From: an uncultured Bacteroidota bacterium
Lineage (GTDB): Bacteria > Bacteroidota > Ignavibacteria > UBA10030 > UBA6906
DNA length: 64,000 nt
NCBI GenBank assembly: GCA_963700635.1
Contig: CAVOYH010000003.1
Span: 1,824,001 to 1,888,000 of the forward strand
Direction: 5' to 3'
Shown piece by piece: positions 1 through 64,000 of the stretch. Numbering within the stretch: position 1 is the stretch's first letter; each line of letters starts with the position of its first letter. The notes below the pieces were generated by a model, which saw nothing but the letters and a program-made list of their open reading frames with translations, was not told the DNA's origin and ran no database searches. The position numbers and the translations under genes are program-made.

Positions 1-516
1 TATGTGAAGGACTGGAAGCGGGAGATCGCGAAAGTCCACGGGAGGTATCACATGGGCGGGCTCAAACCGTACCATCCCCGCACCGACATCCCGTACAACG
101 ATGCTGCCTGGGCGCCATGGTTTGAGTACGGCAACCGGCACCGGTGCTACATCCTCCTCCATCAGTCGCCCAATTTCAATGCAGAGCTGATGGACCTCGT
201 CCCGCGGTATCCCGACATGAGTTTCATCCTTGCGCATCAGGGGGCTTCATTCGCGCAGGCACGCAAAGGGATTGAGATCGCACAGAAGTTCCCCAACGTC
301 TATCTGGAGATCACCCTCACGGCCGTCACCTATCGCGTCATCGAATTCATGGTGCGGCACGTCGGTGCCGACCGTGTCCTGTTCGGCACGGACCAGCCCA
401 TGAGGGATCCGACTCCACAATTCGGGTGGATGGCCTACAGTCACTGTACACCGGACCAGAAACGGAAGATGTTCGGACTGAATATGAAGAAGATTGTTCA
501 GCGGGTGCGATGGTAG
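1..516 (+). CDS. Amidohydrolase family protein (Amidohydro_2 TIM barrel), 5'-truncated by window edge
   Basis: Motifs GLKPYH, ILLH, FILAHQG, NVYLEI, RVLFGTDQP; frame is open from base 1. Confidence 0.85.
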   Translation, partial: YVKDWKREIAKVHGRYHMGGLKPYHPRTDIPYNDAAWAPWFEYGNRHRCYILLHQSPNFNAELMDLVPRYPDMSFILAHQGASFAQARKGIEIAQKFPNVYLEITLTAVTYRVIEFMVRHVGADRVLFGTDQPMRDPTPQFGWMAYSHCTPDQKRKMFGLNMKKIVQRVRW

Positions 517-2898
517 ATGGAACGGCTCCCACACGCCCTTGCTCTGCTTGCACTGCTCTTTGCCCTTCAGGAGTCTGACGGAACCGTGGCCGCGCAAACT
601 TCCGATCGCGCCGTCCTTTCCAATGCACGCGTGCAGGTCGAGCTTGTGCAACGGGGGGGTCGATGGAGCGAACGCTATTCCGCACTCTCGGCGCAGGGCT
701 GGCTCCCATTACTCGTTTCTGGACATCCCCTTCGTCCCGATCCCTCCTGGAGACGGGATGCGCGGCTCGTGTCCGGCGGGTATGACGAGCTCGCCGTGCA
801 TCCCCCGGCTTCCGGTGTCCAGAGTGCCGACCTGATCCTGCATGACGGGCCGCACACCATTACGAAACGGATTGAACTCCGCGACGATGATCCGTTCGTC
901 CATGTGACGCTTTCCGTCGATGTTCACGGGAAGACGGCGATGGAGTTCCTGCTCGGGACGTACTCCTCGCTGGTCGTGCCCGAGGCAGACACGGCTGTTC
1001 ATCGCCCCGAGTTCGTCTTTTCCCCCCAGTTGCGGCCGGAGGCGGATGACGTCATCGGCGACCACGTGTTCCGATCACCCGTCCTGATGGTCCAGCATGG
1101 ATCCCATGTTGCCGCGCTTGTTCCAGACCCCGACCTCATGAATGGCCGCAACCCGCGGATCAGGACAAGTGCTGATCTCCGGACCGACGCGGGCCCGCGG
1201 GCGCTCCTCGCCTATGGCGTGATGCCCTGGGAGAAACGGGCGCACGTCTACTACCGGCACACCGACAGCATGACTGTTGCCGTCCGCGACTCCACCGTAT
1301 CCTGCGGATACTACCTCTACGTGCGAGCGGACGCCCCTCCACGTGAGGGATACCGCGACGCCGTGCGCTTTCTCTGGGAACGGTTCGGCCGGCGCGCTTT
1401 TGATGATCCGCGCGGACCCCAGTCGGAGCCATTCCGTTCGTATGTGCACAAAGCATGGGACGAATTCGTTCCGCGCGTTGCGCTCGAGACCACGTATGAG
1501 GGTCAGCCCGTCACCCTGCTGCGACAGGCCCGGCTGGCATGGAGCAATGCTCTGGATACATCGGCGAACAACGATGCATGGTTCAATGTCTGGTTCAACT
1601 CCCTGCGGACTGCATACGGTATGGCGCTTCATGCCCGTGCGACGGGGAATGCGGAGTTGAAGCGTCAGGCCGAGGGGGTGTTGAACCTTGCTCTTCTCGC
1701 GCCCCAGCATGACGGCATCGCTCCATCGATCTTCACCCTCGACGGCAGTGGCGGGCACTGGGTTGCTGACCATGCGTGGGGAGGGATCCGCAAAGGGACC
1801 TTCTATTCCATGTTTCACAATGCATGGACCTGCACCTGGCTTCTCTTCTGGGCCGACCTGTTTCCCTCCCGCCGGCAGGAGATTATGGAGTTCACGGGCC
1901 GATTCGCCCGTTTCTTGATTTCGCGACAGCACGACAACGGCGTAATCTCATCCTGGTACGCGCCGGTCACTCTGGAACCTGCGGAAGAATTCCGGGACGA
2001 AAATGCTGAAACCGCCGGCGCAGCCCTTTTCCTGGCCGAGTATGCCGGGAGGACAGGCGATCCCGAGGCCCTCCGCGCCTCACGGCTGGCCATGAACTAC
2101 ATTGTTTCCGCCATACTGCCGGAGCAGAAGTGGTTCGATTTTGAAACGTTCTTTTCGTGTTCACGGAAGCCACTCGGCTTTTTCGACAGGTACACCGGAC
2201 AGCACCCGCAGAACACCCTTTCCATGCACCAGGCCGCTGAGGCCTTGCTTACGCTCTCCCGGGTTACAAAGGACGACGCGTATCGTCGCAACGGCGAAGC
2301 AATCCTCGATTACCTGAGTCTGTACCAGCAGGTATGGAGTCCACGCTGGCTCTCCTGTGAGCTCTTCGGGGGGTTCGGGGTCCAGAATACCGACGGGGAG
2401 TGGAGTGATTCGCGCCAGGGATACTTTGCCGTGACATACTTCAACTATTTCGCCGTCACCGGACGGCGCGAATACTTCGAGCGTGGTGTTGCAGCGTTGC
2501 GGGCCATGTTCTCGCTCTTTGAATCCCCCGACTCTCCACGCACGGCCGAGAACTACGCGCATGCCTCCTCTGATCAGCTGGCGGGCGTGACCGGACTCCA
2601 TTGGGGCACCGGAAGCTCCGTCGTTTCCATTCATGTCATCACGGAGCGTTATGGCGACGCATATGTCCACCTCCCGGGTTCCTGGGGAGGCGGAGTCGAC
2701 GGATGCCGGGTGAACGGCGTTCGGGTTGCCGCAGATACCGTTACGGTCTCGGTCGCCGATGCCGTCAGTTCCCCGCGCACGATCCGTCTGGTCTTCGGGG
2801 AGCCGGACGGCCATCCGTACACCGTCATCGTCAACGGGAAAAACCTGGGGCGCTTCGATCCAGCCGCTTTGCAGAAGGGAGTCCGCTGTGAACTCTGA
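517..2898 (+). CDS. Secreted hypothetical protein, probable (alpha/alpha)-barrel glycoside hydrolase/epimerase-like
   Basis: 793 aa; N-terminal signal peptide (ALALLALLFAL); Trp/Tyr-rich helical C-half; ATG immediately follows upstream TAG. Fold is inferred. Confidence 0.6.
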   Translation: MERLPHALALLALLFALQESDGTVAAQTSDRAVLSNARVQVELVQRGGRWSERYSALSAQGWLPLLVSGHPLRPDPSWRRDARLVSGGYDELAVHPPASGVQSADLILHDGPHTITKRIELRDDDPFVHVTLSVDVHGKTAMEFLLGTYSSLVVPEADTAVHRPEFVFSPQLRPEADDVIGDHVFRSPVLMVQHGSHVAALVPDPDLMNGRNPRIRTSADLRTDAGPRALLAYGVMPWEKRAHVYYRHTDSMTVAVRDSTVSCGYYLYVRADAPPREGYRDAVRFLWERFGRRAFDDPRGPQSEPFRSYVHKAWDEFVPRVALETTYEGQPVTLLRQARLAWSNALDTSANNDAWFNVWFNSLRTAYGMALHARATGNAELKRQAEGVLNLALLAPQHDGIAPSIFTLDGSGGHWVADHAWGGIRKGTFYSMFHNAWTCTWLLFWADLFPSRRQEIMEFTGRFARFLISRQHDNGVISSWYAPVTLEPAEEFRDENAETAGAALFLAEYAGRTGDPEALRASRLAMNYIVSAILPEQKWFDFETFFSCSRKPLGFFDRYTGQHPQNTLSMHQAAEALLTLSRVTKDDAYRRNGEAILDYLSLYQQVWSPRWLSCELFGGFGVQNTDGEWSDSRQGYFAVTYFNYFAVTGRREYFERGVAALRAMFSLFESPDSPRTAENYAHASSDQLAGVTGLHWGTGSSVVSIHVITERYGDAYVHLPGSWGGGVDGCRVNGVRVAADTVTVSVADAVSSPRTIRLVFGEPDGHPYTVIVNGKNLGRFDPAALQKGVRCEL

Positions 2899-2908
2899 CC
2901 GGGGATCA

Positions 2909-3904
2909 ATGGATCGTTGTTTGGGACGATGTATTCTCCTGCTGATCCTCATGCTTGCCGCGGGAGGTCCGGCGGTCGCGCAACAGGACACGGTGTACAT
3001 GTCGGTCCTCAATTCGCGCCGCCATGCCTGGGGCCGGAGCGATAACCCGACCATCGGACTGTTCGTGAGTACGGACGCGGGCCGAACATGGCATCACCGG
3101 GGCTGGCGCGAGTATATCCGGATGTTCTTCACCACCGCAGGTCCCGACGGCTCGCTCTGGTCGGCCTGTGGCAACGGCATCCTGTGTTCCGTCGACCAGG
3201 GTGCGACGTGGAAGATTACGACCGGGTGGGAAATCACCGAGGTCCTCAAGGTCGCGATCGACCCCCGGCATCCCTCAACCGTTGCTGCGGCAACAGCATA
3301 TGGCCCTGTTCTGAGCACTGATGCCGGCGCCACATGGAGGTATCTCCGGAACGGTCTGCCTCGCCCCTTCGTGTCAGACATCTGTATCGACCGCACGACC
3401 GGTTCGCTGCTGGTCCCGACCGAGCTCGGCATATTCAGGACAGACGGCGTGGACTCTCTCTGGCAGCCCACGTCACTGCGCGGCATCGATACCAGGACGG
3501 TTGTCCAGCATCCCGGGAATCCCGGGATCTTCTGGGCGGGAACGGAAGACGAGGGAGTGTGGATGTCGGCGGATGGCGGGAAGACCTGGACTGCGAAAAA
3601 CAACGGTTTGGACCACCGTACCGTGTATGCCATTGCCTTCGGGTACTCCCCGGCTCCAGTGATCTTTGTCGGTACTCACGGCGGGGGGGTGTACCGGTCA
3701 TCGGACAATGGAACAACATGGCGACAGGTTGGGGCCGGACTCACAAATCTCGACATTCATACGATTGTCGCGCTCCGTTCGCGTCCGCGGACGATCCTTG
3801 CCGGTTCGCTCAACGGGGGGTTGTTCGAAAGCACGGATAACGGGGAGACCTGGCGGTTCAACAGCCAGGAGGACTCGCAGGTGTGGGGGTTGTCGGTACA
3901 ATAA
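2909..3904 (+). CDS. Secreted BNR/Asp-box beta-propeller protein (paralog 1)
   Basis: Signal peptide from ATG 2909 (MDRCLGRCILLLILMLAAG); repeated S-x-D-x-G-x-T-W motifs (STDAGRTW, SVDQGATW, STDAGATW, SADGGKTW, SSDNGTTW, STDNGETW). Confidence 0.85.
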   Translation: MDRCLGRCILLLILMLAAGGPAVAQQDTVYMSVLNSRRHAWGRSDNPTIGLFVSTDAGRTWHHRGWREYIRMFFTTAGPDGSLWSACGNGILCSVDQGATWKITTGWEITEVLKVAIDPRHPSTVAAATAYGPVLSTDAGATWRYLRNGLPRPFVSDICIDRTTGSLLVPTELGIFRTDGVDSLWQPTSLRGIDTRTVVQHPGNPGIFWAGTEDEGVWMSADGGKTWTAKNNGLDHRTVYAIAFGYSPAPVIFVGTHGGGVYRSSDNGTTWRQVGAGLTNLDIHTIVALRSRPRTILAGSLNGGLFESTDNGETWRFNSQEDSQVWGLSVQ

Positions 3905-3935
3905 ATACTGATACGCTACGGAAGAGGGTGACTGT

Positions 3936-5264
3936 GTGAACACGTCCGACAACGAGCGCAGCCGGTTGAAGGAGCGGTGGGAGAATGCGGACACGATGAT
4001 CCGGACGTGGTGGGACGCGGATACCCGGCGGGCCAGCGAGGCCGAAGTCCGCGATCCTGCCGCCAACGCGGTCTGGTTCACGGATGATGACCACCGCGCC
4101 ATGGAGGAAACCGGACCAGCCAGGGACGAACACACCCTGCTGTTTCTCCCGTTTCCCTACATTTCTGCCGGCGGGAGCGAAGCAGCGTTTCCGGAGATGT
4201 ACTGCTGGGATATTCATTTCATCAACATGGCCCTGCTGCTGCACGACCGGCGCGACCTCATTCGTAATCACATTCTCAACCATCTCTTCCAGATCGAGCG
4301 CTTCGGCATGGTTCTGACCGGAAACCGGACGTACTATCGCACCCGTTCACAGACACCGCTCCTGGCCGACAGCATACGTCTGTACTGTGAGGACCAGATC
4401 GATGTCGACCTGGTGATGACTTCGTACCCGAGGCTGGTGAAGGAGTACCGTGAATACTGGAATGCCCCGCATCATCAGACACCCACCGGGTTGGCGACCA
4501 ACCGTGATCTGGGGGACCCCCGGCTCCGTCCGGAACTTGCTGCTGAGGCAGAGTCGCTCGATTTCACACCCTGCTACGGCGGGGATATTCGTTCCTGCGT
4601 CCCCCTGCAACTCAACTGTGCCCTGGTCCGTTATGCCGACAACCTCGCATGGATGGCAGAAGTTCTGCGGCTTCCGGATGAGGCCGAGGTCTGGACGCGG
4701 CTCGCAGCACGGAGACGGGAGCTGATCCGGGAGCTTTGCTGGGATAGCAGGGAAGGATTTTTCTTCGAATACCAGTTTGTCCGCGGCGAACGGCTTCCGT
4801 ATTGGTCTCTGGGAGCATACTGGACGCTGTGGGCGGGTGTCGCGACGCAGTCGCAGGCGGCGCAGCTCGCCAGGCATCGCACGCGCTTCCTGCACCAGGG
4901 CGGTCTCGCGCAAACTGACGTTGCCTATCCCAGTCCCCATCCGGAATTCACCTGGCTCCAATGGGGGTATCCGTCTGCCTGGCCCCCGAGCCAGATGATC
5001 GTCGTCGAGGGACTTGACCGGTACGGGTTCCGTGCGGAAGCGGAAGATGTTGCGCTCCGGTATCTGAACTGCATGCTCACGGAGTATGACCGGACTGGGA
5101 AGTTCTGGGAGAAGTATAATGCTGTTGAGGGGACATCGTCTCTCCCACGCGAACGCACGCCCTGTGTGCCACTTCACGGGTGGACGACTGCATCGGCCGT
5201 ATGGCTTGGCCATCGCCTGTACAACACACCCGCACCGTCTCTCGCCAAGGGAGGAGAAGCATGA
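3936..5264 (+). CDS. Trehalase-like glycoside hydrolase (GH37-like), cytoplasmic
   Basis: FPEMYCWD, RSQTP, AESLDF, QWGYPSAWPP, FWEKY, HGWT resemble the trehalase motif series; no signal peptide. Confidence 0.75.
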   Translation: MNTSDNERSRLKERWENADTMIRTWWDADTRRASEAEVRDPAANAVWFTDDDHRAMEETGPARDEHTLLFLPFPYISAGGSEAAFPEMYCWDIHFINMALLLHDRRDLIRNHILNHLFQIERFGMVLTGNRTYYRTRSQTPLLADSIRLYCEDQIDVDLVMTSYPRLVKEYREYWNAPHHQTPTGLATNRDLGDPRLRPELAAEAESLDFTPCYGGDIRSCVPLQLNCALVRYADNLAWMAEVLRLPDEAEVWTRLAARRRELIRELCWDSREGFFFEYQFVRGERLPYWSLGAYWTLWAGVATQSQAAQLARHRTRFLHQGGLAQTDVAYPSPHPEFTWLQWGYPSAWPPSQMIVVEGLDRYGFRAEAEDVALRYLNCMLTEYDRTGKFWEKYNAVEGTSSLPRERTPCVPLHGWTTASAVWLGHRLYNTPAPSLAKGGEA

Positions 5265-7052
5265 ACGGAGTCACATGTCTTCTTTCGTTGTTCCTCATTG
5301 CAGGAGCGGCGCTCGCGGCTCCGCCGGACACCCCGGCATCGGGGTTTGCCGAACGGCGGGCCAGAATTCTGGAGGTGGCCGCAGCAGAGTCGGAGTACAA
5401 CATTATGACCATTCTGGCGAAGCTGCACACACGTCGTGATCTTCCTCATGCATATACCATGCTTGATTCGATGACCCGGGATCAGGCCATGGGTGGGATG
5501 TTCTTCGCGTACAGCATGATCGGTCTGTACCTGCACACGCGCGACATCCTGCCCGACTCACTGCACAGGAGCATCCGGGAGGCTTACCGCGTTCGTACAA
5601 TGTACCGCGGCGATACGGAGAACCACTGGGTGATGTATTACATCGGTCTCTACCTTGCAGCCCAGACTTGGCCAGGGGAGGACGGGACGCGGTGGTTCAA
5701 CGGAAAGAGCTCCGACGAGAACTTTGCCGAGGCTGATGGATGGCTCCGGCACTGGATCACCCAGACGACGACCGCCGGCCAGGGCGAATTCGACTCCCCG
5801 ACATACATGACGGTTTTCCTCTGCCCCGTCATCCTTCTGCAGCAGTTCGCCGCCGACAGCTCGATGCGGACGCTGGCACAGATGATGACGGATCTCCTTT
5901 TGGCCGACTTCGCTGCTGAACACCTTGAAGGAAACTACGGGGGAGGGCACAGCCGGGACTATCCTGACGACATCGTGAATCCCCTCTCGGCACCCAGCAC
6001 CATGTGGGCATGGCTGTACTTCGGCTATCCAAAGTTTGAGCTCTGGGACCAGGTCCGCTACCGGCCGCGGCACCGGGGTTCGTGGGAGTCCGTGTTCGGG
6101 GCGGTCAGCTCCTATCGCCTCCCCGACATCATCCATACCATGGCCGTCAAGCGGGACTCCCCGTATGTACACAGGGAATTGAAACGGGTACGGAATATCA
6201 TCCGGTTCGGTGATGTGATGAACCCGCCGGTGTACAAGTACACCTTCATGACCCGGCGCTATGTTCTCGGATCGCTCCAGGGCGGCATCCTGCAGCCCAT
6301 CCAGCAGCACACCTGGGATGTGACCTACCCGTCTCCGCGGACGCACAACACGCTCTTCTCACTGCATCCGTTTTCTTCCGGCCGCGAGCTCGCGATGTTT
6401 TTCCCCGAAGAACAAAAGTTCCTTGCGGCAGAAGTGGACCGATACCATCTTGTTTACACCAATCCGGATAAGTGGAATTCCAGTTCGCCGTACGAACAGA
6501 CATTTCAACACAGGGATGCAATTGTCGTGCTCTACGACATTGCACCGGGTGTGCGCCACTCTCACGCCGACGCCTTCTTTCCGAAAACCCTCGACGAACG
6601 CCGGACTGATTCATCCGGGTGGATCTTCTGTCAGGAATGAGAACGTCTACATCGGCGTATTTCCACTGGGGCCGGGAACCTGGATCGAAGAGGACGTATG
6701 CTGGCGCTGGCGGAGTTCTTCGCTCCGCACAGGCGTGGTCGTCGAGGTGGCATCGGACGACGATTATGCTTCGTTCGCTGCCTTCCAGGACGACCTGCGC
6801 CGGAGGGTTCCTGACACAACCCGGTTCACCCGGACTGCCGCCGTCGCATTTGTGACGAGGGCGGGCGACACGATGGAGTTTGCGTATGGCGGTGAGAGGA
6901 TTCTGAATGGACATCCGGTCGATGGTAAGGGTTATCCGTTGTTCGATGGTCCCTGGATTCAGAGCGTTGCGGGGAGCGGAGTGATCCGGCTGACGGATGG
7001 AAGCCATGAACGGATCCTGGATTTCAGGACCATCACGATGGAGGACCGCTGA
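5261..7052 (+). CDS. Secreted hypothetical protein, GDTENH/EFDSPxY family paralog A; +1 frameshift near 6631
   Basis: Signal peptide from ATG 5261; colinear with 9107-10930; WIFC continues as RNENVYIGVFPL in the next frame (ORF 6423-7052), matching the paralog WILCKAGNTYVGWYPL. Confidence 0.75.
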
Positions 7053-8067
7053 ATGTTCGTGTGCCGCTCATCCCTGCAATCAGTCGCGATGATTCTGCTG
7101 GGCCTGCAGGCGGCTGCTTGTGCCGGCCAGCCGCGCCCTGCGGATTCGACACGTCTCCACGCCGCCGTGTACATGGTCCGCGGGAGCGTCTCCGGTTCCA
7201 ATGTCGGCACGTTCGGGCCGTTTGTCCTCGGAGCGGACAGCGCCTGGCGACGTCTGTCCCTCTCGAATGTCATCTCGTGCGGACTTGATATGGACAGGGC
7301 GGGAACGGGAAAGCGGCTGTATCTGGCTGCGGGAAACGGCGTGCACCGGTCGACGGATGGTGGATCGACATGGCGGGTTCTGACGGGGTGGAGGACAATG
7401 GAAATCCTGACCGTGCTGCCGGACATGGTCGATTCGGCGACCATCTACGCGTCGACGCCGTGGGGAGTGTTCAAGAGCCAGGATGACGGGGTTACATGGA
7501 ACGAACGATCGACCGGTTTCCGGCACTGGTATGTCAAACACCTTGGCTTTGATACCCGATCCACATCACGGCTCTATGCCACCGCGGAAGATGACCTGTA
7601 TGTCTCGGACGATGGAGCGGAGCACTGGCGTCCGATGGGTGTCGGGGGAGGGAGCGTTCTCGCGTTTTTCCAACATCCGGTGAACCCGATGGTGCTCGTC
7701 GCCAGTACGGAAGATCGGGGCATCTTCCGGTCCACCAATCGGGGGGAGACATGGACGCCTGCAACCAGCCCCGGCCATTCGCCGATCTATGTGTTCGCAG
7801 GCTCACCGGACGGGCGTGCGCTCTACGCTTCCGGCTGGGAGACAGGAATCTGGCAGAGCACCGATGATGGAGCGACCTGGGAAACGCTCTGGAACTCCCC
7901 CGGGATCCAGGCAATCTTCTGTCTGCTCGTCGATCCGCCGCAATCCGGATTTCCTGTATGCGGGGACGGATGGGAATGGCGTGTTCGCTTCGTCGGACCG
8001 TGGTGCGACGTGGCGCTGTATCGGGTTACAGGGGGGAAAGATCAAACAGCTGCTGTTCTATCCATAA
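7053..8067 (+). CDS. Secreted BNR/Asp-box beta-propeller protein (paralog 2); +1 frameshift near 7938
   Basis: Asp-boxes STDGGSTW, SQDDGVTW, SDDGAEHW, STNRGETW, STDDGATW; after LLVDP the last blade (RNPDFLYAGTDGNGVFASSDRGATW...LLFYP*) lies in the +1 frame. Confidence 0.8.
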
Positions 8068-8079
8068 CGAGATCGCTCT

Positions 8080-9092
8080 ATGAAACTACTCTCCAGACCG
8101 GGCCTCCCTCTGCTGCTGGCAGCGGCGCTGCTGCTGCCTGCATCCCTGGGAGCGCAGGAATCCACCATCTATCTGGCAGTCGTCGCGACAAAAATGTTTG
8201 TCGTCGGTGCCGCCAACCCGCAGACAGGGATCCACTTCCAGCATCCCTCGGCGGACACCACGTGGGATCACACGGGACCCGAACAATACTCGCGCGTTCG
8301 GTGTGGCTGTTCATCCCGGATCCGACCAGAAGGTTCTGTACATCGCGTCGGGAAACGGACTCCAACGATCGGGTGACGGCGGCAAGACCTGGAAGGTCAC
8401 AACCGGATGGAATATCACGGAAGTGCTTGGCGTGACACCCGATCCGCACTCGCCCACCACCGTGTATATTGCCACAGCCTATGGTGTTTACCGCACGACC
8501 GACGGCTGTGCATCCTGGAAGGAGTGCAACGCGGGGCTCGGCTCAACGTTTGTTCCGAGTGTCATTGCCGATCATCAGAAGGCCGGTGTCCTGTATTGCG
8601 CCACGGAAGACGGAGCGTACAGGAGTACGGACCGGGGGGATTCCTGGCGACGCATGGGGCTCAGCGTCGGTGGTGTGCGAGTGATTGTCCAGCATCCGAC
8701 CAACCCGGACGTCCTTGCCGTCGGAACGGAAGACTTCGGCATCTACATGACCGCCAACGGAGGGAAGTGGTGGACACGCTGCGAAGCGGGGATCGATCAC
8801 CGGACCTTCTACACGATTGCCTTTGACCCGACGGGTCCTGACACCATGTACGCCGGAGGGTACGTGACCGGCGTGTACAAGTCGATTGATGGAGGAAAGC
8901 GGTGGCGGCGCGTCAACAACGGACTCGGTGTCCTCACCTTTCACGCTGTGGCCGTGGACCCGCGGGACAGCGCGTCGGGTGTACGCCGGGGCGTACTGGG
9001 GAGGCGTGTACAGGTCCGATGATGCAGGAGAGTCCTGGAGACAGGTCGGGCTTTCCGATTCACAGGTGTGGACACTCTTCATTCATCCGTAG
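8080..9092 (+). CDS. Secreted BNR/Asp-box beta-propeller protein (paralog 3); +1 frameshifts near 8279 and 8972
   Basis: Signal peptide in ORF 8080; propeller in ORF 8198-9022 (SGDGGKTWKVTTGWNITEVL, like paralog 1 ITTGWEITEVL); last blade in ORF 8886-9092 ending DSQVWTLFIHP (paralog 1 ends DSQVWGLSVQ). Confidence 0.8.
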
Positions 9093-9106
9093 GACATGAG
9101 GACGTT

Positions 9107-10930
9107 ATGACAATTCGAGTGGAAATAATCGTTGCCGTACTCACGCTGTGGTGTATCGGTGCGGTCTCACAAACGCGCGATGAGTATCTGAAAGCATACG
9201 AACAGCGTGCACGGTTCATGACGGAGGTCTATGACACCTCACACGCCGTGTCGACCTCGGTTATCGCGGCGCGCTATGCGCACAACCGTGACATTCCTCT
9301 GGCAGACAGCCTTTTTCGAGAAGCGCTGCGGGAGCCACGGGGCGACATGTTCTGGATGTTTCCCGTGATCGGTGCCTATCTCCATGGAAAAGACAAGATG
9401 TCGCCGGCAACCCGTGCGACCGTGCGGAACGCCTGGAAAACGTACGCGCCATACCGCGGCGATACGGAAAATCACTGGGCCATGTACCACGCATCGCTCT
9501 ATCTGGCGGCAGAACAATGGCCGGACCTTCCCGGGTCGGAATGGTTCAATGGAAAGAGTTCCCGGGAAAACCTCGAAGACACGAAGGAGTATCTCATCCA
9601 CTGGATGAAGATCACGACCACCATCGGCCAGGGTGAGTTCGATTCCCCCGACTACTTCGCGGAATATGCGATTTCCATGAGCCTGCTGGCTGATTTCGCC
9701 CAGGACCCTGCGATGAAGAAACGCGGGACCATGATGATGGACTTCATCATGGCGGATTTCGCGGCAGAGCATCTTGACGGCCAGTACCTCGGCGGGTTCA
9801 GTCGCATTTACCAGCCAGCCGTCTTCAAACCGCTGCTCTCAAATGCTTCCGCGTTTGCCTATCTCTATTTCGGAACAGGCGAACCGGCGGCCGCGGGATG
9901 GGCCCTGCTGCCCGCCCTCGGAGCGTACCGCCTGCCCGAGATACTCTACCACATTGCGACAGACCGTTCGCGTCCGTACGTCCACAAAGAACGCAAGCGT
10001 GTGCGCAACGTGATCCGTTTCGGCCCGGAGAAAAACCCTCCGGTCTACAAGCAGACCTACGTCACGAAAGATTATGGCATCGGATCACTGCAGGGCGGGA
10101 TCCTGCAGCCCATTCAACAGCATACATGGGGCGTTCGCTATACCTACGGCCGCCCGTACACCACCATCTTCGGCCTGCACCCGTACTGGTCGAGCTATGA
10201 GCTCGGGATGTTCTTCCCCGAAGAAATCAAGCCGCTCATTGCGGATGTGGTTGCCTCGAAAGGGACGTACAACAATCCGGACAAGTGGACCGGCGGGTCG
10301 CCGTTTGAACGCACCTTTCAGGAGAAGAACACGCTCCTCGTCCTCTATGATATCGCCCCTGGCACGATGACGGAACATATCGACGGGTTCTTCCCGCGCA
10401 ATCTGGAACAACGGATCGTCGATCCGAGCGGCTGGATCCTCTGCAAGGCGGGAAACACGTATGTCGGCTGGTATCCGCTCCAGGAGTATGAGTGGATCGA
10501 AGAACGTGAAACGACGGGCCAGGAGAAGAACGCGATCGGACGTCCGGAGGACCTCCCCCGGGCGCAGGAAACCGGCAACTGGCGTCTGCGGAGCCACAAG
10601 CTGCAGAACGGGTATGTCATCGAAGTCCGTTCGGAATCGGAGGTGGGATCATTCGAGAAATTCAGCGCCGCCCTCCGGAAACATGTTCCGAAGGCGACGC
10701 TGGTTCCGGGGAATGTTACGGTGAGCTACACCGCGCTCGGGGGCGACCGCATGACGTTCGGCTTCCCCGACCGGCGCACGCTGAACGGGGTTGCCGTAGA
10801 CCTCGCGAAGACCAGGCTTTTCGAAGGACCTTTCCTGAACGCGGATGTGGGAAGCGAGAAACTTGTGATGACCTACAAGACGAGAACCCGTACTCTCGAT
10901 TTCAAGAACCTGACGATTACGGAGCGCTGA
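9107..10930 (+). CDS. Secreted hypothetical protein, GDTENH/EFDSPxY family paralog B
   Basis: Signal peptide; shares YRGDTENHW, GQGEFDSP, KRVRNxIRFG, GSLQGGILQPIQQHTW, MFFPEE, NPDKW with paralog A. Confidence 0.75.
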   Translation: MTIRVEIIVAVLTLWCIGAVSQTRDEYLKAYEQRARFMTEVYDTSHAVSTSVIAARYAHNRDIPLADSLFREALREPRGDMFWMFPVIGAYLHGKDKMSPATRATVRNAWKTYAPYRGDTENHWAMYHASLYLAAEQWPDLPGSEWFNGKSSRENLEDTKEYLIHWMKITTTIGQGEFDSPDYFAEYAISMSLLADFAQDPAMKKRGTMMMDFIMADFAAEHLDGQYLGGFSRIYQPAVFKPLLSNASAFAYLYFGTGEPAAAGWALLPALGAYRLPEILYHIATDRSRPYVHKERKRVRNVIRFGPEKNPPVYKQTYVTKDYGIGSLQGGILQPIQQHTWGVRYTYGRPYTTIFGLHPYWSSYELGMFFPEEIKPLIADVVASKGTYNNPDKWTGGSPFERTFQEKNTLLVLYDIAPGTMTEHIDGFFPRNLEQRIVDPSGWILCKAGNTYVGWYPLQEYEWIEERETTGQEKNAIGRPEDLPRAQETGNWRLRSHKLQNGYVIEVRSESEVGSFEKFSAALRKHVPKATLVPGNVTVSYTALGGDRMTFGFPDRRTLNGVAVDLAKTRLFEGPFLNADVGSEKLVMTYKTRTRTLDFKNLTITER

Positions 10931-11871
10931 TGAAACGTTCGGCCCGGCCCGATGTCGTTCTTGCCGGCCTGGCAGTGGTAGACGTGATCGGACGTCCGGT
11001 CGATCTCGCACGCCTGCCGCGTGCGGGCGGGCTCCAGCTTCTCCAGTCGGTTACCCTGACGACGGGTGGAAACGTTTCGAACTGCGGGATCGACCTGGCC
11101 AAACTCGGTTTCCATGTCGCGGCGATTACCCGCATTGGAGACGATACTCTCGGCGAATTTGTGCGAAGAGAGTACATCCGCCACACGGTAGACACCGCCG
11201 GCGTGGTCATCGACCGCCGCGACCAGACGTCCGCGACGCTGGTGGCCGTCGACGGGACCGGCGAGCGCACCTTCCTCCACACAAGGGGATGTCTGCGCAA
11301 CTTCAGGGTAGCGGATGTTCTCGCAAATCTTCCACTGATCCGGCGCTCGCGCCTGTTCGCATTCGGCTACCTGGGGCTCCTGCCCGAAAGTGAACCCCAT
11401 CTTCCACGTCTGTTCCGGACGATCAAGCAGTCGACGCGCGTGACGACGCTTCTTGACACGGGAGGGAACCCCCGGCGGCAGCCGGCCCTGCTTCGAACAC
11501 TCCTGCCGTTCGTTGATATCTTCATCCCCAGTCTGGAAGAGGCGAAAACGATCACTGGTGCGCGAACGCCGGAGGCCATCGTGCGACGACTCCGCGACTG
11601 GGGTGCGCCCGGAGTTCTCGGCGTCAAACTGGGTGCAGAGGGATGTTACGTGAGCGACGGAACCGTCGCAGCGTATGTCCCTCCGGTCAAGGTCCGCACC
11701 GTGGTGGACGCAACAGGCGCGGGAGATGCGTTCGTGGCTGGTTTCATTGCAGCGACGCTGAAAGGATATGCTCCTCGTGCGGCGGCCCGTCTCGCCAATG
11801 CGGTTGCTTCCAGCTGTGTCACGGCCGTGGGTGCATCCACCGCGATTCAATCATTCAGGCACTACCAATGA
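10930..11871 (+). CDS. PfkB/ribokinase-family carbohydrate kinase
   Basis: GGNVSN, IGDDTLG, GERTF, VKLGAEG, VVDATGAGDAF signatures. Confidence 0.92.
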   Translation: MKRSARPDVVLAGLAVVDVIGRPVDLARLPRAGGLQLLQSVTLTTGGNVSNCGIDLAKLGFHVAAITRIGDDTLGEFVRREYIRHTVDTAGVVIDRRDQTSATLVAVDGTGERTFLHTRGCLRNFRVADVLANLPLIRRSRLFAFGYLGLLPESEPHLPRLFRTIKQSTRVTTLLDTGGNPRRQPALLRTLLPFVDIFIPSLEEAKTITGARTPEAIVRRLRDWGAPGVLGVKLGAEGCYVSDGTVAAYVPPVKVRTVVDATGAGDAFVAGFIAATLKGYAPRAAARLANAVASSCVTAVGASTAIQSFRHYQ

Positions 11872-14555
11872 CACCGACCTACCATATCGTCTCGCATTCG
11901 CACTGGGACAGGGAGTGGTACAAGACGTTCGAGCAGTTCCGTCCCATGCTCGTCAATATGGTGGACGATCTTATCGACCTTCTCCAGCGTGATCCGACGT
12001 ACCGCTGTTTCACGCTCGACGGGCAGACGGTGATTCTGGAGGACTATCTGGCCGTACGCCCGGAACGGGAAGCACAACTCCGGTCGCTGGTGCGGGAGGG
12101 GAGGCTGGTCATCGGACCGTGGTACATCCTGCCGGACGAATTTCTCGTCAGCGGGGAGGCAACCGTCCGCAATCTCCTGCACGGGCAGGAGGATTCGCGA
12201 CGGTTCGGTGCGAGCATGGATGTCGGATACATCCCTGACAGCTTCGGGCACATTGCGATGATGCCTGCCATCCTGAAGGGGTTCGGCATACCAACGGCAC
12301 TGGTGTACAGGGGATTCGGCGGCGAGCCGGATCAACGATCTTCCGAATATCGGTGGCACGCGCCCGACGGGACGACCTGTCTCATGGTTCACCTGTTCCG
12401 TCACGGTTACAGCGCGGGGTATTTTCATCAGGAGAGCGACGAGGAGATCATTGCACGGTTTCGCGGGCTGAAGGAGGAGGTGGACGGACGGGCTGTGACA
12501 TCGCACCGTCTTATCATGAACGGGGGCGACCACCACTGGCCCGATCCACGCCTTCCTCAGACCCTGGACCTGTTGCGAAAGCACTATGACGGACAGTTCG
12601 TCCACAGCACCGTGCCCGCATACGTCGAGGCCGTACGCAGGGAAGCCGGAGACGTTACTGAGGTCCATGGCGAACTCCGTTTCGGGTACCGATATGCCTT
12701 TGCCGTTCTGGGAGGCGTCTATTCAAGCCGGATGTATCTGAAGCAGGCAAACTGGCGCACGCAATTGCTGCTCCAGCGCTATGCGGAACCGCTCAACTGT
12801 CTGGGGGTCCTGTCCGGCATGCGCAGCCAGCTTCCCCTGGTCCATCATGCATGGCGCACGCTTCTGAAGAACCATCCACACGACAGCATATGTGGCTGCA
12901 GTATCGACCCGGTACATCGCGAAATGATGACGCGTTTCAAGGCCGTGGAAGATATCGGCGCCGGCGTGATCGACGCGGGACTCGAGCAGTTGATACCGCT
13001 TGATGACCGCGAGGCCGGTGACGACCGTCACCTCTATTTTTTCAATCCGTCCGCTTTTGAGCGCACGGAAACGGCTTCCGCCCTGGCGCACTTCTACCTT
13101 CAGGATATTGTCGTGGGTCTCAATCCCGACGTGACGGTCGCCCCCAAACGCAAGCCCGTGAAGGGTTTCGGGTTGTATGACGACAAAGGGGCAGAAGTGC
13201 CCGTGCAGGTGATATCGCGCGCCGAAGAGTATGATATCACGTACTCGAAATACAACTACCCCAGGCAGACCTATGCGGAACGGTTTTCGGTTCTCGTGGA
13301 TGCCAGTGGTATACCACCGATGGGCTACCGGGGGTTTACCGTCAGGAAGAAACCCGCCTTCACGAAATTCCCGAGTCGGCTGAAGAGCAGCCCTCGCTCG
13401 ATCGAGAACGATTTCCTGCGCGTTGCTGTGACGTCACACGGCGAACTTGTGATCACCGATACGTCCATCGGTCGTCAGATCCGCGGCCTTCACGTCTTCG
13501 AGGACACCGGCGATGTCGGTGACGAGTACAACTACTCGTATCCCCGGCGGGACCGGCGGGTGGTTTCGACCAGGGGAAGCGTACGCGTGACCCGTGTCGA
13601 GCGGGGTCCGCTCCGTGTCGCCCTGAAAATCCGGATGGTCATGCGAGTCCCGCGCGAGTGCACGCCGGACCGCCGGGGAAGGTCCACGACACTCGTGGAT
13701 CTGCCAATCACCACTGTTGTCTCCCTGACCGCTTCTTCTCGTGCTGTCTCCTGTGAGACGACGGTGGAAAACACCGCCCGGGATCACCGGCTTCGCGTGC
13801 TCTTTGCGTCCGGCATCAGAACAGAATCAGTCATGGCCGATTCGCCCTTCAGCGTGGTGCGGCGGACGCAGAAGAAGCACAATACCCGTGCATTCACAAT
13901 CGAACATCCCGCTGCAGTCGCACCGATGCAGCGGTTTGTCGCGGTTGCCGACGACCGGACGTCGTTCACGCTTCTGACAGAAGGGCTTCCGGAGTACGAA
14001 CTGCTGCCAGGAGGCAAAGGGACACTTGCCCTTACGCTGCTGCGGTGTGTCGGACTGCTGGCAGGCGAGGATTTGATCACCCGGCCCGGGGGAAAGGCAG
14101 GCTGGCACAATGAGACTCCCGACGCGCAATGCCCGGGAACGCACGTGTTCCGCTATGCACTCCTTCCGATCCCGGCAGAAGAGTTTACAGCCGGCGAGAC
14201 GCTCCTCCGGGAATGTGAACGGTTTCATGTCCCGCTGCTTCCGGTGCGGAGGAAGAACGCCGTACCGGTTCCTCCGGCGGACTCTTTCTTTTCCTGTTCG
14301 AACGAAGCACTCGCCCTCAGTGCGTTCAAGGAAGCGGAAGACGGCCGCGGTGTTATCCTTCGCTTCTCCAACACGTGTGAGAGGCCTCTGGAGGCGCGGG
14401 TCCGGTTCCGCAGGCCGGTGGCCAGCGCAGCGCTTGCCCGGCTCGACGAAACGCCGCAGTCGCCCCTGGACATCGAGGGTGGGACGGCGATAGTCCTCTC
14501 AGCAAAACCGTCAGGAATTGTGACGGTGCGACTTACATTCAAGGATACTCCGTGA
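11868..14555 (+). CDS. GH38 alpha-mannosidase (MngB/mannosylglycerate hydrolase-like), cytoplasmic
   Basis: HSHWDREWY, FTLDGQ, IGPWYILPDEFLVSGE, YIPDSFGH, HPHDSICGCSIDPVH, GDVGDEYNYS; ATG 11868 overlaps upstream stop (ATGA). Confidence 0.92.
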   Translation: MTPTYHIVSHSHWDREWYKTFEQFRPMLVNMVDDLIDLLQRDPTYRCFTLDGQTVILEDYLAVRPEREAQLRSLVREGRLVIGPWYILPDEFLVSGEATVRNLLHGQEDSRRFGASMDVGYIPDSFGHIAMMPAILKGFGIPTALVYRGFGGEPDQRSSEYRWHAPDGTTCLMVHLFRHGYSAGYFHQESDEEIIARFRGLKEEVDGRAVTSHRLIMNGGDHHWPDPRLPQTLDLLRKHYDGQFVHSTVPAYVEAVRREAGDVTEVHGELRFGYRYAFAVLGGVYSSRMYLKQANWRTQLLLQRYAEPLNCLGVLSGMRSQLPLVHHAWRTLLKNHPHDSICGCSIDPVHREMMTRFKAVEDIGAGVIDAGLEQLIPLDDREAGDDRHLYFFNPSAFERTETASALAHFYLQDIVVGLNPDVTVAPKRKPVKGFGLYDDKGAEVPVQVISRAEEYDITYSKYNYPRQTYAERFSVLVDASGIPPMGYRGFTVRKKPAFTKFPSRLKSSPRSIENDFLRVAVTSHGELVITDTSIGRQIRGLHVFEDTGDVGDEYNYSYPRRDRRVVSTRGSVRVTRVERGPLRVALKIRMVMRVPRECTPDRRGRSTTLVDLPITTVVSLTASSRAVSCETTVENTARDHRLRVLFASGIRTESVMADSPFSVVRRTQKKHNTRAFTIEHPAAVAPMQRFVAVADDRTSFTLLTEGLPEYELLPGGKGTLALTLLRCVGLLAGEDLITRPGGKAGWHNETPDAQCPGTHVFRYALLPIPAEEFTAGETLLRECERFHVPLLPVRRKNAVPVPPADSFFSCSNEALALSAFKEAEDGRGVILRFSNTCERPLEARVRFRRPVASAALARLDETPQSPLDIEGGTAIVLSAKPSGIVTVRLTFKDTP

Positions 14556-14577
14556 TGAGCGGAAGGGAGACGACGTC

Positions 14578-15474
14578 ATGAGAATAGCACAGATGCAGGA
14601 TGAGTGGGGCTTTCTGGTCGGCATCGAACTCGGAGGGAAGTGGATCAATTACAGCAAAGCCAGTGCCGCATATTATCTGATGGAGCGGAACATCACGCTG
14701 CTGCCCCGCCCGACAATCGGTGTCCTGCTCGAACGCGGCCAGTTCCATCACGAGGAGTTTGCCGCTGTTGCCCGGTTCGTCCGCACACACCGTCTCCAGA
14801 AATATCTGACCGTATCCCGGGAAGCGGTCCTTCGCGCGCCGATTCCGCGTCCGGGGAAGATCGTCGCTCTGGGCCTCAACTATGCGCTCCATGTCAAGGA
14901 AAGTTCGTTGAGCAAGCCGAAGGAACCGGTCATCTTCATGAAGGCCGGTTCATCGGTGATCGGTCCGGATGAACCAATCCGTATCCCCAGGGGGCTCGGA
15001 CGGATGGATCATGAAGTAGAACTCGCGGTCGTGATAGGAAAGCGGGCTACCGCCGTTTCGAAGCGGAACGCGTACGACTATATTGCCGGGTACACCATAT
15101 GCAATGATGTCACCGCCCGGAGTCTTCAGACACAGGACATCAACAACCGGTATCCCTGGTTCCGGACGAAAAGTTTCGACACATTCACGCCCCTTGGCCC
15201 GTATATCGTGACCCCTGATGAGATCCGCCCGCCGGTCCGGCTGAATGTGGAGTGCCGTGTAAACGGAAAGCTGAGGCAGAAATCCAATACGCGTCATCTC
15301 CTGTTCGATATCCCGACCATTATTGAATATGTGAGCCGCACGATCACGCTGGAACCGGGAGACATTATTTCGACGGGAACACCGGAGGGGATCGGGCGCA
15401 TCACGCATGGCGATCGTGTGGTGTGCCGCGTGGATCGGATCGGCGAATTGAAAAACCCCGTGCGGTACCGATGA
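14578..15474 (+). CDS. Fumarylacetoacetate hydrolase (FAH) family protein
   Basis: KIVALGLNY, DHEVELAVVIG, NDVTAR, KSFDTFTPLGP, LEPGDIISTGTPEG. Confidence 0.92.
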   Translation: MRIAQMQDEWGFLVGIELGGKWINYSKASAAYYLMERNITLLPRPTIGVLLERGQFHHEEFAAVARFVRTHRLQKYLTVSREAVLRAPIPRPGKIVALGLNYALHVKESSLSKPKEPVIFMKAGSSVIGPDEPIRIPRGLGRMDHEVELAVVIGKRATAVSKRNAYDYIAGYTICNDVTARSLQTQDINNRYPWFRTKSFDTFTPLGPYIVTPDEIRPPVRLNVECRVNGKLRQKSNTRHLLFDIPTIIEYVSRTITLEPGDIISTGTPEGIGRITHGDRVVCRVDRIGELKNPVRYR

Positions 15475-16607
15475 TACCCGAGCGTCGTGCAATGGTCAAC
15501 CTCCTGGCCGATCTGGTGCGGATTCCCAGTATCAATCCCATGGGACGCGCAGCGAGTGGTACGGGATACTGTGAGGGAGAGATTGCCGCGTATGTCGCTT
15601 CCTATCTGCAGGCGCACGGAGTGGATGTAACGATGACCGAGGTTTCGCCCGGCAGGCCCAACGTGATCGGGTTCGTGGATGCGGGCGCTCCCCGCACGCT
15701 CCTGCTCGAAGCGCATCTTGATACCGTCCATGCGGACGGAATGAGTATCCCTCCTTTCGCGGCTGAGGTGCGGGACAATTGCCTGTACGGTCGCGGTGCG
15801 TGCGATACCAAAGGATCGCTTGCTGCGTTTCTCTACGCTGTGTGCGCCCTGCTCGATGAACGCCGGACCCTGAAGCATAACGTCATTCTGGCCGCTGTAG
15901 CTGATGAAGAGTATCAGTTCACCGGCGCACGCCATGCCGTGCAGCAGGGATTGCGGGCGGATTTCGGGATAGCGGGGGAGCCGACCAATCTGGCGATCGT
16001 CCGGGCGCACAAAGGGGTCGTTCGCTGGCGTCTGAGCACGACGGGCACGTCGGCCCATTCGGCGTACCCGGACCGCGGGACCAATGCCATCTACCGGATG
16101 GGGCGTGTCCTTGTGCGGCTCGAAGCGTATGCGGATTCTCTCCAACGGCTGCAGCCGCATCCGTTGCTCGGGACTCCAACGCTGAGTGTGGGTGTCATTG
16201 AAGGGGGGCAGGCGGTCAATGTCGTTCCGTCTCGATGTACGATCGAACTCGACCGGCGAGTCCTTCCCGGTGAAACCGCCGGGAGCGCCGTGAACGAGGT
16301 GGCGGCGTTGCTGGACGATCTCCAGGGGTGGACCATGGCCGATCCCCACCTCGCCGTACAAGGGATGGACATTGATGAAAGTGCACCCATCGTTGCACTC
16401 CTGGCGGATGCCGTGTCACATGTGACCGGGTCCGCCCGGGTCGAAGGTGCATACTACGCGACTGACGCCGGCATTTACAGCGCAGGCGGGATTCCGACTG
16501 TGGTCTTCGGTCCGGGAGATATCGCTCTCGCCCACACGGCGGAGGAGCATCTCTCCCTGGATCAGTATGCGCACGCGATCAGCATCGTTCAGGCATTGCT
16601 GCAATGA
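15471..16607 (+). CDS. M20 metallopeptidase/deacylase (ArgE/DapE-like)
   Basis: AHLDTV, YGRGACDTKG, DEE, GEPT, SAHS, NVVP, TDA, FGPG, AHTAEE. Confidence 0.92.
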   Translation: MIPERRAMVNLLADLVRIPSINPMGRAASGTGYCEGEIAAYVASYLQAHGVDVTMTEVSPGRPNVIGFVDAGAPRTLLLEAHLDTVHADGMSIPPFAAEVRDNCLYGRGACDTKGSLAAFLYAVCALLDERRTLKHNVILAAVADEEYQFTGARHAVQQGLRADFGIAGEPTNLAIVRAHKGVVRWRLSTTGTSAHSAYPDRGTNAIYRMGRVLVRLEAYADSLQRLQPHPLLGTPTLSVGVIEGGQAVNVVPSRCTIELDRRVLPGETAGSAVNEVAALLDDLQGWTMADPHLAVQGMDIDESAPIVALLADAVSHVTGSARVEGAYYATDAGIYSAGGIPTVVFGPGDIALAHTAEEHLSLDQYAHAISIVQALLQ

Positions 16608-17536
16608 GCGATCACGTCATACTTGGCCTGGATATCGGTGGAACAAAAACGGCGGCAGTGCTTGGAACCTCCCGGGGTGACATTCGCATGCGCGAGGAGA
16701 TCCGTACCGGCGCTGCCAGGGGTTTTGCCGCCGTCTTTGCAGATATTTCCCGACTCGCCGAGACTGTCTTGCATCGCGTCTCCGGATGTGAGGCGATCAG
16801 TGTTTCTATCGGGGGGCCGCTCGACGTAGAACGGGGCATCATACTCTCTCCCCCCAACCTGCCGGGCTGGGACCGGATAGAGTTGAAGCGGTTGCTTGCC
16901 GAACGATTCCGGCTTCCCGTGTATGTTGAGCATGACGGCAACGCGGGAGCTCTCGCAGAGTGGTACTTCGGCGCAGGCCGTGGAGCCCGGACCCTTATTT
17001 TCCTGACGATGGGTACGGGATTCGGCGCGGGTCTGATTCTCGATGGCAGATTGTTCCGTGGTGCAAGCGATGTTGCGGGGGAGATAGGACATGTCCGCAT
17101 AGCCGAGGAAGGGCCGGACTGCTACGGGAAAGCAGGCTCCCTCGAGGGGTATGCAAGCGGCACAGGCATCGTCCGTCTTGCCGGGATGATGGCTCCCGGC
17201 AGGTGGTCGCCTGGATTCACCGTCAAGCACCTCGCAGATGAAGCCCGTGCGGGCGATGCTGAGGCCCGCGCCGTTTTTGACCGTGCGGCTCTGTACCTGG
17301 GCCGAGGCTTTGCGATGCTGATCGATACACTGAACCCCGAGAAGATCATCGTGGGGGGGATCGGTATGCGGCTGACGGACATTCTGCTGACCCCCGCATG
17401 CCGCGTGGCGGAGGCGGAGGCCCTCCCCGCAGCCTGGAATGTCTGTTCCATCGTTCCGGCAGGGTTGGGAGAGGGGATCGGCGATATCGCCGCACTCTGC
17501 GGCGCACTGAATCAAGGAGAACTCTTTCAAAACTGA
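16604..17536 (+). CDS. ROK family sugar kinase
   Basis: GLDIGGTK, EHDGNAGALAE, GTGFGAG, AGEIGH, GSLEGYASG; no HTH domain. Confidence 0.92.
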   Translation: MSDHVILGLDIGGTKTAAVLGTSRGDIRMREEIRTGAARGFAAVFADISRLAETVLHRVSGCEAISVSIGGPLDVERGIILSPPNLPGWDRIELKRLLAERFRLPVYVEHDGNAGALAEWYFGAGRGARTLIFLTMGTGFGAGLILDGRLFRGASDVAGEIGHVRIAEEGPDCYGKAGSLEGYASGTGIVRLAGMMAPGRWSPGFTVKHLADEARAGDAEARAVFDRAALYLGRGFAMLIDTLNPEKIIVGGIGMRLTDILLTPACRVAEAEALPAAWNVCSIVPAGLGEGIGDIAALCGALNQGELFQN

Positions 17537-17537
17537 T

Positions 17538-18641
17538 ATGGCACATACCTTCCCTCATATACCGCTCACGAAGGCTGCTCCCGACGCGGATTTGTTTGTC
17601 CGTACGCTGATGGGAAAGGCCCAAACCCATCGGGCACCACTCATTGAATACATCGTGGACGATGTGGTCATGAGGCCCATTGTCGAGCAACTCCTCGGTC
17701 GCGCCTGGGCTCCCTCCGGCCCGGGGCGCGCAGAGCAGACAGCCTTCCTCGACAACACGATTCATTTCTGGAAAGGGATGGGGTACGATTTCGTCCGCTT
17801 CGAAGAGAGTCTGGCGTTGCCCGAACGGAAGAACCTGATCCCCGATGCGGCCCCCGGATCTCTCAAAGACAGGGCCTGGCCCGATGAGCACGAGGGCGTA
17901 ATCACAGGGTGGGAGGATTTCGAGCGGTATCCCTGGCCCCGCGTCGAAGAATTTGACTTCTTCCCGTTCGAGTATTTGAACGCGCACCTCCCCGACGGGA
18001 TGGGGCTCATCAGTTCCCACGGGGGAGGAGTGTTCGAGCACCTCTCCTGGATCATGTCCTTTGAGGGGCTCTGCAATGCGCTCTACGAAAATCCAGAGCT
18101 TGTCAAAGCCGTCGCGGACCGTCTCGGTGAACTGATGAAGGGGTTTTACAGACACCTGCTGGATCTCGACCGGCTTGTCGCCGTGTTTCCGGGGGACGAT
18201 ATGGGATACCGGACTGCCACCATGATATCCCCCCGGGATTTGCGTACATACATACTCCCCTGGCACAAACAGTTTGCCGGGATGGCTCACGAGCGGGGGG
18301 TCCCGTATTTCCTCCACTCGTGCGGCAACATCCTTGCCATCATGGAGGATCTTCTCACCGATGTCGGCATCGATGGCAAGCACTCGTACGAGGATGCCAT
18401 TATTCCGGCCGATGCCTTCCAGCAGCGGTACCATAACCGGGTGGCGGTGTTGGGAGGTGTGGACCTCAATATTCTGTCGGGGAAGAGCCCTGAGGAGGTC
18501 CGGGCGAGGGTCCGCGAGCTGATTCTCCTGTGCGGACCGGGGGGGCGTTATGCCATCGGTTCGGGGAATTCGGTCCCCAGTTATGTACCCGTAGACAACT
18601 ATCTCTCAATGATTGACGAGTCCTATGCGACCCACTACTAG
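17538..18641 (+). CDS. URO-D/MtaA-CmuA (MT2-like) family protein
   Basis: GDDMGY, MISP, FLHSCGN, LGGVD, GGRYAIGSGNSVP; URO-D/CIMS-like TIM barrel pattern. Confidence 0.85.
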   Translation: MAHTFPHIPLTKAAPDADLFVRTLMGKAQTHRAPLIEYIVDDVVMRPIVEQLLGRAWAPSGPGRAEQTAFLDNTIHFWKGMGYDFVRFEESLALPERKNLIPDAAPGSLKDRAWPDEHEGVITGWEDFERYPWPRVEEFDFFPFEYLNAHLPDGMGLISSHGGGVFEHLSWIMSFEGLCNALYENPELVKAVADRLGELMKGFYRHLLDLDRLVAVFPGDDMGYRTATMISPRDLRTYILPWHKQFAGMAHERGVPYFLHSCGNILAIMEDLLTDVGIDGKHSYEDAIIPADAFQQRYHNRVAVLGGVDLNILSGKSPEEVRARVRELILLCGPGGRYAIGSGNSVPSYVPVDNYLSMIDESYATHY

Positions 18642-20865
18642 GTTTGGTGTACTCACCGTTCTTTTGCTGACAGCCGTCCTGCAGGGAGCCGCGCAAAAGC
18701 AGCTCTACATGAATGAGATCCTCAAGTCGGCCGAGAAATCATGGGCCGAGTTGCCGGCGATACTTGAACAGTGGAAGACAAATCCACAGCACAGTGTTCT
18801 CTGGGGGTACAACTCCCCCCCGCACCCGTTGTATCTTGCGGGCGTGTACGGTTTCCTGTACACAGAGACCGGCGAACGGCGTTATGCGGAGCGGGTGGCT
18901 TCGTTGCTCTCCACTTACGGGAGCTTGCGGGATGTCCTGCCGCCCGATTTCGCGTCGCATCGGGCCGAATATGAGGCAGGTGTGCCGGCTGTGTCGAATT
19001 TCTTCTACCTTCCACCCTTCGCCCGGGCCTACCTGGCTATCCGCGGGAGCGGTGTGCTCACCGACGCGACCCGTAAGACGATTGAGGCAGATCTGGCGGG
19101 AAGCATCGACTTCATTTTCAGATTTCCCGAATGGGGCGCGCACAACCGGGCCATGCTCAGGGCGGAAGCATTCCTTGCTGCAGCTCAGGCCCTCCCGGAC
19201 CACCCTCATGCACGCCGGTGGAAGCAGATGGCATCAGCCGTTGCCGCGGACAACGTCCGGCACTGGGAGATCGAAGACGCGACAGTCTATCATCCGGTGT
19301 GGCTCCACGCCCTTCTCTCCTACGCCGAAACTGCAGGGCGTACCGAGGTCCGCTCCTCTGCCATGATGCGGTACTACGCAGAATATTTCACCAGGCTAAT
19401 GGCTCCCTCCGGGCTGATACCGGATTTTGGCGACGCATACTGGGACTCCGCCCTGGAAGGATCGCGCATGGTGGCAATCATGGAAGGGATGGCGGCGGCC
19501 TTCCATGATCCCACGATGAAATGGACTGCCCGCGAACTCTTCCGGAAGGCACGGCGAAGGGTCGATACCCTCGGGTTCGGCGACGCGTACTACCTTTGCG
19601 ATGCGTACCGCTGGGCCGACGAAACGATCGGTGCCCGACCCCCGTCAGGGGGAAGTGAAGAAGTCCTGGATGACCTCATCGGAAAAAAAGTGGTCTTCCG
19701 GAACGGGTGGGACTCCACAAGCACGTATCTTTTGCTCAATTACCGCGATGAGGGGGAAGCGGGGTGGATGGGTCGTCGTTACCTCCGCAACACGATTTCC
19801 GTCGAAGAAGAGAAAATGCACCATGGCCACGCGGACGAGAACAGCATCGCATTGTTGATGGACGGCGGCTCGGTTCTCCTGCATGATGCCGGATACCGGG
19901 ACGATCTGCCCAGCGGTCCGTACGGTGCCTGGCGTCAGGATTATTTCCATAACAGGCTCGTGGCTCGTCTCGGCAAGCGCGACCAACGGCAGTCTGTTCT
20001 CTCCTATGTACACAACTCCGGAGCATACCGGGCGGTCAACACAAAGAAAATCGACTTCCTCCAACTGCGTGACGTGGACATGAGCCGGACCAGAGTCACG
20101 GACGACAAGATGGGCTACGAGTGGGACCGGATTATTGTCTATGTCCGTTCGGCGGGTCTGTTCGTCGTGGTCGACGGGGTCCAGGCCTTGCGCCCTGACT
20201 ATTTCACATTCACGAATTTCTGGCATGCAGGTACGGTTCTCGATTCGTTCCAGCATGGCTACCGGATCGGCGTGGACTCTGTCGGAGATCTGCCTGTCTC
20301 TCGCCGGCGGGCGATGAAACTCCTGTTTCTCGAACACACGGCAAAAACCGAAGGGCGTGAGCCGATCAGCCGCCATCGCCGGACCGAACAGGCGCTGTAC
20401 CAGAGCATCTCCAGCCAGTATAATACCGGTGACCGGGAGATGTTTGTGACCGTGCTGATCCCGGAAGATCGCAACGCCCGCGCGAGCGATGCTCCCCGCG
20501 TGGAACTGGTGCCGACATCCCACCCCATGCAGGCTGTGGGGGTCCGGATTGAGCAGGGAGGAACCCGGACTACCGTGGGTATCAAGATGGATCTCGACAT
20601 GGAAATTGCGAGGGAAAATATCCGGCCGCGGTACCCGTATGACCTTGGCAAGGTGACGTACGGTGACGTGGAGACCGACGCACATTTCTTTGCCCTCAGG
20701 GAGTCCGGGAAGACGGCAGCGTTTTCCGCAGCGAATGTACTCCGATTCGTCTATCGTGGTGCGACCCGTATGTCTGCATTACCGAATACCCACAGCCTTC
20801 AGCTGGATGGGAGCGGCGAGCGGGTGGGATACTCGAAGTGGAGGATCTTTGAAAGTGAAGAGTGA
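18625..20865 (+). CDS. Secreted heparinase II/III-like (polysaccharide lyase-like) protein
   Basis: Signal peptide; WGAHN, EDATVYH, IPDFGDA, FRNGW, HGHADENS, DAGY, HN, the pattern of Hepar_II_III-type toroid plus beta-sandwich proteins. Confidence 0.6.
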   Translation: MRPTTRFGVLTVLLLTAVLQGAAQKQLYMNEILKSAEKSWAELPAILEQWKTNPQHSVLWGYNSPPHPLYLAGVYGFLYTETGERRYAERVASLLSTYGSLRDVLPPDFASHRAEYEAGVPAVSNFFYLPPFARAYLAIRGSGVLTDATRKTIEADLAGSIDFIFRFPEWGAHNRAMLRAEAFLAAAQALPDHPHARRWKQMASAVAADNVRHWEIEDATVYHPVWLHALLSYAETAGRTEVRSSAMMRYYAEYFTRLMAPSGLIPDFGDAYWDSALEGSRMVAIMEGMAAAFHDPTMKWTARELFRKARRRVDTLGFGDAYYLCDAYRWADETIGARPPSGGSEEVLDDLIGKKVVFRNGWDSTSTYLLLNYRDEGEAGWMGRRYLRNTISVEEEKMHHGHADENSIALLMDGGSVLLHDAGYRDDLPSGPYGAWRQDYFHNRLVARLGKRDQRQSVLSYVHNSGAYRAVNTKKIDFLQLRDVDMSRTRVTDDKMGYEWDRIIVYVRSAGLFVVVDGVQALRPDYFTFTNFWHAGTVLDSFQHGYRIGVDSVGDLPVSRRRAMKLLFLEHTAKTEGREPISRHRRTEQALYQSISSQYNTGDREMFVTVLIPEDRNARASDAPRVELVPTSHPMQAVGVRIEQGGTRTTVGIKMDLDMEIARENIRPRYPYDLGKVTYGDVETDAHFFALRESGKTAAFSAANVLRFVYRGATRMSALPNTHSLQLDGSGERVGYSKWRIFESEE

Positions 20866-20948
20866 CTCTGCACGGAGAGGAGTGAGGGGCGGAGAGCAGG
20901 AACACGGAGGACGCCTGAAAAAAGTCCAGCAGTGAAAGAAGGAGAGCG

Positions 20949-21776
20949 ATGGTAACAGGAAAAGAAGTGCGGATACAGCGTATCTGGAAACACCGGCGGG
21001 CCGTTCTGGTCCCGTTCGATCACGGAGGGTTCAGCGGTCCCCATCCGGGGATCGAAGACCTTGTACGGTTGACCGAAAGGCTTTCGCGCACACGGGTCGA
21101 CGGGATTCTGGTGTCGGCCGGGATGATCCAGCATATTGCTCCGGCTGTCGGGCAGCTGGCCATTCTGGCCAGGCTGGATGGCGGGTTTACGCGGTTTGCG
21201 ACTGCTCCGGCCGACTACGAACAACTCTGGTCGGTGCGGGATGTCGTAACCCTGGGGGCCGATGCAGCGATTGTCTTCACATTTGTCGGCACGGCGATGG
21301 AAGCCGGTTCCATGAAGAGACTGGGTGCCGCAGCGGCAGAGGCCCATGCGTATGGCCTCCCCCTTGCTTCGGAGATCATTCCCCCGAGCCTCCTGAACAA
21401 TCATTTCGGGATGACCGTGTTCCCCCGTGCGCCGAAGCAGGCCAATGTCGATGAGGAGATCCGCCAGACAATCCGGATCGGGGCGGAATGCGGAGCGGAT
21501 ATCATCAAGACCAGGTTCAGCGGCGATATCGCACGCTTCAGGCAATCCGTCCGTTCCGCAGGCGCAAAGGTGATTGTTGCGGGGGGACCTCTCGGGAGCG
21601 GCTCGGACGAAGCCGTTCTGCAGCTGGCGCATGACTGCGTTCAGGCCGAGGCAGACGGCATCATTTTCGGGCGAACAGTGTGGCAGCACCCGCGCATGGA
21701 AAAAATCCTGGCGGCGTTATGTGCGATCGTGCATGAAGAAGAAACCGTCGCGCAGGCCCGAAAGCTGCTGCGATGA
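20949..21776 (+). CDS. Class I aldolase, DhnA/LsrF/FbaB family
   Basis: PFDHG, Schiff-base lysine in GADIIKT, VIVAGG, GIIFGRTVWQ. Confidence 0.88.
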   Translation: MVTGKEVRIQRIWKHRRAVLVPFDHGGFSGPHPGIEDLVRLTERLSRTRVDGILVSAGMIQHIAPAVGQLAILARLDGGFTRFATAPADYEQLWSVRDVVTLGADAAIVFTFVGTAMEAGSMKRLGAAAAEAHAYGLPLASEIIPPSLLNNHFGMTVFPRAPKQANVDEEIRQTIRIGAECGADIIKTRFSGDIARFRQSVRSAGAKVIVAGGPLGSGSDEAVLQLAHDCVQAEADGIIFGRTVWQHPRMEKILAALCAIVHEEETVAQARKLLR

Positions 21777-22705
21777 TTACAACGGTCACGCTCAACCCCA
21801 TGCTCGACAAAACGGTCTACGTCGATGCAGTCCGTCATGGCGAGATTACACGAGCGCGACGGATCGAAACCATCGTCGGTGGAAAGGGTGTGAATGTCTC
21901 CCGGCAACTCCGCTGTCTGGGCACCGCGACGACGGTGGTCTGGTTTTGCGGGGGAGAAATCGGTACTATGCTGGCGCGGATGCTGGACGACGAACAGTTG
22001 CAGCATGAAGGGATTGCGGTCGATGGCATAACCCGCGAAGGCGTGACCTACCTCGACAGTGAAGGGGTAGCCACCTCGGTGTTTGAGCCCCCGCACGCTG
22101 TTTCGGCGGGCGACGTACAACGGCTGGTGTCGGCGTGTGATCACCTGATTACCACGAGCTCCTGGATGGTGTGTTGCGGGAGTTCCCCTGCGGCAATTGC
22201 GGATGGGGCGTACCGGGATATTTTGACCCGGGCGAAGGGCAGGGGGATCCGTACCGCCGTCGATTCGTACGGGCTGGCACTGCGGAATGCGCTGGAAGCC
22301 GCCCCCGAGGTCGTGAAGATGAATCGCAATGAGTACGAGACCACCCTGGAACGCACCCTCGCGAATGACACTGACGTTCTGCAGGCGCTTCAGATGTTTC
22401 TGGACAGGGGGGCATCGCTCGCCGTTCTGACCGACGGAGAGCGGCCGGCCTTTGCAGCGAGCCCGGAGGGACGATGGCGCCTCTTTCCGCCCCCCATCAC
22501 CTGCGTCAATGCCACCGGATCCGGTGACTGCATGCTTGCAGGAATCCTCTTCGGACTGGTAGAGGGATGGGATGTGCCATCGAGCCTCCGATTCGGCGCG
22601 GCGGCAGGTGCTGCCAATGCCGGACGATGGGAAGTTGCAGTCTCGTCTCGTGGGGAGGTCGACGCGTTTCTTCCGCACGTGCGTGTGGAACAGATCGTTT
22701 CTTGA
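21773..22705 (+). CDS. 1-phosphofructokinase/tagatose-6-phosphate kinase family (PfkB)
   Basis: MITTVTLNPMLD, GGKGVNVS, KMNRNE, NATGSGD. Confidence 0.9.
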   Translation: MITTVTLNPMLDKTVYVDAVRHGEITRARRIETIVGGKGVNVSRQLRCLGTATTVVWFCGGEIGTMLARMLDDEQLQHEGIAVDGITREGVTYLDSEGVATSVFEPPHAVSAGDVQRLVSACDHLITTSSWMVCCGSSPAAIADGAYRDILTRAKGRGIRTAVDSYGLALRNALEAAPEVVKMNRNEYETTLERTLANDTDVLQALQMFLDRGASLAVLTDGERPAFAASPEGRWRLFPPPITCVNATGSGDCMLAGILFGLVEGWDVPSSLRFGAAAGAANAGRWEVAVSSRGEVDAFLPHVRVEQIVS

Positions 22706-22740
22706 TATCAAATAATCGTTCATTCTGAAAGGTATTCGCT

Positions 22741-25077
22741 ATGCCCGCGCTTCGCGAGTCATTGAAACGTCTCACAATCCTTGAGTGCACCCCCGGAGGC
22801 CCGGAGGTGGAAGCCACCATCGCGGCTGAGTTTCAGGAACAGGTGAACCGTGCCGCGGCTGTCCGGCAGTCACCGGGGCTCTCGGCCTCCTCGCAGAGCA
22901 TGCGGATTGCCGTGGTCCCGGGCGCAGCGGATGCACGCAGTGTGCATCCGGCCCTCGCGGGTCGGGAACGCTGGATGATGGTGCGCTGGCGGGAGCAGGG
23001 CGGTCCTGAACTTCTGGCCTCTCATCCGCACCTCCTGTATCAGCTCTGGACGCTGGTCACCGCGGAGTGGGCGGGGACCGACATTGCGGCCTTCCGCGAG
23101 GGGAAAATTGTCGTCCCGACATTTCCCGATCTCCGGCCGGTGTACGACATTTTTCTCACCCAGGTTGCGCGTACCGCGCGCTGGTTTGACCGGGACGAAC
23201 ACTTCCGGACGATGGCCCGCCTGGGTTCGTCGTACGCGGAGGTCAACGGCCTCGCATTCTCCGTTCCGTTTGAAACTGGCCCCAAAGGCGAACTGCTGCA
23301 CCGGTTCTACACCTACTGTCCTGCGCTGGATCAGTTTGTGACAAGCAAGCTGAACAAGGGGTACTATGACAACGACTACCTGCAGGCGAATCTCAACAAT
23401 CTGAAAACCAACGCTGCTCTGGCCCGGAAATACGGTCTTGTCCCCGGGATCGTCTGTTTCGAACCACGGTCCGTTCCAGACGAACTCCTGCAACGCTATC
23501 CGGTTCTCAGGGGGGCGCGCGTCGACCATCCCATGCGGAGTTTCCGTCCCCGCTACAATCTGTCGGTGGCCCATCCGGTCGTCCTCGATCACTATGCCGA
23601 GATGATGGAGAATCTGATGCATGAGGTCCCGTCGCTTGCGTACATGTCGATCTGGTCAAACGACAGCGGGGCCGGATTCGAGTACACCAATTCGCTCTAC
23701 GTTGGCCGTAACGGTGGAGGATACCTGGTTCGGGAATGGCTTGCGGCGAAGGATATCGCCGCTGCAGCCGCGGTGAATCTTGTGCGGTACATGAAGACGC
23801 TCCGCGATGCGGGCCGCAAAGTGAACCCCGCCTTCCGGACGTTGATCCGGCTTGAACCGTTCTGGGAGGAGCACGATCATATCTGGGCCCAGCTGGAAGA
23901 CGGTCTGGACATCGAAGTTTCGTCGTTGCTGACCAAGGGATGGGATCTGGCCTACAAGCACCCGCGGTACAAGGAAGTCCCGCAAATCCACGGCACCGCG
24001 CTGTACGCGACATTCGTAGAGAAGGAACGGGCGATCCTTGACGATCTGGAGGCGAAAGGGTCCAGGGCGGATGTGTATTTCGTTCCCGGTATTCTCGGCA
24101 ATCATGAGCCACTGATCGGTATCCCGTTTCCCGGTCTCGTCCACCAGAAACTTGCGGAGATGGCGGACCGCGGGGTTACCACCGCCGCATACCAGGGCGG
24201 TGTGGCACAATCGTCGTTTGCACCGTACAATATCAATCAGGACGTCATTCGCGCATTCCAGTTCGACCGGACTCTCGACCTGCCGGCCTTTGTGCGGATG
24301 AAGGCCGCCGAATGGATCGGCGAGGATCTTGCGGATGATCTTGTGACACTCTGGAAATTGTCCGAAGAGACCTATACGGCATTCCCGATCCCTATCTGGA
24401 TCTACTCCGGCTGGGGAGTCTGGTACCGGCTCTTTGTGCGCCCGATCGTCCCGAATATCGAAGCGATTCCTGAACAGGATCGCACCTACTATGAGGACTT
24501 CCTCCTTGCCACGACCCACAACAGGACACGGGTGGATTTCCGTTACGATGTCGGGTTTGATCTGTGCGAACCCGAACGCGCCTGGCAGGCGATCGGGCAT
24601 ATGGATGAGGATCTTTTCCCCGCCATGAAGAGAGCGATCACTCTCGCGGAGTCGATTCAGCAACGCGCTTCAACGGATTCCGCAAAGGCCTGTGCGCAGG
24701 ACCAGCTCGACCGGATGCGGGCGCTGCTCTCCTGGTACAGAACCCAGTACGCGGTCACCGCCTGGGTCGCGGGAGTGCATACCTACATCGGGACAACAGA
24801 CCAGAAGAAACGCAAAGAGTGCCGCGATCTGCTCAAGAAAGTGGTTCTCGATGAAATCCAGAACGCGAAAGATCTCCTTCATCTGTGGGAGACCTCCAGG
24901 ACGAACTGGATGGTTGTGTCGGATGTCGGCGAGACAACGTTCATCTACTATCGCAACCTCGGCGAGCTGCTGAAGCGAAAGATAGCGCTCATGACCGGAC
25001 ATGAGAACGATGAGCCATACGTGGATCCGGACTTCCAGTGGCGCGTGCCGGGGTTCACGCAGGAGGTGAAAGCATAG
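22741..25077 (+). CDS. Large cytoplasmic hypothetical protein
   Basis: 778 aa ORF with coding-like composition, co-oriented in the operon; no recognisable motif. Confidence 0.7.
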   Translation: MPALRESLKRLTILECTPGGPEVEATIAAEFQEQVNRAAAVRQSPGLSASSQSMRIAVVPGAADARSVHPALAGRERWMMVRWREQGGPELLASHPHLLYQLWTLVTAEWAGTDIAAFREGKIVVPTFPDLRPVYDIFLTQVARTARWFDRDEHFRTMARLGSSYAEVNGLAFSVPFETGPKGELLHRFYTYCPALDQFVTSKLNKGYYDNDYLQANLNNLKTNAALARKYGLVPGIVCFEPRSVPDELLQRYPVLRGARVDHPMRSFRPRYNLSVAHPVVLDHYAEMMENLMHEVPSLAYMSIWSNDSGAGFEYTNSLYVGRNGGGYLVREWLAAKDIAAAAAVNLVRYMKTLRDAGRKVNPAFRTLIRLEPFWEEHDHIWAQLEDGLDIEVSSLLTKGWDLAYKHPRYKEVPQIHGTALYATFVEKERAILDDLEAKGSRADVYFVPGILGNHEPLIGIPFPGLVHQKLAEMADRGVTTAAYQGGVAQSSFAPYNINQDVIRAFQFDRTLDLPAFVRMKAAEWIGEDLADDLVTLWKLSEETYTAFPIPIWIYSGWGVWYRLFVRPIVPNIEAIPEQDRTYYEDFLLATTHNRTRVDFRYDVGFDLCEPERAWQAIGHMDEDLFPAMKRAITLAESIQQRASTDSAKACAQDQLDRMRALLSWYRTQYAVTAWVAGVHTYIGTTDQKKRKECRDLLKKVVLDEIQNAKDLLHLWETSRTNWMVVSDVGETTFIYYRNLGELLKRKIALMTGHENDEPYVDPDFQWRVPGFTQEVKA

Positions 25078-26249
25078 GGCCCGGAGAAACGCTGACAATT
25101 CTCATCGCGCCAGATTCCTTCAAAGGATCGCTGCGCGCCGAGGAAGCCGCCACCGCGATGGCGTCCGGTGTGAACGACGCATGCCCCGGAGCGCGGACGC
25201 TTCTGCATCCGGTGGCCGACGGGGGCGAAGGATTGGTCGACCTCCTGGTCCCCGCCCTGGATGGCGTCATGGCCGTCACCAGAGTTCACGGTCCTCTTCC
25301 GGGACAGCATGTCGATGCCCGTTGGGGATATGTCGGCAGCCGCCGTCTCGCGATCATTGAAATGGCGCAGGCCGCGGGATTGAACCTGGTTCCCGGTGCA
25401 GAGCGCGACCCACGGCTCACGACGACGCTCGGAGTCGGGGAACTCATGCTGGCTGCCCTTGATCGTGGCGCGCATGAAATCCTCATGGGGATCGGGGGAA
25501 GCGCAACAAACGATGGCGGCGCCGGCATGGCTACCGCGCTCGGCGTCCGCTTTCTCGACCGGGAAGGACGTCCGCTCGCCCCCGGTGGCGCAGCTCTCCG
25601 GAACCTGGTACGGATCGACCGCTCCTCCTGCGATCCCCGCCTGTCTGCGCTGGCGGTTACGGTTGCGTGTGACGTGCAGAATCCGTTGACAGGGCCGGAG
25701 GGCGCCTCAATCGTCTATGGTCCGCAGAAAGGTGCGACCACTGCGATTGCCCTGGAACTCGATCAGTCTCTCCGGCAGTATGCAGCCAGGATTCGTGACG
25801 GTCTCGGGATTGATGTCGAATTGATGCCCGGTTCCGGAGCGGCAGGCGGTCTGGGGGCGGGTCTGGCGGCGTTCTGCTCCGCCCGGCTTCGTTCGGGAAT
25901 CGATATTGTGCTCGATGCCACCGGCTTCGACGAAAAGCTCGGGCAGGCAGACCTTGTGCTGACCGGCGAGGGAATGATTGACGCTCAGACGACATTCGGC
26001 AAAGCCCTTGCCGGTGTTGTGAAAAGGGCGCAGAAAGCCCACCGACCCGTCGTCGCAATTGCCGGGAACATTCAGGGTGACCGGTCAACGCTTCTTCGGT
26101 CTGATGCGTTCCGGTTTGTTGCATCGCTGGTAGATGACGTCACGACAGTGGAGGTGGCAATGACGCGTGCGGGAGAGCTGTTGCGGGCAAAGACTGCCGA
26201 AGTCATGCGGACTGTTGTTCTCCGTGATGACGGTACACAAACGCGATGA
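25074..26249 (+). CDS. glxK: Glycerate kinase (GlxK/GarK type); start uncertain
   Basis: IAPDSFKGSL, PVADGGEG, IEMAQAAGL, GIGGSATNDGG, ACDVQNPL, YGPQKGA, GAAGGLG, TGEG. Confidence 0.9.
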   Translation: MGPGETLTILIAPDSFKGSLRAEEAATAMASGVNDACPGARTLLHPVADGGEGLVDLLVPALDGVMAVTRVHGPLPGQHVDARWGYVGSRRLAIIEMAQAAGLNLVPGAERDPRLTTTLGVGELMLAALDRGAHEILMGIGGSATNDGGAGMATALGVRFLDREGRPLAPGGAALRNLVRIDRSSCDPRLSALAVTVACDVQNPLTGPEGASIVYGPQKGATTAIALELDQSLRQYAARIRDGLGIDVELMPGSGAAGGLGAGLAAFCSARLRSGIDIVLDATGFDEKLGQADLVLTGEGMIDAQTTFGKALAGVVKRAQKAHRPVVAIAGNIQGDRSTLLRSDAFRFVASLVDDVTTVEVAMTRAGELLRAKTAEVMRTVVLRDDGTQTR

Positions 26250-28126
26250 TCGACCTGCACTCGACACGGCGGCAATGGCTCTTTGCCATGGCCCGGGAAG
26301 CGGGGGACCGCCACTTCGATCCTGCCACGGGACTCTGTCTCATCCCCCGGGACACGCTCTGGTATGCCACCGCTCTTCTCTTCGATCCTTCCGAGGAACG
26401 CAGGGCGATCGGTAAGGCTCTGTGCGAGACACTGCCGGCAGGTGACGGGACGCATACTCCTGCGTCAATGATCGCGCTCCTTAATACAGTGAGCGAACAT
26501 CTGTCGCCGGTGGGACTCGACCATCTTCACGAAGCAATCGCCGGCGATCTCGGTATGGCCGCCGGGGTGGTCTGGCGCGACGGGAACGTGAACCATCCGC
26601 TGGGTGCCTATGCAACGCTGGTTCTCGGCGGAGAATGTGCCGGCCAGTCCTGGGCGACAGACCTGGGAAAACGTCGTCTGCTGGAATTCCAACGCATAAC
26701 AGGCGACCGGCGGCACCGGGTTCACCGTCAGGCGGAAATGTCGGAGTACATGAGTCTGACCTATACCGCACTCGACCTGGTGTTCCTGTCTCTGATCGGC
26801 GAATTCGCGCATGATAGCGAAGCACGAGCACTCGGCCGGTGGCTGGAAGAGCGACTCTGGCTCGATGTGGCGTTGCACTTCCACGCGCCGAGCGAGCAGT
26901 TTGCGGGTCCGCATTCGCGATCGTATCAGGAGGATTCCACCGGCGGATTCTCCGCATTGCACGCAGTGGTTCACGCAGCATCAGAGCGTACGCTCTTCAT
27001 GAACCCCGCGCTTTCCGTCCGGTTCGATCATCCCTCGACCCTTCTCCAGTCGGCGCTTGCGGCCATAGCGCCCCTGCATTTTCCGCCTGCCGCACAGCGG
27101 CTGATGTGGGAAAAGCCGCTTCCGTTTCTGATGCGCAAGTCAACATACTGCGAGCAGTACCATGAGAATGCTGCAGATGCTCCCGGACCGTTTGACGATG
27201 AGGTCGTTCCAGGGGGATGGCGGGAATTGTCGACGTATATGACGGAGGAATTTGCGCTTGGCTCCGCATCCCTGCCGTATGTGAATGCGGGTCATGCCGA
27301 CAGCCTGGTCCTCCGCATTCGCCGTTCTCCAGAGATCGGTGCCATGAAAGACTTTCGCTCGCTCTACACCCGCGGCGTGTTCAACGGGTCGATGGTCGGA
27401 CGGGCAAACCGGTGTCATGTGACCGGCGGCCTGATTGACGCAAGCTATCTTTATGAAGAAAGCCGGTGCGCGGTCTACCAGCACCGCGATCGGGCGATCG
27501 TCTTTGCGACACCAAAACGGACCGGACACACGGACATCACGGAATTCCGGCTCGATGTTCTTGCGGGGTGGTATGAACCGTTCGATGCAATGGCGCTGGG
27601 AGGCCGGCCTGTCGATCGGCTTCCTGTGGAGGCAGGTCCTTCTGCACGGTTCTGTTTCCATGACTATCGCACCTATGGCGTGATTATCCCTCTGGAGTTG
27701 TCGCCTGCCTCCGATTCCGCTCCCATCCGGCTCCACACATTCGGTGAGCATCTGATGCTGTCTCTGGTCAATTATTCCGGACCTGTCACCAGCGTCAGCC
27801 GCGACGAGGTGAATGGCTGGCGGAACGGCTTCTTCATCCACCTGATGGCAGCCGAAGAGTTTGCGTCCTTTGAGGAGTTCGTCCGGTGGGCCGGGGAGGT
27901 GAACGTTTCGGAAACTCTGCTCCCGGGGTTCATACGCCAGGTCGTTGTGGAATCTCCGGACGGGCCGATGTGTGCCCGGTATGATCCCTTCCGTGAGCTT
28001 TTTCTGTCACGAACGTTTCGCGGTGAGGAGGACGTGACGGACCATTTATCCATCGAGGCGGGCGTCGCGGGTGAATCGCTCCTGTCTCCGCTTACGCTGT
28101 TTGGATCGGAGGCGAGGCCTGCATGA
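26246..28126 (+). CDS. Cytoplasmic hypothetical protein, distant member of the TENH/EFDSPxY family (paralog C)
   Basis: GNVNH, SEYMSLTY, AGPHSRSY, TYMTEEFALGS, QHRDRAIV correspond in order to paralog A GDTENH, GEFDSPTY, GGHSRDY, TFMTRRYVLGS, QHRDAIV. Confidence 0.6.
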   Translation: MIDLHSTRRQWLFAMAREAGDRHFDPATGLCLIPRDTLWYATALLFDPSEERRAIGKALCETLPAGDGTHTPASMIALLNTVSEHLSPVGLDHLHEAIAGDLGMAAGVVWRDGNVNHPLGAYATLVLGGECAGQSWATDLGKRRLLEFQRITGDRRHRVHRQAEMSEYMSLTYTALDLVFLSLIGEFAHDSEARALGRWLEERLWLDVALHFHAPSEQFAGPHSRSYQEDSTGGFSALHAVVHAASERTLFMNPALSVRFDHPSTLLQSALAAIAPLHFPPAAQRLMWEKPLPFLMRKSTYCEQYHENAADAPGPFDDEVVPGGWRELSTYMTEEFALGSASLPYVNAGHADSLVLRIRRSPEIGAMKDFRSLYTRGVFNGSMVGRANRCHVTGGLIDASYLYEESRCAVYQHRDRAIVFATPKRTGHTDITEFRLDVLAGWYEPFDAMALGGRPVDRLPVEAGPSARFCFHDYRTYGVIIPLELSPASDSAPIRLHTFGEHLMLSLVNYSGPVTSVSRDEVNGWRNGFFIHLMAAEEFASFEEFVRWAGEVNVSETLLPGFIRQVVVESPDGPMCARYDPFRELFLSRTFRGEEDVTDHLSIEAGVAGESLLSPLTLFGSEARPA

Positions 28127-29040
28127 AGTCGAACTCCGGTTCCTTCCGGAGCAATGCCTCCGGTTATCTGTTCATTGCGCCGTGGTTGCTGGGATTCTTT
28201 CTCCTGACGGCGGGACCGATGGTTGCGTCGCTGTATATCAGTACAACATCCTGGACCATGCTCTCGCCGCCGGTGTCGGTGGGACTTGCCAACTACGAAC
28301 GGATCCTCACGGATGATCCCCTCTTTCTGAAGAGCCTGGAGAACACTCTTTATTATGTAGTGTTCTCGGTGCCGCTGGGAATCGTCATTGCGCTCCTTCT
28401 TGCGCTTCTGCTCCATCAGCGGGCGCGCGGGATGGGTGCCTTCCGGACGTCGTTTTTTCTCCCCTCGATAACCAACATGGTCGCGGTCTCGATGCTCTGG
28501 CTCTGGGTTTTCAATCCTGAATTCGGGCTCTTGAACGGGCTTCTCAGGCTGTTTGGTGTCGAAGGGCCGTTCTGGCTCCAGAGCGAAGTCTGGGCAAAAC
28601 CGGCGCTCATCCTGATGTCGCTGTGGGGGGTGGGGGGAACGATGATCATTTTCCTTGCCGCCCTCCAGGGGATTCCCCAGGAGTTGTACGAGGCCGCCGA
28701 ACTGGATGGTGCCGGGCCATCGCGGCGCTTTTTCCATATCACGCTGCCCATGATCTCGCCGGCGATGCTCTTCAACATCATCATCGGCATTATCGGCAGC
28801 TTCCAGGTGTTCACCCAGGCCTATGTGATGACCGGGACTGCGCAGCCCGGGAGCGAGGGCGGCCCGAATAACGCCACGCTGTTTGTCGTGCTCTATCTCT
28901 ACAAGAAGGCGTTTCAGGAGTTCCGGATGGGGTATGCCTCGGCGCTTGCCTGGATTCTGTTCTGCATTATCCTGGCGGCCACCATTGTCCAGATGCGGCT
29001 CTCACGCCGGTGGGTTCACTATGAAGGAGGGGGACAGTGA
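28123..29040 (+). CDS. Carbohydrate ABC transporter permease 1 (CUT1)
   Basis: YLFIAPWLLGF, ALQGIPQELYEAAELDGA (EAA loop), MGYASALAW. Confidence 0.95.
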   Translation: MKSNSGSFRSNASGYLFIAPWLLGFFLLTAGPMVASLYISTTSWTMLSPPVSVGLANYERILTDDPLFLKSLENTLYYVVFSVPLGIVIALLLALLLHQRARGMGAFRTSFFLPSITNMVAVSMLWLWVFNPEFGLLNGLLRLFGVEGPFWLQSEVWAKPALILMSLWGVGGTMIIFLAALQGIPQELYEAAELDGAGPSRRFFHITLPMISPAMLFNIIIGIIGSFQVFTQAYVMTGTAQPGSEGGPNNATLFVVLYLYKKAFQEFRMGYASALAWILFCIILAATIVQMRLSRRWVHYEGGGQ

Positions 29041-29906
29041 GTCTTTCCCCGCCCGCCGGTCGATCGTTCGGAGTGACGCTCACGCGCACCGTACCGCTGT
29101 ATGCGGCTCTGGTCCTGCTGGGGTCACTGTTTGCACTCCCTCTGCTCTGGATGGTGTCGGTTTCGCTCCAGGATATCGGAGGAGTCTTTGCACGACCGTA
29201 TCAGTGGGTCCCGGAGGTGCTGCACTGGGAAAACTATCGGGATGCGGTGACGTTGTTTCCCTTCGGCCGCTATCTCTTCAATACGTCGGTGATCACCATT
29301 TCGGTTGTTGTTCTCACGCTGCTCTCGTCGTCGCTGGTCGCATTCGGCTTCTCCCGCCTGAACTTTCGCGGGCGCAACATGTTATTTGCGGTCTGCCTGT
29401 CGACCATGATGCTCCCCGGTCAGGTCACGATGATCCCCCTCTATGTTGCGTTTGCGAAGATGGGGTGGGTGGATTCGTACCTTCCGTTAATCGTCCCTTC
29501 GCTCTTTGGATCTCCGTTTTACATCTTTCTCCTTCGCCAGTTCTTCCTGACGATCCCACGCGAATACGACGAGGCCGCCGTGCTCGATGGAGCCGGCCGG
29601 CTACGCATCTACTGGAGCATCGTTCTGCCCCTTGCGCGGCCTGCGCTTGCGACCGTCGCGCTGTTCAGCTTTGTCGGGACCTGGAACGATTTTTTCGGGC
29701 CGCTGATTTATATCAACTCCCCGGAGAAAGCGACACTCACGCTGGGGTTGCAGATGCTGAAAGCGCAGATCATCGGAACGGGCACTGTGGAATGGCATCT
29801 TCTCATGGCTGCCGCACTTCTTGTCATGGTCCCGAACATTGTGGTTTTCTTTCTTGCGCAGAAGCACTTCATCAAAGGGCTCCAGATGGGAGGGTTGCGG
29901 GGATGA
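29037..29906 (+). CDS. Carbohydrate ABC transporter permease 2 (CUT1)
   Basis: FLLRQFFLTIPREYDEAAVLDGA, WNDFFGPLIY, AQKHFIKG. Confidence 0.95.
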   Translation: MSLSPPAGRSFGVTLTRTVPLYAALVLLGSLFALPLLWMVSVSLQDIGGVFARPYQWVPEVLHWENYRDAVTLFPFGRYLFNTSVITISVVVLTLLSSSLVAFGFSRLNFRGRNMLFAVCLSTMMLPGQVTMIPLYVAFAKMGWVDSYLPLIVPSLFGSPFYIFLLRQFFLTIPREYDEAAVLDGAGRLRIYWSIVLPLARPALATVALFSFVGTWNDFFGPLIYINSPEKATLTLGLQMLKAQIIGTGTVEWHLLMAAALLVMVPNIVVFFLAQKHFIKGLQMGGLRG

Positions 29907-31246
29907 AATACGCTGGATCATGTCTCGTGGTGCTTATCCTTGCGATGCCGGGTTGCGGAGGGGGGACGCAGTCGCCCGGGATAGCCGTTGTGTACAACTG
30001 CCCCGCCAATGCCGCGGAAATAGCCGTGCTTCAACGTGAGATCCCCGTGTTCGCGGAAAGTTCAGGTGTCAGGATCACTCTGAATCCGTTCACGGGACAG
30101 GAAAAACTGTACGCCATGATGGCGGCGGGGAAGGCACCGGACATCTTCTACACCAATGCGACCATGCGCGATCAGCTTGCAGCCGAGGGACGTATTCTGG
30201 ACCTGCGGAGCGTAAGCACAGGGGATCCGTTCGTGGACCGTCTCTGGCCACATGTCATCAGGAACGGCACGGCCGTAGATGGAGGGTGGTACAGCGTCGG
30301 GAACTGGGAGTTCACCTGCGGGGTCTACTACCGGAAGGATCTTTTTGATGCCGCCGGACTTTCCTATCCTGAGAGCTCCTGGGTGTGGGAGGATTTTGTT
30401 GCCACAGCGCGAGCCCTGACTGTCCGTCCCGCCGACGGCGGTACTCCCACCCGGTACGGGGTCTTTATCGGGAGTCATTTTGTCGAGATGCTTGAGCTCA
30501 TGAACGGGGGCGTGTTCCCCCGGGATGAGCTCTTCGTGTCCATCCCCGAAACATCGCTCGAGGTGTATCGACGGTATCGTGCGCTGATGGATGAAGGACT
30601 CATGCCGGACCTCCGGCGCATGCAGGCGCTTGGCATGCAGGCACCACAGTTGCTCCAGAGTGGTCGCGTCGCGATGCTTGTCGAAGCCGTTCCCCATCAG
30701 ACCCTGATTGAAGGACTCACCTCTCCCTGGGGGGTGGCGCCCCTTCCCGGGTTTCGGGGAAAACAACGATCGTACTTCCGGTCATCGAGTGGTGGCCTTT
30801 CTCTTTCTTCATCCACCCATGATCCTGTGGCCGCCTGGAAAGCGCTCGTCTGGATTATCGCGGGGGCGAGCATCTACCAGCCCAACCCGGTTCTGCGCGA
30901 TGTCGATTTCGTCGGGGGATGGGAGAGGAGGTTCCCGCATCTCAGGGAGAGCGGGTTCAGGGAGGTATGGGATCTGAGCCTTCAGCACAACGGCGGCGAC
31001 CCGAGGTATTTTGTCCGGTACTCCAGCGTGGTGTCCGGTCCGATTATGGAACAACTGCAGCCGCTGCTCGACAGGCTCTGGGCCAGGGAGCTCTCCGTTT
31101 CAGACCTTGCGGCAGCCGTTCCGGGGATCAACGAACGGATCCGTGCGGAACTGAGCCGTGCGGTGAAGAATCGTTCATTGCCGGCCCCCGTGCTCGAAAA
31201 GGTCCGCACAGCCCTGGATGAAAGTCATGACGCAACTGCGCGTTGA
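29903..31246 (+). CDS. Carbohydrate ABC transporter substrate-binding lipoprotein
   Basis: ATG 29903 overlapping upstream stop; lipobox LILAMPGC; AAGKAPDIFY, YYRKDLFDAAGLSYP, WGVAPLP. Confidence 0.88.
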   Translation: MKYAGSCLVVLILAMPGCGGGTQSPGIAVVYNCPANAAEIAVLQREIPVFAESSGVRITLNPFTGQEKLYAMMAAGKAPDIFYTNATMRDQLAAEGRILDLRSVSTGDPFVDRLWPHVIRNGTAVDGGWYSVGNWEFTCGVYYRKDLFDAAGLSYPESSWVWEDFVATARALTVRPADGGTPTRYGVFIGSHFVEMLELMNGGVFPRDELFVSIPETSLEVYRRYRALMDEGLMPDLRRMQALGMQAPQLLQSGRVAMLVEAVPHQTLIEGLTSPWGVAPLPGFRGKQRSYFRSSSGGLSLSSSTHDPVAAWKALVWIIAGASIYQPNPVLRDVDFVGGWERRFPHLRESGFREVWDLSLQHNGGDPRYFVRYSSVVSGPIMEQLQPLLDRLWARELSVSDLAAAVPGINERIRAELSRAVKNRSLPAPVLEKVRTALDESHDATAR

Positions 31247-32594
31247 GCAAAACGGACCGGCAGGGTGCACCGTGTGGGCAGAGAGAGCCCTCGTTGCCGA
31301 GGTGCGGGATCTCCGGCTCACAACCCTTGTGCTCCGGTCCGGAACGGGTTCTGTTCTTGACGAACACGTGCCGCTGCCGCTGTACTGGCAGCAATATGCA
31401 GACCACCAGCATCCGGAGCGCAATGCGTCATCGGGTGGGAGGCTGACGATCACGACCGCTGCGGGAGATGCTGTGTCAGTTGTGTGCGAAGGCGCTTCGG
31501 CGAGCGGTGCGCTCGCCAGCCGGTTTAGTGTGAGTCTCTCCCTCTCTCCTGACGGTGCCATTCGTGCAATGGTCAGCGCGGAATGTGGCGTCCGGAAAGG
31601 GTCAACATGGTCTGTCACGCCGAATCCTCAGCATGGTGAATTGGAGTTCTGCAACTTCTGGCCGGCAGAGTCCTTCGTGCTCCAGCCGGACGTCACCCGA
31701 TACTATCCCGAGCTCCATGTCCGGCAGAAAGAACGGATCACGCGTATTGCCCATCACCACCTTGAAACCAGCGACAAACGGAATATCGTCCTCGAGCCCG
31801 GAGACGCCCTGGGGTGGATTCGGAAAGGCCGTGCGATTGTGTTGGAGGTACACTCGGGCGCACATGTGCACGCAGGGGTCTGCGCCTACATGTGGGATGT
31901 CCATCTTGGCATCAAGGTCTGTCGTGAAGGGATGGCTACTCAGCTCCCTGGCGGCTTTCAGGAGGCCGTCTCGTTCGGCATCAGGGAGATGACCGGTGTG
32001 GAAGCCCGGCGCTGGCAGGAAGAGGCCGTTGCCATCAGCACACCGGATATTGACGTGACCCCTCTCGTCGTTGAAGGGACAAACAGATTTCGTGAAACAC
32101 TTGCACTGTATCCGGGGAAAGAGCACCTGCAGTGGCCGTGGACATTCGAACCATCGCCCGATCAGGGGGGTGCGGTTCGCGGATGTCTTGATACAACGGT
32201 GGGATATGACGACAGCCGGTCACTGCGGATCGCCGGTTCCCCGGAGGGTGAAGGGCGATGGATTGCGACCACTCTCGGCCCGGCTTTCGGCGGCCGCCCG
32301 TTCCGGCCCGGCGTGGCCTACCGGCTATCCGCTCAGGTCCGGACACGGGATCTGAGGGGTGGACTTTACCTGGCCATCCGGCTACACCGTACCGGTGCCG
32401 GCGATCTTTTTGATGCTGCACACTACGAGATGTTCGCTTCACCGAAATCCACTGAGAGGGATTCCGACTGGCACCCACTGCAGATCGAGACCCCGCCCAT
32501 CAGGCCGGAACCCGACCGCCTGCATCTGGTTCTGGTCCATCGCGGAAGCGGGACAAGCTGGTTTGACAATGTTCTTCTTGAAGAGATCGGTTGA
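31218..32594 (+). CDS. Hypothetical protein with C-terminal CBM4/9-like jelly-roll segment
   Basis: C-terminus SLRI...YRLSAQVRT...DW...GTSWFDNVLL resembles galactose-binding-like domains; N-terminal part unknown. Confidence 0.55.
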   Translation: MKVMTQLRVEQNGPAGCTVWAERALVAEVRDLRLTTLVLRSGTGSVLDEHVPLPLYWQQYADHQHPERNASSGGRLTITTAAGDAVSVVCEGASASGALASRFSVSLSLSPDGAIRAMVSAECGVRKGSTWSVTPNPQHGELEFCNFWPAESFVLQPDVTRYYPELHVRQKERITRIAHHHLETSDKRNIVLEPGDALGWIRKGRAIVLEVHSGAHVHAGVCAYMWDVHLGIKVCREGMATQLPGGFQEAVSFGIREMTGVEARRWQEEAVAISTPDIDVTPLVVEGTNRFRETLALYPGKEHLQWPWTFEPSPDQGGAVRGCLDTTVGYDDSRSLRIAGSPEGEGRWIATTLGPAFGGRPFRPGVAYRLSAQVRTRDLRGGLYLAIRLHRTGAGDLFDAAHYEMFASPKSTERDSDWHPLQIETPPIRPEPDRLHLVLVHRGSGTSWFDNVLLEEIG

Positions 32595-32598
32595 TGAT

Positions 32599-34671
32599 AT
32601 GACCACACGCGGAGAATCGCTTCCCGTCTCGATGATGGTCTGGAGCATCCACGATCCGGTCATCGAGCAGCCGGATCTTCTGGAGCGGCAATTCGCCGAT
32701 CTGGCGGGAGCCGGATTTGACGGTGTCGCTGTCTTTGTCCGCTGCAGCCGCTACACATGGGACCACCCATCTGCACGGAAGGCCCTTGCGCATATCAGCC
32801 GTCTGTGCCGCCGGTCCGGGAAGGACCTCTGGATAGGCCCCGATCCGCGGTTCATCTCGAGGACGCTGATCGGCGATGCCGGTGGAGCGGAGCTGTTGCT
32901 CTTTGGCGACAGTGCGCGCGCCGCCACGGTCCCGCACTTCGTTCCGGTGGTGAACGGGCGATATTCGGTTCGCTGTGCCCTGACACCGCGCCACGTCCAC
33001 ATGCTGCAGGAGGTGGCGATCGACTATCTTCCGCTCGCTGTCTTCCGGGCATATGCAGTGCGGCGCGAGGGGACGGTTGTGGCAAAGGAGTCGATTCGCG
33101 ATGTCACCGCATCATGTTCGCTCTTCTATAATGTGCGGGACCGCTATGTGGAGGCCTTTGGATCGTTCCGTCCGCCGGACGGCGGACCATGGGAGGTTGT
33201 GACCTTCTTCCATGTCAGGTCGTCCCACGTCGATTATTCCGACGCCCGGCAGATGCACGCATACCGTGCGCGGCTTGCGGAGCTCAAAACGGCAGGGGTC
33301 AACGCGAACGCCCTGATGTGGGACGAACCGGGGTATACCTGTACCTACGGAAGTCTTCCGTTCACTCCGGACATACGGCGGAGATGCGCGAAGCGGCTCG
33401 GCGAACGGTTCGAGCGGAACATCTGGAAGCTGGCATGTGATGCGGCGGACGGCTCGCATGTACCCTTCCGCATCGCCTATTACGAGACTGTGCAAAGCAC
33501 GGTGAATGAGGCGCAGCGGGCGACAAATGCAACCATGCGGCGTCTGTGGGGAGCCGGGGCTCTTGCATCGATCCATGACACGTGGCATTTTGAATCGGCC
33601 GATATGTGTGACATGAACCACGGGAGCATGGATCTGTGGAAAGGCGCATCGGTTAAGAGCGGCGGGTTTGTGGATCTCGGCGGCGTGAATGACCTGCGCG
33701 ATCCATCGTCCGGCCACTACGCTCACCTCGCCGCGATGAGTGTGATCGCGGCGTCACTCGGGCGGCATGCGAAACGTCCCTGTTCATTCAACAACCTCTG
33801 GACCGTCGGCGATGATGACGGCGAGGGGTGGCAGCGGTCGGTGATGGACCACTGCGTCAATGCGATGTGTCTGTTCGGCACGAGATGGCTGGCACATGCG
33901 TACGGTCCCGTCGGGACGATCGGGCAGGAGCGAACATTCCTCGGTTCTCCCCCTCTCCCGGGATATCCCGACCACAGCACGTGGCCATCGTTTCCGGCGT
34001 GGAATCGGCGATTGCACGCCCACTGGCAGCGAACAGGTGGCGCCATGCCGGCTGTCAATGTGCTCCTCGTGTATCCTGTCGAATCCCTCTATGCGCTGGC
34101 GGATACGCGCGCCGACCGGATCGCTGCTGCGATCTTCGCCTTCGTTCTCTCACTTGTGGATGCCCACTACCAGGTCGATGTGCTTTCACCGGCAATGACA
34201 CGCAACGGGAGATGGAAAGGGAACCAGTGTGTACTCGGTGCGAAGCGGTATGACGCGGTAATCCTCCCGTTCTCGACCGTCATAGACGAGGCCCTTCTCA
34301 GTCTCGTTCTGCAGCGCCCGGCATGCGTGGCCTGGGTTGGAACGGTGCCCGCGCGAACCAGCAGAAATCGCCCTATCCGGACGTCGCGTTTCTCTGAACC
34401 GGTCGAACCGGATCGGATGCTCGAGTGGCTCGCTGCGCACAACGTTCCCCGGCCGGTCCGGGGACCCGAAGGAGCATGGGTGAGCGCAGTTCCCCTTTCC
34501 GACCGAACCCTCGTCGGCATCATGCCGTCGCGACATGGAGGCGCGGCTGAGGGGGAAGTCCGGTACCATGATGTGCTCTGTCAACTGCCGAGAGTCTCCG
34601 GCCTGGTCACCGTCTCATTTCCCGTCGATGGTGCGCCGGTCGTGTTGTCGCGCGAAGGAGCGTCCGTGTGA
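32599..34671 (+). CDS. Hypothetical protein, possible glycoside hydrolase-like (TIM barrel plus GATase-like domain)
   Basis: AGFDGV, WDEPG, VLLVYP, YDAVILP; weak resemblance to GH106/GH42-type architecture. Confidence 0.45.
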   Translation: MTTRGESLPVSMMVWSIHDPVIEQPDLLERQFADLAGAGFDGVAVFVRCSRYTWDHPSARKALAHISRLCRRSGKDLWIGPDPRFISRTLIGDAGGAELLLFGDSARAATVPHFVPVVNGRYSVRCALTPRHVHMLQEVAIDYLPLAVFRAYAVRREGTVVAKESIRDVTASCSLFYNVRDRYVEAFGSFRPPDGGPWEVVTFFHVRSSHVDYSDARQMHAYRARLAELKTAGVNANALMWDEPGYTCTYGSLPFTPDIRRRCAKRLGERFERNIWKLACDAADGSHVPFRIAYYETVQSTVNEAQRATNATMRRLWGAGALASIHDTWHFESADMCDMNHGSMDLWKGASVKSGGFVDLGGVNDLRDPSSGHYAHLAAMSVIAASLGRHAKRPCSFNNLWTVGDDDGEGWQRSVMDHCVNAMCLFGTRWLAHAYGPVGTIGQERTFLGSPPLPGYPDHSTWPSFPAWNRRLHAHWQRTGGAMPAVNVLLVYPVESLYALADTRADRIAAAIFAFVLSLVDAHYQVDVLSPAMTRNGRWKGNQCVLGAKRYDAVILPFSTVIDEALLSLVLQRPACVAWVGTVPARTSRNRPIRTSRFSEPVEPDRMLEWLAAHNVPRPVRGPEGAWVSAVPLSDRTLVGIMPSRHGGAAEGEVRYHDVLCQLPRVSGLVTVSFPVDGAPVVLSREGASV

Positions 34672-37022
34672 TCCCGTCTCCGGAACATCTTGGCAGTGTG
34701 ACGTTTCAGGTCATCGATGCTCATCGGGGAGAGTATCGCTGCGTGCTGCCTGCGTCCGCTTCGGTCATGAGGAGAGCACTCGTTCTCTTCGAGGGCACGT
34801 CATACCCGTTTGAACGCCACTACCGCCATGTACGCCATGCAAACCCCGAACTCCCCTATACATTTTCGAACATGCGGTTCACCGAAGATCCTCCCGGTCT
34901 TCGTGTGGGACCATGGCCGGGGTGGCGCGGGATCCCGTCCTTTCCGGAAATCAGGTTGCATGCGTCCGCCGGTCAGATTCCGGTGACGTTCCAGGCCTGG
35001 GGCGATGAAATCGAGACCCGGACGGTGAGGGGTGTTGCCTGGATACCGCCGGACTGGACAGGAGAAGTGCGGTGTACGGTGGAAGACCCGAGGTTGGTCC
35101 CTGTTGCTGCCGACGTGTACGCCGACGAACCCCTTCGGGCCGGAGAGAGGCCCGTACAGTTACACCAGCGCCTGTGGCACGCTCATCCCCGCCTTCTTGT
35201 GACCGCCGAAGACATCGCGCGACTTCGTACGCTCATCCATGGAAGTCATGCGGAGCACTGGTCGCGCATCCAGACTCTCCTGCATGCGCCACCGCTCGCT
35301 CCTGCCGTGACAGCAGAATCGAAAACCATGCCTGGTTCCGAACGGCTCCGTTTGGAAGACCGTGCCCTCCTTACGGCATTTGTCGCGCTGCTCGAGCCGG
35401 ACGACATGTCCAGAACGAACGCCAGGGACGCCTTCAGACATTTTTTGAACGAGACGCAGCGCAAAGACTATGGTCCCCTGACAATCGACACACAGGCGGG
35501 GGAGACTCTGTTCCTGCTTTGCACCTGTTACGACTGGCTCCACGGTGTGTGGGATCAAGCGGAGCGTGAAGCGATTGTCGACGGGCTTGTGAAGGTTGCG
35601 GGAATCGTCCGGGGGCATCTCGGATCCGACCGCACGGACTATGCGCAGGCCCACTATCTGGGGTGTGCTCTCGGACTTCTGGCATTCGCCCTTCTGTTCT
35701 ACGAAGAACGGACAGAAGCGCCCGTCTGGGCGGCTGAATGCCGGGGAGCGCTGGGCGTAGCGTTGAATATGCTGCCGGATGACGGTTTCTTTCCCCACGG
35801 GATCAATTTATGGATCTACGAATACGGATTTTTGCTCCGCTGGATCGAACTCCTTCGCGTCGCCACAGGAGAAGATCTGTGGCAGGTGCCGCACTGGAGC
35901 AATGCCTCCGCGTTTCGGGCAGCATCGACCACGCCCGATGGCCTCTATGGAATGACCTTCGGCGACCCGCAGTATCGTGTCGGTGGCGACAGCTGGTGCC
36001 ATTATCTCATCGCCTCACGGACAGGCTCCGGAGAGGCGCAATGGCTCGGTGACCTGCTGCTGCACGGTTCACACGAAGGCGTTGACTTCAGGAGCATTCC
36101 TCCCCGGCGACGTGTATACGAACTGCTGTACTACGATCCATCGGTGGTAGGAAAGCAGCCCGGTCCCGGGATCCGACTGTTCGAGGATGGAGGGCAGGCA
36201 TTCTGCCGCGGGACTGGCGCGTCTCCGTGGAGTGTCACGTTCCGGGCTGGGCCGCCGATCGGCGTTCAACGATATCGAGCCGGCGAACGCGGAGCGTACG
36301 GACACGGCGATCCGATGAACGGATCCTTCCTCGTCTCCCGGGAGGGTGGCTTGGTGATCAGCGGTCCGGGTCCCACCTACCGTCGGACAACATCACTGCA
36401 CAACACGATCACGGTAAACGGGAAAGGGCAGATCGGAGACTCCACCGTCTGGCTCCCCGACTTCATTCCCCCGCATATGCTCTGTCCTCTTCCTGAATCC
36501 CGGATCGTCAACGGCTGCCTGTCTCTCTCCGTGGACCTTGCGCCGGCATACCTCCCGTATCTGGGTGTTCTCCGGTGTCGCCGTACCCTGTACATCGATC
36601 CAGACAACCTGATTCTGGGCGTGGATGACGTCGCGTGTAATTCCGTATCGACCATCGCCTGGAGTATTCACTCGTGGGGAGGCATTGAACAACTCTCCGG
36701 ATCACGTCCAACAGGCTTCCGGATCGCCGGCGGCTCGTCAGGGGTCTGGTTTTTCTCCCCGGAGTTACTATCATGGAAGACCGGGTGGACGGAACTGGTT
36801 CCGGCCTATCCCAATGATGGCAGGCGCGACCTGTTTCTCCGGGGGGAAGTTAAAGGACGCGAGGCCCGGTTCGTATGGGCACTGGTCCTCGGGCGTGAGG
36901 GAAGCCCCCCCCGGTGGAAGGAAGACAACAAGAGACCGGCGTTTGTCCTTGCAGACGGAACCGTTCTCCGCTACAGGAACACCCACTTTTCCCCCGAGCT
37001 GGATTATGATCAGGCACCTTGA
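34668..37022 (+). CDS. Heparinase II/III-like protein (DUF4962-like), cytoplasmic
   Basis: HPRLLV, CYDWL, DGFFPHG, FGD, GHGDPMNGSF, HNTITVNGKGQ. Confidence 0.7.
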   Translation: MIPSPEHLGSVTFQVIDAHRGEYRCVLPASASVMRRALVLFEGTSYPFERHYRHVRHANPELPYTFSNMRFTEDPPGLRVGPWPGWRGIPSFPEIRLHASAGQIPVTFQAWGDEIETRTVRGVAWIPPDWTGEVRCTVEDPRLVPVAADVYADEPLRAGERPVQLHQRLWHAHPRLLVTAEDIARLRTLIHGSHAEHWSRIQTLLHAPPLAPAVTAESKTMPGSERLRLEDRALLTAFVALLEPDDMSRTNARDAFRHFLNETQRKDYGPLTIDTQAGETLFLLCTCYDWLHGVWDQAEREAIVDGLVKVAGIVRGHLGSDRTDYAQAHYLGCALGLLAFALLFYEERTEAPVWAAECRGALGVALNMLPDDGFFPHGINLWIYEYGFLLRWIELLRVATGEDLWQVPHWSNASAFRAASTTPDGLYGMTFGDPQYRVGGDSWCHYLIASRTGSGEAQWLGDLLLHGSHEGVDFRSIPPRRRVYELLYYDPSVVGKQPGPGIRLFEDGGQAFCRGTGASPWSVTFRAGPPIGVQRYRAGERGAYGHGDPMNGSFLVSREGGLVISGPGPTYRRTTSLHNTITVNGKGQIGDSTVWLPDFIPPHMLCPLPESRIVNGCLSLSVDLAPAYLPYLGVLRCRRTLYIDPDNLILGVDDVACNSVSTIAWSIHSWGGIEQLSGSRPTGFRIAGGSSGVWFFSPELLSWKTGWTELVPAYPNDGRRDLFLRGEVKGREARFVWALVLGREGSPPRWKEDNKRPAFVLADGTVLRYRNTHFSPELDYDQAP

Positions 37023-39447
37023 TCGACTTGCTGATCGCGCATGCTGGATCGCGGGCGACCGTGTCAACGCGCTCATTGCAGTTGAGGCCAACGGGATCGC
37101 CGAACTCGGGTTCCACGGTCTTCAACCTGTGAGCCGGAACTCGAGGATGTTTGTCCGGCCGTCAGGCACTCTCTCCATTTCGGTGCGGGGCAGGGACGGG
37201 GGGGAGTATCCGCTGACGCCCTCGTCGATTGACTGGCAGCCGTACGGTATTCACAGCTGGAGTGAGGTGCGCGGGCAAACCGTGCATGTGACGATCGTGG
37301 CAGGGAAACGCTTCTTGCGTGTTGCAGCCCATCGGTCGGGGGGAGACCAGCTGATCCTTGTGTTGCGGTTCTCCCTGAGCTCTTGCTTTCGAGCGGTCCG
37401 GGGTGATCGTGTTTGGAGTCAGCCGGAAGTTCGTGGTGGCTGGCTCCACCTGCATTGTCGTGACCGCATCATGCTCAAGGAATGGATACGACAGACCGGG
37501 CCGTATGCGGGGGACTTCCTCATTCCCGAGCCCTGGCGCCGGCTGCTGTTTGCCCGGAGCGTGCGGTCAGGGCTGGCATCTCATCAAGACCTTCGTCCGG
37601 AATTCAGGGACCTCGATGTTCCGCTCTATGACGCTGACACATGGATCCGTATGGGAGGGGAGGGGGTGGTCGTGGAGAGCAACCTGGAGGAGTTTATCTT
37701 TTTCGCACCACTCGCTGCTCCGGTACGGGGAGTGGGGGATTTCTTCATCGAATTCAGCGAATGTTCTGGTGCCTTTGAAGATCCGGGGGTTCTTTCGCTC
37801 CAGACCGCGGAGACCCAGAACCACTACGAACGCCTGGAATCACGATATGTCAGGTTCCGCCTTCCAGGATATCCATCGCTCCAGCAAGTGCTGACCTCGG
37901 TTCCGGGGATCGTTCGCTCTGCCACCGTCCAGGATTTCGGGATGACACGGGCCTCCCCGGGGGCATATTACTGGATCTGGGCATGGGACAATCTTGTGGT
38001 CGGGCAGGAGGCGGTTCGCTGGGGAGAGACGGAGACCGCATCGGACATTGCCCGGTTCATTACGACACACCGCGATGCAGGCGATGCGATTCCGGCCCGA
38101 TGGACCCGATCGGGTCTCCCTCTCGATACTCCCCCGCAGGGCGCGCTGGAATTTCTTCTCCTACATCTGGCCACCGTGGTGGCGGCGGAGTCAGGGATTA
38201 CGCAGGGAATGCTCGACATCTATCCTGTTGCGGCCCGCTTTCTCAGGCGATGCAGTCAGGACAATCCGGATGACGGGATGCCGCAAAACATCAGCTTTTA
38301 TCCTGACAACCCGGCCGCGTTTGGCCGGACAGAACAGAGCGTGGTTGCGCTCGAGGCCGGCGCACTCTACAGCTTCTGCCGGCTCATGGAAAATGCCGCG
38401 TGCCTGCTGCATGACGACACCACGGCGAATGTCGCCCGCACGCTTGCCGGGCGGATCGCCGGACATTTCCTTCCCCGGTTCTGGGACGATACCAGGGGTT
38501 TCCTCCGTGATGCATTTGACCGGCAGACGGGGGAATCAGTTGCAACCTTTCCTCTCTTCACGCTGCTCTTCCTTCAAACCCCTCTCGGCCTTGCCCTCAT
38601 CCGACCACATCTTGCCCGACTCGCCGCATTCATGCGGACGCACCTTCAGTCGGTCCGGGGAATTCGGATGCTTCCGGTCTGGGACATCCATCGGACTGCT
38701 GAGGTCGCTCTGTCTTCGTGGTATCCACACTGGGACATCTATCTTCTTAAACTCTACCGCCGGGCGGGCGAGCGAACCGGCATCATGGAATGGCTCAGGT
38801 CGGCCGACGACACGGTGGTGCACCTTGGCTATGTGCCTGAATATCTGGTCATCGATGATACGGCGGAAGAAACGAACCCTGGTCGATGGTTGCACCACGG
38901 TGCGGCGTCAAATCTGAACTGCGCAACCGGTTGGTTTCGCGCAGCGCTTGAGGGAGTCTACGGGCTGGAATTCGACCCGGGCGGAATGACGGTGCTTCCC
39001 CTGGACCTGCCATTGGATCAGCTCGAGGTTCGCCGACTGCGGCACCGGAGCTCGTCCTGGCATGTGAAGATCCAACATCGTGGACCGGCATTGCAGGAGC
39101 TGCGTATCGATGGCACCCTTCAGAGGGGGTGCACAAAAATCCCTGTCACCACGCATGACGGCACGACGCACCTCCTTGAGGTACTCTACGGGAGCGGATA
39201 CACAGGTCCGTCCTTCTCTGAACTCATCAACGGGGAAGTTCTGGAATCCCACGGCGACGAGAGACACGCACGGGTCCTGGTCAGGGCCCTGGGCATGATG
39301 GACATCGCCGTCGCCTCCGGACCTGCCGTTGACTTTGCTGTCGATGGGAAACGGATTCCTTTGGCGACAGACTTCTCCAGCGGCGGCGGTTACGTCCAGG
39401 TCCCCCTTTTCGGGGTCCATGAATTGACACTTTCACTCACATCCTAG
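37006..39447 (+). CDS. (alpha/alpha)6 glycoside hydrolase-like protein (amylo-alpha-1,6-glucosidase/GH63-like)
   Basis: YYWIWAWDN, RFWDDTRGF, YVPEY, C-terminal EGVYGL; ATG 37006 overlaps upstream gene end. Confidence 0.55.
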   Translation: MIRHLDRLADRACWIAGDRVNALIAVEANGIAELGFHGLQPVSRNSRMFVRPSGTLSISVRGRDGGEYPLTPSSIDWQPYGIHSWSEVRGQTVHVTIVAGKRFLRVAAHRSGGDQLILVLRFSLSSCFRAVRGDRVWSQPEVRGGWLHLHCRDRIMLKEWIRQTGPYAGDFLIPEPWRRLLFARSVRSGLASHQDLRPEFRDLDVPLYDADTWIRMGGEGVVVESNLEEFIFFAPLAAPVRGVGDFFIEFSECSGAFEDPGVLSLQTAETQNHYERLESRYVRFRLPGYPSLQQVLTSVPGIVRSATVQDFGMTRASPGAYYWIWAWDNLVVGQEAVRWGETETASDIARFITTHRDAGDAIPARWTRSGLPLDTPPQGALEFLLLHLATVVAAESGITQGMLDIYPVAARFLRRCSQDNPDDGMPQNISFYPDNPAAFGRTEQSVVALEAGALYSFCRLMENAACLLHDDTTANVARTLAGRIAGHFLPRFWDDTRGFLRDAFDRQTGESVATFPLFTLLFLQTPLGLALIRPHLARLAAFMRTHLQSVRGIRMLPVWDIHRTAEVALSSWYPHWDIYLLKLYRRAGERTGIMEWLRSADDTVVHLGYVPEYLVIDDTAEETNPGRWLHHGAASNLNCATGWFRAALEGVYGLEFDPGGMTVLPLDLPLDQLEVRRLRHRSSSWHVKIQHRGPALQELRIDGTLQRGCTKIPVTTHDGTTHLLEVLYGSGYTGPSFSELINGEVLESHGDERHARVLVRALGMMDIAVASGPAVDFAVDGKRIPLATDFSSGGGYVQVPLFGVHELTLSLTS

Positions 39448-39467
39448 CAGATACGCACGGAAACTCT

Positions 39468-41273
39468 ATGCTCGAACCGATCAAGCAGGTGAACATACTC
39501 GATATCGCTGTCATCGTATCCTATCTCCTCATGCTGACCGGCGTCGGCATTTATCTGACGCGGTTCAACAAAACCGTTGACGATTTTTTCAAGGGGGGAG
39601 GGAAGATACCGTGGTGGATCTCGGGCTTGTCGACGTTTGTGGCCGGTTTTTCTGCATTCATGTTCGTTGCGGCTGCAGGATACACCTATAAGAACGGTCT
39701 CGGAGCCATGGTTCTGTTTACATCGGCCGTGTGGGGCTATGGTCTGGGGTTCCTGGTGTATGCTCGCCTGTGGCGCCGCTCACGCCTCTCGTCGCCCATG
39801 GAACTTCTTACACGCCGTTTTTCCCAGGGGACGACATACTATTACACGCTCCTGTCCATTGTCCCGGCAGTTATGGGGTTGGGGTTGAGTATCTACATCC
39901 TGTGTATTTTTGTGGCAACGGCACTCGGCATCATGTCGGTGACAGTGAACGTCGGTTTCATGCAGCTTTCGGGGCTGGAAATCTCGATGATTGTTACCGG
40001 GGTAGTCATGCTCATCTATACGAGTGCCGGGGGTCTCTGGGCGGTGGTCATCACCGATTCTCTCCAGTTCTTCATCATTCTGATCGTGTCCCTCCTGATC
40101 TTCCCGCTCACGTTTTTTGCGCTTGGGAACTCTTCAAACATCCTCGTTGGTTTTGAACGGCTGTTTGCGGAAGCCCCGGGCGGGTATCTTACACTGGTGG
40201 ATGTGTTTACCCGTCCCTGGTTCTACCTCGCCTATCTGATAAGCTCACTCATCGGGTACAATGCCGCGTGGCACATCGGCCAGCGGTACTACAGTGTGCC
40301 GACGGAGATCGACGCACGAAAGATGGCCCTGCTCTGCGCTGGACTGAGTATGGTGCTTCCCGTGTTGTGGATCGCTCCGACGATGGCGGCCCGGATAATG
40401 GTTCCCGATATCGCCGCGCTCTGGCCGCAGCTTGCAGAACCCGCGGAAGCATCATATGTCACGCTCGCACTGACGCTGCTTCCGAACGGCCTCATCGGCC
40501 TGACCCTCTCCGCGATCCTTGCAGCGACCATGACGTCCATCGACACGCAGCTCAACTATCTGGCATCAATTCTTGTCCGTGACGTCTTTGCGAAGATGCG
40601 ATCGACGCTTACGCTCAAGGACGCCAGTGAGCGGGGTCTGCTTAATGCAGGGCGGATCACCGCATTCACGCTCGGCATCCTGGCGATTATCACTGCAATC
40701 ATTGTCCAGCGCTCCAAGGGTGTGTTTGATTTTGCGCTGATGTACTATTCATGGTTTGCACCATCCATGCTGACGCCTGTTATGCTGGGGTTCCTCTATC
40801 GCCGTACTCCTTCCTGGTCGGCTATTGCAGCCGCGTCGGCAGGGTTGTTCGTCGTGTTGATAACCAACGTGTTTATTGATGTACGACCGTATCAATATGA
40901 GGTGAACATTTTCGGTGGGGTCGGGGTGACCGCGCTGGTGTTCTTCCTCTCTGCATTCTTTACCGAACGGGACGTCAGGGCCGGGCAGCAGAGAAACGAA
41001 CTCTTCGCCGATCTCGTCAAGCCGGCAACGGATGATCGACTTCGGTGGTCGGCAAATGCCCTGTCATCGTATCGAATCGTCGGGCTTCTGACCGCATCGA
41101 TCGGCGTCACCGTGCTCGGACTCGGACTTGTCCCGACAACGCCCGTTGTCCGGACCCTGACGCTCTTGCTTGGCTCGGGGACGGCGCTTCTCGGGTGGTC
41201 GATGATGTGGTATTTCCGCCGCCAGTCGCGTCAACAGGCGGCTTCCGGAAAACAGGAGGAGCCTCATTCATGA
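39468..41273 (+). CDS. Sodium:solute symporter (SSS family)
   Basis: DFFKGGGKIPWW, YTSAGGLWAVVITDSLQ, QRYYS, AATMTSID; many TM helices. Confidence 0.92.
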   Translation: MLEPIKQVNILDIAVIVSYLLMLTGVGIYLTRFNKTVDDFFKGGGKIPWWISGLSTFVAGFSAFMFVAAAGYTYKNGLGAMVLFTSAVWGYGLGFLVYARLWRRSRLSSPMELLTRRFSQGTTYYYTLLSIVPAVMGLGLSIYILCIFVATALGIMSVTVNVGFMQLSGLEISMIVTGVVMLIYTSAGGLWAVVITDSLQFFIILIVSLLIFPLTFFALGNSSNILVGFERLFAEAPGGYLTLVDVFTRPWFYLAYLISSLIGYNAAWHIGQRYYSVPTEIDARKMALLCAGLSMVLPVLWIAPTMAARIMVPDIAALWPQLAEPAEASYVTLALTLLPNGLIGLTLSAILAATMTSIDTQLNYLASILVRDVFAKMRSTLTLKDASERGLLNAGRITAFTLGILAIITAIIVQRSKGVFDFALMYYSWFAPSMLTPVMLGFLYRRTPSWSAIAAASAGLFVVLITNVFIDVRPYQYEVNIFGGVGVTALVFFLSAFFTERDVRAGQQRNELFADLVKPATDDRLRWSANALSSYRIVGLLTASIGVTVLGLGLVPTTPVVRTLTLLLGSGTALLGWSMMWYFRRQSRQQAASGKQEEPHS

Positions 41274-42190
41274 AACGCCCCATACGCGTCAGCAGCGTCC
41301 AGCTGCCGACGGTGGTTCCCGGAAAGAGTTTCGCGGAGAGACAACGGAACAATCTCCGCGGTATTCTGGACTCCCTCCGGACGGCGGGGGAGCGATCCAG
41401 CGACCTCGTGCTGCTCGGTGAATATGCCAATCTACACCACCGGACCTGGTCGACCAACCGGAAGGAATATGTGCCGGACCCGATTCCGGGAAAAACGACA
41501 TCCGCCATTGCTGCATCCGCACGCAGGTACCGAATGAATGTGGCCTTTCCCATGTTTGGCGTCTGGCAGGGTGTGCTCTCAAGCTACGTCGTACTCTTCG
41601 ATCGGCGCGGCACGATTATCGGCTGCTACCAGAAATCACATCCCACGGAGCACGAACAGGAACTGGGAATCCGCCCGGGTGAGGATATTCCGGTCTATCA
41701 GCTTGATTGTGCGCGTGTCGGGATCATGACCTGTATGGATATTGAATATCCCGAGGTCGCCCAGGTGCTCATGCTCCGGGGTGCGGAGCTTCTCCTGTTT
41801 CCCCATGTCCAGGCAAGCTGGGGGGAAGTGGACTGGGAGATCCGCTATCGGGCGCGGGCGGTCGATACCGGTCTGCCCGTGGTCTCCGCCTGCTATGGAT
41901 ACGCAGAAGGAGAGTGGATGCCCGGCAAGATGATCGGACGAAGCAGCGTTGTGGGGCGCGACGGACTCATTCTCGCGGATCTTGGACGCCACGTCGGGGT
42001 GCTGACACACGAGATTGATCTCGGGAAGGGACGGCGGACGCTCTTCTTCTTCAATACCGTCTACGACCGGACCAATGCTGTGATTGCGTCTCGACGGCCC
42101 GAGTTGTACCATGTACTTGTTGATCCGGCCCCGAAAGAGCTGGTACGGCGCCGGCTGCGTTCCCGTCCGAAAGGAGTGCGTCATGGCTGA
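41270..42190 (+). CDS. Carbon-nitrogen hydrolase (nitrilase superfamily)
   Basis: E-K-C triad: LLGEY, YQKSH, MTCMDIEYPE; GRSSVVG, SRRPELY. Confidence 0.9.
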   Translation: MKRPIRVSSVQLPTVVPGKSFAERQRNNLRGILDSLRTAGERSSDLVLLGEYANLHHRTWSTNRKEYVPDPIPGKTTSAIAASARRYRMNVAFPMFGVWQGVLSSYVVLFDRRGTIIGCYQKSHPTEHEQELGIRPGEDIPVYQLDCARVGIMTCMDIEYPEVAQVLMLRGAELLLFPHVQASWGEVDWEIRYRARAVDTGLPVVSACYGYAEGEWMPGKMIGRSSVVGRDGLILADLGRHVGVLTHEIDLGKGRRTLFFFNTVYDRTNAVIASRRPELYHVLVDPAPKELVRRRLRSRPKGVRHG

Positions 42191-42977
42191 ATCTCTCCCT
42201 GTTGCAGTGATCACCGGCGCAAGCAGGGGTCTGGGGCGGGGCATCGCCCGAAAACTTGCCGAGCAGGGCTTTTCACTCGTCATCAACTATGCGGGAAACG
42301 CAGAGGCCGCCGCTGAGACGGTTGAGGTGTGCAAGGCGCGACAATCCCATCTTGACCAGCGGTTCGTCGCCTTCCAGGCAGATATGGCGGTACAGGAGGA
42401 TCGTCTTCGTCTCGTCGACCAGACTCTGAGTGGCCTCGGACGCATCGATGTTCTCGTGAACAATGCCGGTATCGGCCCGCACGTCCGTGCGGACGTCACC
42501 GAGACATCACTTGAATCGTTCCAGCACGTGCTCCAGGTCAACCTGGAAGGCCCGTTTTTCCTCACACAGGCGGTCGTCCGATACTGGCTCGAACAACGTC
42601 CCGATCCTGTCCTGCCGCATGGATTCAGCATCGTCAATATTTCCTCTGTTTCGGCCGATACCGCGTCGCTCAACAGGGGGGAGTATTGTATTTCCAAAGC
42701 CGGACTCTCAATGGTGACACAGCTCTGGGCCGTCCGCCTTGCGTCACACCGGATCCATGTCTATGAACTTCGACCCGGCATTATGGCGACAGACATGACT
42801 GCAGGTGTGAAAGAAAAGTACGACAGGATGCTCGGCGAGGGACTTGTGCCGCAGAACCGGTGGGGTCAACCGGACGATGTCGGCAGAGCAGTGGGTGCGC
42901 TCGTGCGGGGAGACTTCGCGTACTCGACGGGAGGAGTCATCCACCTCGACGGCGGCATGCATCTCAGGAGACTCTAG
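42183..42977 (+). CDS. SDR oxidoreductase (sugar-acid related type, usually annotated 3-ketoacyl-ACP reductase)
   Basis: TGASRGLG, NNAG, SSVS, YCISK, RPGIMATDMT. Confidence 0.9.
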   Translation: MAESLPVAVITGASRGLGRGIARKLAEQGFSLVINYAGNAEAAAETVEVCKARQSHLDQRFVAFQADMAVQEDRLRLVDQTLSGLGRIDVLVNNAGIGPHVRADVTETSLESFQHVLQVNLEGPFFLTQAVVRYWLEQRPDPVLPHGFSIVNISSVSADTASLNRGEYCISKAGLSMVTQLWAVRLASHRIHVYELRPGIMATDMTAGVKEKYDRMLGEGLVPQNRWGQPDDVGRAVGALVRGDFAYSTGGVIHLDGGMHLRRL

Positions 42978-43044
42978 GGTATCCGATGGTCCCCTGATGG
43001 CGACCGGGGCACAATCAACTTCTCATTCTTAACACAACATCCCC

Positions 43045-44418
43045 ATGATGCATATCCATACTGATCTGACACCTGCCGCACTTCAACCACAGCTACTCCG
43101 CCTGTTCGACCTCTCTGCGCGGAAACTCAGGCTCCTGCACGATTCCTGGGACCCGGCGCACGGGACGCCGGTGTTCACGGTCGCCGGACGCTATACGTCG
43201 CGGGGCTGGACCGAATGGACCCAAGGTTTCCAATTCGGATCAGGCATCCTCCAGTACGATGCCACGGACGAACCGGTGTTTCTGGAGATCGGAAGGAAGG
43301 CGACGGTCTCGCTGATGGCCACACACGTCAGTCATGTCGGTGTCCACGACCATGGCTTCAACAATATCAGCACATACGGCAATCTCCGGCGACTCATGCT
43401 GGAAGGCCGCCTTCCGATGAACGACTGGGAACGCACCTTCTATGAGCTCGCCCTCAAGGTGAGCGGAGCTGTCCAGGCGGCACGGTGGACTGACCTGGGC
43501 GGGGGGGCCGGATACATCTATTCGTTCAACGGTCCGCACTCCCTGTTTGCGGATACGGTTCGTTCGCTCCGGGTTCTGGCTGTCGCCCACCAGCTCGGCC
43601 ACGTGCTGATGGGAGAAAAGGATAGGAAGATCTCGCTCCTGGAACGGCTCCTTGCACACGGGGCAGCAACCTCGACATACAATGTGTATTTCGGCGAGGG
43701 GCGGGACATCTATGACATCCGGGGACGTGTCGCACACGAATCCATTTTCAATCTGAATGACGGCTCGTATCGCTGCCCGAGTTCCCAGCAGGGATATGCG
43801 CCGTTCACAACATGGACACGCGGGCAGGCCTGGATTCTGTGCGGGTTCGCAGAACAACTTGAGTTTCTTTCGACGCTTCAGGATACGGCATTCCCGGCCG
43901 ATCGTCCGAAAGACGCCGTCCTGGAGCTTTTCGAACGAACGGCGGAAGCAGTAGCCGACTTCTACATTGAGCAAACGCCCATCGATGGCATCCCGTACTG
44001 GGATACCGGGGCACCGGGGTTGGCCCGGATGGGGGACTACCGTGCGCAGCCTGCCGATCCGTTCAACGACTTCGAACCGGTCGACAGTTCCGCGGCGGTC
44101 ATTGCAGCCCAGGGACTCCTGCGCTTCGGGGGGTATCTCCAGCAGAAAGGGTCATCGAAAGAGGGAACACGGTATTTCCAGGCGGGTCTGACGGTGGCGA
44201 AGAATCTTTTTGCTGAGCCCTATCTGTCTCTCCAGGATGATCACCAGGGGCTCCTACTCCACTCCGTGTATCATCGTCCGAACGGTTGGGACCACGTGCC
44301 GCCGGGGAGGAAGATCCCGTGTGGCGAGGCAACCATGTGGGGGGACTATCATGCGCGTGAGCTCGCCCTGCTGCTGCTGCGGATGGGATCAGGCAAACCG
44401 TACCTGACGTTCTTCTGA
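43045..44418 (+). CDS. GH88-like unsaturated glycuronyl hydrolase
   Basis: EWTQGF, HDHGF, QQGY, WTRGQAW, PYWD, DSSAAVI, WGDY. Confidence 0.8.
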   Translation: MMHIHTDLTPAALQPQLLRLFDLSARKLRLLHDSWDPAHGTPVFTVAGRYTSRGWTEWTQGFQFGSGILQYDATDEPVFLEIGRKATVSLMATHVSHVGVHDHGFNNISTYGNLRRLMLEGRLPMNDWERTFYELALKVSGAVQAARWTDLGGGAGYIYSFNGPHSLFADTVRSLRVLAVAHQLGHVLMGEKDRKISLLERLLAHGAATSTYNVYFGEGRDIYDIRGRVAHESIFNLNDGSYRCPSSQQGYAPFTTWTRGQAWILCGFAEQLEFLSTLQDTAFPADRPKDAVLELFERTAEAVADFYIEQTPIDGIPYWDTGAPGLARMGDYRAQPADPFNDFEPVDSSAAVIAAQGLLRFGGYLQQKGSSKEGTRYFQAGLTVAKNLFAEPYLSLQDDHQGLLLHSVYHRPNGWDHVPPGRKIPCGEATMWGDYHARELALLLLRMGSGKPYLTFF

Positions 44419-44426
44419 GCACGCGT

Positions 44427-45410
44427 TCAGCTATTCACGGCACGGAAGAACGCTTCGAGATTCGCCATCGGAGCCGCTGCAGGAATGTCGCATCCCGACG
44501 AGACGACGAAATTCCGATACTGTTGTGTTTCCTGAAGAAGTGATGTGGTGCGGGCCCCGACTTCGGCCGCACTGCAGCCGACGAACACTTCGGAAGGATC
44601 GAGGTTGCCACAGAGGATCACGTCGCCCGGGACCTTTGCAAGACCCGCGACGATGTCCATCGGTTTCCCGAAGTGAACGATACGCGCCCCCGCCTCCAGT
44701 GATGCCTCCAGATGTCCAATCCGCGCCCCGCAGTTGTGCAGGATAATGCGGAAGGAATCGTCATCCAGAGCATCCACGATTCTGTGTATGTACGGGGATG
44801 AGAACGCCCTGACCGCATTGGGAGACATGAGTCCTGCTGTGGGCTCTGCAATGATAACCCCGTCCGCTCCCTGCTCCTTGAAGGCGCGCGCGTATGCCAA
44901 CAGATACGGTGTTGTTTTCTCGAGAAGAGCATGTATGACATCGGGATCGCCCGCCGTTTCGGCGAGGGACTCGCTGACGCCGAACAGGCGCCCTGCCAGC
45001 GAAAATGGACCGATCATGCCGGCCAGGACGCCGGCATCCGGACATGCCTGCCGGAGTTGCCGGACGGTTTCGATGTAGACAGCGCTGCGTGCCGTGCCGA
45101 CGCCGGGGACCGGCAGCGACTGGATCCCCGCCATGTCCGCCACCAGCCTTCCAATCACAGTGGGTACTTCCCAATCAGCAATCTGGATCGTTGCGCCGAA
45201 CTCCTCCGCTTCAACGCTGAGGTCCATTGCGGACATGACGAATGGCATCCCAAATCGCTCGCGCAGTTTCAGCTGAGCGCGGACCTGGTGTTCGGCGTTG
45301 GAGACCATGGCGCGGACCGTGGTTCTGGCAAGAGAAGCCCCGGGAAACGTCAACACCGGCATCGCGAGCCGCCGGGTGGAAGCACGTATAGTTGTGGTGA
45401 GAGCATTCAT
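44427..45410 (-). CDS. URO-D/MtaA family methyltransferase (MT2-like)
   Basis: DLSVEAEEFGA, GPFSLA, AEP, ILHNCG, GNLDP, SSGCDIP (H-x-C...C zinc motif of MtaA/MtbA). Confidence 0.9.
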   Translation of the reverse strand: MNALTTTIRASTRRLAMPVLTFPGASLARTTVRAMVSNAEHQVRAQLKLRERFGMPFVMSAMDLSVEAEEFGATIQIADWEVPTVIGRLVADMAGIQSLPVPGVGTARSAVYIETVRQLRQACPDAGVLAGMIGPFSLAGRLFGVSESLAETAGDPDVIHALLEKTTPYLLAYARAFKEQGADGVIIAEPTAGLMSPNAVRAFSSPYIHRIVDALDDDSFRIILHNCGARIGHLEASLEAGARIVHFGKPMDIVAGLAKVPGDVILCGNLDPSEVFVGCSAAEVGARTTSLLQETQQYRNFVVSSGCDIPAAAPMANLEAFFRAVNS

Positions 45411-45426
45411 CCTGGTGTATCCTGAC

Positions 45427-46968
45427 CTATCCGTCGGTTGATTCGCTGTCTGCCTCTGGTGCTTCTGCTGGAAAGACCATCTCTTCTACGTACGTGTCCT
45501 GGAACCCCTCAAGTTCGCCGAGAGAAACATGCGTGATCCGGCTGGCGAGTGCATCAAACGCACCAGGCGGCAGAAAGAGACCCATTTTTGCGCCGCGGAG
45601 GGCGGTGTTCCCGGTGGGTTCAATCTTGCCGACAGGGAAGGGGAGCAGGCCAATTCTCCGGGCGCTGCTGATGTTGATATAGTTTCCGAACGCGCCGGCG
45701 AGAAGGACCGTGTGTACATCTTCGCCTGGTATGCCGAACTCCCGCAGCAAAAGGTGGATTCCTGATGCCACCGCCCCTTTTGCGAGCTGAAGCTCGCGGA
45801 TGTCCGTCTGGGAGATTCGGACAGGGTAGCAGAGTTCGAGCTTGTGACTCTTGTCGCTCAGCCGCCCGCTGGGTTGAATGAGGCCGAGATCCAGCGCGCC
45901 CGCCACAGCATCAACGAGGCCGCTTCCACAGATGCCTCGTGGGGGGACATCGCCGAGCACGTGGCAGACCAGCGCGCCCTCGTGGACGTCGACCGACGCG
46001 ACTGCGCCTGTCGAAGCGCGCATGCCCATATAGATCCGCGCTCCCTCGAATGCAGGCCCCGCGGCGGTGGATGCGCACAGCAGGCGTTCCCGGTTTCCAA
46101 CGACGATCTCCCCGTTGGTCCCCAGATCGACAAGCACCGTGGGGAGTTCACTCTCGTGCATATGCGTCGCGAGAATGCCGGCCAGAACATCGCTTCCAAC
46201 GAAACCGCCAATGTTCGGAAGAAACCGTACTGCAGGGCCTCCCGGCACCTCCCAGCCGAGCTCCGACCCGGTAAAGCTCCGACTGCCGAGCTCATGAGAT
46301 TCAAACGGGACGTGCGACAACGGTGTGACGTCAATGTCGCAGAAGAGATGATGCATGACGGTGTTGCCGACGAGGATAATTTCGGCCACCGGGCGGGGCT
46401 CCGGTCCCGACGCTTCGAGGAGGGCGTCGACCATTTTGCCGATCTGCTTCCGCACGGCGGTGGCGAGTCTGGTCCGTACTGTGGGATCAGTGCCTACGCC
46501 CACGCGGCTCATGATATCCGCTCCAAATCTGGCTTGTGCATTCAGTGCGGTGCGGACAGCCAGAACCTCCCCGTTCTGAAGGTCGAGGAGCTGTGCGACA
46601 ATTGTTGTCGACCCCACGTCGATGGCGATTCCTGTTCCGGACCGGGGTGTGAACACAAAATTCGCAGTATCGGCCAGAATCTGGGCTTCCCAGTGGGCCA
46701 TTTCGAGGGTGAGGTCCCCATCGGCCCGGCACTGGCAGCTCAATCGCCACCCGGCCTCGAGCTCCTCTGTGCTCAGCATCTTCTCCTGGGCGGGCGTGAC
46801 CGGCAGTGACCCCTCGAGGACCCGGACACGGCACCCTTTGCACCTGCCATGGCCACCGCAGGGAAATTCCACACCGTGGGAAAAAAGGAGGTCCTGCAAT
46901 CGTGCGCCTGGCGGAGCTTCGATATCCGTGCCCAATGGGCGAAGGCGTATCCTGATTGTGTCACTCAT
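45427..46968 (-). CDS. ATP-dependent corrinoid reductive activator (RACo/RamA-like, 2Fe-2S plus ASKHA, DUF4445)
   Basis: CGGHGRCKGC...RLSC, DVGSTT, GGFVGSD, DLGTNGE, AAGPAFEG, GICGSG, ELQLAKGA, LAGAFG. Confidence 0.92.
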   Translation of the reverse strand: MSDTIRIRLRPLGTDIEAPPGARLQDLLFSHGVEFPCGGHGRCKGCRVRVLEGSLPVTPAQEKMLSTEELEAGWRLSCQCRADGDLTLEMAHWEAQILADTANFVFTPRSGTGIAIDVGSTTIVAQLLDLQNGEVLAVRTALNAQARFGADIMSRVGVGTDPTVRTRLATAVRKQIGKMVDALLEASGPEPRPVAEIILVGNTVMHHLFCDIDVTPLSHVPFESHELGSRSFTGSELGWEVPGGPAVRFLPNIGGFVGSDVLAGILATHMHESELPTVLVDLGTNGEIVVGNRERLLCASTAAGPAFEGARIYMGMRASTGAVASVDVHEGALVCHVLGDVPPRGICGSGLVDAVAGALDLGLIQPSGRLSDKSHKLELCYPVRISQTDIRELQLAKGAVASGIHLLLREFGIPGEDVHTVLLAGAFGNYINISSARRIGLLPFPVGKIEPTGNTALRGAKMGLFLPPGAFDALASRITHVSLGELEGFQDTYVEEMVFPAEAPEADSESTDG

Positions 46969-47714
46969 GGCGTATTGGGTTGTGCGGCAATGATGCGATC
47001 ATCGTATGTGCTTACGACGGTGTGGCCCGGAGGAACAACCAGAAAGTCCTCATCGTCCCACGGCCCATTGACCAGACGTTCCAGGAGACTCAGACTGCCC
47101 GGTATGGCATCGAATGACCACCCATGTTCGGCGGCCCGCTCCCGCGCAACCTGTTCGAACTGGTTGCCTGGTTCAACCCCCATCCCGATGTAGGTGATCT
47201 GTTTGTAGTGCTTCGTCTGATCGCAGAGCGTGTCGTAGAGGTAGCGTGCGTTTTCTTCGCCGTATTTTTCTACGAGCTGTTCGAAGGTCATATCCATACT
47301 GTTCTTGTTCTGGATGGAGAGCTGGCGGAGTTCTCCGCTCGGGTCTCCCCGTTCGATCCAGCCGGATGTCAGGAAATACGTGCCGGGGTTATCCTGGAAG
47401 TACTGCAGGTACCGTTTGCGGCTTCCCATGAAGAGGGTCATGCAGTCGTGGCCGCGGGGGATTACAAGGGGGAGGGTCCGTGTGCGGAGGCCGGCGATAC
47501 CGTTGTTGCACAGGGCATATCCCAGGAGGAGCGCATCATATCCCGGGGTGTCGGCGGCATCGACGGCCACCTGGAGCCGTTCGACCATGCCGGCGGACCC
47601 GATGTCGTGCAGACCCTTCGGGAGAAATGCAAAATCCACCTGGTGAGGCGAACGGGCGATAAGGGAGCAAAGTTCGCGGTAGAGGACTTCGCAGGATACG
47701 AGCTTCAGCTTCAT
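46965..47714 (-). CDS. DUF1638 family protein
   Basis: VSCEVL, GLH, LGYALCNNG, PRGHDCMTLFMG, GTYFLTSGW; family typically found next to corrinoid genes. Confidence 0.85.
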   Translation of the reverse strand: MKLKLVSCEVLYRELCSLIARSPHQVDFAFLPKGLHDIGSAGMVERLQVAVDAADTPGYDALLLGYALCNNGIAGLRTRTLPLVIPRGHDCMTLFMGSRKRYLQYFQDNPGTYFLTSGWIERGDPSGELRQLSIQNKNSMDMTFEQLVEKYGEENARYLYDTLCDQTKHYKQITYIGMGVEPGNQFEQVARERAAEHGWSFDAIPGSLSLLERLVNGPWDDEDFLVVPPGHTVVSTYDDRIIAAQPNTP

Positions 47715-48580
47715 CCGATCGTTCGGATCAATGCTGAAACAAACTCAGGAGAGGTGCCACAACAGCCGCCCACAAAGGCGACTCCGGCTTGCCGTAATCC
47801 TCCGGCCAACGTCGCAAACTCGTCGGCAGTCGTCCGGTACACGATCTCCCCGTTGACCAGCTCGGGCAGGCCGGCGTTGGGTTTGATCCAGACAGGGAGT
47901 GATGTTGCTGCGCGAAGGCGGCGGGCGATGGGGATGTAGCCCTCCATGCCGAGGCCACAATTGGCGCCGATGACATCAGCGCCTGCTTCTGCCAGGGCTT
48001 CTGCGACCTGCTCCGGAGTGGAACCCATCATGGTCCGGTCCTTCTCTTTGCCCGAATCAAAGACCATGGAAGCGACAACGGGAAGTCCCGTACTCCGCGC
48101 GGCTGCGACGGCAAGCAGGGCCTCCCCGAGGTCCGACATTGTTTCGACCACCAGCGCGTCAGGACCGGCGGAGGCGAGGGCGGCGGCTTGTTCGGTGAAA
48201 GCCGTCGTCAGGTCTTCCTCCGTGACATCGCCGCTCATCAGCATCTTTCCGCTCGGACCGATGGATGCGAAGACCATGGCGTTTGTACCGGCAGCAGCGC
48301 GGGAAAGCCTGACGCCGGAGGCATTGAGGTCCACAACCCTGTCCGCCAGACCGTGCCCGATGAGAGCAATCCGATTACTGCGGAACGTGTTTGTGAGAAT
48401 GACCCGGCTGCCGGCATTGACATACCGCCGGGCAACCTCTGTGACCAGGTCAGGATGAGTCAGGTTCCAGCCGTCCGGACATTCGCCCGGGGGAAGGCCG
48501 AGGGCCTGGAGCTGAGTCCCCCATGCGCCATCAGTGATGACGGGAGTCGTTGTGAGAAGACGCTGAAGAGTTGGATGCAT
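47711..48580 (-). CDS. Stand-alone homocysteine S-methyltransferase domain
   Basis: DGAWGT, TNTF, SIGPSG, VETMSD, GANC, PNAGLP, VGGCCGT (three zinc-binding Cys). Confidence 0.93.
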   Translation of the reverse strand: MHPTLQRLLTTTPVITDGAWGTQLQALGLPPGECPDGWNLTHPDLVTEVARRYVNAGSRVILTNTFRSNRIALIGHGLADRVVDLNASGVRLSRAAAGTNAMVFASIGPSGKMLMSGDVTEEDLTTAFTEQAAALASAGPDALVVETMSDLGEALLAVAAARSTGLPVVASMVFDSGKEKDRTMMGSTPEQVAEALAEAGADVIGANCGLGMEGYIPIARRLRAATSLPVWIKPNAGLPELVNGEIVYRTTADEFATLAGGLRQAGVAFVGGCCGTSPEFVSALIRTIG

Positions 48581-48595
48581 TGTGCCCCGATTTAT

Positions 48596-49231
48596 CTAGC
48601 CGGCGACCAGTTTTCGTGCGAGGGCAACGGCTCCGTTCGCATTCGTGCTGTAGCCGTCCGCGCCGATCTCTTCGGCGTATTTCTCTGTCACGGGCGCCCC
48701 CCCGATCATGATCTTCACGCGCGGGCGGACGCCGGCGGCCTTCACCGCTTCAATCGTCGTCTTCATCGAGTTCATGGTGGTTGTGAGAAGGGCCGACATG
48801 GCCATGAGGCCCGCTTGCTTCTCATTCAGCGCAGCGATGAACTTCTCCGGCGAGACATCCACGCCGAGATCAATCACTTCAAAGCCCGCGCCTTCCAGCA
48901 TTGCCCCCACAAGGTTTTTCCCGATGTCGTGGAGATCGCCTTTCACCGTGCCGATGACGACACGACCGGCCGGCTGGGCTCCACTGGCGGTCAAAAGGGG
49001 TCGAATGAGTTCGAGCGAGGCCTTCATTGCCCGGGCCGAGATCAGGAGTTCCGGCACAAAGTATTCATTTGCTTCGTAGCGGCGCCCGACTTCATCCATG
49101 GCGGGAATCATGTGCTCCTGGACCATGACCTGAGGGTCCATGCCCGCTGCAAGCGCCTGCTGTGTGATTTCCCTGGCGGACTTGAAATTCCCGGTCAGGA
49201 TCGCATCATACAGTTTCTTGAGTTCTTCCAT
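48596..49231 (-). CDS. Corrinoid (B12-binding) methyltransferase protein
   Basis: Cap domain FVPELL; GDLHDIGKNLV (DxHxxG), DLGVDV, SALLTTTM, IGGAP. Confidence 0.95.
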   Translation of the reverse strand: MEELKKLYDAILTGNFKSAREITQQALAAGMDPQVMVQEHMIPAMDEVGRRYEANEYFVPELLISARAMKASLELIRPLLTASGAQPAGRVVIGTVKGDLHDIGKNLVGAMLEGAGFEVIDLGVDVSPEKFIAALNEKQAGLMAMSALLTTTMNSMKTTIEAVKAAGVRPRVKIMIGGAPVTEKYAEEIGADGYSTNANGAVALARKLVAG

Positions 49232-49266
49232 TGATTGTCTCTCCTCTCAGAGGTAGTACAGGGTTG

Positions 49267-50316
49267 TTATTGCCGTCCATTTTCGTAAATCGTGTCATAG
49301 AGCGCAAGAATATTCGCCGTCGGTGTTACAGGCTGCAGGTTATGGCAAGGCGCGCAGATCCACCGTGCGCCGGAGAAGATACGGATATTATCCAGTACTT
49401 CCGACCGGACTTCCTCCGGCGATCCGAACGGGAGCGTGTACTGATTGTCGACCGCTCCATGGAAGATGACTTTTTCGCCGAAATCGCGGACGAGCCCTTC
49501 CCGTTCCATTCCCGGGCATCGCCACTGGATGGGATTGAGGAGCTCAATTCCAGTGGTGTTGATAAGGTCGGGGATGATCTCGCGGGCGGCGCCATCCGTG
49601 TGATAGAAGATGTGAATGCCGTAGCGCCGCGCGAGGTCCGCCATCTTCTTCTGGCGTGGGAGAATGAACTTGCGGATCTCGGGAACCCCGAACAGCAGGG
49701 CGGTCTGACCGCCGAGGTCTTCGGCGACGTAGGTGACGTCGATACGCCCTTTCCCGATGTCGAAGGCCTTCTCATTGACAGTGTAGTGATACCGGAAAAT
49801 GTACTCCAGGGCCGTGTCCACAAATTCCTGGTCGACGAGGAGATCCATCATTGCGAGCTCCATACCCCGGAGAGCGCAATACAGGAGGAACGGCTCGAAT
49901 TCTCCCGAACGTACAGCCCGGTGTGCCGGAGCAGCGGCAATATCGGACCGGAACCGGTCAAAATCGTGGTCGGCAGGGTCCGGCCATGCGTACGCATGCA
50001 GCTCATCCACTGATGTCATCTCGGCAAAAGGATGATTTGCGAACTCATCGTACACACCCTCTCCATAATCAATCGATGTGCGCCGGAGGCCCCAGATATC
50101 CGCTTCGGGATCGCCAGGGTGGTGGTCGACCGTCCGTACAGGATTGATGTGCACGAGCCCATCGATGTGGAGGCGCGTGTACAACGTTTCCTTGTCGGCA
50201 CACTGCAACTCCCGCAACAGGCGGGCCGTTACTTCGTCCGTTGCCCAGTAGTCAGTGGGAATACGATCAGATTTCTTGCCTGTAAACAGGGCCAGCCAGC
50301 GTTCCCGAGGAGTCAT
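49267..50316 (-). CDS. URO-D/MtaA family protein
   Basis: MTPRER, LRGME, AEDLGGQ, FYHTDG, LNPIQ, FHGAVDNQ, APCHNLQ. Confidence 0.9.
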   Translation of the reverse strand: MTPRERWLALFTGKKSDRIPTDYWATDEVTARLLRELQCADKETLYTRLHIDGLVHINPVRTVDHHPGDPEADIWGLRRTSIDYGEGVYDEFANHPFAEMTSVDELHAYAWPDPADHDFDRFRSDIAAAPAHRAVRSGEFEPFLLYCALRGMELAMMDLLVDQEFVDTALEYIFRYHYTVNEKAFDIGKGRIDVTYVAEDLGGQTALLFGVPEIRKFILPRQKKMADLARRYGIHIFYHTDGAAREIIPDLINTTGIELLNPIQWRCPGMEREGLVRDFGEKVIFHGAVDNQYTLPFGSPEEVRSEVLDNIRIFSGARWICAPCHNLQPVTPTANILALYDTIYENGRQ

Positions 50317-50409
50317 GAAAAGTAAAATGCACCATTATTGTGAGAGAATCAACACTTTTTCAGGGGCATTTCATTTGTAAATCGGCGTTTCATTTGCTAT
50401 TTTTCGTCT
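50317..50409. promoter_or_regulatory. AT-rich divergent promoter pair, both transcripts probably leaderless
   Basis: + strand TTGTAA(50375)-17-TATTTT(50398)-6 nt-ATG; - strand TTGATT(50352)-17-CATTTT(50329)-7 nt-ATG; no Shine-Dalgarno on either side. Confidence 0.6.
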
Positions 50410-51540
50410 ATGATTACGCCCCGAGAGCGCGTCCTGGCTGCAATGAACGGAGGGATTCCGGACAAAGTGCCGTTTATGTGCCAGCTCAGCATCGGCCATA
50501 TGCTGCTCGCGCTCGATGAGTCGCCTGCGGGGTTCTGGCACGATCCGGACACGTACGCCGAAGGCCTTGTCCGTTTGCGCGCACTGTACGGTTTTGACGG
50601 TATCCTGGTGAGCCTTCATGGCCATGATCCGGACTGGCGCACGCGGGTGAAAAAGTTCTGGATTACAGAGGAGGGGGAAGAGGTGCTCTGGGCCAACGGC
50701 GATCGCACCATCTACCCCCTGAATGAGCTCCCCCGACACCAGCCCGCGCAGGACCCCGCCGCCCCGTTGCTGGAAGAGTACCCGCTGGACACTCTTCCCG
50801 ATCGACTTGACTACATCCCCGTTTCCCGGGGACTCCACTTTGCCCTCCACCTCGACCACCTATTCGACGTGTTCCAGGACCTCCGGGTCAGGACAGATGG
50901 CCGGTACTCGATTCACGGCGAAGTGACCTCTCCGCTCGACTACTACCTCGATATTTTCGGCATCGACGCCGGACTCATGGGGATGATTGACGATCCGGAA
51001 AAAGTCGAGCAGATACTGCTGCATTTTGCCAGGCTTGTGGGGGACCTGGCAGGGCGAATGTGCGGAACGGGTGTTGACGCGATCAAAGTCTCCTCGCCCT
51101 TCGCCGGGGCAGGATTCCTGTCGCAGGACTTCTATCGCCGGTTCGTTCTCCCGGCTGAAACCGTGGTTGTGAGCGCCATCCGCTCTCACGGTGTCCACGC
51201 CTATCTCCACACTTGCGGCGCGATCGGCGACAGGCTGGAGCTGATGTTTGCTTCCGGGGCGTCGGGGATCGAATGTCTGGATCCGCCTCCTCTCGGCAAT
51301 GTGGAACTCCGGGAGGCGAAGACGCGTACCCGGCATCTCGGCTTCATCAAAGGCAATCTCGATTCGGTCAATACTCTCCTCAATGGATCGCCTGAGCACA
51401 TTGTCGCTGATGCGCAGGAACGCCTTGCCATTGGCAGGGAAGGGGGAGGATTTATCCTGAGTACCGCGTGTTCGGTTGCACCGGGCGTGAAACCGGAGAG
51501 CCTTCTTCTTGTCCGGGACGTTGTGGAACGGTGCGGATAG
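50410..51540 (+). CDS. URO-D/MtaA family protein
   Basis: MITPRER, YLHTCG, ECLDP, KGNLD, GFILSTACSV. Confidence 0.9.
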   Translation: MITPRERVLAAMNGGIPDKVPFMCQLSIGHMLLALDESPAGFWHDPDTYAEGLVRLRALYGFDGILVSLHGHDPDWRTRVKKFWITEEGEEVLWANGDRTIYPLNELPRHQPAQDPAAPLLEEYPLDTLPDRLDYIPVSRGLHFALHLDHLFDVFQDLRVRTDGRYSIHGEVTSPLDYYLDIFGIDAGLMGMIDDPEKVEQILLHFARLVGDLAGRMCGTGVDAIKVSSPFAGAGFLSQDFYRRFVLPAETVVVSAIRSHGVHAYLHTCGAIGDRLELMFASGASGIECLDPPPLGNVELREAKTRTRHLGFIKGNLDSVNTLLNGSPEHIVADAQERLAIGREGGGFILSTACSVAPGVKPESLLLVRDVVERCG

Positions 51541-51577
51541 CTCCGCGATGGAGTTCGCACGTGAAAGGATTCTCTGT

Positions 51578-54010
51578 ATGTCGACGACGACACTGTGGAA
51601 GACTGCTCTGGCATGTGTCTGTGCAACAACACTCATGCGGGGAGGGACATTGACGTCTTCGCGCAACGAACAGCCGGGCTTCCTTTCCGTCCCCCAACTC
51701 ACCAGAGCCGGCATCGTCTGCACGAATAGCTTTGGCTCTGCGCTGTACAGGCTCGACGGGTCAACAGTTGTGGAGATCGCTTCCGGGCCTGGCGTGGGTC
51801 TCTATTATACCATCTCCCCTGATGGGGCACGGGTTGGTTTCAAACGAATTACGGATGAGGGCCTTCAGGTGCCGTCGATCCTCGACCCGGCGACGGGGAA
51901 GAGCGAATCGCTCACCGCACCCGTACGGCAGGCAGGGCAGGTCAGCTTTACGGATGACGGGAGGATGGCGTTCACAATCGGGTCCGAGATGGTCGTCACC
52001 GACGGAGTCATCGAACACCGCTATGACCTCGGCCTCTACGCAAACATCGCTCCGATATCTCCCGACGGTTCGATCGTGGCGTACAACGATGCCGACGACC
52101 AGATATGGGTTCTTTCATTGCAGTCGGGGAAGCGTGAAAAGATCAGCGTTCCCGGGCGGGGGTATTTTTCGCCCCTCTGGTCCCCTGACGGGGCCCGCCT
52201 TGTGTTCCGCGGACTCTCAGGGACCATGCATGTGTACGACCGGACGCCGGGAAACGTCATTGACATAGGGCAAGGCGACCATCCGGCCTGGATGTCTGAC
52301 TCCCGTTCGCTGCTCTTCTATCGAACGACAATCGAGAACGGCCGGCTTGTGGAATCTGATCTTTTCACCATCAGGGCGGATGGGACAGAAGAACGGCAGC
52401 TGACCAGAACGGCTGGTATTCTTGAGATGGATCCCGCTCCGGCGGGGGATGGTACGTCCATTCTGTGTCAGACGCATGCCCTGAACCAGCTGCTGACGGT
52501 GCCCATGGCCACGGGACCGTCGCTTGCAAAGGCCGCTCCTTCGGTTCTTGCAAACGGAAAGGGGCTTTCCATCGTGCCGCGGTTTCCTCCGGCAGTTCAG
52601 CAGCCGGACGTGATTCTCGATATCCCCTATGTTCATCAGGTCTATGACACACCGGACTGGTTTAATGGCCACTGGGCATGTGCCCCAACCCAGGCCATCA
52701 TGCTCCTGGCATACTACAATGTGCTTCCCCCCTGGACCATCGTCTGCAGCTGGCCGAGCCGCCATCCAACGTCCTGGGGAAACTACGTCGCCGATCGGTA
52801 TCGATTTCGTCAGGTAGAATACAGCTTTCTTGCGGACGACCCAAACCAAAGCCCGGCCATGGGGGGATACGGTTACATGTGGACAGGGACATCGAGCCCG
52901 CACTCCCGTATGGCAAGCTACTTCAGGAACCATGGACTCACAGCGACCCAGACCGAATCGACACCGTATAGCACGGCGGCCGCGGAAGTCGGCGGCGGGT
53001 ATCCCTTCAGCATGTGCGTGATGCTCACGGATGCCGGGCATCTGGTCCTCGCGCACGGGTTCGGCGCTGAGCCGCACACGTTTGTGTTCAATGATCCGTA
53101 CGGGAACAAGAACCTGGGGTACATGAACACCGCAGGGAAGAACGTCCTGTACGATTGGCCGGGTTTCAATAACGGGTATCAAAACCTGACCGGAGTAGCC
53201 TGGTGCATTGCGACACGGTCAGTTGCTCCGGCGGTGTCTGATTCCATCGTTGATGATCTCCAGTTCGGGAACGGGTTCACTCTCGCCACAGCTTCGCCGG
53301 CGTCCATGGGGAGGTGGCGGGATCTGACACGGGGATACCAGGGGCATCTCTGGTACACATACACGCAGACCGGTGTGGCCGACACGTGCTTTGCAGAATG
53401 GCGGCCCGCCCTGCAGGCAGCGGGTGCCTACGCGGTCGATGCCTTCATCCCGCTCAGCAATGCCACGCACGCGGTCTACCGGATCGTGCACGCCGAAGGA
53501 TCGGATACCGTCGTCATCGATCAGAGCCCGTACCGCGAGGCCTGGGTCCCTCTGGGCATCTACTCCTTCGATGCCGGGAATTCCGGTCATGTGTACCTCG
53601 GAGACGCGTCCACCGTCGCCGGGCAGGAAATCGTCTTTGATGCACTCCGGTGGAGCCGGGTGGTGACGGCTATGAGCGGGGACATGGTGTCGTTCACCCC
53701 GGCTCGATGGGTCTTACACCAGAATTATCCGAATCCGTTCAATCCGGGCACGACCATACTCTACACGGTCGGCCGAACGGACGAAAGGGCCGGTACGGAG
53801 CGTGGCGGGAGAAGTGTGGGGGATGGTGTGGTACGGCTTGGGGTGTATGATGTGCTGGGAAGGGAGGTGGCGGTGCTGGTCGACGGCGTGGTCTCTCCCG
53901 GTGAGCACAGCGTCGTGTTCGACGCAGGTGGTCTCGCCGGTGGTGTGTACTTCTACAGGCTTCAGACGCCGGCGGGGAGCCTCGTCCGCACCATGCTTTT
54001 CGCGAAATAA
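51578..54010 (+). CDS. Secreted multidomain protein: TolB/PD40 propeller, C39-like peptidase, carbohydrate-binding-like domain, T9SS C-terminal sorting domain
   Basis: ISPDG/WSPDG repeats; HQVY...WACAPT...GHLVLAHG...NDPYG; AEWRP...FDALRW; LHQNYPNPFNP...VYDVLGREV...GVYFYRL. Alternative start 51548. Confidence 0.8.
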   Translation: MSTTTLWKTALACVCATTLMRGGTLTSSRNEQPGFLSVPQLTRAGIVCTNSFGSALYRLDGSTVVEIASGPGVGLYYTISPDGARVGFKRITDEGLQVPSILDPATGKSESLTAPVRQAGQVSFTDDGRMAFTIGSEMVVTDGVIEHRYDLGLYANIAPISPDGSIVAYNDADDQIWVLSLQSGKREKISVPGRGYFSPLWSPDGARLVFRGLSGTMHVYDRTPGNVIDIGQGDHPAWMSDSRSLLFYRTTIENGRLVESDLFTIRADGTEERQLTRTAGILEMDPAPAGDGTSILCQTHALNQLLTVPMATGPSLAKAAPSVLANGKGLSIVPRFPPAVQQPDVILDIPYVHQVYDTPDWFNGHWACAPTQAIMLLAYYNVLPPWTIVCSWPSRHPTSWGNYVADRYRFRQVEYSFLADDPNQSPAMGGYGYMWTGTSSPHSRMASYFRNHGLTATQTESTPYSTAAAEVGGGYPFSMCVMLTDAGHLVLAHGFGAEPHTFVFNDPYGNKNLGYMNTAGKNVLYDWPGFNNGYQNLTGVAWCIATRSVAPAVSDSIVDDLQFGNGFTLATASPASMGRWRDLTRGYQGHLWYTYTQTGVADTCFAEWRPALQAAGAYAVDAFIPLSNATHAVYRIVHAEGSDTVVIDQSPYREAWVPLGIYSFDAGNSGHVYLGDASTVAGQEIVFDALRWSRVVTAMSGDMVSFTPARWVLHQNYPNPFNPGTTILYTVGRTDERAGTERGGRSVGDGVVRLGVYDVLGREVAVLVDGVVSPGEHSVVFDAGGLAGGVYFYRLQTPAGSLVRTMLFAK

Positions 54011-54037
54011 GTCTCTCGTACTCTGCCCGGAGGACGG

Positions 54038-54862
54038 TCAGGCCTGGTAGAGAACAGGGTTGAGCACGCTGGCTGCGGCTTCGCCGGGGCGCTGCCCGGG
54101 GAAGAATGCCTCCATGTCGACTAGCCGATATTTGTTGTCCGGTTCCATGATCTGAGCGCCGTCTTCATAGTAGATGACAGTCATCACTTCGCGGACCAGG
54201 GATGAAGCATTGGGATGCGCTGCATGGGCCGTCCATCCGGCATGGAACGTCGCGTCCCCCGCTTTCAGATCATAGCTCGCGATCGGAAAACCACGCTCGC
54301 GCACGAGTTCGTCGAAATACCGGTCCGAAGCCTCCGAGATTGCGACATCGCCGAGTTGTCCGTGCAAATGCGATCCCCCGGCGAAGAGCATCGTTCCCAT
54401 GTCGCGGGTCAAATCAATCAACGGCATCCACATCGTGATGGTCCGCGGAGTTGCCAGTGGCCAGTAGAGCTGATCCTGGTGCCATGGAGTGCCCTTCCCC
54501 TGGGGAGGTTTGAAGAGCGCCTGGTCATGATAGAGCCGCACCGATCGAACTCCCATCAATCCGGCGGCGGTGCGGGCAAACCGCTTCCCGATGACGAACC
54601 GCAGTGCGGCATCGTGCAGACGCCAGACGTTCGTGACCTGAACGAAGAGGCTGCTGTAGTCTTCGCCCCCTTCCCGCGGCTTCTTCTTGGGCGCCCGGTT
54701 CGCAAGTGTCTGTGCAATGAATGGCCGGTATGCACGGATCTCCTCCTGTGAAGCGAGGCCTCGCAGGAGAACGTGGCCGTCGGCCTGATACTGTGTGACA
54801 TCCCTGTCGTTCAGAGGATACGTGTCATTCAGTGCCGGCAAGGAACCGAAGGTTTCTGCCAT
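54038..54862 (-). CDS. Phytanoyl-CoA dioxygenase (PhyH) family Fe/2OG oxygenase
   Basis: DQALFKPP, TPWHQD, WMPL, GSH, GDATFH, HAAHPN, R. Confidence 0.92.
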   Translation of the reverse strand: MAETFGSLPALNDTYPLNDRDVTQYQADGHVLLRGLASQEEIRAYRPFIAQTLANRAPKKKPREGGEDYSSLFVQVTNVWRLHDAALRFVIGKRFARTAAGLMGVRSVRLYHDQALFKPPQGKGTPWHQDQLYWPLATPRTITMWMPLIDLTRDMGTMLFAGGSHLHGQLGDVAISEASDRYFDELVRERGFPIASYDLKAGDATFHAGWTAHAAHPNASSLVREVMTVIYYEDGAQIMEPDNKYRLVDMEAFFPGQRPGEAAASVLNPVLYQA

Positions 54863-54938
54863 CGTCTGTCTCCTTTTGCTGCCCGTTGGTCGTAGAACGT
54901 GTCCGTCAAGATATGAATCCAGGAGGTTCGCTGCAAGG

Positions 54939-55754
54939 ATGAAAACTCCTTCGCATCATCCGGTGCCTGCGTTTTTCCTTTTCTGCCGGTGGTGGTGTGT
55001 CGTGGGCCTCTGTCTCTCCCTCTGGCATTCCGCGAGCGGGCAGGATCACAGGATGTACAGCCATGGGGCCTGTATAAGGGAGGACACAACACGGCACACG
55101 CTCTACCTGATGTTTTCCGGGCATGAATTTGATGATGGGGGGGAGTACATCCGGGAAGTCCTCCGGGAGGAACGTGTGCCCGCGTCGTTTTTCCTGACGG
55201 GCGACTTCTACCGGGACTCCTCGCATGTGGTACTGCTCAGTGGACTGCTGGCGGACGGACATTTTCTGGGCGGGCACTCTGACCGGCACCTGTTGTATGC
55301 ATCCTGGGAAGACCGCGAGTCTACGCTTGTCAGCGAAGAGACATTTCTGGCCGATTTGCAGCGCAATTACGAGGCCATGCAGAACCGGGGCATTGCCCGG
55401 TCGGAGGCCCGCTTCTTTCTTCCTCCGTATGAATGGTACAACCGGCAGATTGCAGACTGGATCGGGGAGGAAGGGCTTGTCCTCATCAATTATACTCCGG
55501 GCACGCGTTCCACTGCGGACTATACGACACCCGGCATGGGAACTCGCTACGTTGGCAGCGACTCGATTTACCGGAGCATCCTCCTGGCCGAAGAACGATT
55601 ATCATCGGGCTTGAACGGATTCTTCTTGCTCTTGCATATCGGCACGGATCCTCAACGCACCGACAAGTTCTGGTTTCGTCTGAGGGACCTTGTGCGGGAA
55701 CTTCGCCGCCGCGGATACACCTTTGCCCGATTCGAGGGGACCCCGGGCCGCTGA
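54939..55754 (+). CDS. Polysaccharide deacetylase (CE4/NodB-like), exported
   Basis: ASFFLTG, GGHSDRH, FLPPYE, ADYT, LLLHIG; hydrophobic N-terminus. Confidence 0.8.
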   Translation: MKTPSHHPVPAFFLFCRWWCVVGLCLSLWHSASGQDHRMYSHGACIREDTTRHTLYLMFSGHEFDDGGEYIREVLREERVPASFFLTGDFYRDSSHVVLLSGLLADGHFLGGHSDRHLLYASWEDRESTLVSEETFLADLQRNYEAMQNRGIARSEARFFLPPYEWYNRQIADWIGEEGLVLINYTPGTRSTADYTTPGMGTRYVGSDSIYRSILLAEERLSSGLNGFFLLLHIGTDPQRTDKFWFRLRDLVRELRRRGYTFARFEGTPGR

Positions 55755-55858
55755 GCCCACTCCGGGGAGCGCAACATTTGCCCATCGGCATCGTACTCAT
55801 GTGTGAAGACCGGGATTTACCGGCGACGGTATCAGTCCTATCTGCAAGGACAACAGCC

Positions 55859-56632
55859 ATGGTGTACGAACGAGCGGTGCGTGTGGTGATCGCGACGGGG
55901 GATGAGAATCAACGAGAGAGAGTCCACCGGATAGTTCGTTCCATTCCCTCCATGAGTATTGAAGGCGTATGCAGCTCCGCGGATGAAGCGCGGGCGCTCA
56001 TAGCCTTCAGTCACCCCCAAATCCTCATTATTGACACGGATCTCCCGGGAGGGGGCGGGTTTCAACTCCTCGGGATGGGTCCGGACCGGCCAATGGTGGT
56101 GTTCACGTCGCTATCGGACAGCGACGCTCTGGCCGCCTTTCAATTCCACGCAGTGGACTATCTCCTTCATCCTGTTGATGCTCAACGTCTTACGGATGCG
56201 CTCGCCCGCGCGTGCGTACTGTGCAACCAGGCCGCCCAGGACGCGGCCGGCGATGCCGCCATCGACGAGTTGAGACGGAAACTTCCCGCTGCACACGCCG
56301 CGCGCCGCCTTATGGTGAAGTCGGCCGGGAAAATCTGTTTCCTGAAGGCCGAAGAGATCGACTGGGTTGAAGCAGAGCGGGACTATGTTCGCATCCATAA
56401 CGGCGCACGCAAACATCTCCTCCGCAGTACGTTGTCGGGCATGGAACAGCAGCTCCCGGCCGAACGGTTCCTGCGCATTCATCGGTCGACCATCGTCAAT
56501 GTCGACAGAATCCGGGAGATGCAACCCTTAAGCTATGGCGAATACGCGGTGATCCTCCATGACGGTACGCGCCTGACCTTAAGCCGCTCGTTCAGGGAAA
56601 GAGTTTTTGACCGGCTGGTGTCTGCAGCTTAA
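55859..56632 (+). CDS. LytTR-family response regulator with atypical receiver domain
   Basis: IDWVEAERDYV, FLRIHRSTIVN; receiver has IATGDE and YLLHP. Alternative start 55799. Confidence 0.88.
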   Translation: MVYERAVRVVIATGDENQRERVHRIVRSIPSMSIEGVCSSADEARALIAFSHPQILIIDTDLPGGGGFQLLGMGPDRPMVVFTSLSDSDALAAFQFHAVDYLLHPVDAQRLTDALARACVLCNQAAQDAAGDAAIDELRRKLPAAHAARRLMVKSAGKICFLKAEEIDWVEAERDYVRIHNGARKHLLRSTLSGMEQQLPAERFLRIHRSTIVNVDRIREMQPLSYGEYAVILHDGTRLTLSRSFRERVFDRLVSAA

Positions 56633-56636
56633 CTCG

Positions 56637-56712
56637 CCATTCCGCATTTCGTCGTACCATTACGCATCTCATCGCACCACCCTTTGCATCCCGGCCGGAA
56701 TTGGGGTACTAT
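56637..56712 (+). promoter_or_regulatory. Direct repeats (putative LytTR boxes) plus sigma70-like promoter upstream of the kinase gene
   Basis: CCATTCCGCATTTCGTCGTA / CCATTACGCATCTCATCGCA (20 bp period, 16/20 identical), then TTGCAT(56684)-17-TACTAT(56707). Confidence 0.65.
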
Positions 56713-56759
56713 TCTCGCATGGTACAGCATTTCGCATATTGGACAGGGAGATCGTCCTG

Positions 56760-59700
56760 ATGAAGGGCCCTTCCCGTTTTCTTCTCCTTGCAGCCGTTGC
56801 GCTGGGTTCTGCATCGCTACTCGCGGGAAACCAGACGATCGGTCTCGATCCGTCAAGGGAAATATCTCAATACGCACACAGGGCCTGGACGAAACGCGAC
56901 GGCCTGCCACAGAACACCGTCGGTGCAATTGCCCAGACCGCCGACGGATACCTCTGGTTTGCCACCCTCGAGGGTCTTGCACGATTCGACGGTTCCACCT
57001 TCCGTACGTTTAACTCCCGCAATACGCCGGCATTGAAAATGAACTACGTTACGGCCCTGCATGTTGCCCGTGACAGCACGATGTATATCGGGACGTTTGG
57101 GTCTTCAATCCTTCTCTGGCGGCAGGGCGAATTCAAACGGGTGGCCGGTCCATCGGAACTCGATCACATGCAGATCCATCAATTCTGTCAGGATCGGGCC
57201 GGAGATGTGTGGGCGGCGGGCAGCATGGGGCTGATTCAGATCCGCAAAGATTCCGTCCTCAAAATTTTCACGGCGTCCGATGGTCTGCCGCACAATGTGA
57301 TCACGGCCGTGCGGGAGGACTTCGAAGGGAGACTGCTTGTTGTGACGCCCGCCGGAATCTGGGTGCGTCAGGGTGACTGCTTCGATCCCTGGATGAAGGG
57401 CCTTGATGCGAGTTCCGACAAGGGATACGGATTTACCTTTTCTCTGGCGGACGCCATCGGTGCGGTCCCGACTGACCTCATCGTAGGAGCCGACAGCTCG
57501 ATCTGGATCGGGACGCGGGAACGAGGGCTGTTCCGATATCACAAGGGGAAGCTGCATGCGCTTGGGAGTCCCGCGAACATGGGTGCAGGTCCCATCATGC
57601 GCCTTCTGGAGGACCGTCGGGGAACGATCTGGATCGGCACGGCCGAAGGAGGGCTTTCCCGGTATCTTCATGGACGGTTTTCCATGTTTACGCCGGAGGA
57701 CGGGCTGTCTGCAGGCGAAGTCATGAGTCTCTTCGAGGACCGCGAAGGCAATCTGTGGGTCGGGGTGTCGACGGCGGGGGTGAACCGGCTCACCAACAGC
57801 AAGTTTACCACATTCCGGGTGGGCAAGAGTGTCAGTGATAATATGGTCTGGGGTGTCGGCCCGGGTCCGTCCGGCAGCGTCCTCGCCAGCACGGCCTCCG
57901 GTATGCTCTTCGTCTTGAAAGGTCAGCAGTTCGTTCCGGCACGTGAACTTAAGGCATCGTTCCGCGGAGTGGCGAGAGCATTTCTGCGCGACCGGGGCGG
58001 AACGGTGTGGATCGGCAGCTCCGAGGGTCTCTTGAGCATCTCCGGACGCACTGTGCGCCGCTACAGTGCCGCACCGACATTCAGCCTGACCGAAGACAGA
58101 TTCGGCAGGATTTGGGGGGTGGGGCCCAAGGGGGCGTTTGTCGTACGCCGCGGGACACTTGAGTATGTCGACGCCGGGGCAAAGATTCTCGACACGGGTC
58201 TTCGGCAGATTCTCTATGACGCGCGGCTGGACGTTCTCTGGCTCGTGAGCACAAGCAGGGGAGTTGTGAGGATGCAGCTTCCTCCCCTGACAGGATCCCC
58301 GATCATCGTTGATCCTGCGTCGCTCCGGTGGTTTCACGTGAACGAAAACACGACAACCGGCTGGGTCATAACGGTGAGTCTTGACTCACTGGACGGTGTC
58401 TGGGTAACAACCCTTGGGGCGGGGTTTCATCACATCCGCGGAGATTCGGTTCACAGTATGGCCGCCGCCGAAGGGCTACCGGAAGAGGGCATCTTCTCTG
58501 CGCTTCAGGACGATCGGGGATGGCTCTGGATGTCATCCAACAACGGCATCCACCGGGTGCGCGTCGACGATCTTGCTGCAATGTTCCGTGGCCGCCGAGA
58601 AACGGTGACCTTTGAGTCGTTTGGCATTAGCGATGGGATGTACAGCGATGAATGTAACGGCGGATTTCAGTCAAGCGCCTTTAAGACTTCCGACGGGCGT
58701 CTCTGGTTTCCAACCACTGCCGGGGTCGTCATGGTAGACCCGAACAGGCTCGCAACCAACACCGTTCCACCGGCGGTTGCCATCGAACACGTGCGTGTGG
58801 ACAACCTCGAGGGGATTCTTTCGACAGGGGCCGACTATCCCCCCGGAAACGGCGACCTCGAATTCCATTTTATAGCGTTGAGCTACAGCTCTCCGGAACG
58901 GGTCCGCTACCGATATATGCTCGAAGGGTTTAACCGGAACTGGGTTGACGCCCAGAACCGTTCCGATGCGTTTTACACGAATATTCCTCCGGGCTCCTAC
59001 CGGTTTCGCGTTATTGCTGCGAACGGTAGCGGCGTGTGGAACGAGGCCGGAGCGTCATATGCGTTTCGGCTCCGACCGCACTTCTACCAGACAGTCTGGT
59101 TCTTCCTGCTGATTTCCCTCGGTGTGGCGGGAATCGTGGTGGCGGGCTTGTTTCTTTACAAGCGTGACCGGGATCGGGAACTCCAGGCATCCCAGCTGGA
59201 GTCGCAGCTGGCACAGGCCCAGATTCAGATCCTGGAGATGCAACTCCAGCCTCACTTTCTGTTCAACACGCTGAACGGAATCATGGTCCTGATCAGGCAG
59301 GACCCCGACAGTGCAAGAAGGATGATTGCCCGGCTGAGTGACTTTCTCCGCCTGACCCTCGAGAGCGCCGGCATACAGGAGGTCCCGCTTCGCCGGGAGC
59401 TGGAATTCCTGGATCGGTATCTCCAGATCGAGCGTCTCCGGTTCGGTGAGCGGTTGCACGTGGTGCAGGACGTGTCGGCAGACCTGATGGATGCCCTGGT
59501 TCCGAACCTCATCCTCCAACCGCTCGTCGAGAATGCCATTCGTCATGGCGTATCCAAGCGCAGAGGCGCATCCCAGATCGCCATCGCAGCGGAGCGGACG
59601 AACGGGAGCCTGACCATTCATGTGCGCGATAACGGTGTCGGGATGACCATGCGGGACGGGCAGCCGCCCAGGGAGGGGATCGGGCTGCGGAATACGCGAC

Positions 59701-59816
59701 AACGCCTTCAACACCTGTATGGTCGTGCGCAGGGCTGTACGCTCGTGAGCATCCCTCAGGGGGGTGTCGACGTTGTTCTCACCATTCCGTTTCACAAGAA
59801 CGGCACTCTTCCATGA
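56760..59816 (+). CDS. LytS-type sensor histidine kinase with periplasmic beta-propeller and Y_Y_Y domains
   Basis: Signal peptide; DGLP...D..G.LW repeats; YRYMLEG...NIPPGSYRFRV; TM helix; QLQPHFLFNTLN; LQPLVENAIRHG, DNGVG, GIGL. Confidence 0.93.
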   Translation: MKGPSRFLLLAAVALGSASLLAGNQTIGLDPSREISQYAHRAWTKRDGLPQNTVGAIAQTADGYLWFATLEGLARFDGSTFRTFNSRNTPALKMNYVTALHVARDSTMYIGTFGSSILLWRQGEFKRVAGPSELDHMQIHQFCQDRAGDVWAAGSMGLIQIRKDSVLKIFTASDGLPHNVITAVREDFEGRLLVVTPAGIWVRQGDCFDPWMKGLDASSDKGYGFTFSLADAIGAVPTDLIVGADSSIWIGTRERGLFRYHKGKLHALGSPANMGAGPIMRLLEDRRGTIWIGTAEGGLSRYLHGRFSMFTPEDGLSAGEVMSLFEDREGNLWVGVSTAGVNRLTNSKFTTFRVGKSVSDNMVWGVGPGPSGSVLASTASGMLFVLKGQQFVPARELKASFRGVARAFLRDRGGTVWIGSSEGLLSISGRTVRRYSAAPTFSLTEDRFGRIWGVGPKGAFVVRRGTLEYVDAGAKILDTGLRQILYDARLDVLWLVSTSRGVVRMQLPPLTGSPIIVDPASLRWFHVNENTTTGWVITVSLDSLDGVWVTTLGAGFHHIRGDSVHSMAAAEGLPEEGIFSALQDDRGWLWMSSNNGIHRVRVDDLAAMFRGRRETVTFESFGISDGMYSDECNGGFQSSAFKTSDGRLWFPTTAGVVMVDPNRLATNTVPPAVAIEHVRVDNLEGILSTGADYPPGNGDLEFHFIALSYSSPERVRYRYMLEGFNRNWVDAQNRSDAFYTNIPPGSYRFRVIAANGSGVWNEAGASYAFRLRPHFYQTVWFFLLISLGVAGIVVAGLFLYKRDRDRELQASQLESQLAQAQIQILEMQLQPHFLFNTLNGIMVLIRQDPDSARRMIARLSDFLRLTLESAGIQEVPLRRELEFLDRYLQIERLRFGERLHVVQDVSADLMDALVPNLILQPLVENAIRHGVSKRRGASQIAIAAERTNGSLTIHVRDNGVGMTMRDGQPPREGIGLRNTRQRLQHLYGRAQGCTLVSIPQGGVDVVLTIPFHKNGTLP

Positions 59817-60583
59817 CACCGATCCGCACGCTCGTTGTGGATGACGAACCTCTCGCCCGGCAGGGCGTCCGCAGCCTCCTCGAGGAGGATCGCGATATCG
59901 ATGTGATCGGAGAGTGTAGCGATGGCGTGGAGGCACTGGAGCGGATCCGGGCCGACCGACCGGCCCTTGTCTTTCTGGATGTGCAGATGCCGGAGATGAA
60001 TGGATTTGACGTACTGGCGGCCCTCGAGGCTGACGAAATGCCCATGGTGGTTTTTGTCACGGCGTATGACCAGCATGCGCTCCAGGCATTTCGCTATCAT
60101 GCCCTTGACTATCTCCTGAAGCCCTTCGAAAACGAACGGTTTCTGGAAGCCCTCGGTCGGGCGAAATCCCAGGTGAACCACAAGAGCGTCCCGAAGGTGA
60201 CGAAACAGATTCTGGAGATGCTTGATAGTACGCGCCCCGGCCGGAGCGGCCTTGGAAGGATCATGGTCCGCAGCGGTGGAAGAATCACTTTCGTCAGGGT
60301 GGAGGAGGTGGATTGGATCGAGGCCCAGGGGGACTATATCTGCCTGCACAGCCAGGGAAAGAAGCATCTCGTCCGGGAAAAAATCAGCGAGATGGAGGAA
60401 CAACTCTCACCCGCCGCGTTCCTTCGGATCCACCGTTCCACGATGGTCAATGTCACGCGCATCAAGGAGATGCAGCCGCTCTTTCACGGGGAGTACGCCG
60501 TGGTGTTGCATGACGGCACACGGTTGACTTTGAGCCGGTCGTTCCGTGACAGAGTCTTCGACCGCCTCTCAGGGACCGTGTAG
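59813..60583 (+). CDS. LytTR-family response regulator (canonical)
   Basis: VVDDE, FLDVQMP, FVTAY, YLLKP, FLRIHRS; ATGA coupling to the kinase. Confidence 0.95.
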   Translation: MTPIRTLVVDDEPLARQGVRSLLEEDRDIDVIGECSDGVEALERIRADRPALVFLDVQMPEMNGFDVLAALEADEMPMVVFVTAYDQHALQAFRYHALDYLLKPFENERFLEALGRAKSQVNHKSVPKVTKQILEMLDSTRPGRSGLGRIMVRSGGRITFVRVEEVDWIEAQGDYICLHSQGKKHLVREKISEMEEQLSPAAFLRIHRSTMVNVTRIKEMQPLFHGEYAVVLHDGTRLTLSRSFRDRVFDRLSGTV

Positions 60584-60584
60584 A

Positions 60585-60645
60585 CCGGGCGGACGCGGAT
60601 GGCGCCCGGGAGGTTGGGGCCATCCGCGCTGAGGGTCCTGCCCGG
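60585..60645. terminator. GC-rich hairpin between convergent genes (possible terminator or stability element)
   Basis: CGCGGATGGC (60594-60603) pairs with GCCATCCGCG (60619-60628); outer CCGGGC/GCCCGG arms; no U-tract. Confidence 0.4.
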
Positions 60646-60647
60646 GT

Positions 60648-61100
60648 TCACCGGCCGCCGTATTCGACGGGTGCAGCCGGTTCGACTGCGATAAACTCGA
60701 ACGAGCCGGGTTCTACGTACTGGTTGTAGAACCATGCGCACAACGTGCGCACTTTCTCGCTTTCATCGAACTTTGCGGCCTGTTTGACTGCATATGCTCC
60801 CCGCGGATCTCCGATCCGGCACAGCGAAAGCGCCGCAATAATGCGGGACGATTCCTCGTCGCCATCGCGCAACATCCGCATAAGCGGCACCACCGCCTTC
60901 ATTGCCTTCTCCTCCCCCAGCATAAAAGCCGCGCTCTCCCGCAATCCGCGGTTGCCCGACGTCAGGCCGTTCATCAGGTTGGTAACCACAAGGTCTTTCG
61001 TCGCACTGGGCGTCACCAGGACCTTGTCGGCCGCGCCTGCCGTTGCGGCGACTGCGGCGACCATGCACACGGCTGCACACTGCTTGACGATTGCGTTCAT
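60648..61100 (-). CDS. Small exported HEAT-repeat protein
   Basis: SD GGAGGG before ATG 61100; signal peptide; LRESAAFMLGE, SRIIAALSLCRIGDPR. Confidence 0.8.
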   Translation of the reverse strand: MNAIVKQCAAVCMVAAVAATAGAADKVLVTPSATKDLVVTNLMNGLTSGNRGLRESAAFMLGEEKAMKAVVPLMRMLRDGDEESSRIIAALSLCRIGDPRGAYAVKQAAKFDESEKVRTLCAWFYNQYVEPGSFEFIAVEPAAPVEYGGR

Positions 61101-61320
61101 CGTTCCCTCCTTGACGTGGTACTGTGTGATCGTGGCGTTCTCTCTGAATATACCCTTCTCTCCTTGTCCGGGATGCGAAATTGGGTTGGATGCGTCGCTG
61201 CATGAGACCAACGTCACAATTCCCACGATGAGCCGGCTCCCATCCGTTGCTCCTCATCCTCCTTGTTCCTCGTGCACGTTTCGTCTTCTTCTCTCGTTCG
61301 CCGCCTTGTGCCCAGATACT

Positions 61321-61389
61321 CCACTTCATCCCCGCAAATATGCACCTCGTCGCAAACCCTTTGTCCAGCCTCCCATCCTGTCGTACCAT
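61321..61389 (+). promoter_or_regulatory. Putative LytTR boxes plus sigma70-like promoter of the TonB receptor gene
   Basis: CCACTTCATC (61321) and GCACCTCGTCGCA (61342), 21 bp apart, then TTGTCC(61361)-17-TACCAT(61384). Confidence 0.55.
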
Positions 61390-61669
61390 GGTGTACCGTG
61401 TTAGCCTGAATCGCATGTCCCGGCGGAACGGCCTCTGGAGGATCATAGAATCCTGGTGAGTGGAGACAGAGAGCCGTTTCGCGGGAATGCGAGGGCAGCC
61501 GGAGGGAGGTGATGCGCAGAGAGTATTGATACGCCTTTCATGTTCACCATTCCCCGTTCCATCTGTCCTCATCCCGGTCGTATGAGGGTACGACCGCCTG
61601 TGGCGGACTCTGTTCCGTTCACAGGCAGGGGAGGGCAATCCATATCCACATTTCCCAGGGAGAGTCCCC

Positions 61670-64000
61670 ATGAGTAAGAGACTGGTGCTCCTTGCGACGG
61701 TGTTGCTCGTCGTGCCGACGGTGCTGTTCGCCTCTGGCAAGATCCGTGGCAAGATCCTTGACAAGGACACGCGCGAGCCGCTGGTCGGAGCAAATGTCGC
61801 CGTCGCTGGCAGCACGTATGGTGCAGCAGCAGATGTCAACGGCGACTACGTTATTCTGAATATTCCGGCTGGTGTCTATGCCCTCAAAGCGACGTTTGTC
61901 GGTTATGCTCCGACGACCATATCGAACGTCCGTGTGAATAACGACTTGACGACGTCCATGGATTTTTCACTGTCGACCGAGGCTGTGGCACTGCAGGCTG
62001 TTGAGATCGTTGCAGAGCGGCCGCTGGTGAACAAGAGCGCGACGAATGCCGTACGCATCACTACTGCGGATGATATCGCTGCGCTTCCTGTGCGCGGTAT
62101 CAACAACATCCTTGCCCTCTCACCCGGAGTCGTGTTCCAGGATGGCGCCGTGTTTATCCGGGGCGGACGTCTTGATGAAACCGGCTACTATCTGGAGGGC
62201 GTCAATATCCGGAACCCCCTCACCGGGGCCCGGGCTGTGACGCTTGTGCAGGACGCGATTGAGGAAATCCAGGTCCAGGCCGGCGGCTACAATGCCGAAT
62301 TCGGCGGCGCGAACGCGGGCATTATCCAGCAACAGCTCCGCTCGGGCACGTCGAGCTGGAAGGCGAGCGTGCAGTACATCACCGACAACGTCGGCCTGAA
62401 GGGGCGAAGCAAGGCGTTTGACGGCACGAAAGCGCTCGGCGCAAACTGGTTCGGCTATAACGACTTCACCGCAAGCCTCAGCGGACCGGTGCTCAGTGAA
62501 CGGTTCAAATTCTTCGGTCTGTTCAACTATCAGTACCTGCGCGACCAAAATCCCCAGCCCTATCCGGGCATCAATATCGGGAAAGTCGTTGGACAGACGG
62601 GGGACACGCTCGACCTGGTCTATCCTGCCGGCTCCCTGCTGAAGAACCCCCGGCAGGACTTCACGTACACCGGCACACTGACGATGGATTTTTCCCCGAT
62701 CACTGCGCGTCTGGCCGGCACCTTTACGTCGACGACCCAGCATAATCTCTACAATTCCCACCGGAATGCCGGCGCCATCGCCAACCTGCTGAACTCTGCA
62801 CGGACAGAGGAAAACCGTCAGACAAACGGGGCGGGAAGTCTGAGGATAACGCACCTCCTGAATCCCACAACATTCTATGAGGTGACGTTGGGATACTTCC
62901 GGCAGACGCAGAAGCAGCTTGACCCGTACCTGGAGGACGATTTCCTCCACTACGGCGACAGCGTTGCCAACGCGAACGTCGGATGGGTATGGGAACGGTC
63001 AGCGAATGATGTCGCCAGCGGGCAGACCGGACGATATCTTCGTCCGACCCGAAAGGTGCTGTACGACTTCGGGTTCAATGCCCCTGGGGACATCCTTGCT
63101 GCCTACGTCAAGTTCCGCCGTGAGAACATCAGTCTGAACGGTGCGTTCTTCACCCAGGTCGGGAAGGAGCACTCCATCAAGATCGGCGGTGACTTCCAGC
63201 GGTACACCATTCGCAACTTCTCATTTTCGAATGAAGGCGTGTTCCCCATCGCCGGGCTCCTTGCCAGCAACGCTGCGCTTCCCGACAGCGATCCGAACAA
63301 GCTTGCGCCGGAGCAAATCCTCATCAACCGCGGTGTCAACAACTACGGGTATGATGTGTGGGGAAATGAGACGAACGTGGCCGGCATCACGGGTCCGAAA
63401 CACCCCGTGTTTGCCTCCGCATACGTGCAGGATAAGATCGAGTACAATGACCTGGTCGTCAATGTTGGATTGCGCTGGGACTACATCAACATCGACAACT
63501 ACGTGTTTCTTGACGCCACGAAGCCGGACCTCGCAATTAATCCCTACAGCGGGGCTATCGATCCTTCGGGACTTGCGAAGGCGGGCGCTTTCCAGGCGGT
63601 CAGCCCTCGAATCGGCCTCTCCTTCCCCGTGACCGACCAGACGGTGTTCCATACCCAGTTCGGGCAGTTTGTGCAGCAGTCGCGACTGGCCGACGTGTAT
63701 TCAGGCATGTATTCTACGGCGTCGAATGTTCGTGGTGGATTCTACATCCACACGCCCGTCGGGTACGATGTGCGTCCGACGCGAACCACGCAGTATGAGA
63801 TCGGATTCACACAGCAAGTCGGTGACTTCGCGTCATTCGATATCACCGGCTACTACAAGGACATTAAGGACCAGGTGGTGTACGAGCAGTGGAATACCGA
63901 TCCGACATCGGCACTTGGGGCGTACTTTGCGCTGGCCAACGGTGACTTTGCCACCACGAAAGGCGTCGAGGTCACGTTCAACATGCGGCGAAAAAAACGC
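61670..64000 (+). CDS. TonB-dependent receptor with N-terminal CarboxypepD_reg-like domain, 3'-truncated; absent from the ORF track
   Basis: Translated by hand from ATG 61670 (SD GGAGA): MSKRLVLLATVLLVVPTVLFASGKIRGKILDKDTREPLVGANV...NGDYVILNIPAGVY...IRGGRLDE...GGYNAEFG...AYVQDKIEY...SPRIG. Confidence 0.92.
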   Translation, partial: MSKRLVLLATVLLVVPTVLFASGKIRGKILDKDTREPLVGANVAVAGSTYGAAADVNGDYVILNIPAGVYALKATFVGYAPTTISNVRVNNDLTTSMDFSLSTEAVALQAVEIVAERPLVNKSATNAVRITTADDIAALPVRGINNILALSPGVVFQDGAVFIRGGRLDETGYYLEGVNIRNPLTGARAVTLVQDAIEEIQVQAGGYNAEFGGANAGIIQQQLRSGTSSWKASVQYITDNVGLKGRSKAFDGTKALGANWFGYNDFTASLSGPVLSERFKFFGLFNYQYLRDQNPQPYPGINIGKVVGQTGDTLDLVYPAGSLLKNPRQDFTYTGTLTMDFSPITARLAGTFTSTTQHNLYNSHRNAGAIANLLNSARTEENRQTNGAGSLRITHLLNPTTFYEVTLGYFRQTQKQLDPYLEDDFLHYGDSVANANVGWVWERSANDVASGQTGRYLRPTRKVLYDFGFNAPGDILAAYVKFRRENISLNGAFFTQVGKEHSIKIGGDFQRYTIRNFSFSNEGVFPIAGLLASNAALPDSDPNKLAPEQILINRGVNNYGYDVWGNETNVAGITGPKHPVFASAYVQDKIEYNDLVVNVGLRWDYINIDNYVFLDATKPDLAINPYSGAIDPSGLAKAGAFQAVSPRIGLSFPVTDQTVFHTQFGQFVQQSRLADVYSGMYSTASNVRGGFYIHTPVGYDVRPTRTTQYEIGFTQQVGDFASFDITGYYKDIKDQVVYEQWNTDPTSALGAYFALANGDFATTKGVEVTFNMRRKKR

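Follow-up and report, generated by a model that had tools for sequence, protein, structure and literature searches.

A corrinoid methyl-transfer operon beside glycan catabolic genes in an uncultured Bacteroidota bacterium: putative O-methyl-sugar demethylation feeding methionine synthesis

In the stretch of DNA analysed here, which covers 64,000 nucleotides (C3:1824001-1888000, hereafter the window), a minus-strand operon at 44427-50316 comprises six genes, UROD349, CoP, HcyMT, DUF1638, RACo and UROD327 (Table 1), whose domains were assigned with Pfam and NCBIfam. The gaps between consecutive genes are of 35, 15, -4, -4 and 16 bp, so that the layout is operon-like. All the elements listed in the original prediction (a URO-D/MtaA protein, a corrinoid protein, a homocysteine methyltransferase, DUF1638, RACo and a second MtaA-like protein) were found, as were those it had placed around them: a third, divergent URO-D paralog 93 bp from the operon start, a fourth within the sugar operon, directly 3' of the ROK kinase gene, and a GH88-like gene 8 bp from the last operon stop codon. 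The window had also been described as devoid of pterin-binding and AdoMet domains, and in a genome-wide search the Pterin_bind and Met_synt_B12 matches indeed all fell elsewhere, with none inside it; MtaB was not found among the window genes. The surrounding glycan catabolic locus encodes a GH38 protein, a trehalase-like protein, a heparinase II/III-like lyase and a DeoC aldolase, together with PfkB, ROK and glycerate kinases, a sugar ABC transporter and an SSF symporter. In the operon that converges on the module, the true start of the SDR gene probably lies downstream of the overlap. The Golvesin_C / Peptidase_C39_2-like protein is also encoded in four related loci and in a paralogous block on contig C4.

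Table 1. Features of the methyl-transfer module and its surroundings (window positions, unless a contig is given)
Feature	Position	Strand	Description
UROD367	17538..18641	+	URO-D paralog in sugar operon after ROK kinase; His-Cys-Asn site
Sodium:solute symporter (SSF)	39468..41273	+	First gene of conserved convergent operon
Carbon-nitrogen hydrolase	41045..42190	+	Nitrilase superfamily amidase; conserved convergent operon
SDR oxidoreductase	42084..42977	+	Conserved convergent operon; kept in homologous loci
GH88-like protein	43045..44418	+	457 aa; distant unsaturated glucuronyl hydrolase-like protein; convergent with operon
UROD327	44427..45410	-	327 aa; MtaA/CmuA-like methyltransferase; URO-D 175 bits
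RACo	45427..46968	-	513 aa; RACo/RamA-like ATP-dependent reductive activator of corrinoid proteins; N-terminal 2Fe-2S Fer2 + Raco_middle + RACo_C_ter
DUF1638	46965..47714	-	249 aa; putative accessory to corrinoid reactivation; PF07796, 128 bits
HcyMT	47711..48580	-	289 aa; stand-alone homocysteine S-methyltransferase, MtgE/MetH module 1-like; S-methyl_trans PF02574, 220 bits
CoP	48596..49231	-	211 aa; corrinoid protein, MtgC/MtbC-like; B12-binding_2 + B12-binding
UROD349	49267..50316	-	349 aa; candidate substrate:corrinoid methyltransferase (MT1), MtaA fold; Pfam URO-D 51.7 bits (weak)
UROD376	50410..51540	+	Divergent URO-D paralog; His-Cys-Cys site
Golvesin_C / Peptidase_C39_2-like protein	51509..54010	+	833 aa; conserved neighbour of UROD349 in related loci
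MeTr-like Pterin_bind protein	C4:926055-926927		

The corrinoid protein consists of a cap and a Rossmann B12 domain with a His-on motif; its best NCBIfam match is MtgC, below the cut-off, and the motif GDLHDIGKN is invariant (24/24 sequences). So is the Zn triad C208/C273/C274 of HcyMT (19/19 sequences), and DUF1638 has five invariant residues of its own (C8, C69, C91, H36 and H89). The genome holds only two copies of DUF1638, one per paralogous operon, and only two of RACo. HcyMT, an MtbC-like CoP, a RamA-like protein and DUF1638 make up the genetically proven split MetH core of Rhodobacterales, as reported for these bacteria (PMC5764234, PMC12478193), and methionine synthesis in Phaeobacter inhibens requires DUF1638 (PMC5764234). 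The gene content thus supports the reading of the operon as a corrinoid methyl relay, in which homocysteine would be the acceptor.

The donor side is the new part of the system, the acceptor and reactivation core being already known. UROD349 scores 30.7 bits against TIGR01463 and has no PDB match by phmmer; the best match of its family profile is MtaA (4ay7, E=7e-4), and a Foldseek search with its AF2 model (pLDDT 95.9) ranks MtaA first (TM 0.71), with UROD structures just below. The residues His239-x-Asp241 ... Cys324-His325 are invariant in the family (38/38 sequences), and the Asp aligns with a zinc cysteine of MtaA, a column assignment that comes from low-identity alignments. A carboxylate in place of Cys is presented as a mark of O- as against S-methyltransferases in the preprint of Kountz and Balskus (PMC10418091), and the UROD349 site is not of the thiol type. 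UROD349 is placed in an uncharacterised MtaA-fold family, whose members are 50-80% identical across phyla, and its sequence supports it, along with the other URO-D proteins of the operon, as a candidate for the donor side. A complex model of CoP and UROD349 further supports binding between the two: its score, computed from our own alignments, was 0.83, against 0.01 for the best of 3 controls, and the mark it passes, which denotes likeness rather than binding, is reached by 58/80 solved complexes and 2/110 mismatched pairs. The runs had at least 91% of contacts in common, with a partner pLDDT of at least 91, and the modelled interface involves the nearly invariant helix 52-67 of the CoP cap, along with the loop that follows His101.

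The other URO-D proteins of the window have different sites (Table 1). UROD327 (125.9 bits on TIGR01463, below the 235.4 cut-off) shows, when aligned to MtaA 4ay7, a His-Cys-Cys thiol-type zinc site with H225, C227 and C307 invariant in 16/16 sequences, and it may be either a second acceptor-side methyltransferase or an S-methyl donor methyltransferase. Across the genome there are 24 URO-D paralogs for 3 small CoPs, and most paralogs have no CoP nearby; 13 of 18 other paralogs lie at most 4 genes from sugar genes, as against 3-4/13 random neighbourhoods (p=0.01-0.03, with classes assigned by eye and a small control). The GH88-like protein has no match in Pfam or NCBIfam, but its residues 231-447 match the unsaturated glucuronyl hydrolase 1vd5 (E=1.3e-8) and its closest Atlas clusters bear the names GH88/UGL, so the label is acceptable as a distant likeness.

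The connection to sugar catabolism put forward in the original prediction is borne out by homologous loci. The operon of GH88-like, SDR, CN hydrolase and SSF genes adjoins the module in 12 of the 17 assessable ones, and a rearranged form (L062) carries SSF, CN hydrolase, SDR, GH88-like, FGGY kinase and UROD349 on one strand. The whole module has been duplicated along with sugar genes in the C4 block, from which UROD376 is absent. In a sister clade, UROD349 orthologues (63-69% identical) sit between RhaA (L-rhamnose isomerase) and a GH78 rhamnosidase, in operons in which RACo and the genes for an FGGY kinase and a UROD376 orthologue run in the same direction; these rhamnose operons account for 10/80 genome loci and 4/80 metagenome loci, that is, 14 loci from two collections, although the arrangement is confined to one clade and may represent a single evolutionary event. 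UROD376 orthologues (58-60% identity) stand at their head, upstream of FGGY-RhaA-UROD349 in six loci. DUF1638 gave 0/5 matches in the rhamnose-clade genomes searched, so the hub differs there. UROD349 is the first operon gene in all 18 genome loci where HcyMT adjoins it, and it adjoins CoP in 24/80 genome loci, from Bacteroidota, Ignavibacteriota, Lentisphaerae, Verrucomicrobiia and Planctomycetota. In L113, L114 and L091 the acceptor clustered with it is Pterin_bind together with MTHFR, and in L112, as in loci of the window type, it is HcyMT; in Planctomycetota, the family is clustered with pterin-binding methyltransferases. Among 251 Planctomycetota genomes, RACo is present in 19/21 with a UROD349 orthologue versus 65/230 without (Fisher p=2e-8, kinship ignored). 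Most orthologues of Planctomycetota and Verrucomicrobiota are found in contexts that vary and have neither sugar nor corrinoid genes close by.

The genome also contains two loci of canonical MetH, each of which has B12 and AdoMet activation domains of its own, and, separately, a folate-linked corrinoid cluster (C4:923925-928195) in which the MeTr-like pterin-binding methyltransferase comes with its own CoP, URO-D and MTHFR. The module is thus accessory and not the housekeeping synthase. The C4 methyltransferase could serve the operon CoP; with this protein, and with the pterin-binding partners seen in Planctomycetota, the folate independence initially proposed is not established.

The explanation that we favour, to which we give an even chance, is that the operon demethylates O-methyl sugars without oxygen and feeds methionine synthesis with the methyl groups, the sugar being a putative substrate. 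UROD349, acting as a zinc enzyme of the MtaA fold with a His/Asp/Cys-His site of the oxygen type, would take the methyl group from an O-methylated sugar released by the neighbouring glycan locus and hand it to the Co(I) of CoP; HcyMT would move it from CH3-Co(III) to homocysteine, yielding methionine, while the demethylated sugar would enter ordinary catabolism. RACo, helped by DUF1638, would re-reduce Co(II) to Co(I) using ATP. The thiol-type UROD327 and UROD376 might be extra acceptor-side methyltransferases, through which methyl groups overflow to a further thiol, or might act as donors for S-methyl compounds, and the URO-D paralogs scattered in sugar operons may supply the same corrinoid hub. 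Domain content, conserved sites, gene contexts and the complex model are what was observed; which way the methyl moves, what donates it and the whole of the chemistry are deduced from them. We know of no description of a sugar demethylase of this kind. As for the substrate, we would guess first at an O-methylated 6-deoxyhexose, for instance 3-O-methyl-rhamnose derived from Rha-uronate glycans. O-methyl-rhamnose does occur as a natural substrate. It is reported in terminal position in the AGPs of bryophytes and ferns, among them Sphagnum (PMC6918356), and it also occurs in the calcium spirulan of cyanobacteria (PMC11339812). The methyl-sugar relay originally proposed is supported by comparison in its homocysteine acceptor, its URO-D donor candidates and its sugar link, and nothing points to the N-methyl sugars that it also included. 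Against the sugar, methionine can absorb a catabolic methyl flux only to a limited extent, and the high identity of UROD349 across phyla could better fit one small universal donor, for example methanol.

This last point leads to the most probable rival, unlikely in our view, in which a non-sugar donor methylates CoP on the way to homocysteine and the sugar genes are bystanders. [quoted passage not shown] According to PMC10418091, characterised URO-D-type MT1 enzymes act on aryl methyl ethers and the MtaA/MtsA types on thiols; the record titles of related MAGs mention fens, peat, lake sediment and soil, and the thiol-type sites of UROD327 and UROD376, like the many orthologues without sugar genes around them, fit it too. 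Against it, UROD349 is embedded between RhaA and GH78, follows GH88-like and FGGY kinase genes on the same strand in L062 and keeps the GH88-like operon beside it, and the window has no MtaB and UROD349 no thiol-type site. Still less probably, the operon encodes a split methionine synthase like that of Phaeobacter, which draws on CH3-THF in the ordinary way, its CoP methylated by a pterin-binding module encoded elsewhere and the URO-D genes being unrelated passengers or minor alternative donors. The set of HcyMT, CoP, DUF1638 and a RamA-like protein is exactly that of P. inhibens, where the pterin-binding gene is also unlinked (PMC5764234), and in Ruegeria a single CoP is described as being shared between donor demethylation and the synthesis of methionine (PMC12478193). 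A pterin-binding partner elsewhere, which the original prediction had named as grounds against the methyl-sugar relay and for this reading, does exist on C4, but it is grouped with a CoP, URO-D and MTHFR of its own, and an ordinary housekeeping synthase is unparsimonious because of the two canonical MetH loci; UROD349 opening every HcyMT-adjoining operon, its modelled binding to CoP and the duplication of the whole module with sugar genes also speak against it. That the URO-D proteins are other TIM-barrel sugar enzymes, such as decarboxylases, incidentally next to CoP, is very improbable: the fold does include cofactor-free decarboxylases, UROD structures rank just under MtaA, the TIGR01463 score is low and CoPs are few, but the CoP adjacency recurs in several phyla, RACo co-occurs with UROD349 and enters the rhamnose operons, the controls of the complex model are flat and a metal-type site occupies the MtaA zinc position.

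Returning to methyl-sugar demethylation, the closest known system is the split MetH/MtgBCDE network of Rhodobacterales (P. inhibens, Ruegeria pomeroyi; PMC5764234, PMC12478193). As described there, it shares the MtgE-type HcyMT, the MtbC/MtgC-like CoP, the RamA-like Fer2+DUF4445 protein and DUF1638, and one corrinoid hub joins donor demethylation to methionine synthesis in both. The donor enzyme is of the URO-D/MtaA fold here and MttB-family MtgB there, the pterin-binding MtgD has no counterpart in our operon, canonical MetH is also present here, and the setting, which there is glycine betaine in aerobic marine Alphaproteobacteria, is here the catabolism of glycans, uronates and rhamnose in MAGs of the FCB group. 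The three-component O-demethylases of anaerobes, presented in PMC10418091 as a UroD-superfamily MT1, a CoP, a pterin-binding MT2 and an ATP-dependent activating enzyme, follow the same MT1-CoP-MT2-activator logic with a UroD-superfamily donor and a RACo-type activator, and the Planctomycetota clusters resemble them even in Pterin_bind and MTHFR. In contrast, their acceptor yields CH3-THF and not methionine through HcyMT, UROD349 retains the His/Asp/Cys-His site at the MtaA position, and it would presumably act on an alkyl (sugar) methyl ether, chemically harder for Co(I) than an aryl one. [quoted passage not shown] A cluster hypothesised in Ca. Electryoneota (PMC9324843), with an MttB/MtgB homologue, HcyMT, a corrinoid protein and an activation protein, would likewise make methionine from an unknown methyl donor via a corrinoid protein, beside canonical MetH, but with an MttB-family donor and an AdoMet-type activation domain where we find a URO-D-type donor, RACo and DUF1638. 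Finally, the cytochrome P450 sugar demethylases of marine Bacteroidetes, which act on 6-O-methyl-galactose (PMC6292453), have the same purpose and also belong to glycan loci, where they remove a methyl ether that blocks sugar catabolism; they are reported to depend on oxygen and to release formaldehyde, whereas the system proposed here would be anoxic and would conserve the methyl group.

The gene-by-gene account of the operon in the original prediction was borne out by the ORF listing and by Pfam and NCBIfam searches (see the table). The 4.2 Mb genome comes in six contigs, with the window at C3:1824001-1888000, and its closest relatives, as judged by UROD349, the first gene of the operon, are uncultured Bacteroidota and Ignavibacteriota MAGs. 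The six operon genes are spaced by 35, 15, -4, -4 and 16 bp, and the end of a 457-aa GH88-like neighbour lies 8 bp from the operon. This neighbour had no match in Pfam or NCBIfam; by phmmer against the PDB it matched the unsaturated glucuronyl hydrolase 1vd5 (E=1.3e-8, C-terminal half only), and its Atlas neighbours carry the names GH88/UGL. Domain searches also confirmed that neither a pterin-binding nor an AdoMet-activation domain is found within the window. Rfam had 0 matches anywhere in the window, hence no cobalamin or SAM riboswitch, and a promoter and terminator scan of 43800-51800 did no better than shuffles. Among sequencing runs, no RNA run with this sequence was listed, and the DNA runs that held some of it shared at most 0.15 of its words.

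Features of the window and of loci elsewhere (positions are those of the window unless a contig or locus is named)
Feature	Position	Strand	Remarks
UROD349	49267-50316	-	ORF listing, Pfam, NCBIfam
CoP (corrinoid protein), 211 aa	48596-49231	-	PF02607 + PF02310
HcyMT (homocysteine methyltransferase), stand-alone	47711-48580	-	PF02574, 220 bits
DUF1638	46965-47714	-	Pfam
RACo activator (Fer2+RACo)	45427-46968	-	Pfam
UROD327	44427-45410	-	Pfam, NCBIfam
UROD376 (URO-D paralog)	50410-51540	divergent from operon	93 bp away
UROD367 (URO-D paralog)	17538-18641		after ROK kinase, in sugar operon
GH88-like neighbour, 457 aa	43045-44418		
Nitrilase-superfamily amidase	41045-42190		
PhyH-family dioxygenase	54038-54862	-	just past module
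Polysaccharide deacetylase	54795-55754	+	just past module
Nine long ORFs of the sugar locus	517-2898, 5180-6640, 9068-10930, 18613-20865, 22741-25077, 26246-28126, 31218-32594, 32359-34671, 36625-39447		458-940 aa, without Pfam match
Duplicated block, window copy	39468-54010		
Duplicated block, C4 copy (L107)	C4:41168-54604		
Canonical MetH (L108)	C3:1688849-1692377		two ORFs
Canonical MetH (L109)	C6:126354-129883		two ORFs
Third corrinoid cluster (L094)	C4:923925-928195		
Microcompartment locus (L116)	C4:417929-426226		
URO-D array, Verrucomicrobiia MAG	L074:4515-16474		
AA_permease_2, rhamnose operon	L038:13866-15227		between GH78 and RACo

The UROD349 family is very well conserved (65-83% identity among the best 120 database matches) and large: a one-genome-per-species search gave 376 matches, and a search of 1.84 billion representatives gave 316 clusters at E<=1e-30, rising to 2690 at E<=1e-10. 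A single-sequence phmmer search of the PDB returned nothing meaningful; the family profile has MtaA (4ay7, E=7e-4) as its sole match there, and MtaA is also the nearest fold to the AlphaFold model (pLDDT 95.9; TM 0.71), followed by uroporphyrinogen decarboxylases. H239, D241, C267, H286, C324 and H325 are invariant in 38 UROD349 sequences from at least five phyla. In the profile alignment to MtaA, H239 corresponds to the zinc His and D241 to a zinc Cys position, while the third Cys falls on H325, beside C324. According to the Kountz and Balskus preprint (PMC10418091), His-Cys-Cys marks S/Se substrates and a carboxylate replacing Cys marks O substrates. With D241 at the zinc-Cys position, UROD349 would be of the oxygen type by that rule, and UROD327, whose H225/C227/C307 are invariant in 16/16 sequences, would be of the thiol type (His-Cys-Cys), as would UROD376. 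The site of UROD367 reads His-x-Cys ... Asn, so that it lacks the full His-x-Cys ... Cys. None of these four is an MtaA/CmuA equivalog, since their TIGR01463 scores (125.9 bits for UROD327, 92.1 for UROD376, 33.3 for UROD367 and 30.7 for UROD349) all lie under the curated cut-off of 235.4 bits.

We examined the contexts of 80 of the 376 genome matches and 80 of 577 metagenome matches. CoP is found beside or near UROD349 in 24 of the 80 genome loci, in Bacteroidota, Ignavibacteriota, Lentisphaerae, Verrucomicrobiia and Planctomycetota, and the full operon recurs in 18/80 genome and 8/80 metagenome loci. The first five Planctomycetota genomes tested all had RACo; among 251 sampled from this phylum, 21 have a UROD349 orthologue and 84 have RACo, which is found in 19 of the 21 with the orthologue vs 65 of the 230 without it (Fisher p 2e-8, with kinship ignored and incomplete MAGs included). 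The neighbour domain table for Planctomycetota and other phyla used GC3-filtered ORFs, a filter that picked antisense ORFs in some high-GC loci, so that some neighbours may be miscalled in the following arrangements: HcyMT-CoP-URO-D-UROD349-...-RACo (L112), RACo-CoP-MTHFR-Pterin_bind-amidohydrolase-DUF1638-five URO-D genes (L113), RACo-Pterin_bind-RecQ-CoP-UROD349 (L114), and a locus with CoP, Pterin_bind, amidohydrolase and three URO-D genes (L091). A constant UROD349 with swapped HcyMT or pterin acceptors is what would be expected of a donor-side, substrate:corrinoid methyltransferase (MT1). Many other orthologues lie in contexts that are uninformative as read with the GC3-filtered ORFs.

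A complex model of CoP with UROD349 scored 0.83 vs 0.01 for the best of three controls, a mark that is reached by 58 of 80 solved complexes and by 2 of 110 mismatched pairs. Its runs, for which our own alignments were used, have at least 91% of contacts in common, with a partner pLDDT of at least 91. The model supports binding of the two proteins, short of demonstrating it; to our knowledge, no complex of MtaA with a corrinoid protein has been solved. Moreover, a UroD-superfamily protein, a CoP and an ATP-dependent activator share one operon here, as in corrinoid O-demethylase systems.

Several loci show further associations. In the Planctomycetota loci L113 and L091, Pterin_bind and the URO-D array are separated by an Amidohydro_1 gene, and the nitrilase-type amidase is conserved beside the window-type module, so that a C-N hydrolase partner recurs. 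In L074, a Verrucomicrobiia locus, MtaB (methanol:corrinoid methyltransferase, 558 bits) precedes an uninterrupted run of eight URO-D paralogs, one of them a UROD349 orthologue, with CoP and HcyMT within 9 kb.

As for the acceptor half, the HcyMT zinc cysteine triad C208/C273/C274 is invariant in 19/19 sequences, and so is the His-on motif of CoP (DxHxxG type, GDLHDIGKN) in 24/24. The operon has a RamA-like (Fer2+DUF4445) activator and DUF1638 instead of an AdoMet activation domain; the genome holds two RACo and two DUF1638 genes in total, one pair in the window and the other in the paralogous operon on contig C4. The same gene set serves as a split MetH in Phaeobacter inhibens, where fitness data assign methionine synthesis to HcyMT, an MtbC-like CoP, a RamA-like Fer2+DUF4445 protein and DUF1638, with the pterin-binding piece unlinked (PMC5764234). 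A study on Ca. Electryoneota hypothesizes an MttB homologue with HcyMT and CoP and an unidentified donor (PMC9324843). The acceptor half is thus already known, and the donor half is the new part.

The proposed attachment to sugar catabolism extends across genomes: a convergent SSF-CN hydrolase-SDR-GH88-like operon adjoins the module in 12 of the 17 homologous loci whose sequence extends about 3 kb or more past the operon, and is missing beside it in the other five (L026, L030, L036, L041 and L051). In L062 the arrangement is rearranged and still linked, with SSF, CN hydrolase, SDR, GH88-like, FGGY kinase and UROD349 all on one strand. A sister clade (63-69% identity) has a rhamnose operon made of a UROD376 orthologue, FGGY kinase, L-rhamnose isomerase (630 bits), UROD349, GH78 alpha-L-rhamnosidase, an amino-acid permease and RACo. 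This arrangement, which may represent one evolutionary event, occurs in 10/80 genome loci (L022, L024, L032, L033, L035, L038, L040, L042, L043 and L080, several of them incomplete) and in 4/80 metagenome loci. The five rhamnose-clade genomes searched all have CoPs, the best of which adjoins a URO-D of the type in L094, the third corrinoid cluster, and DUF1638 was found in none of the five. The AA_permease_2 between GH78 and RACo is conserved in L038, L024, L032, L035, L040, L042, L043, L080, L142 and L143; one may speculate that it carries methionine, homocysteine or a methyl acceptor.

The genome encodes 24 URO-D paralogs besides HemE. Outside both modules and UROD367 there are 18, and 13 of these lie within four genes of sugar-catabolic or transport genes, whereas among 14 random neighbourhoods, one of them itself a URO-D locus, 3-4 of the other 13 have sugar genes (p=0.01-0.03, with the classes of both sets assigned by eye). 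Some of these sugar-linked genes are in tight same-strand operons, such as SSF-ABC-cupin-URO-D-PrsW-GHMP kinase-fucose isomerase-like (found twice), PFK-unknown-URO-D-HAD-URO-D-rhamnose mutarotase, GH97-URO-D and GxGYxYP-URO-D. Most of the paralogs embedded among sugar genes have another residue at one or both zinc-cysteine positions, as read from a low-identity alignment. The random control set also yielded a microcompartment locus (L116) with BMC, EutN, PTAC, aldehyde dehydrogenase, class II aldolase and acetate kinase, a type used for fucose/rhamnose-derived propanediol. In the window itself, the nine Pfam-less ORFs of the sugar locus may encode glycoside hydrolases or lyases of undescribed kinds; eight of them, including 31218-32594, had no match in NCBIfam, and neither did 36625-39447, 18613-20865 and 32359-34671 in the PDB by phmmer. 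Past the module, genes for LytTR response regulators and for a Y_Y_Y hybrid sensor kinase come after the dioxygenase/deacetylase pair.

Contig C4 carries a second copy of the module, a block of 11 genes at 51-91% amino-acid identity comprising SSF, CN hydrolase, SDR, GH88-like, the six operon genes and an 833-aa Golvesin_C-like neighbour; the C4 copy is without UROD376. Both copies also have FGGY kinase homologues at a distance of about 32-33 kb, which may mean that a much longer stretch was duplicated. The genome contamination of 6.7% would fit a C4 block coming from a second, co-binned organism, but C4 amounts to 1.02 Mb of the 4.2 Mb genome, and we therefore judge true paralogy more likely. 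Contig C6 (182 kb), with several duplicates of C3 regions, might be a foreign, co-binned relative.

What is shown here are the genes, their motifs and contexts and the complex model; the direction of transfer, the donor and the chemistry are our inference. An O-methyl sugar would lose its methyl group to Co(I)-CoP by the action of UROD349, HcyMT would discharge CH3-Co(III) to homocysteine, and RACo with DUF1638 would repair Co(II). UROD327 and UROD376 would have one of two roles, passing surplus methyl groups to another thiol or drawing them from S-methyl donors, and other URO-D paralogs may use the same corrinoid hub. Sugar methyl ethers (methyl-rhamnose, methyl-fucose, methyl-galactose, 4-O-methyl-glucuronate) block glycolytic processing, and a methyl ether on rhamnose would presumably block its isomerase, kinase and aldolase steps. 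O-methyl-rhamnose occurs in nature where such MAGs live: terminal 3-O-methyl-rhamnose is described in arabinogalactan proteins of bryophytes (including Sphagnum) and ferns (PMC6918356), and 3-O-methyl- and 2,3-di-O-methyl-rhamnose in cyanobacterial calcium spirulan (PMC11339812).

Weak points and other readings have to be weighed. Methionine is a small sink for methyl flux, and the high conservation of UROD349 may point to a small universal donor in place of a sugar. The module could also be fed by CH3-THF, with the MeTr-like pterin-binding methyltransferase of L094 serving this CoP; that protein sits with its own CoP, URO-D (320 aa, without a His-x-Cys motif) and MTHFR, in a cluster that has no activator of its own and is not linked to the window operon. 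The module is not the organism's split MetH, since canonical MetH is present and no pterin module is linked. Indeed, there are two MetH loci, each made of two ORFs (Hcy+pterin, then cap+B12+AdoMet-activation) with alike, duplicated syntenic flanks (NMO, thioredoxin-like, Fer4, metallo-beta-lactamase), in addition to one HcyMT-MTHFR fusion and one lone HcyMT; by gene content the window module is thus accessory to methionine synthesis. We also considered flow in the opposite direction, in which sugars would be methylated from methionine or SAM through CoP, and rejected it: methionine gives up its methyl group poorly, and the operon has no SAM-binding module.

The observation behind the original prediction is thus confirmed, and its interpretation is supported in part: the contexts support the relay and its sugar linkage, and the claimed folate independence is open to doubt, given the folate-linked corrinoid system on C4. 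That UROD349 founds a widespread group of cobalamin-dependent O-methyl-sugar demethylases, with methyl conservation and a battery of paralogs, is a tentative reading of sequence data to which we give slightly under an even chance. If true, the family would be the anoxic counterpart of P450 sugar demethylases. Glycan degraders from several phyla, whether anaerobic or facultative, could use it to make methylated deoxyhexoses (3-O-methyl-rhamnose, for example) accessible to catabolism, and would keep the methyl group as methionine through an HcyMT hub or as CH3-THF through a pterin hub. The URO-D paralogs scattered over this genome, two dozen in number, would be sugar-specific donors to the same corrinoid hubs, and many genes now labelled 'uroporphyrinogen decarboxylase family' would gain a function. 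Such a demethylase would also account for the disposal of methyl sugars in anoxic sediments, peat and guts, bring alkyl methyl ethers within the range of Co(I) chemistry, and tie glycan degradation to B12 demand and to methionine/C1 supply. Our literature search, with most subscription journals outside its scope, returned no corrinoid-dependent sugar demethylase and no mention of URO-D genes within polysaccharide loci; such sugar-demethylating enzymes as it did bring up were all oxygen-dependent P450s.

Among known systems, that of the window would resemble both the MtgBCDE/split-MetH network and the corrinoid O-demethylases in the way it works. It differs from the latter in that its operon has HcyMT where a pterin-binding MT2 (acceptor side) giving CH3-THF would be, although Pterin_bind partners do occur with UROD349 orthologues in Planctomycetota.
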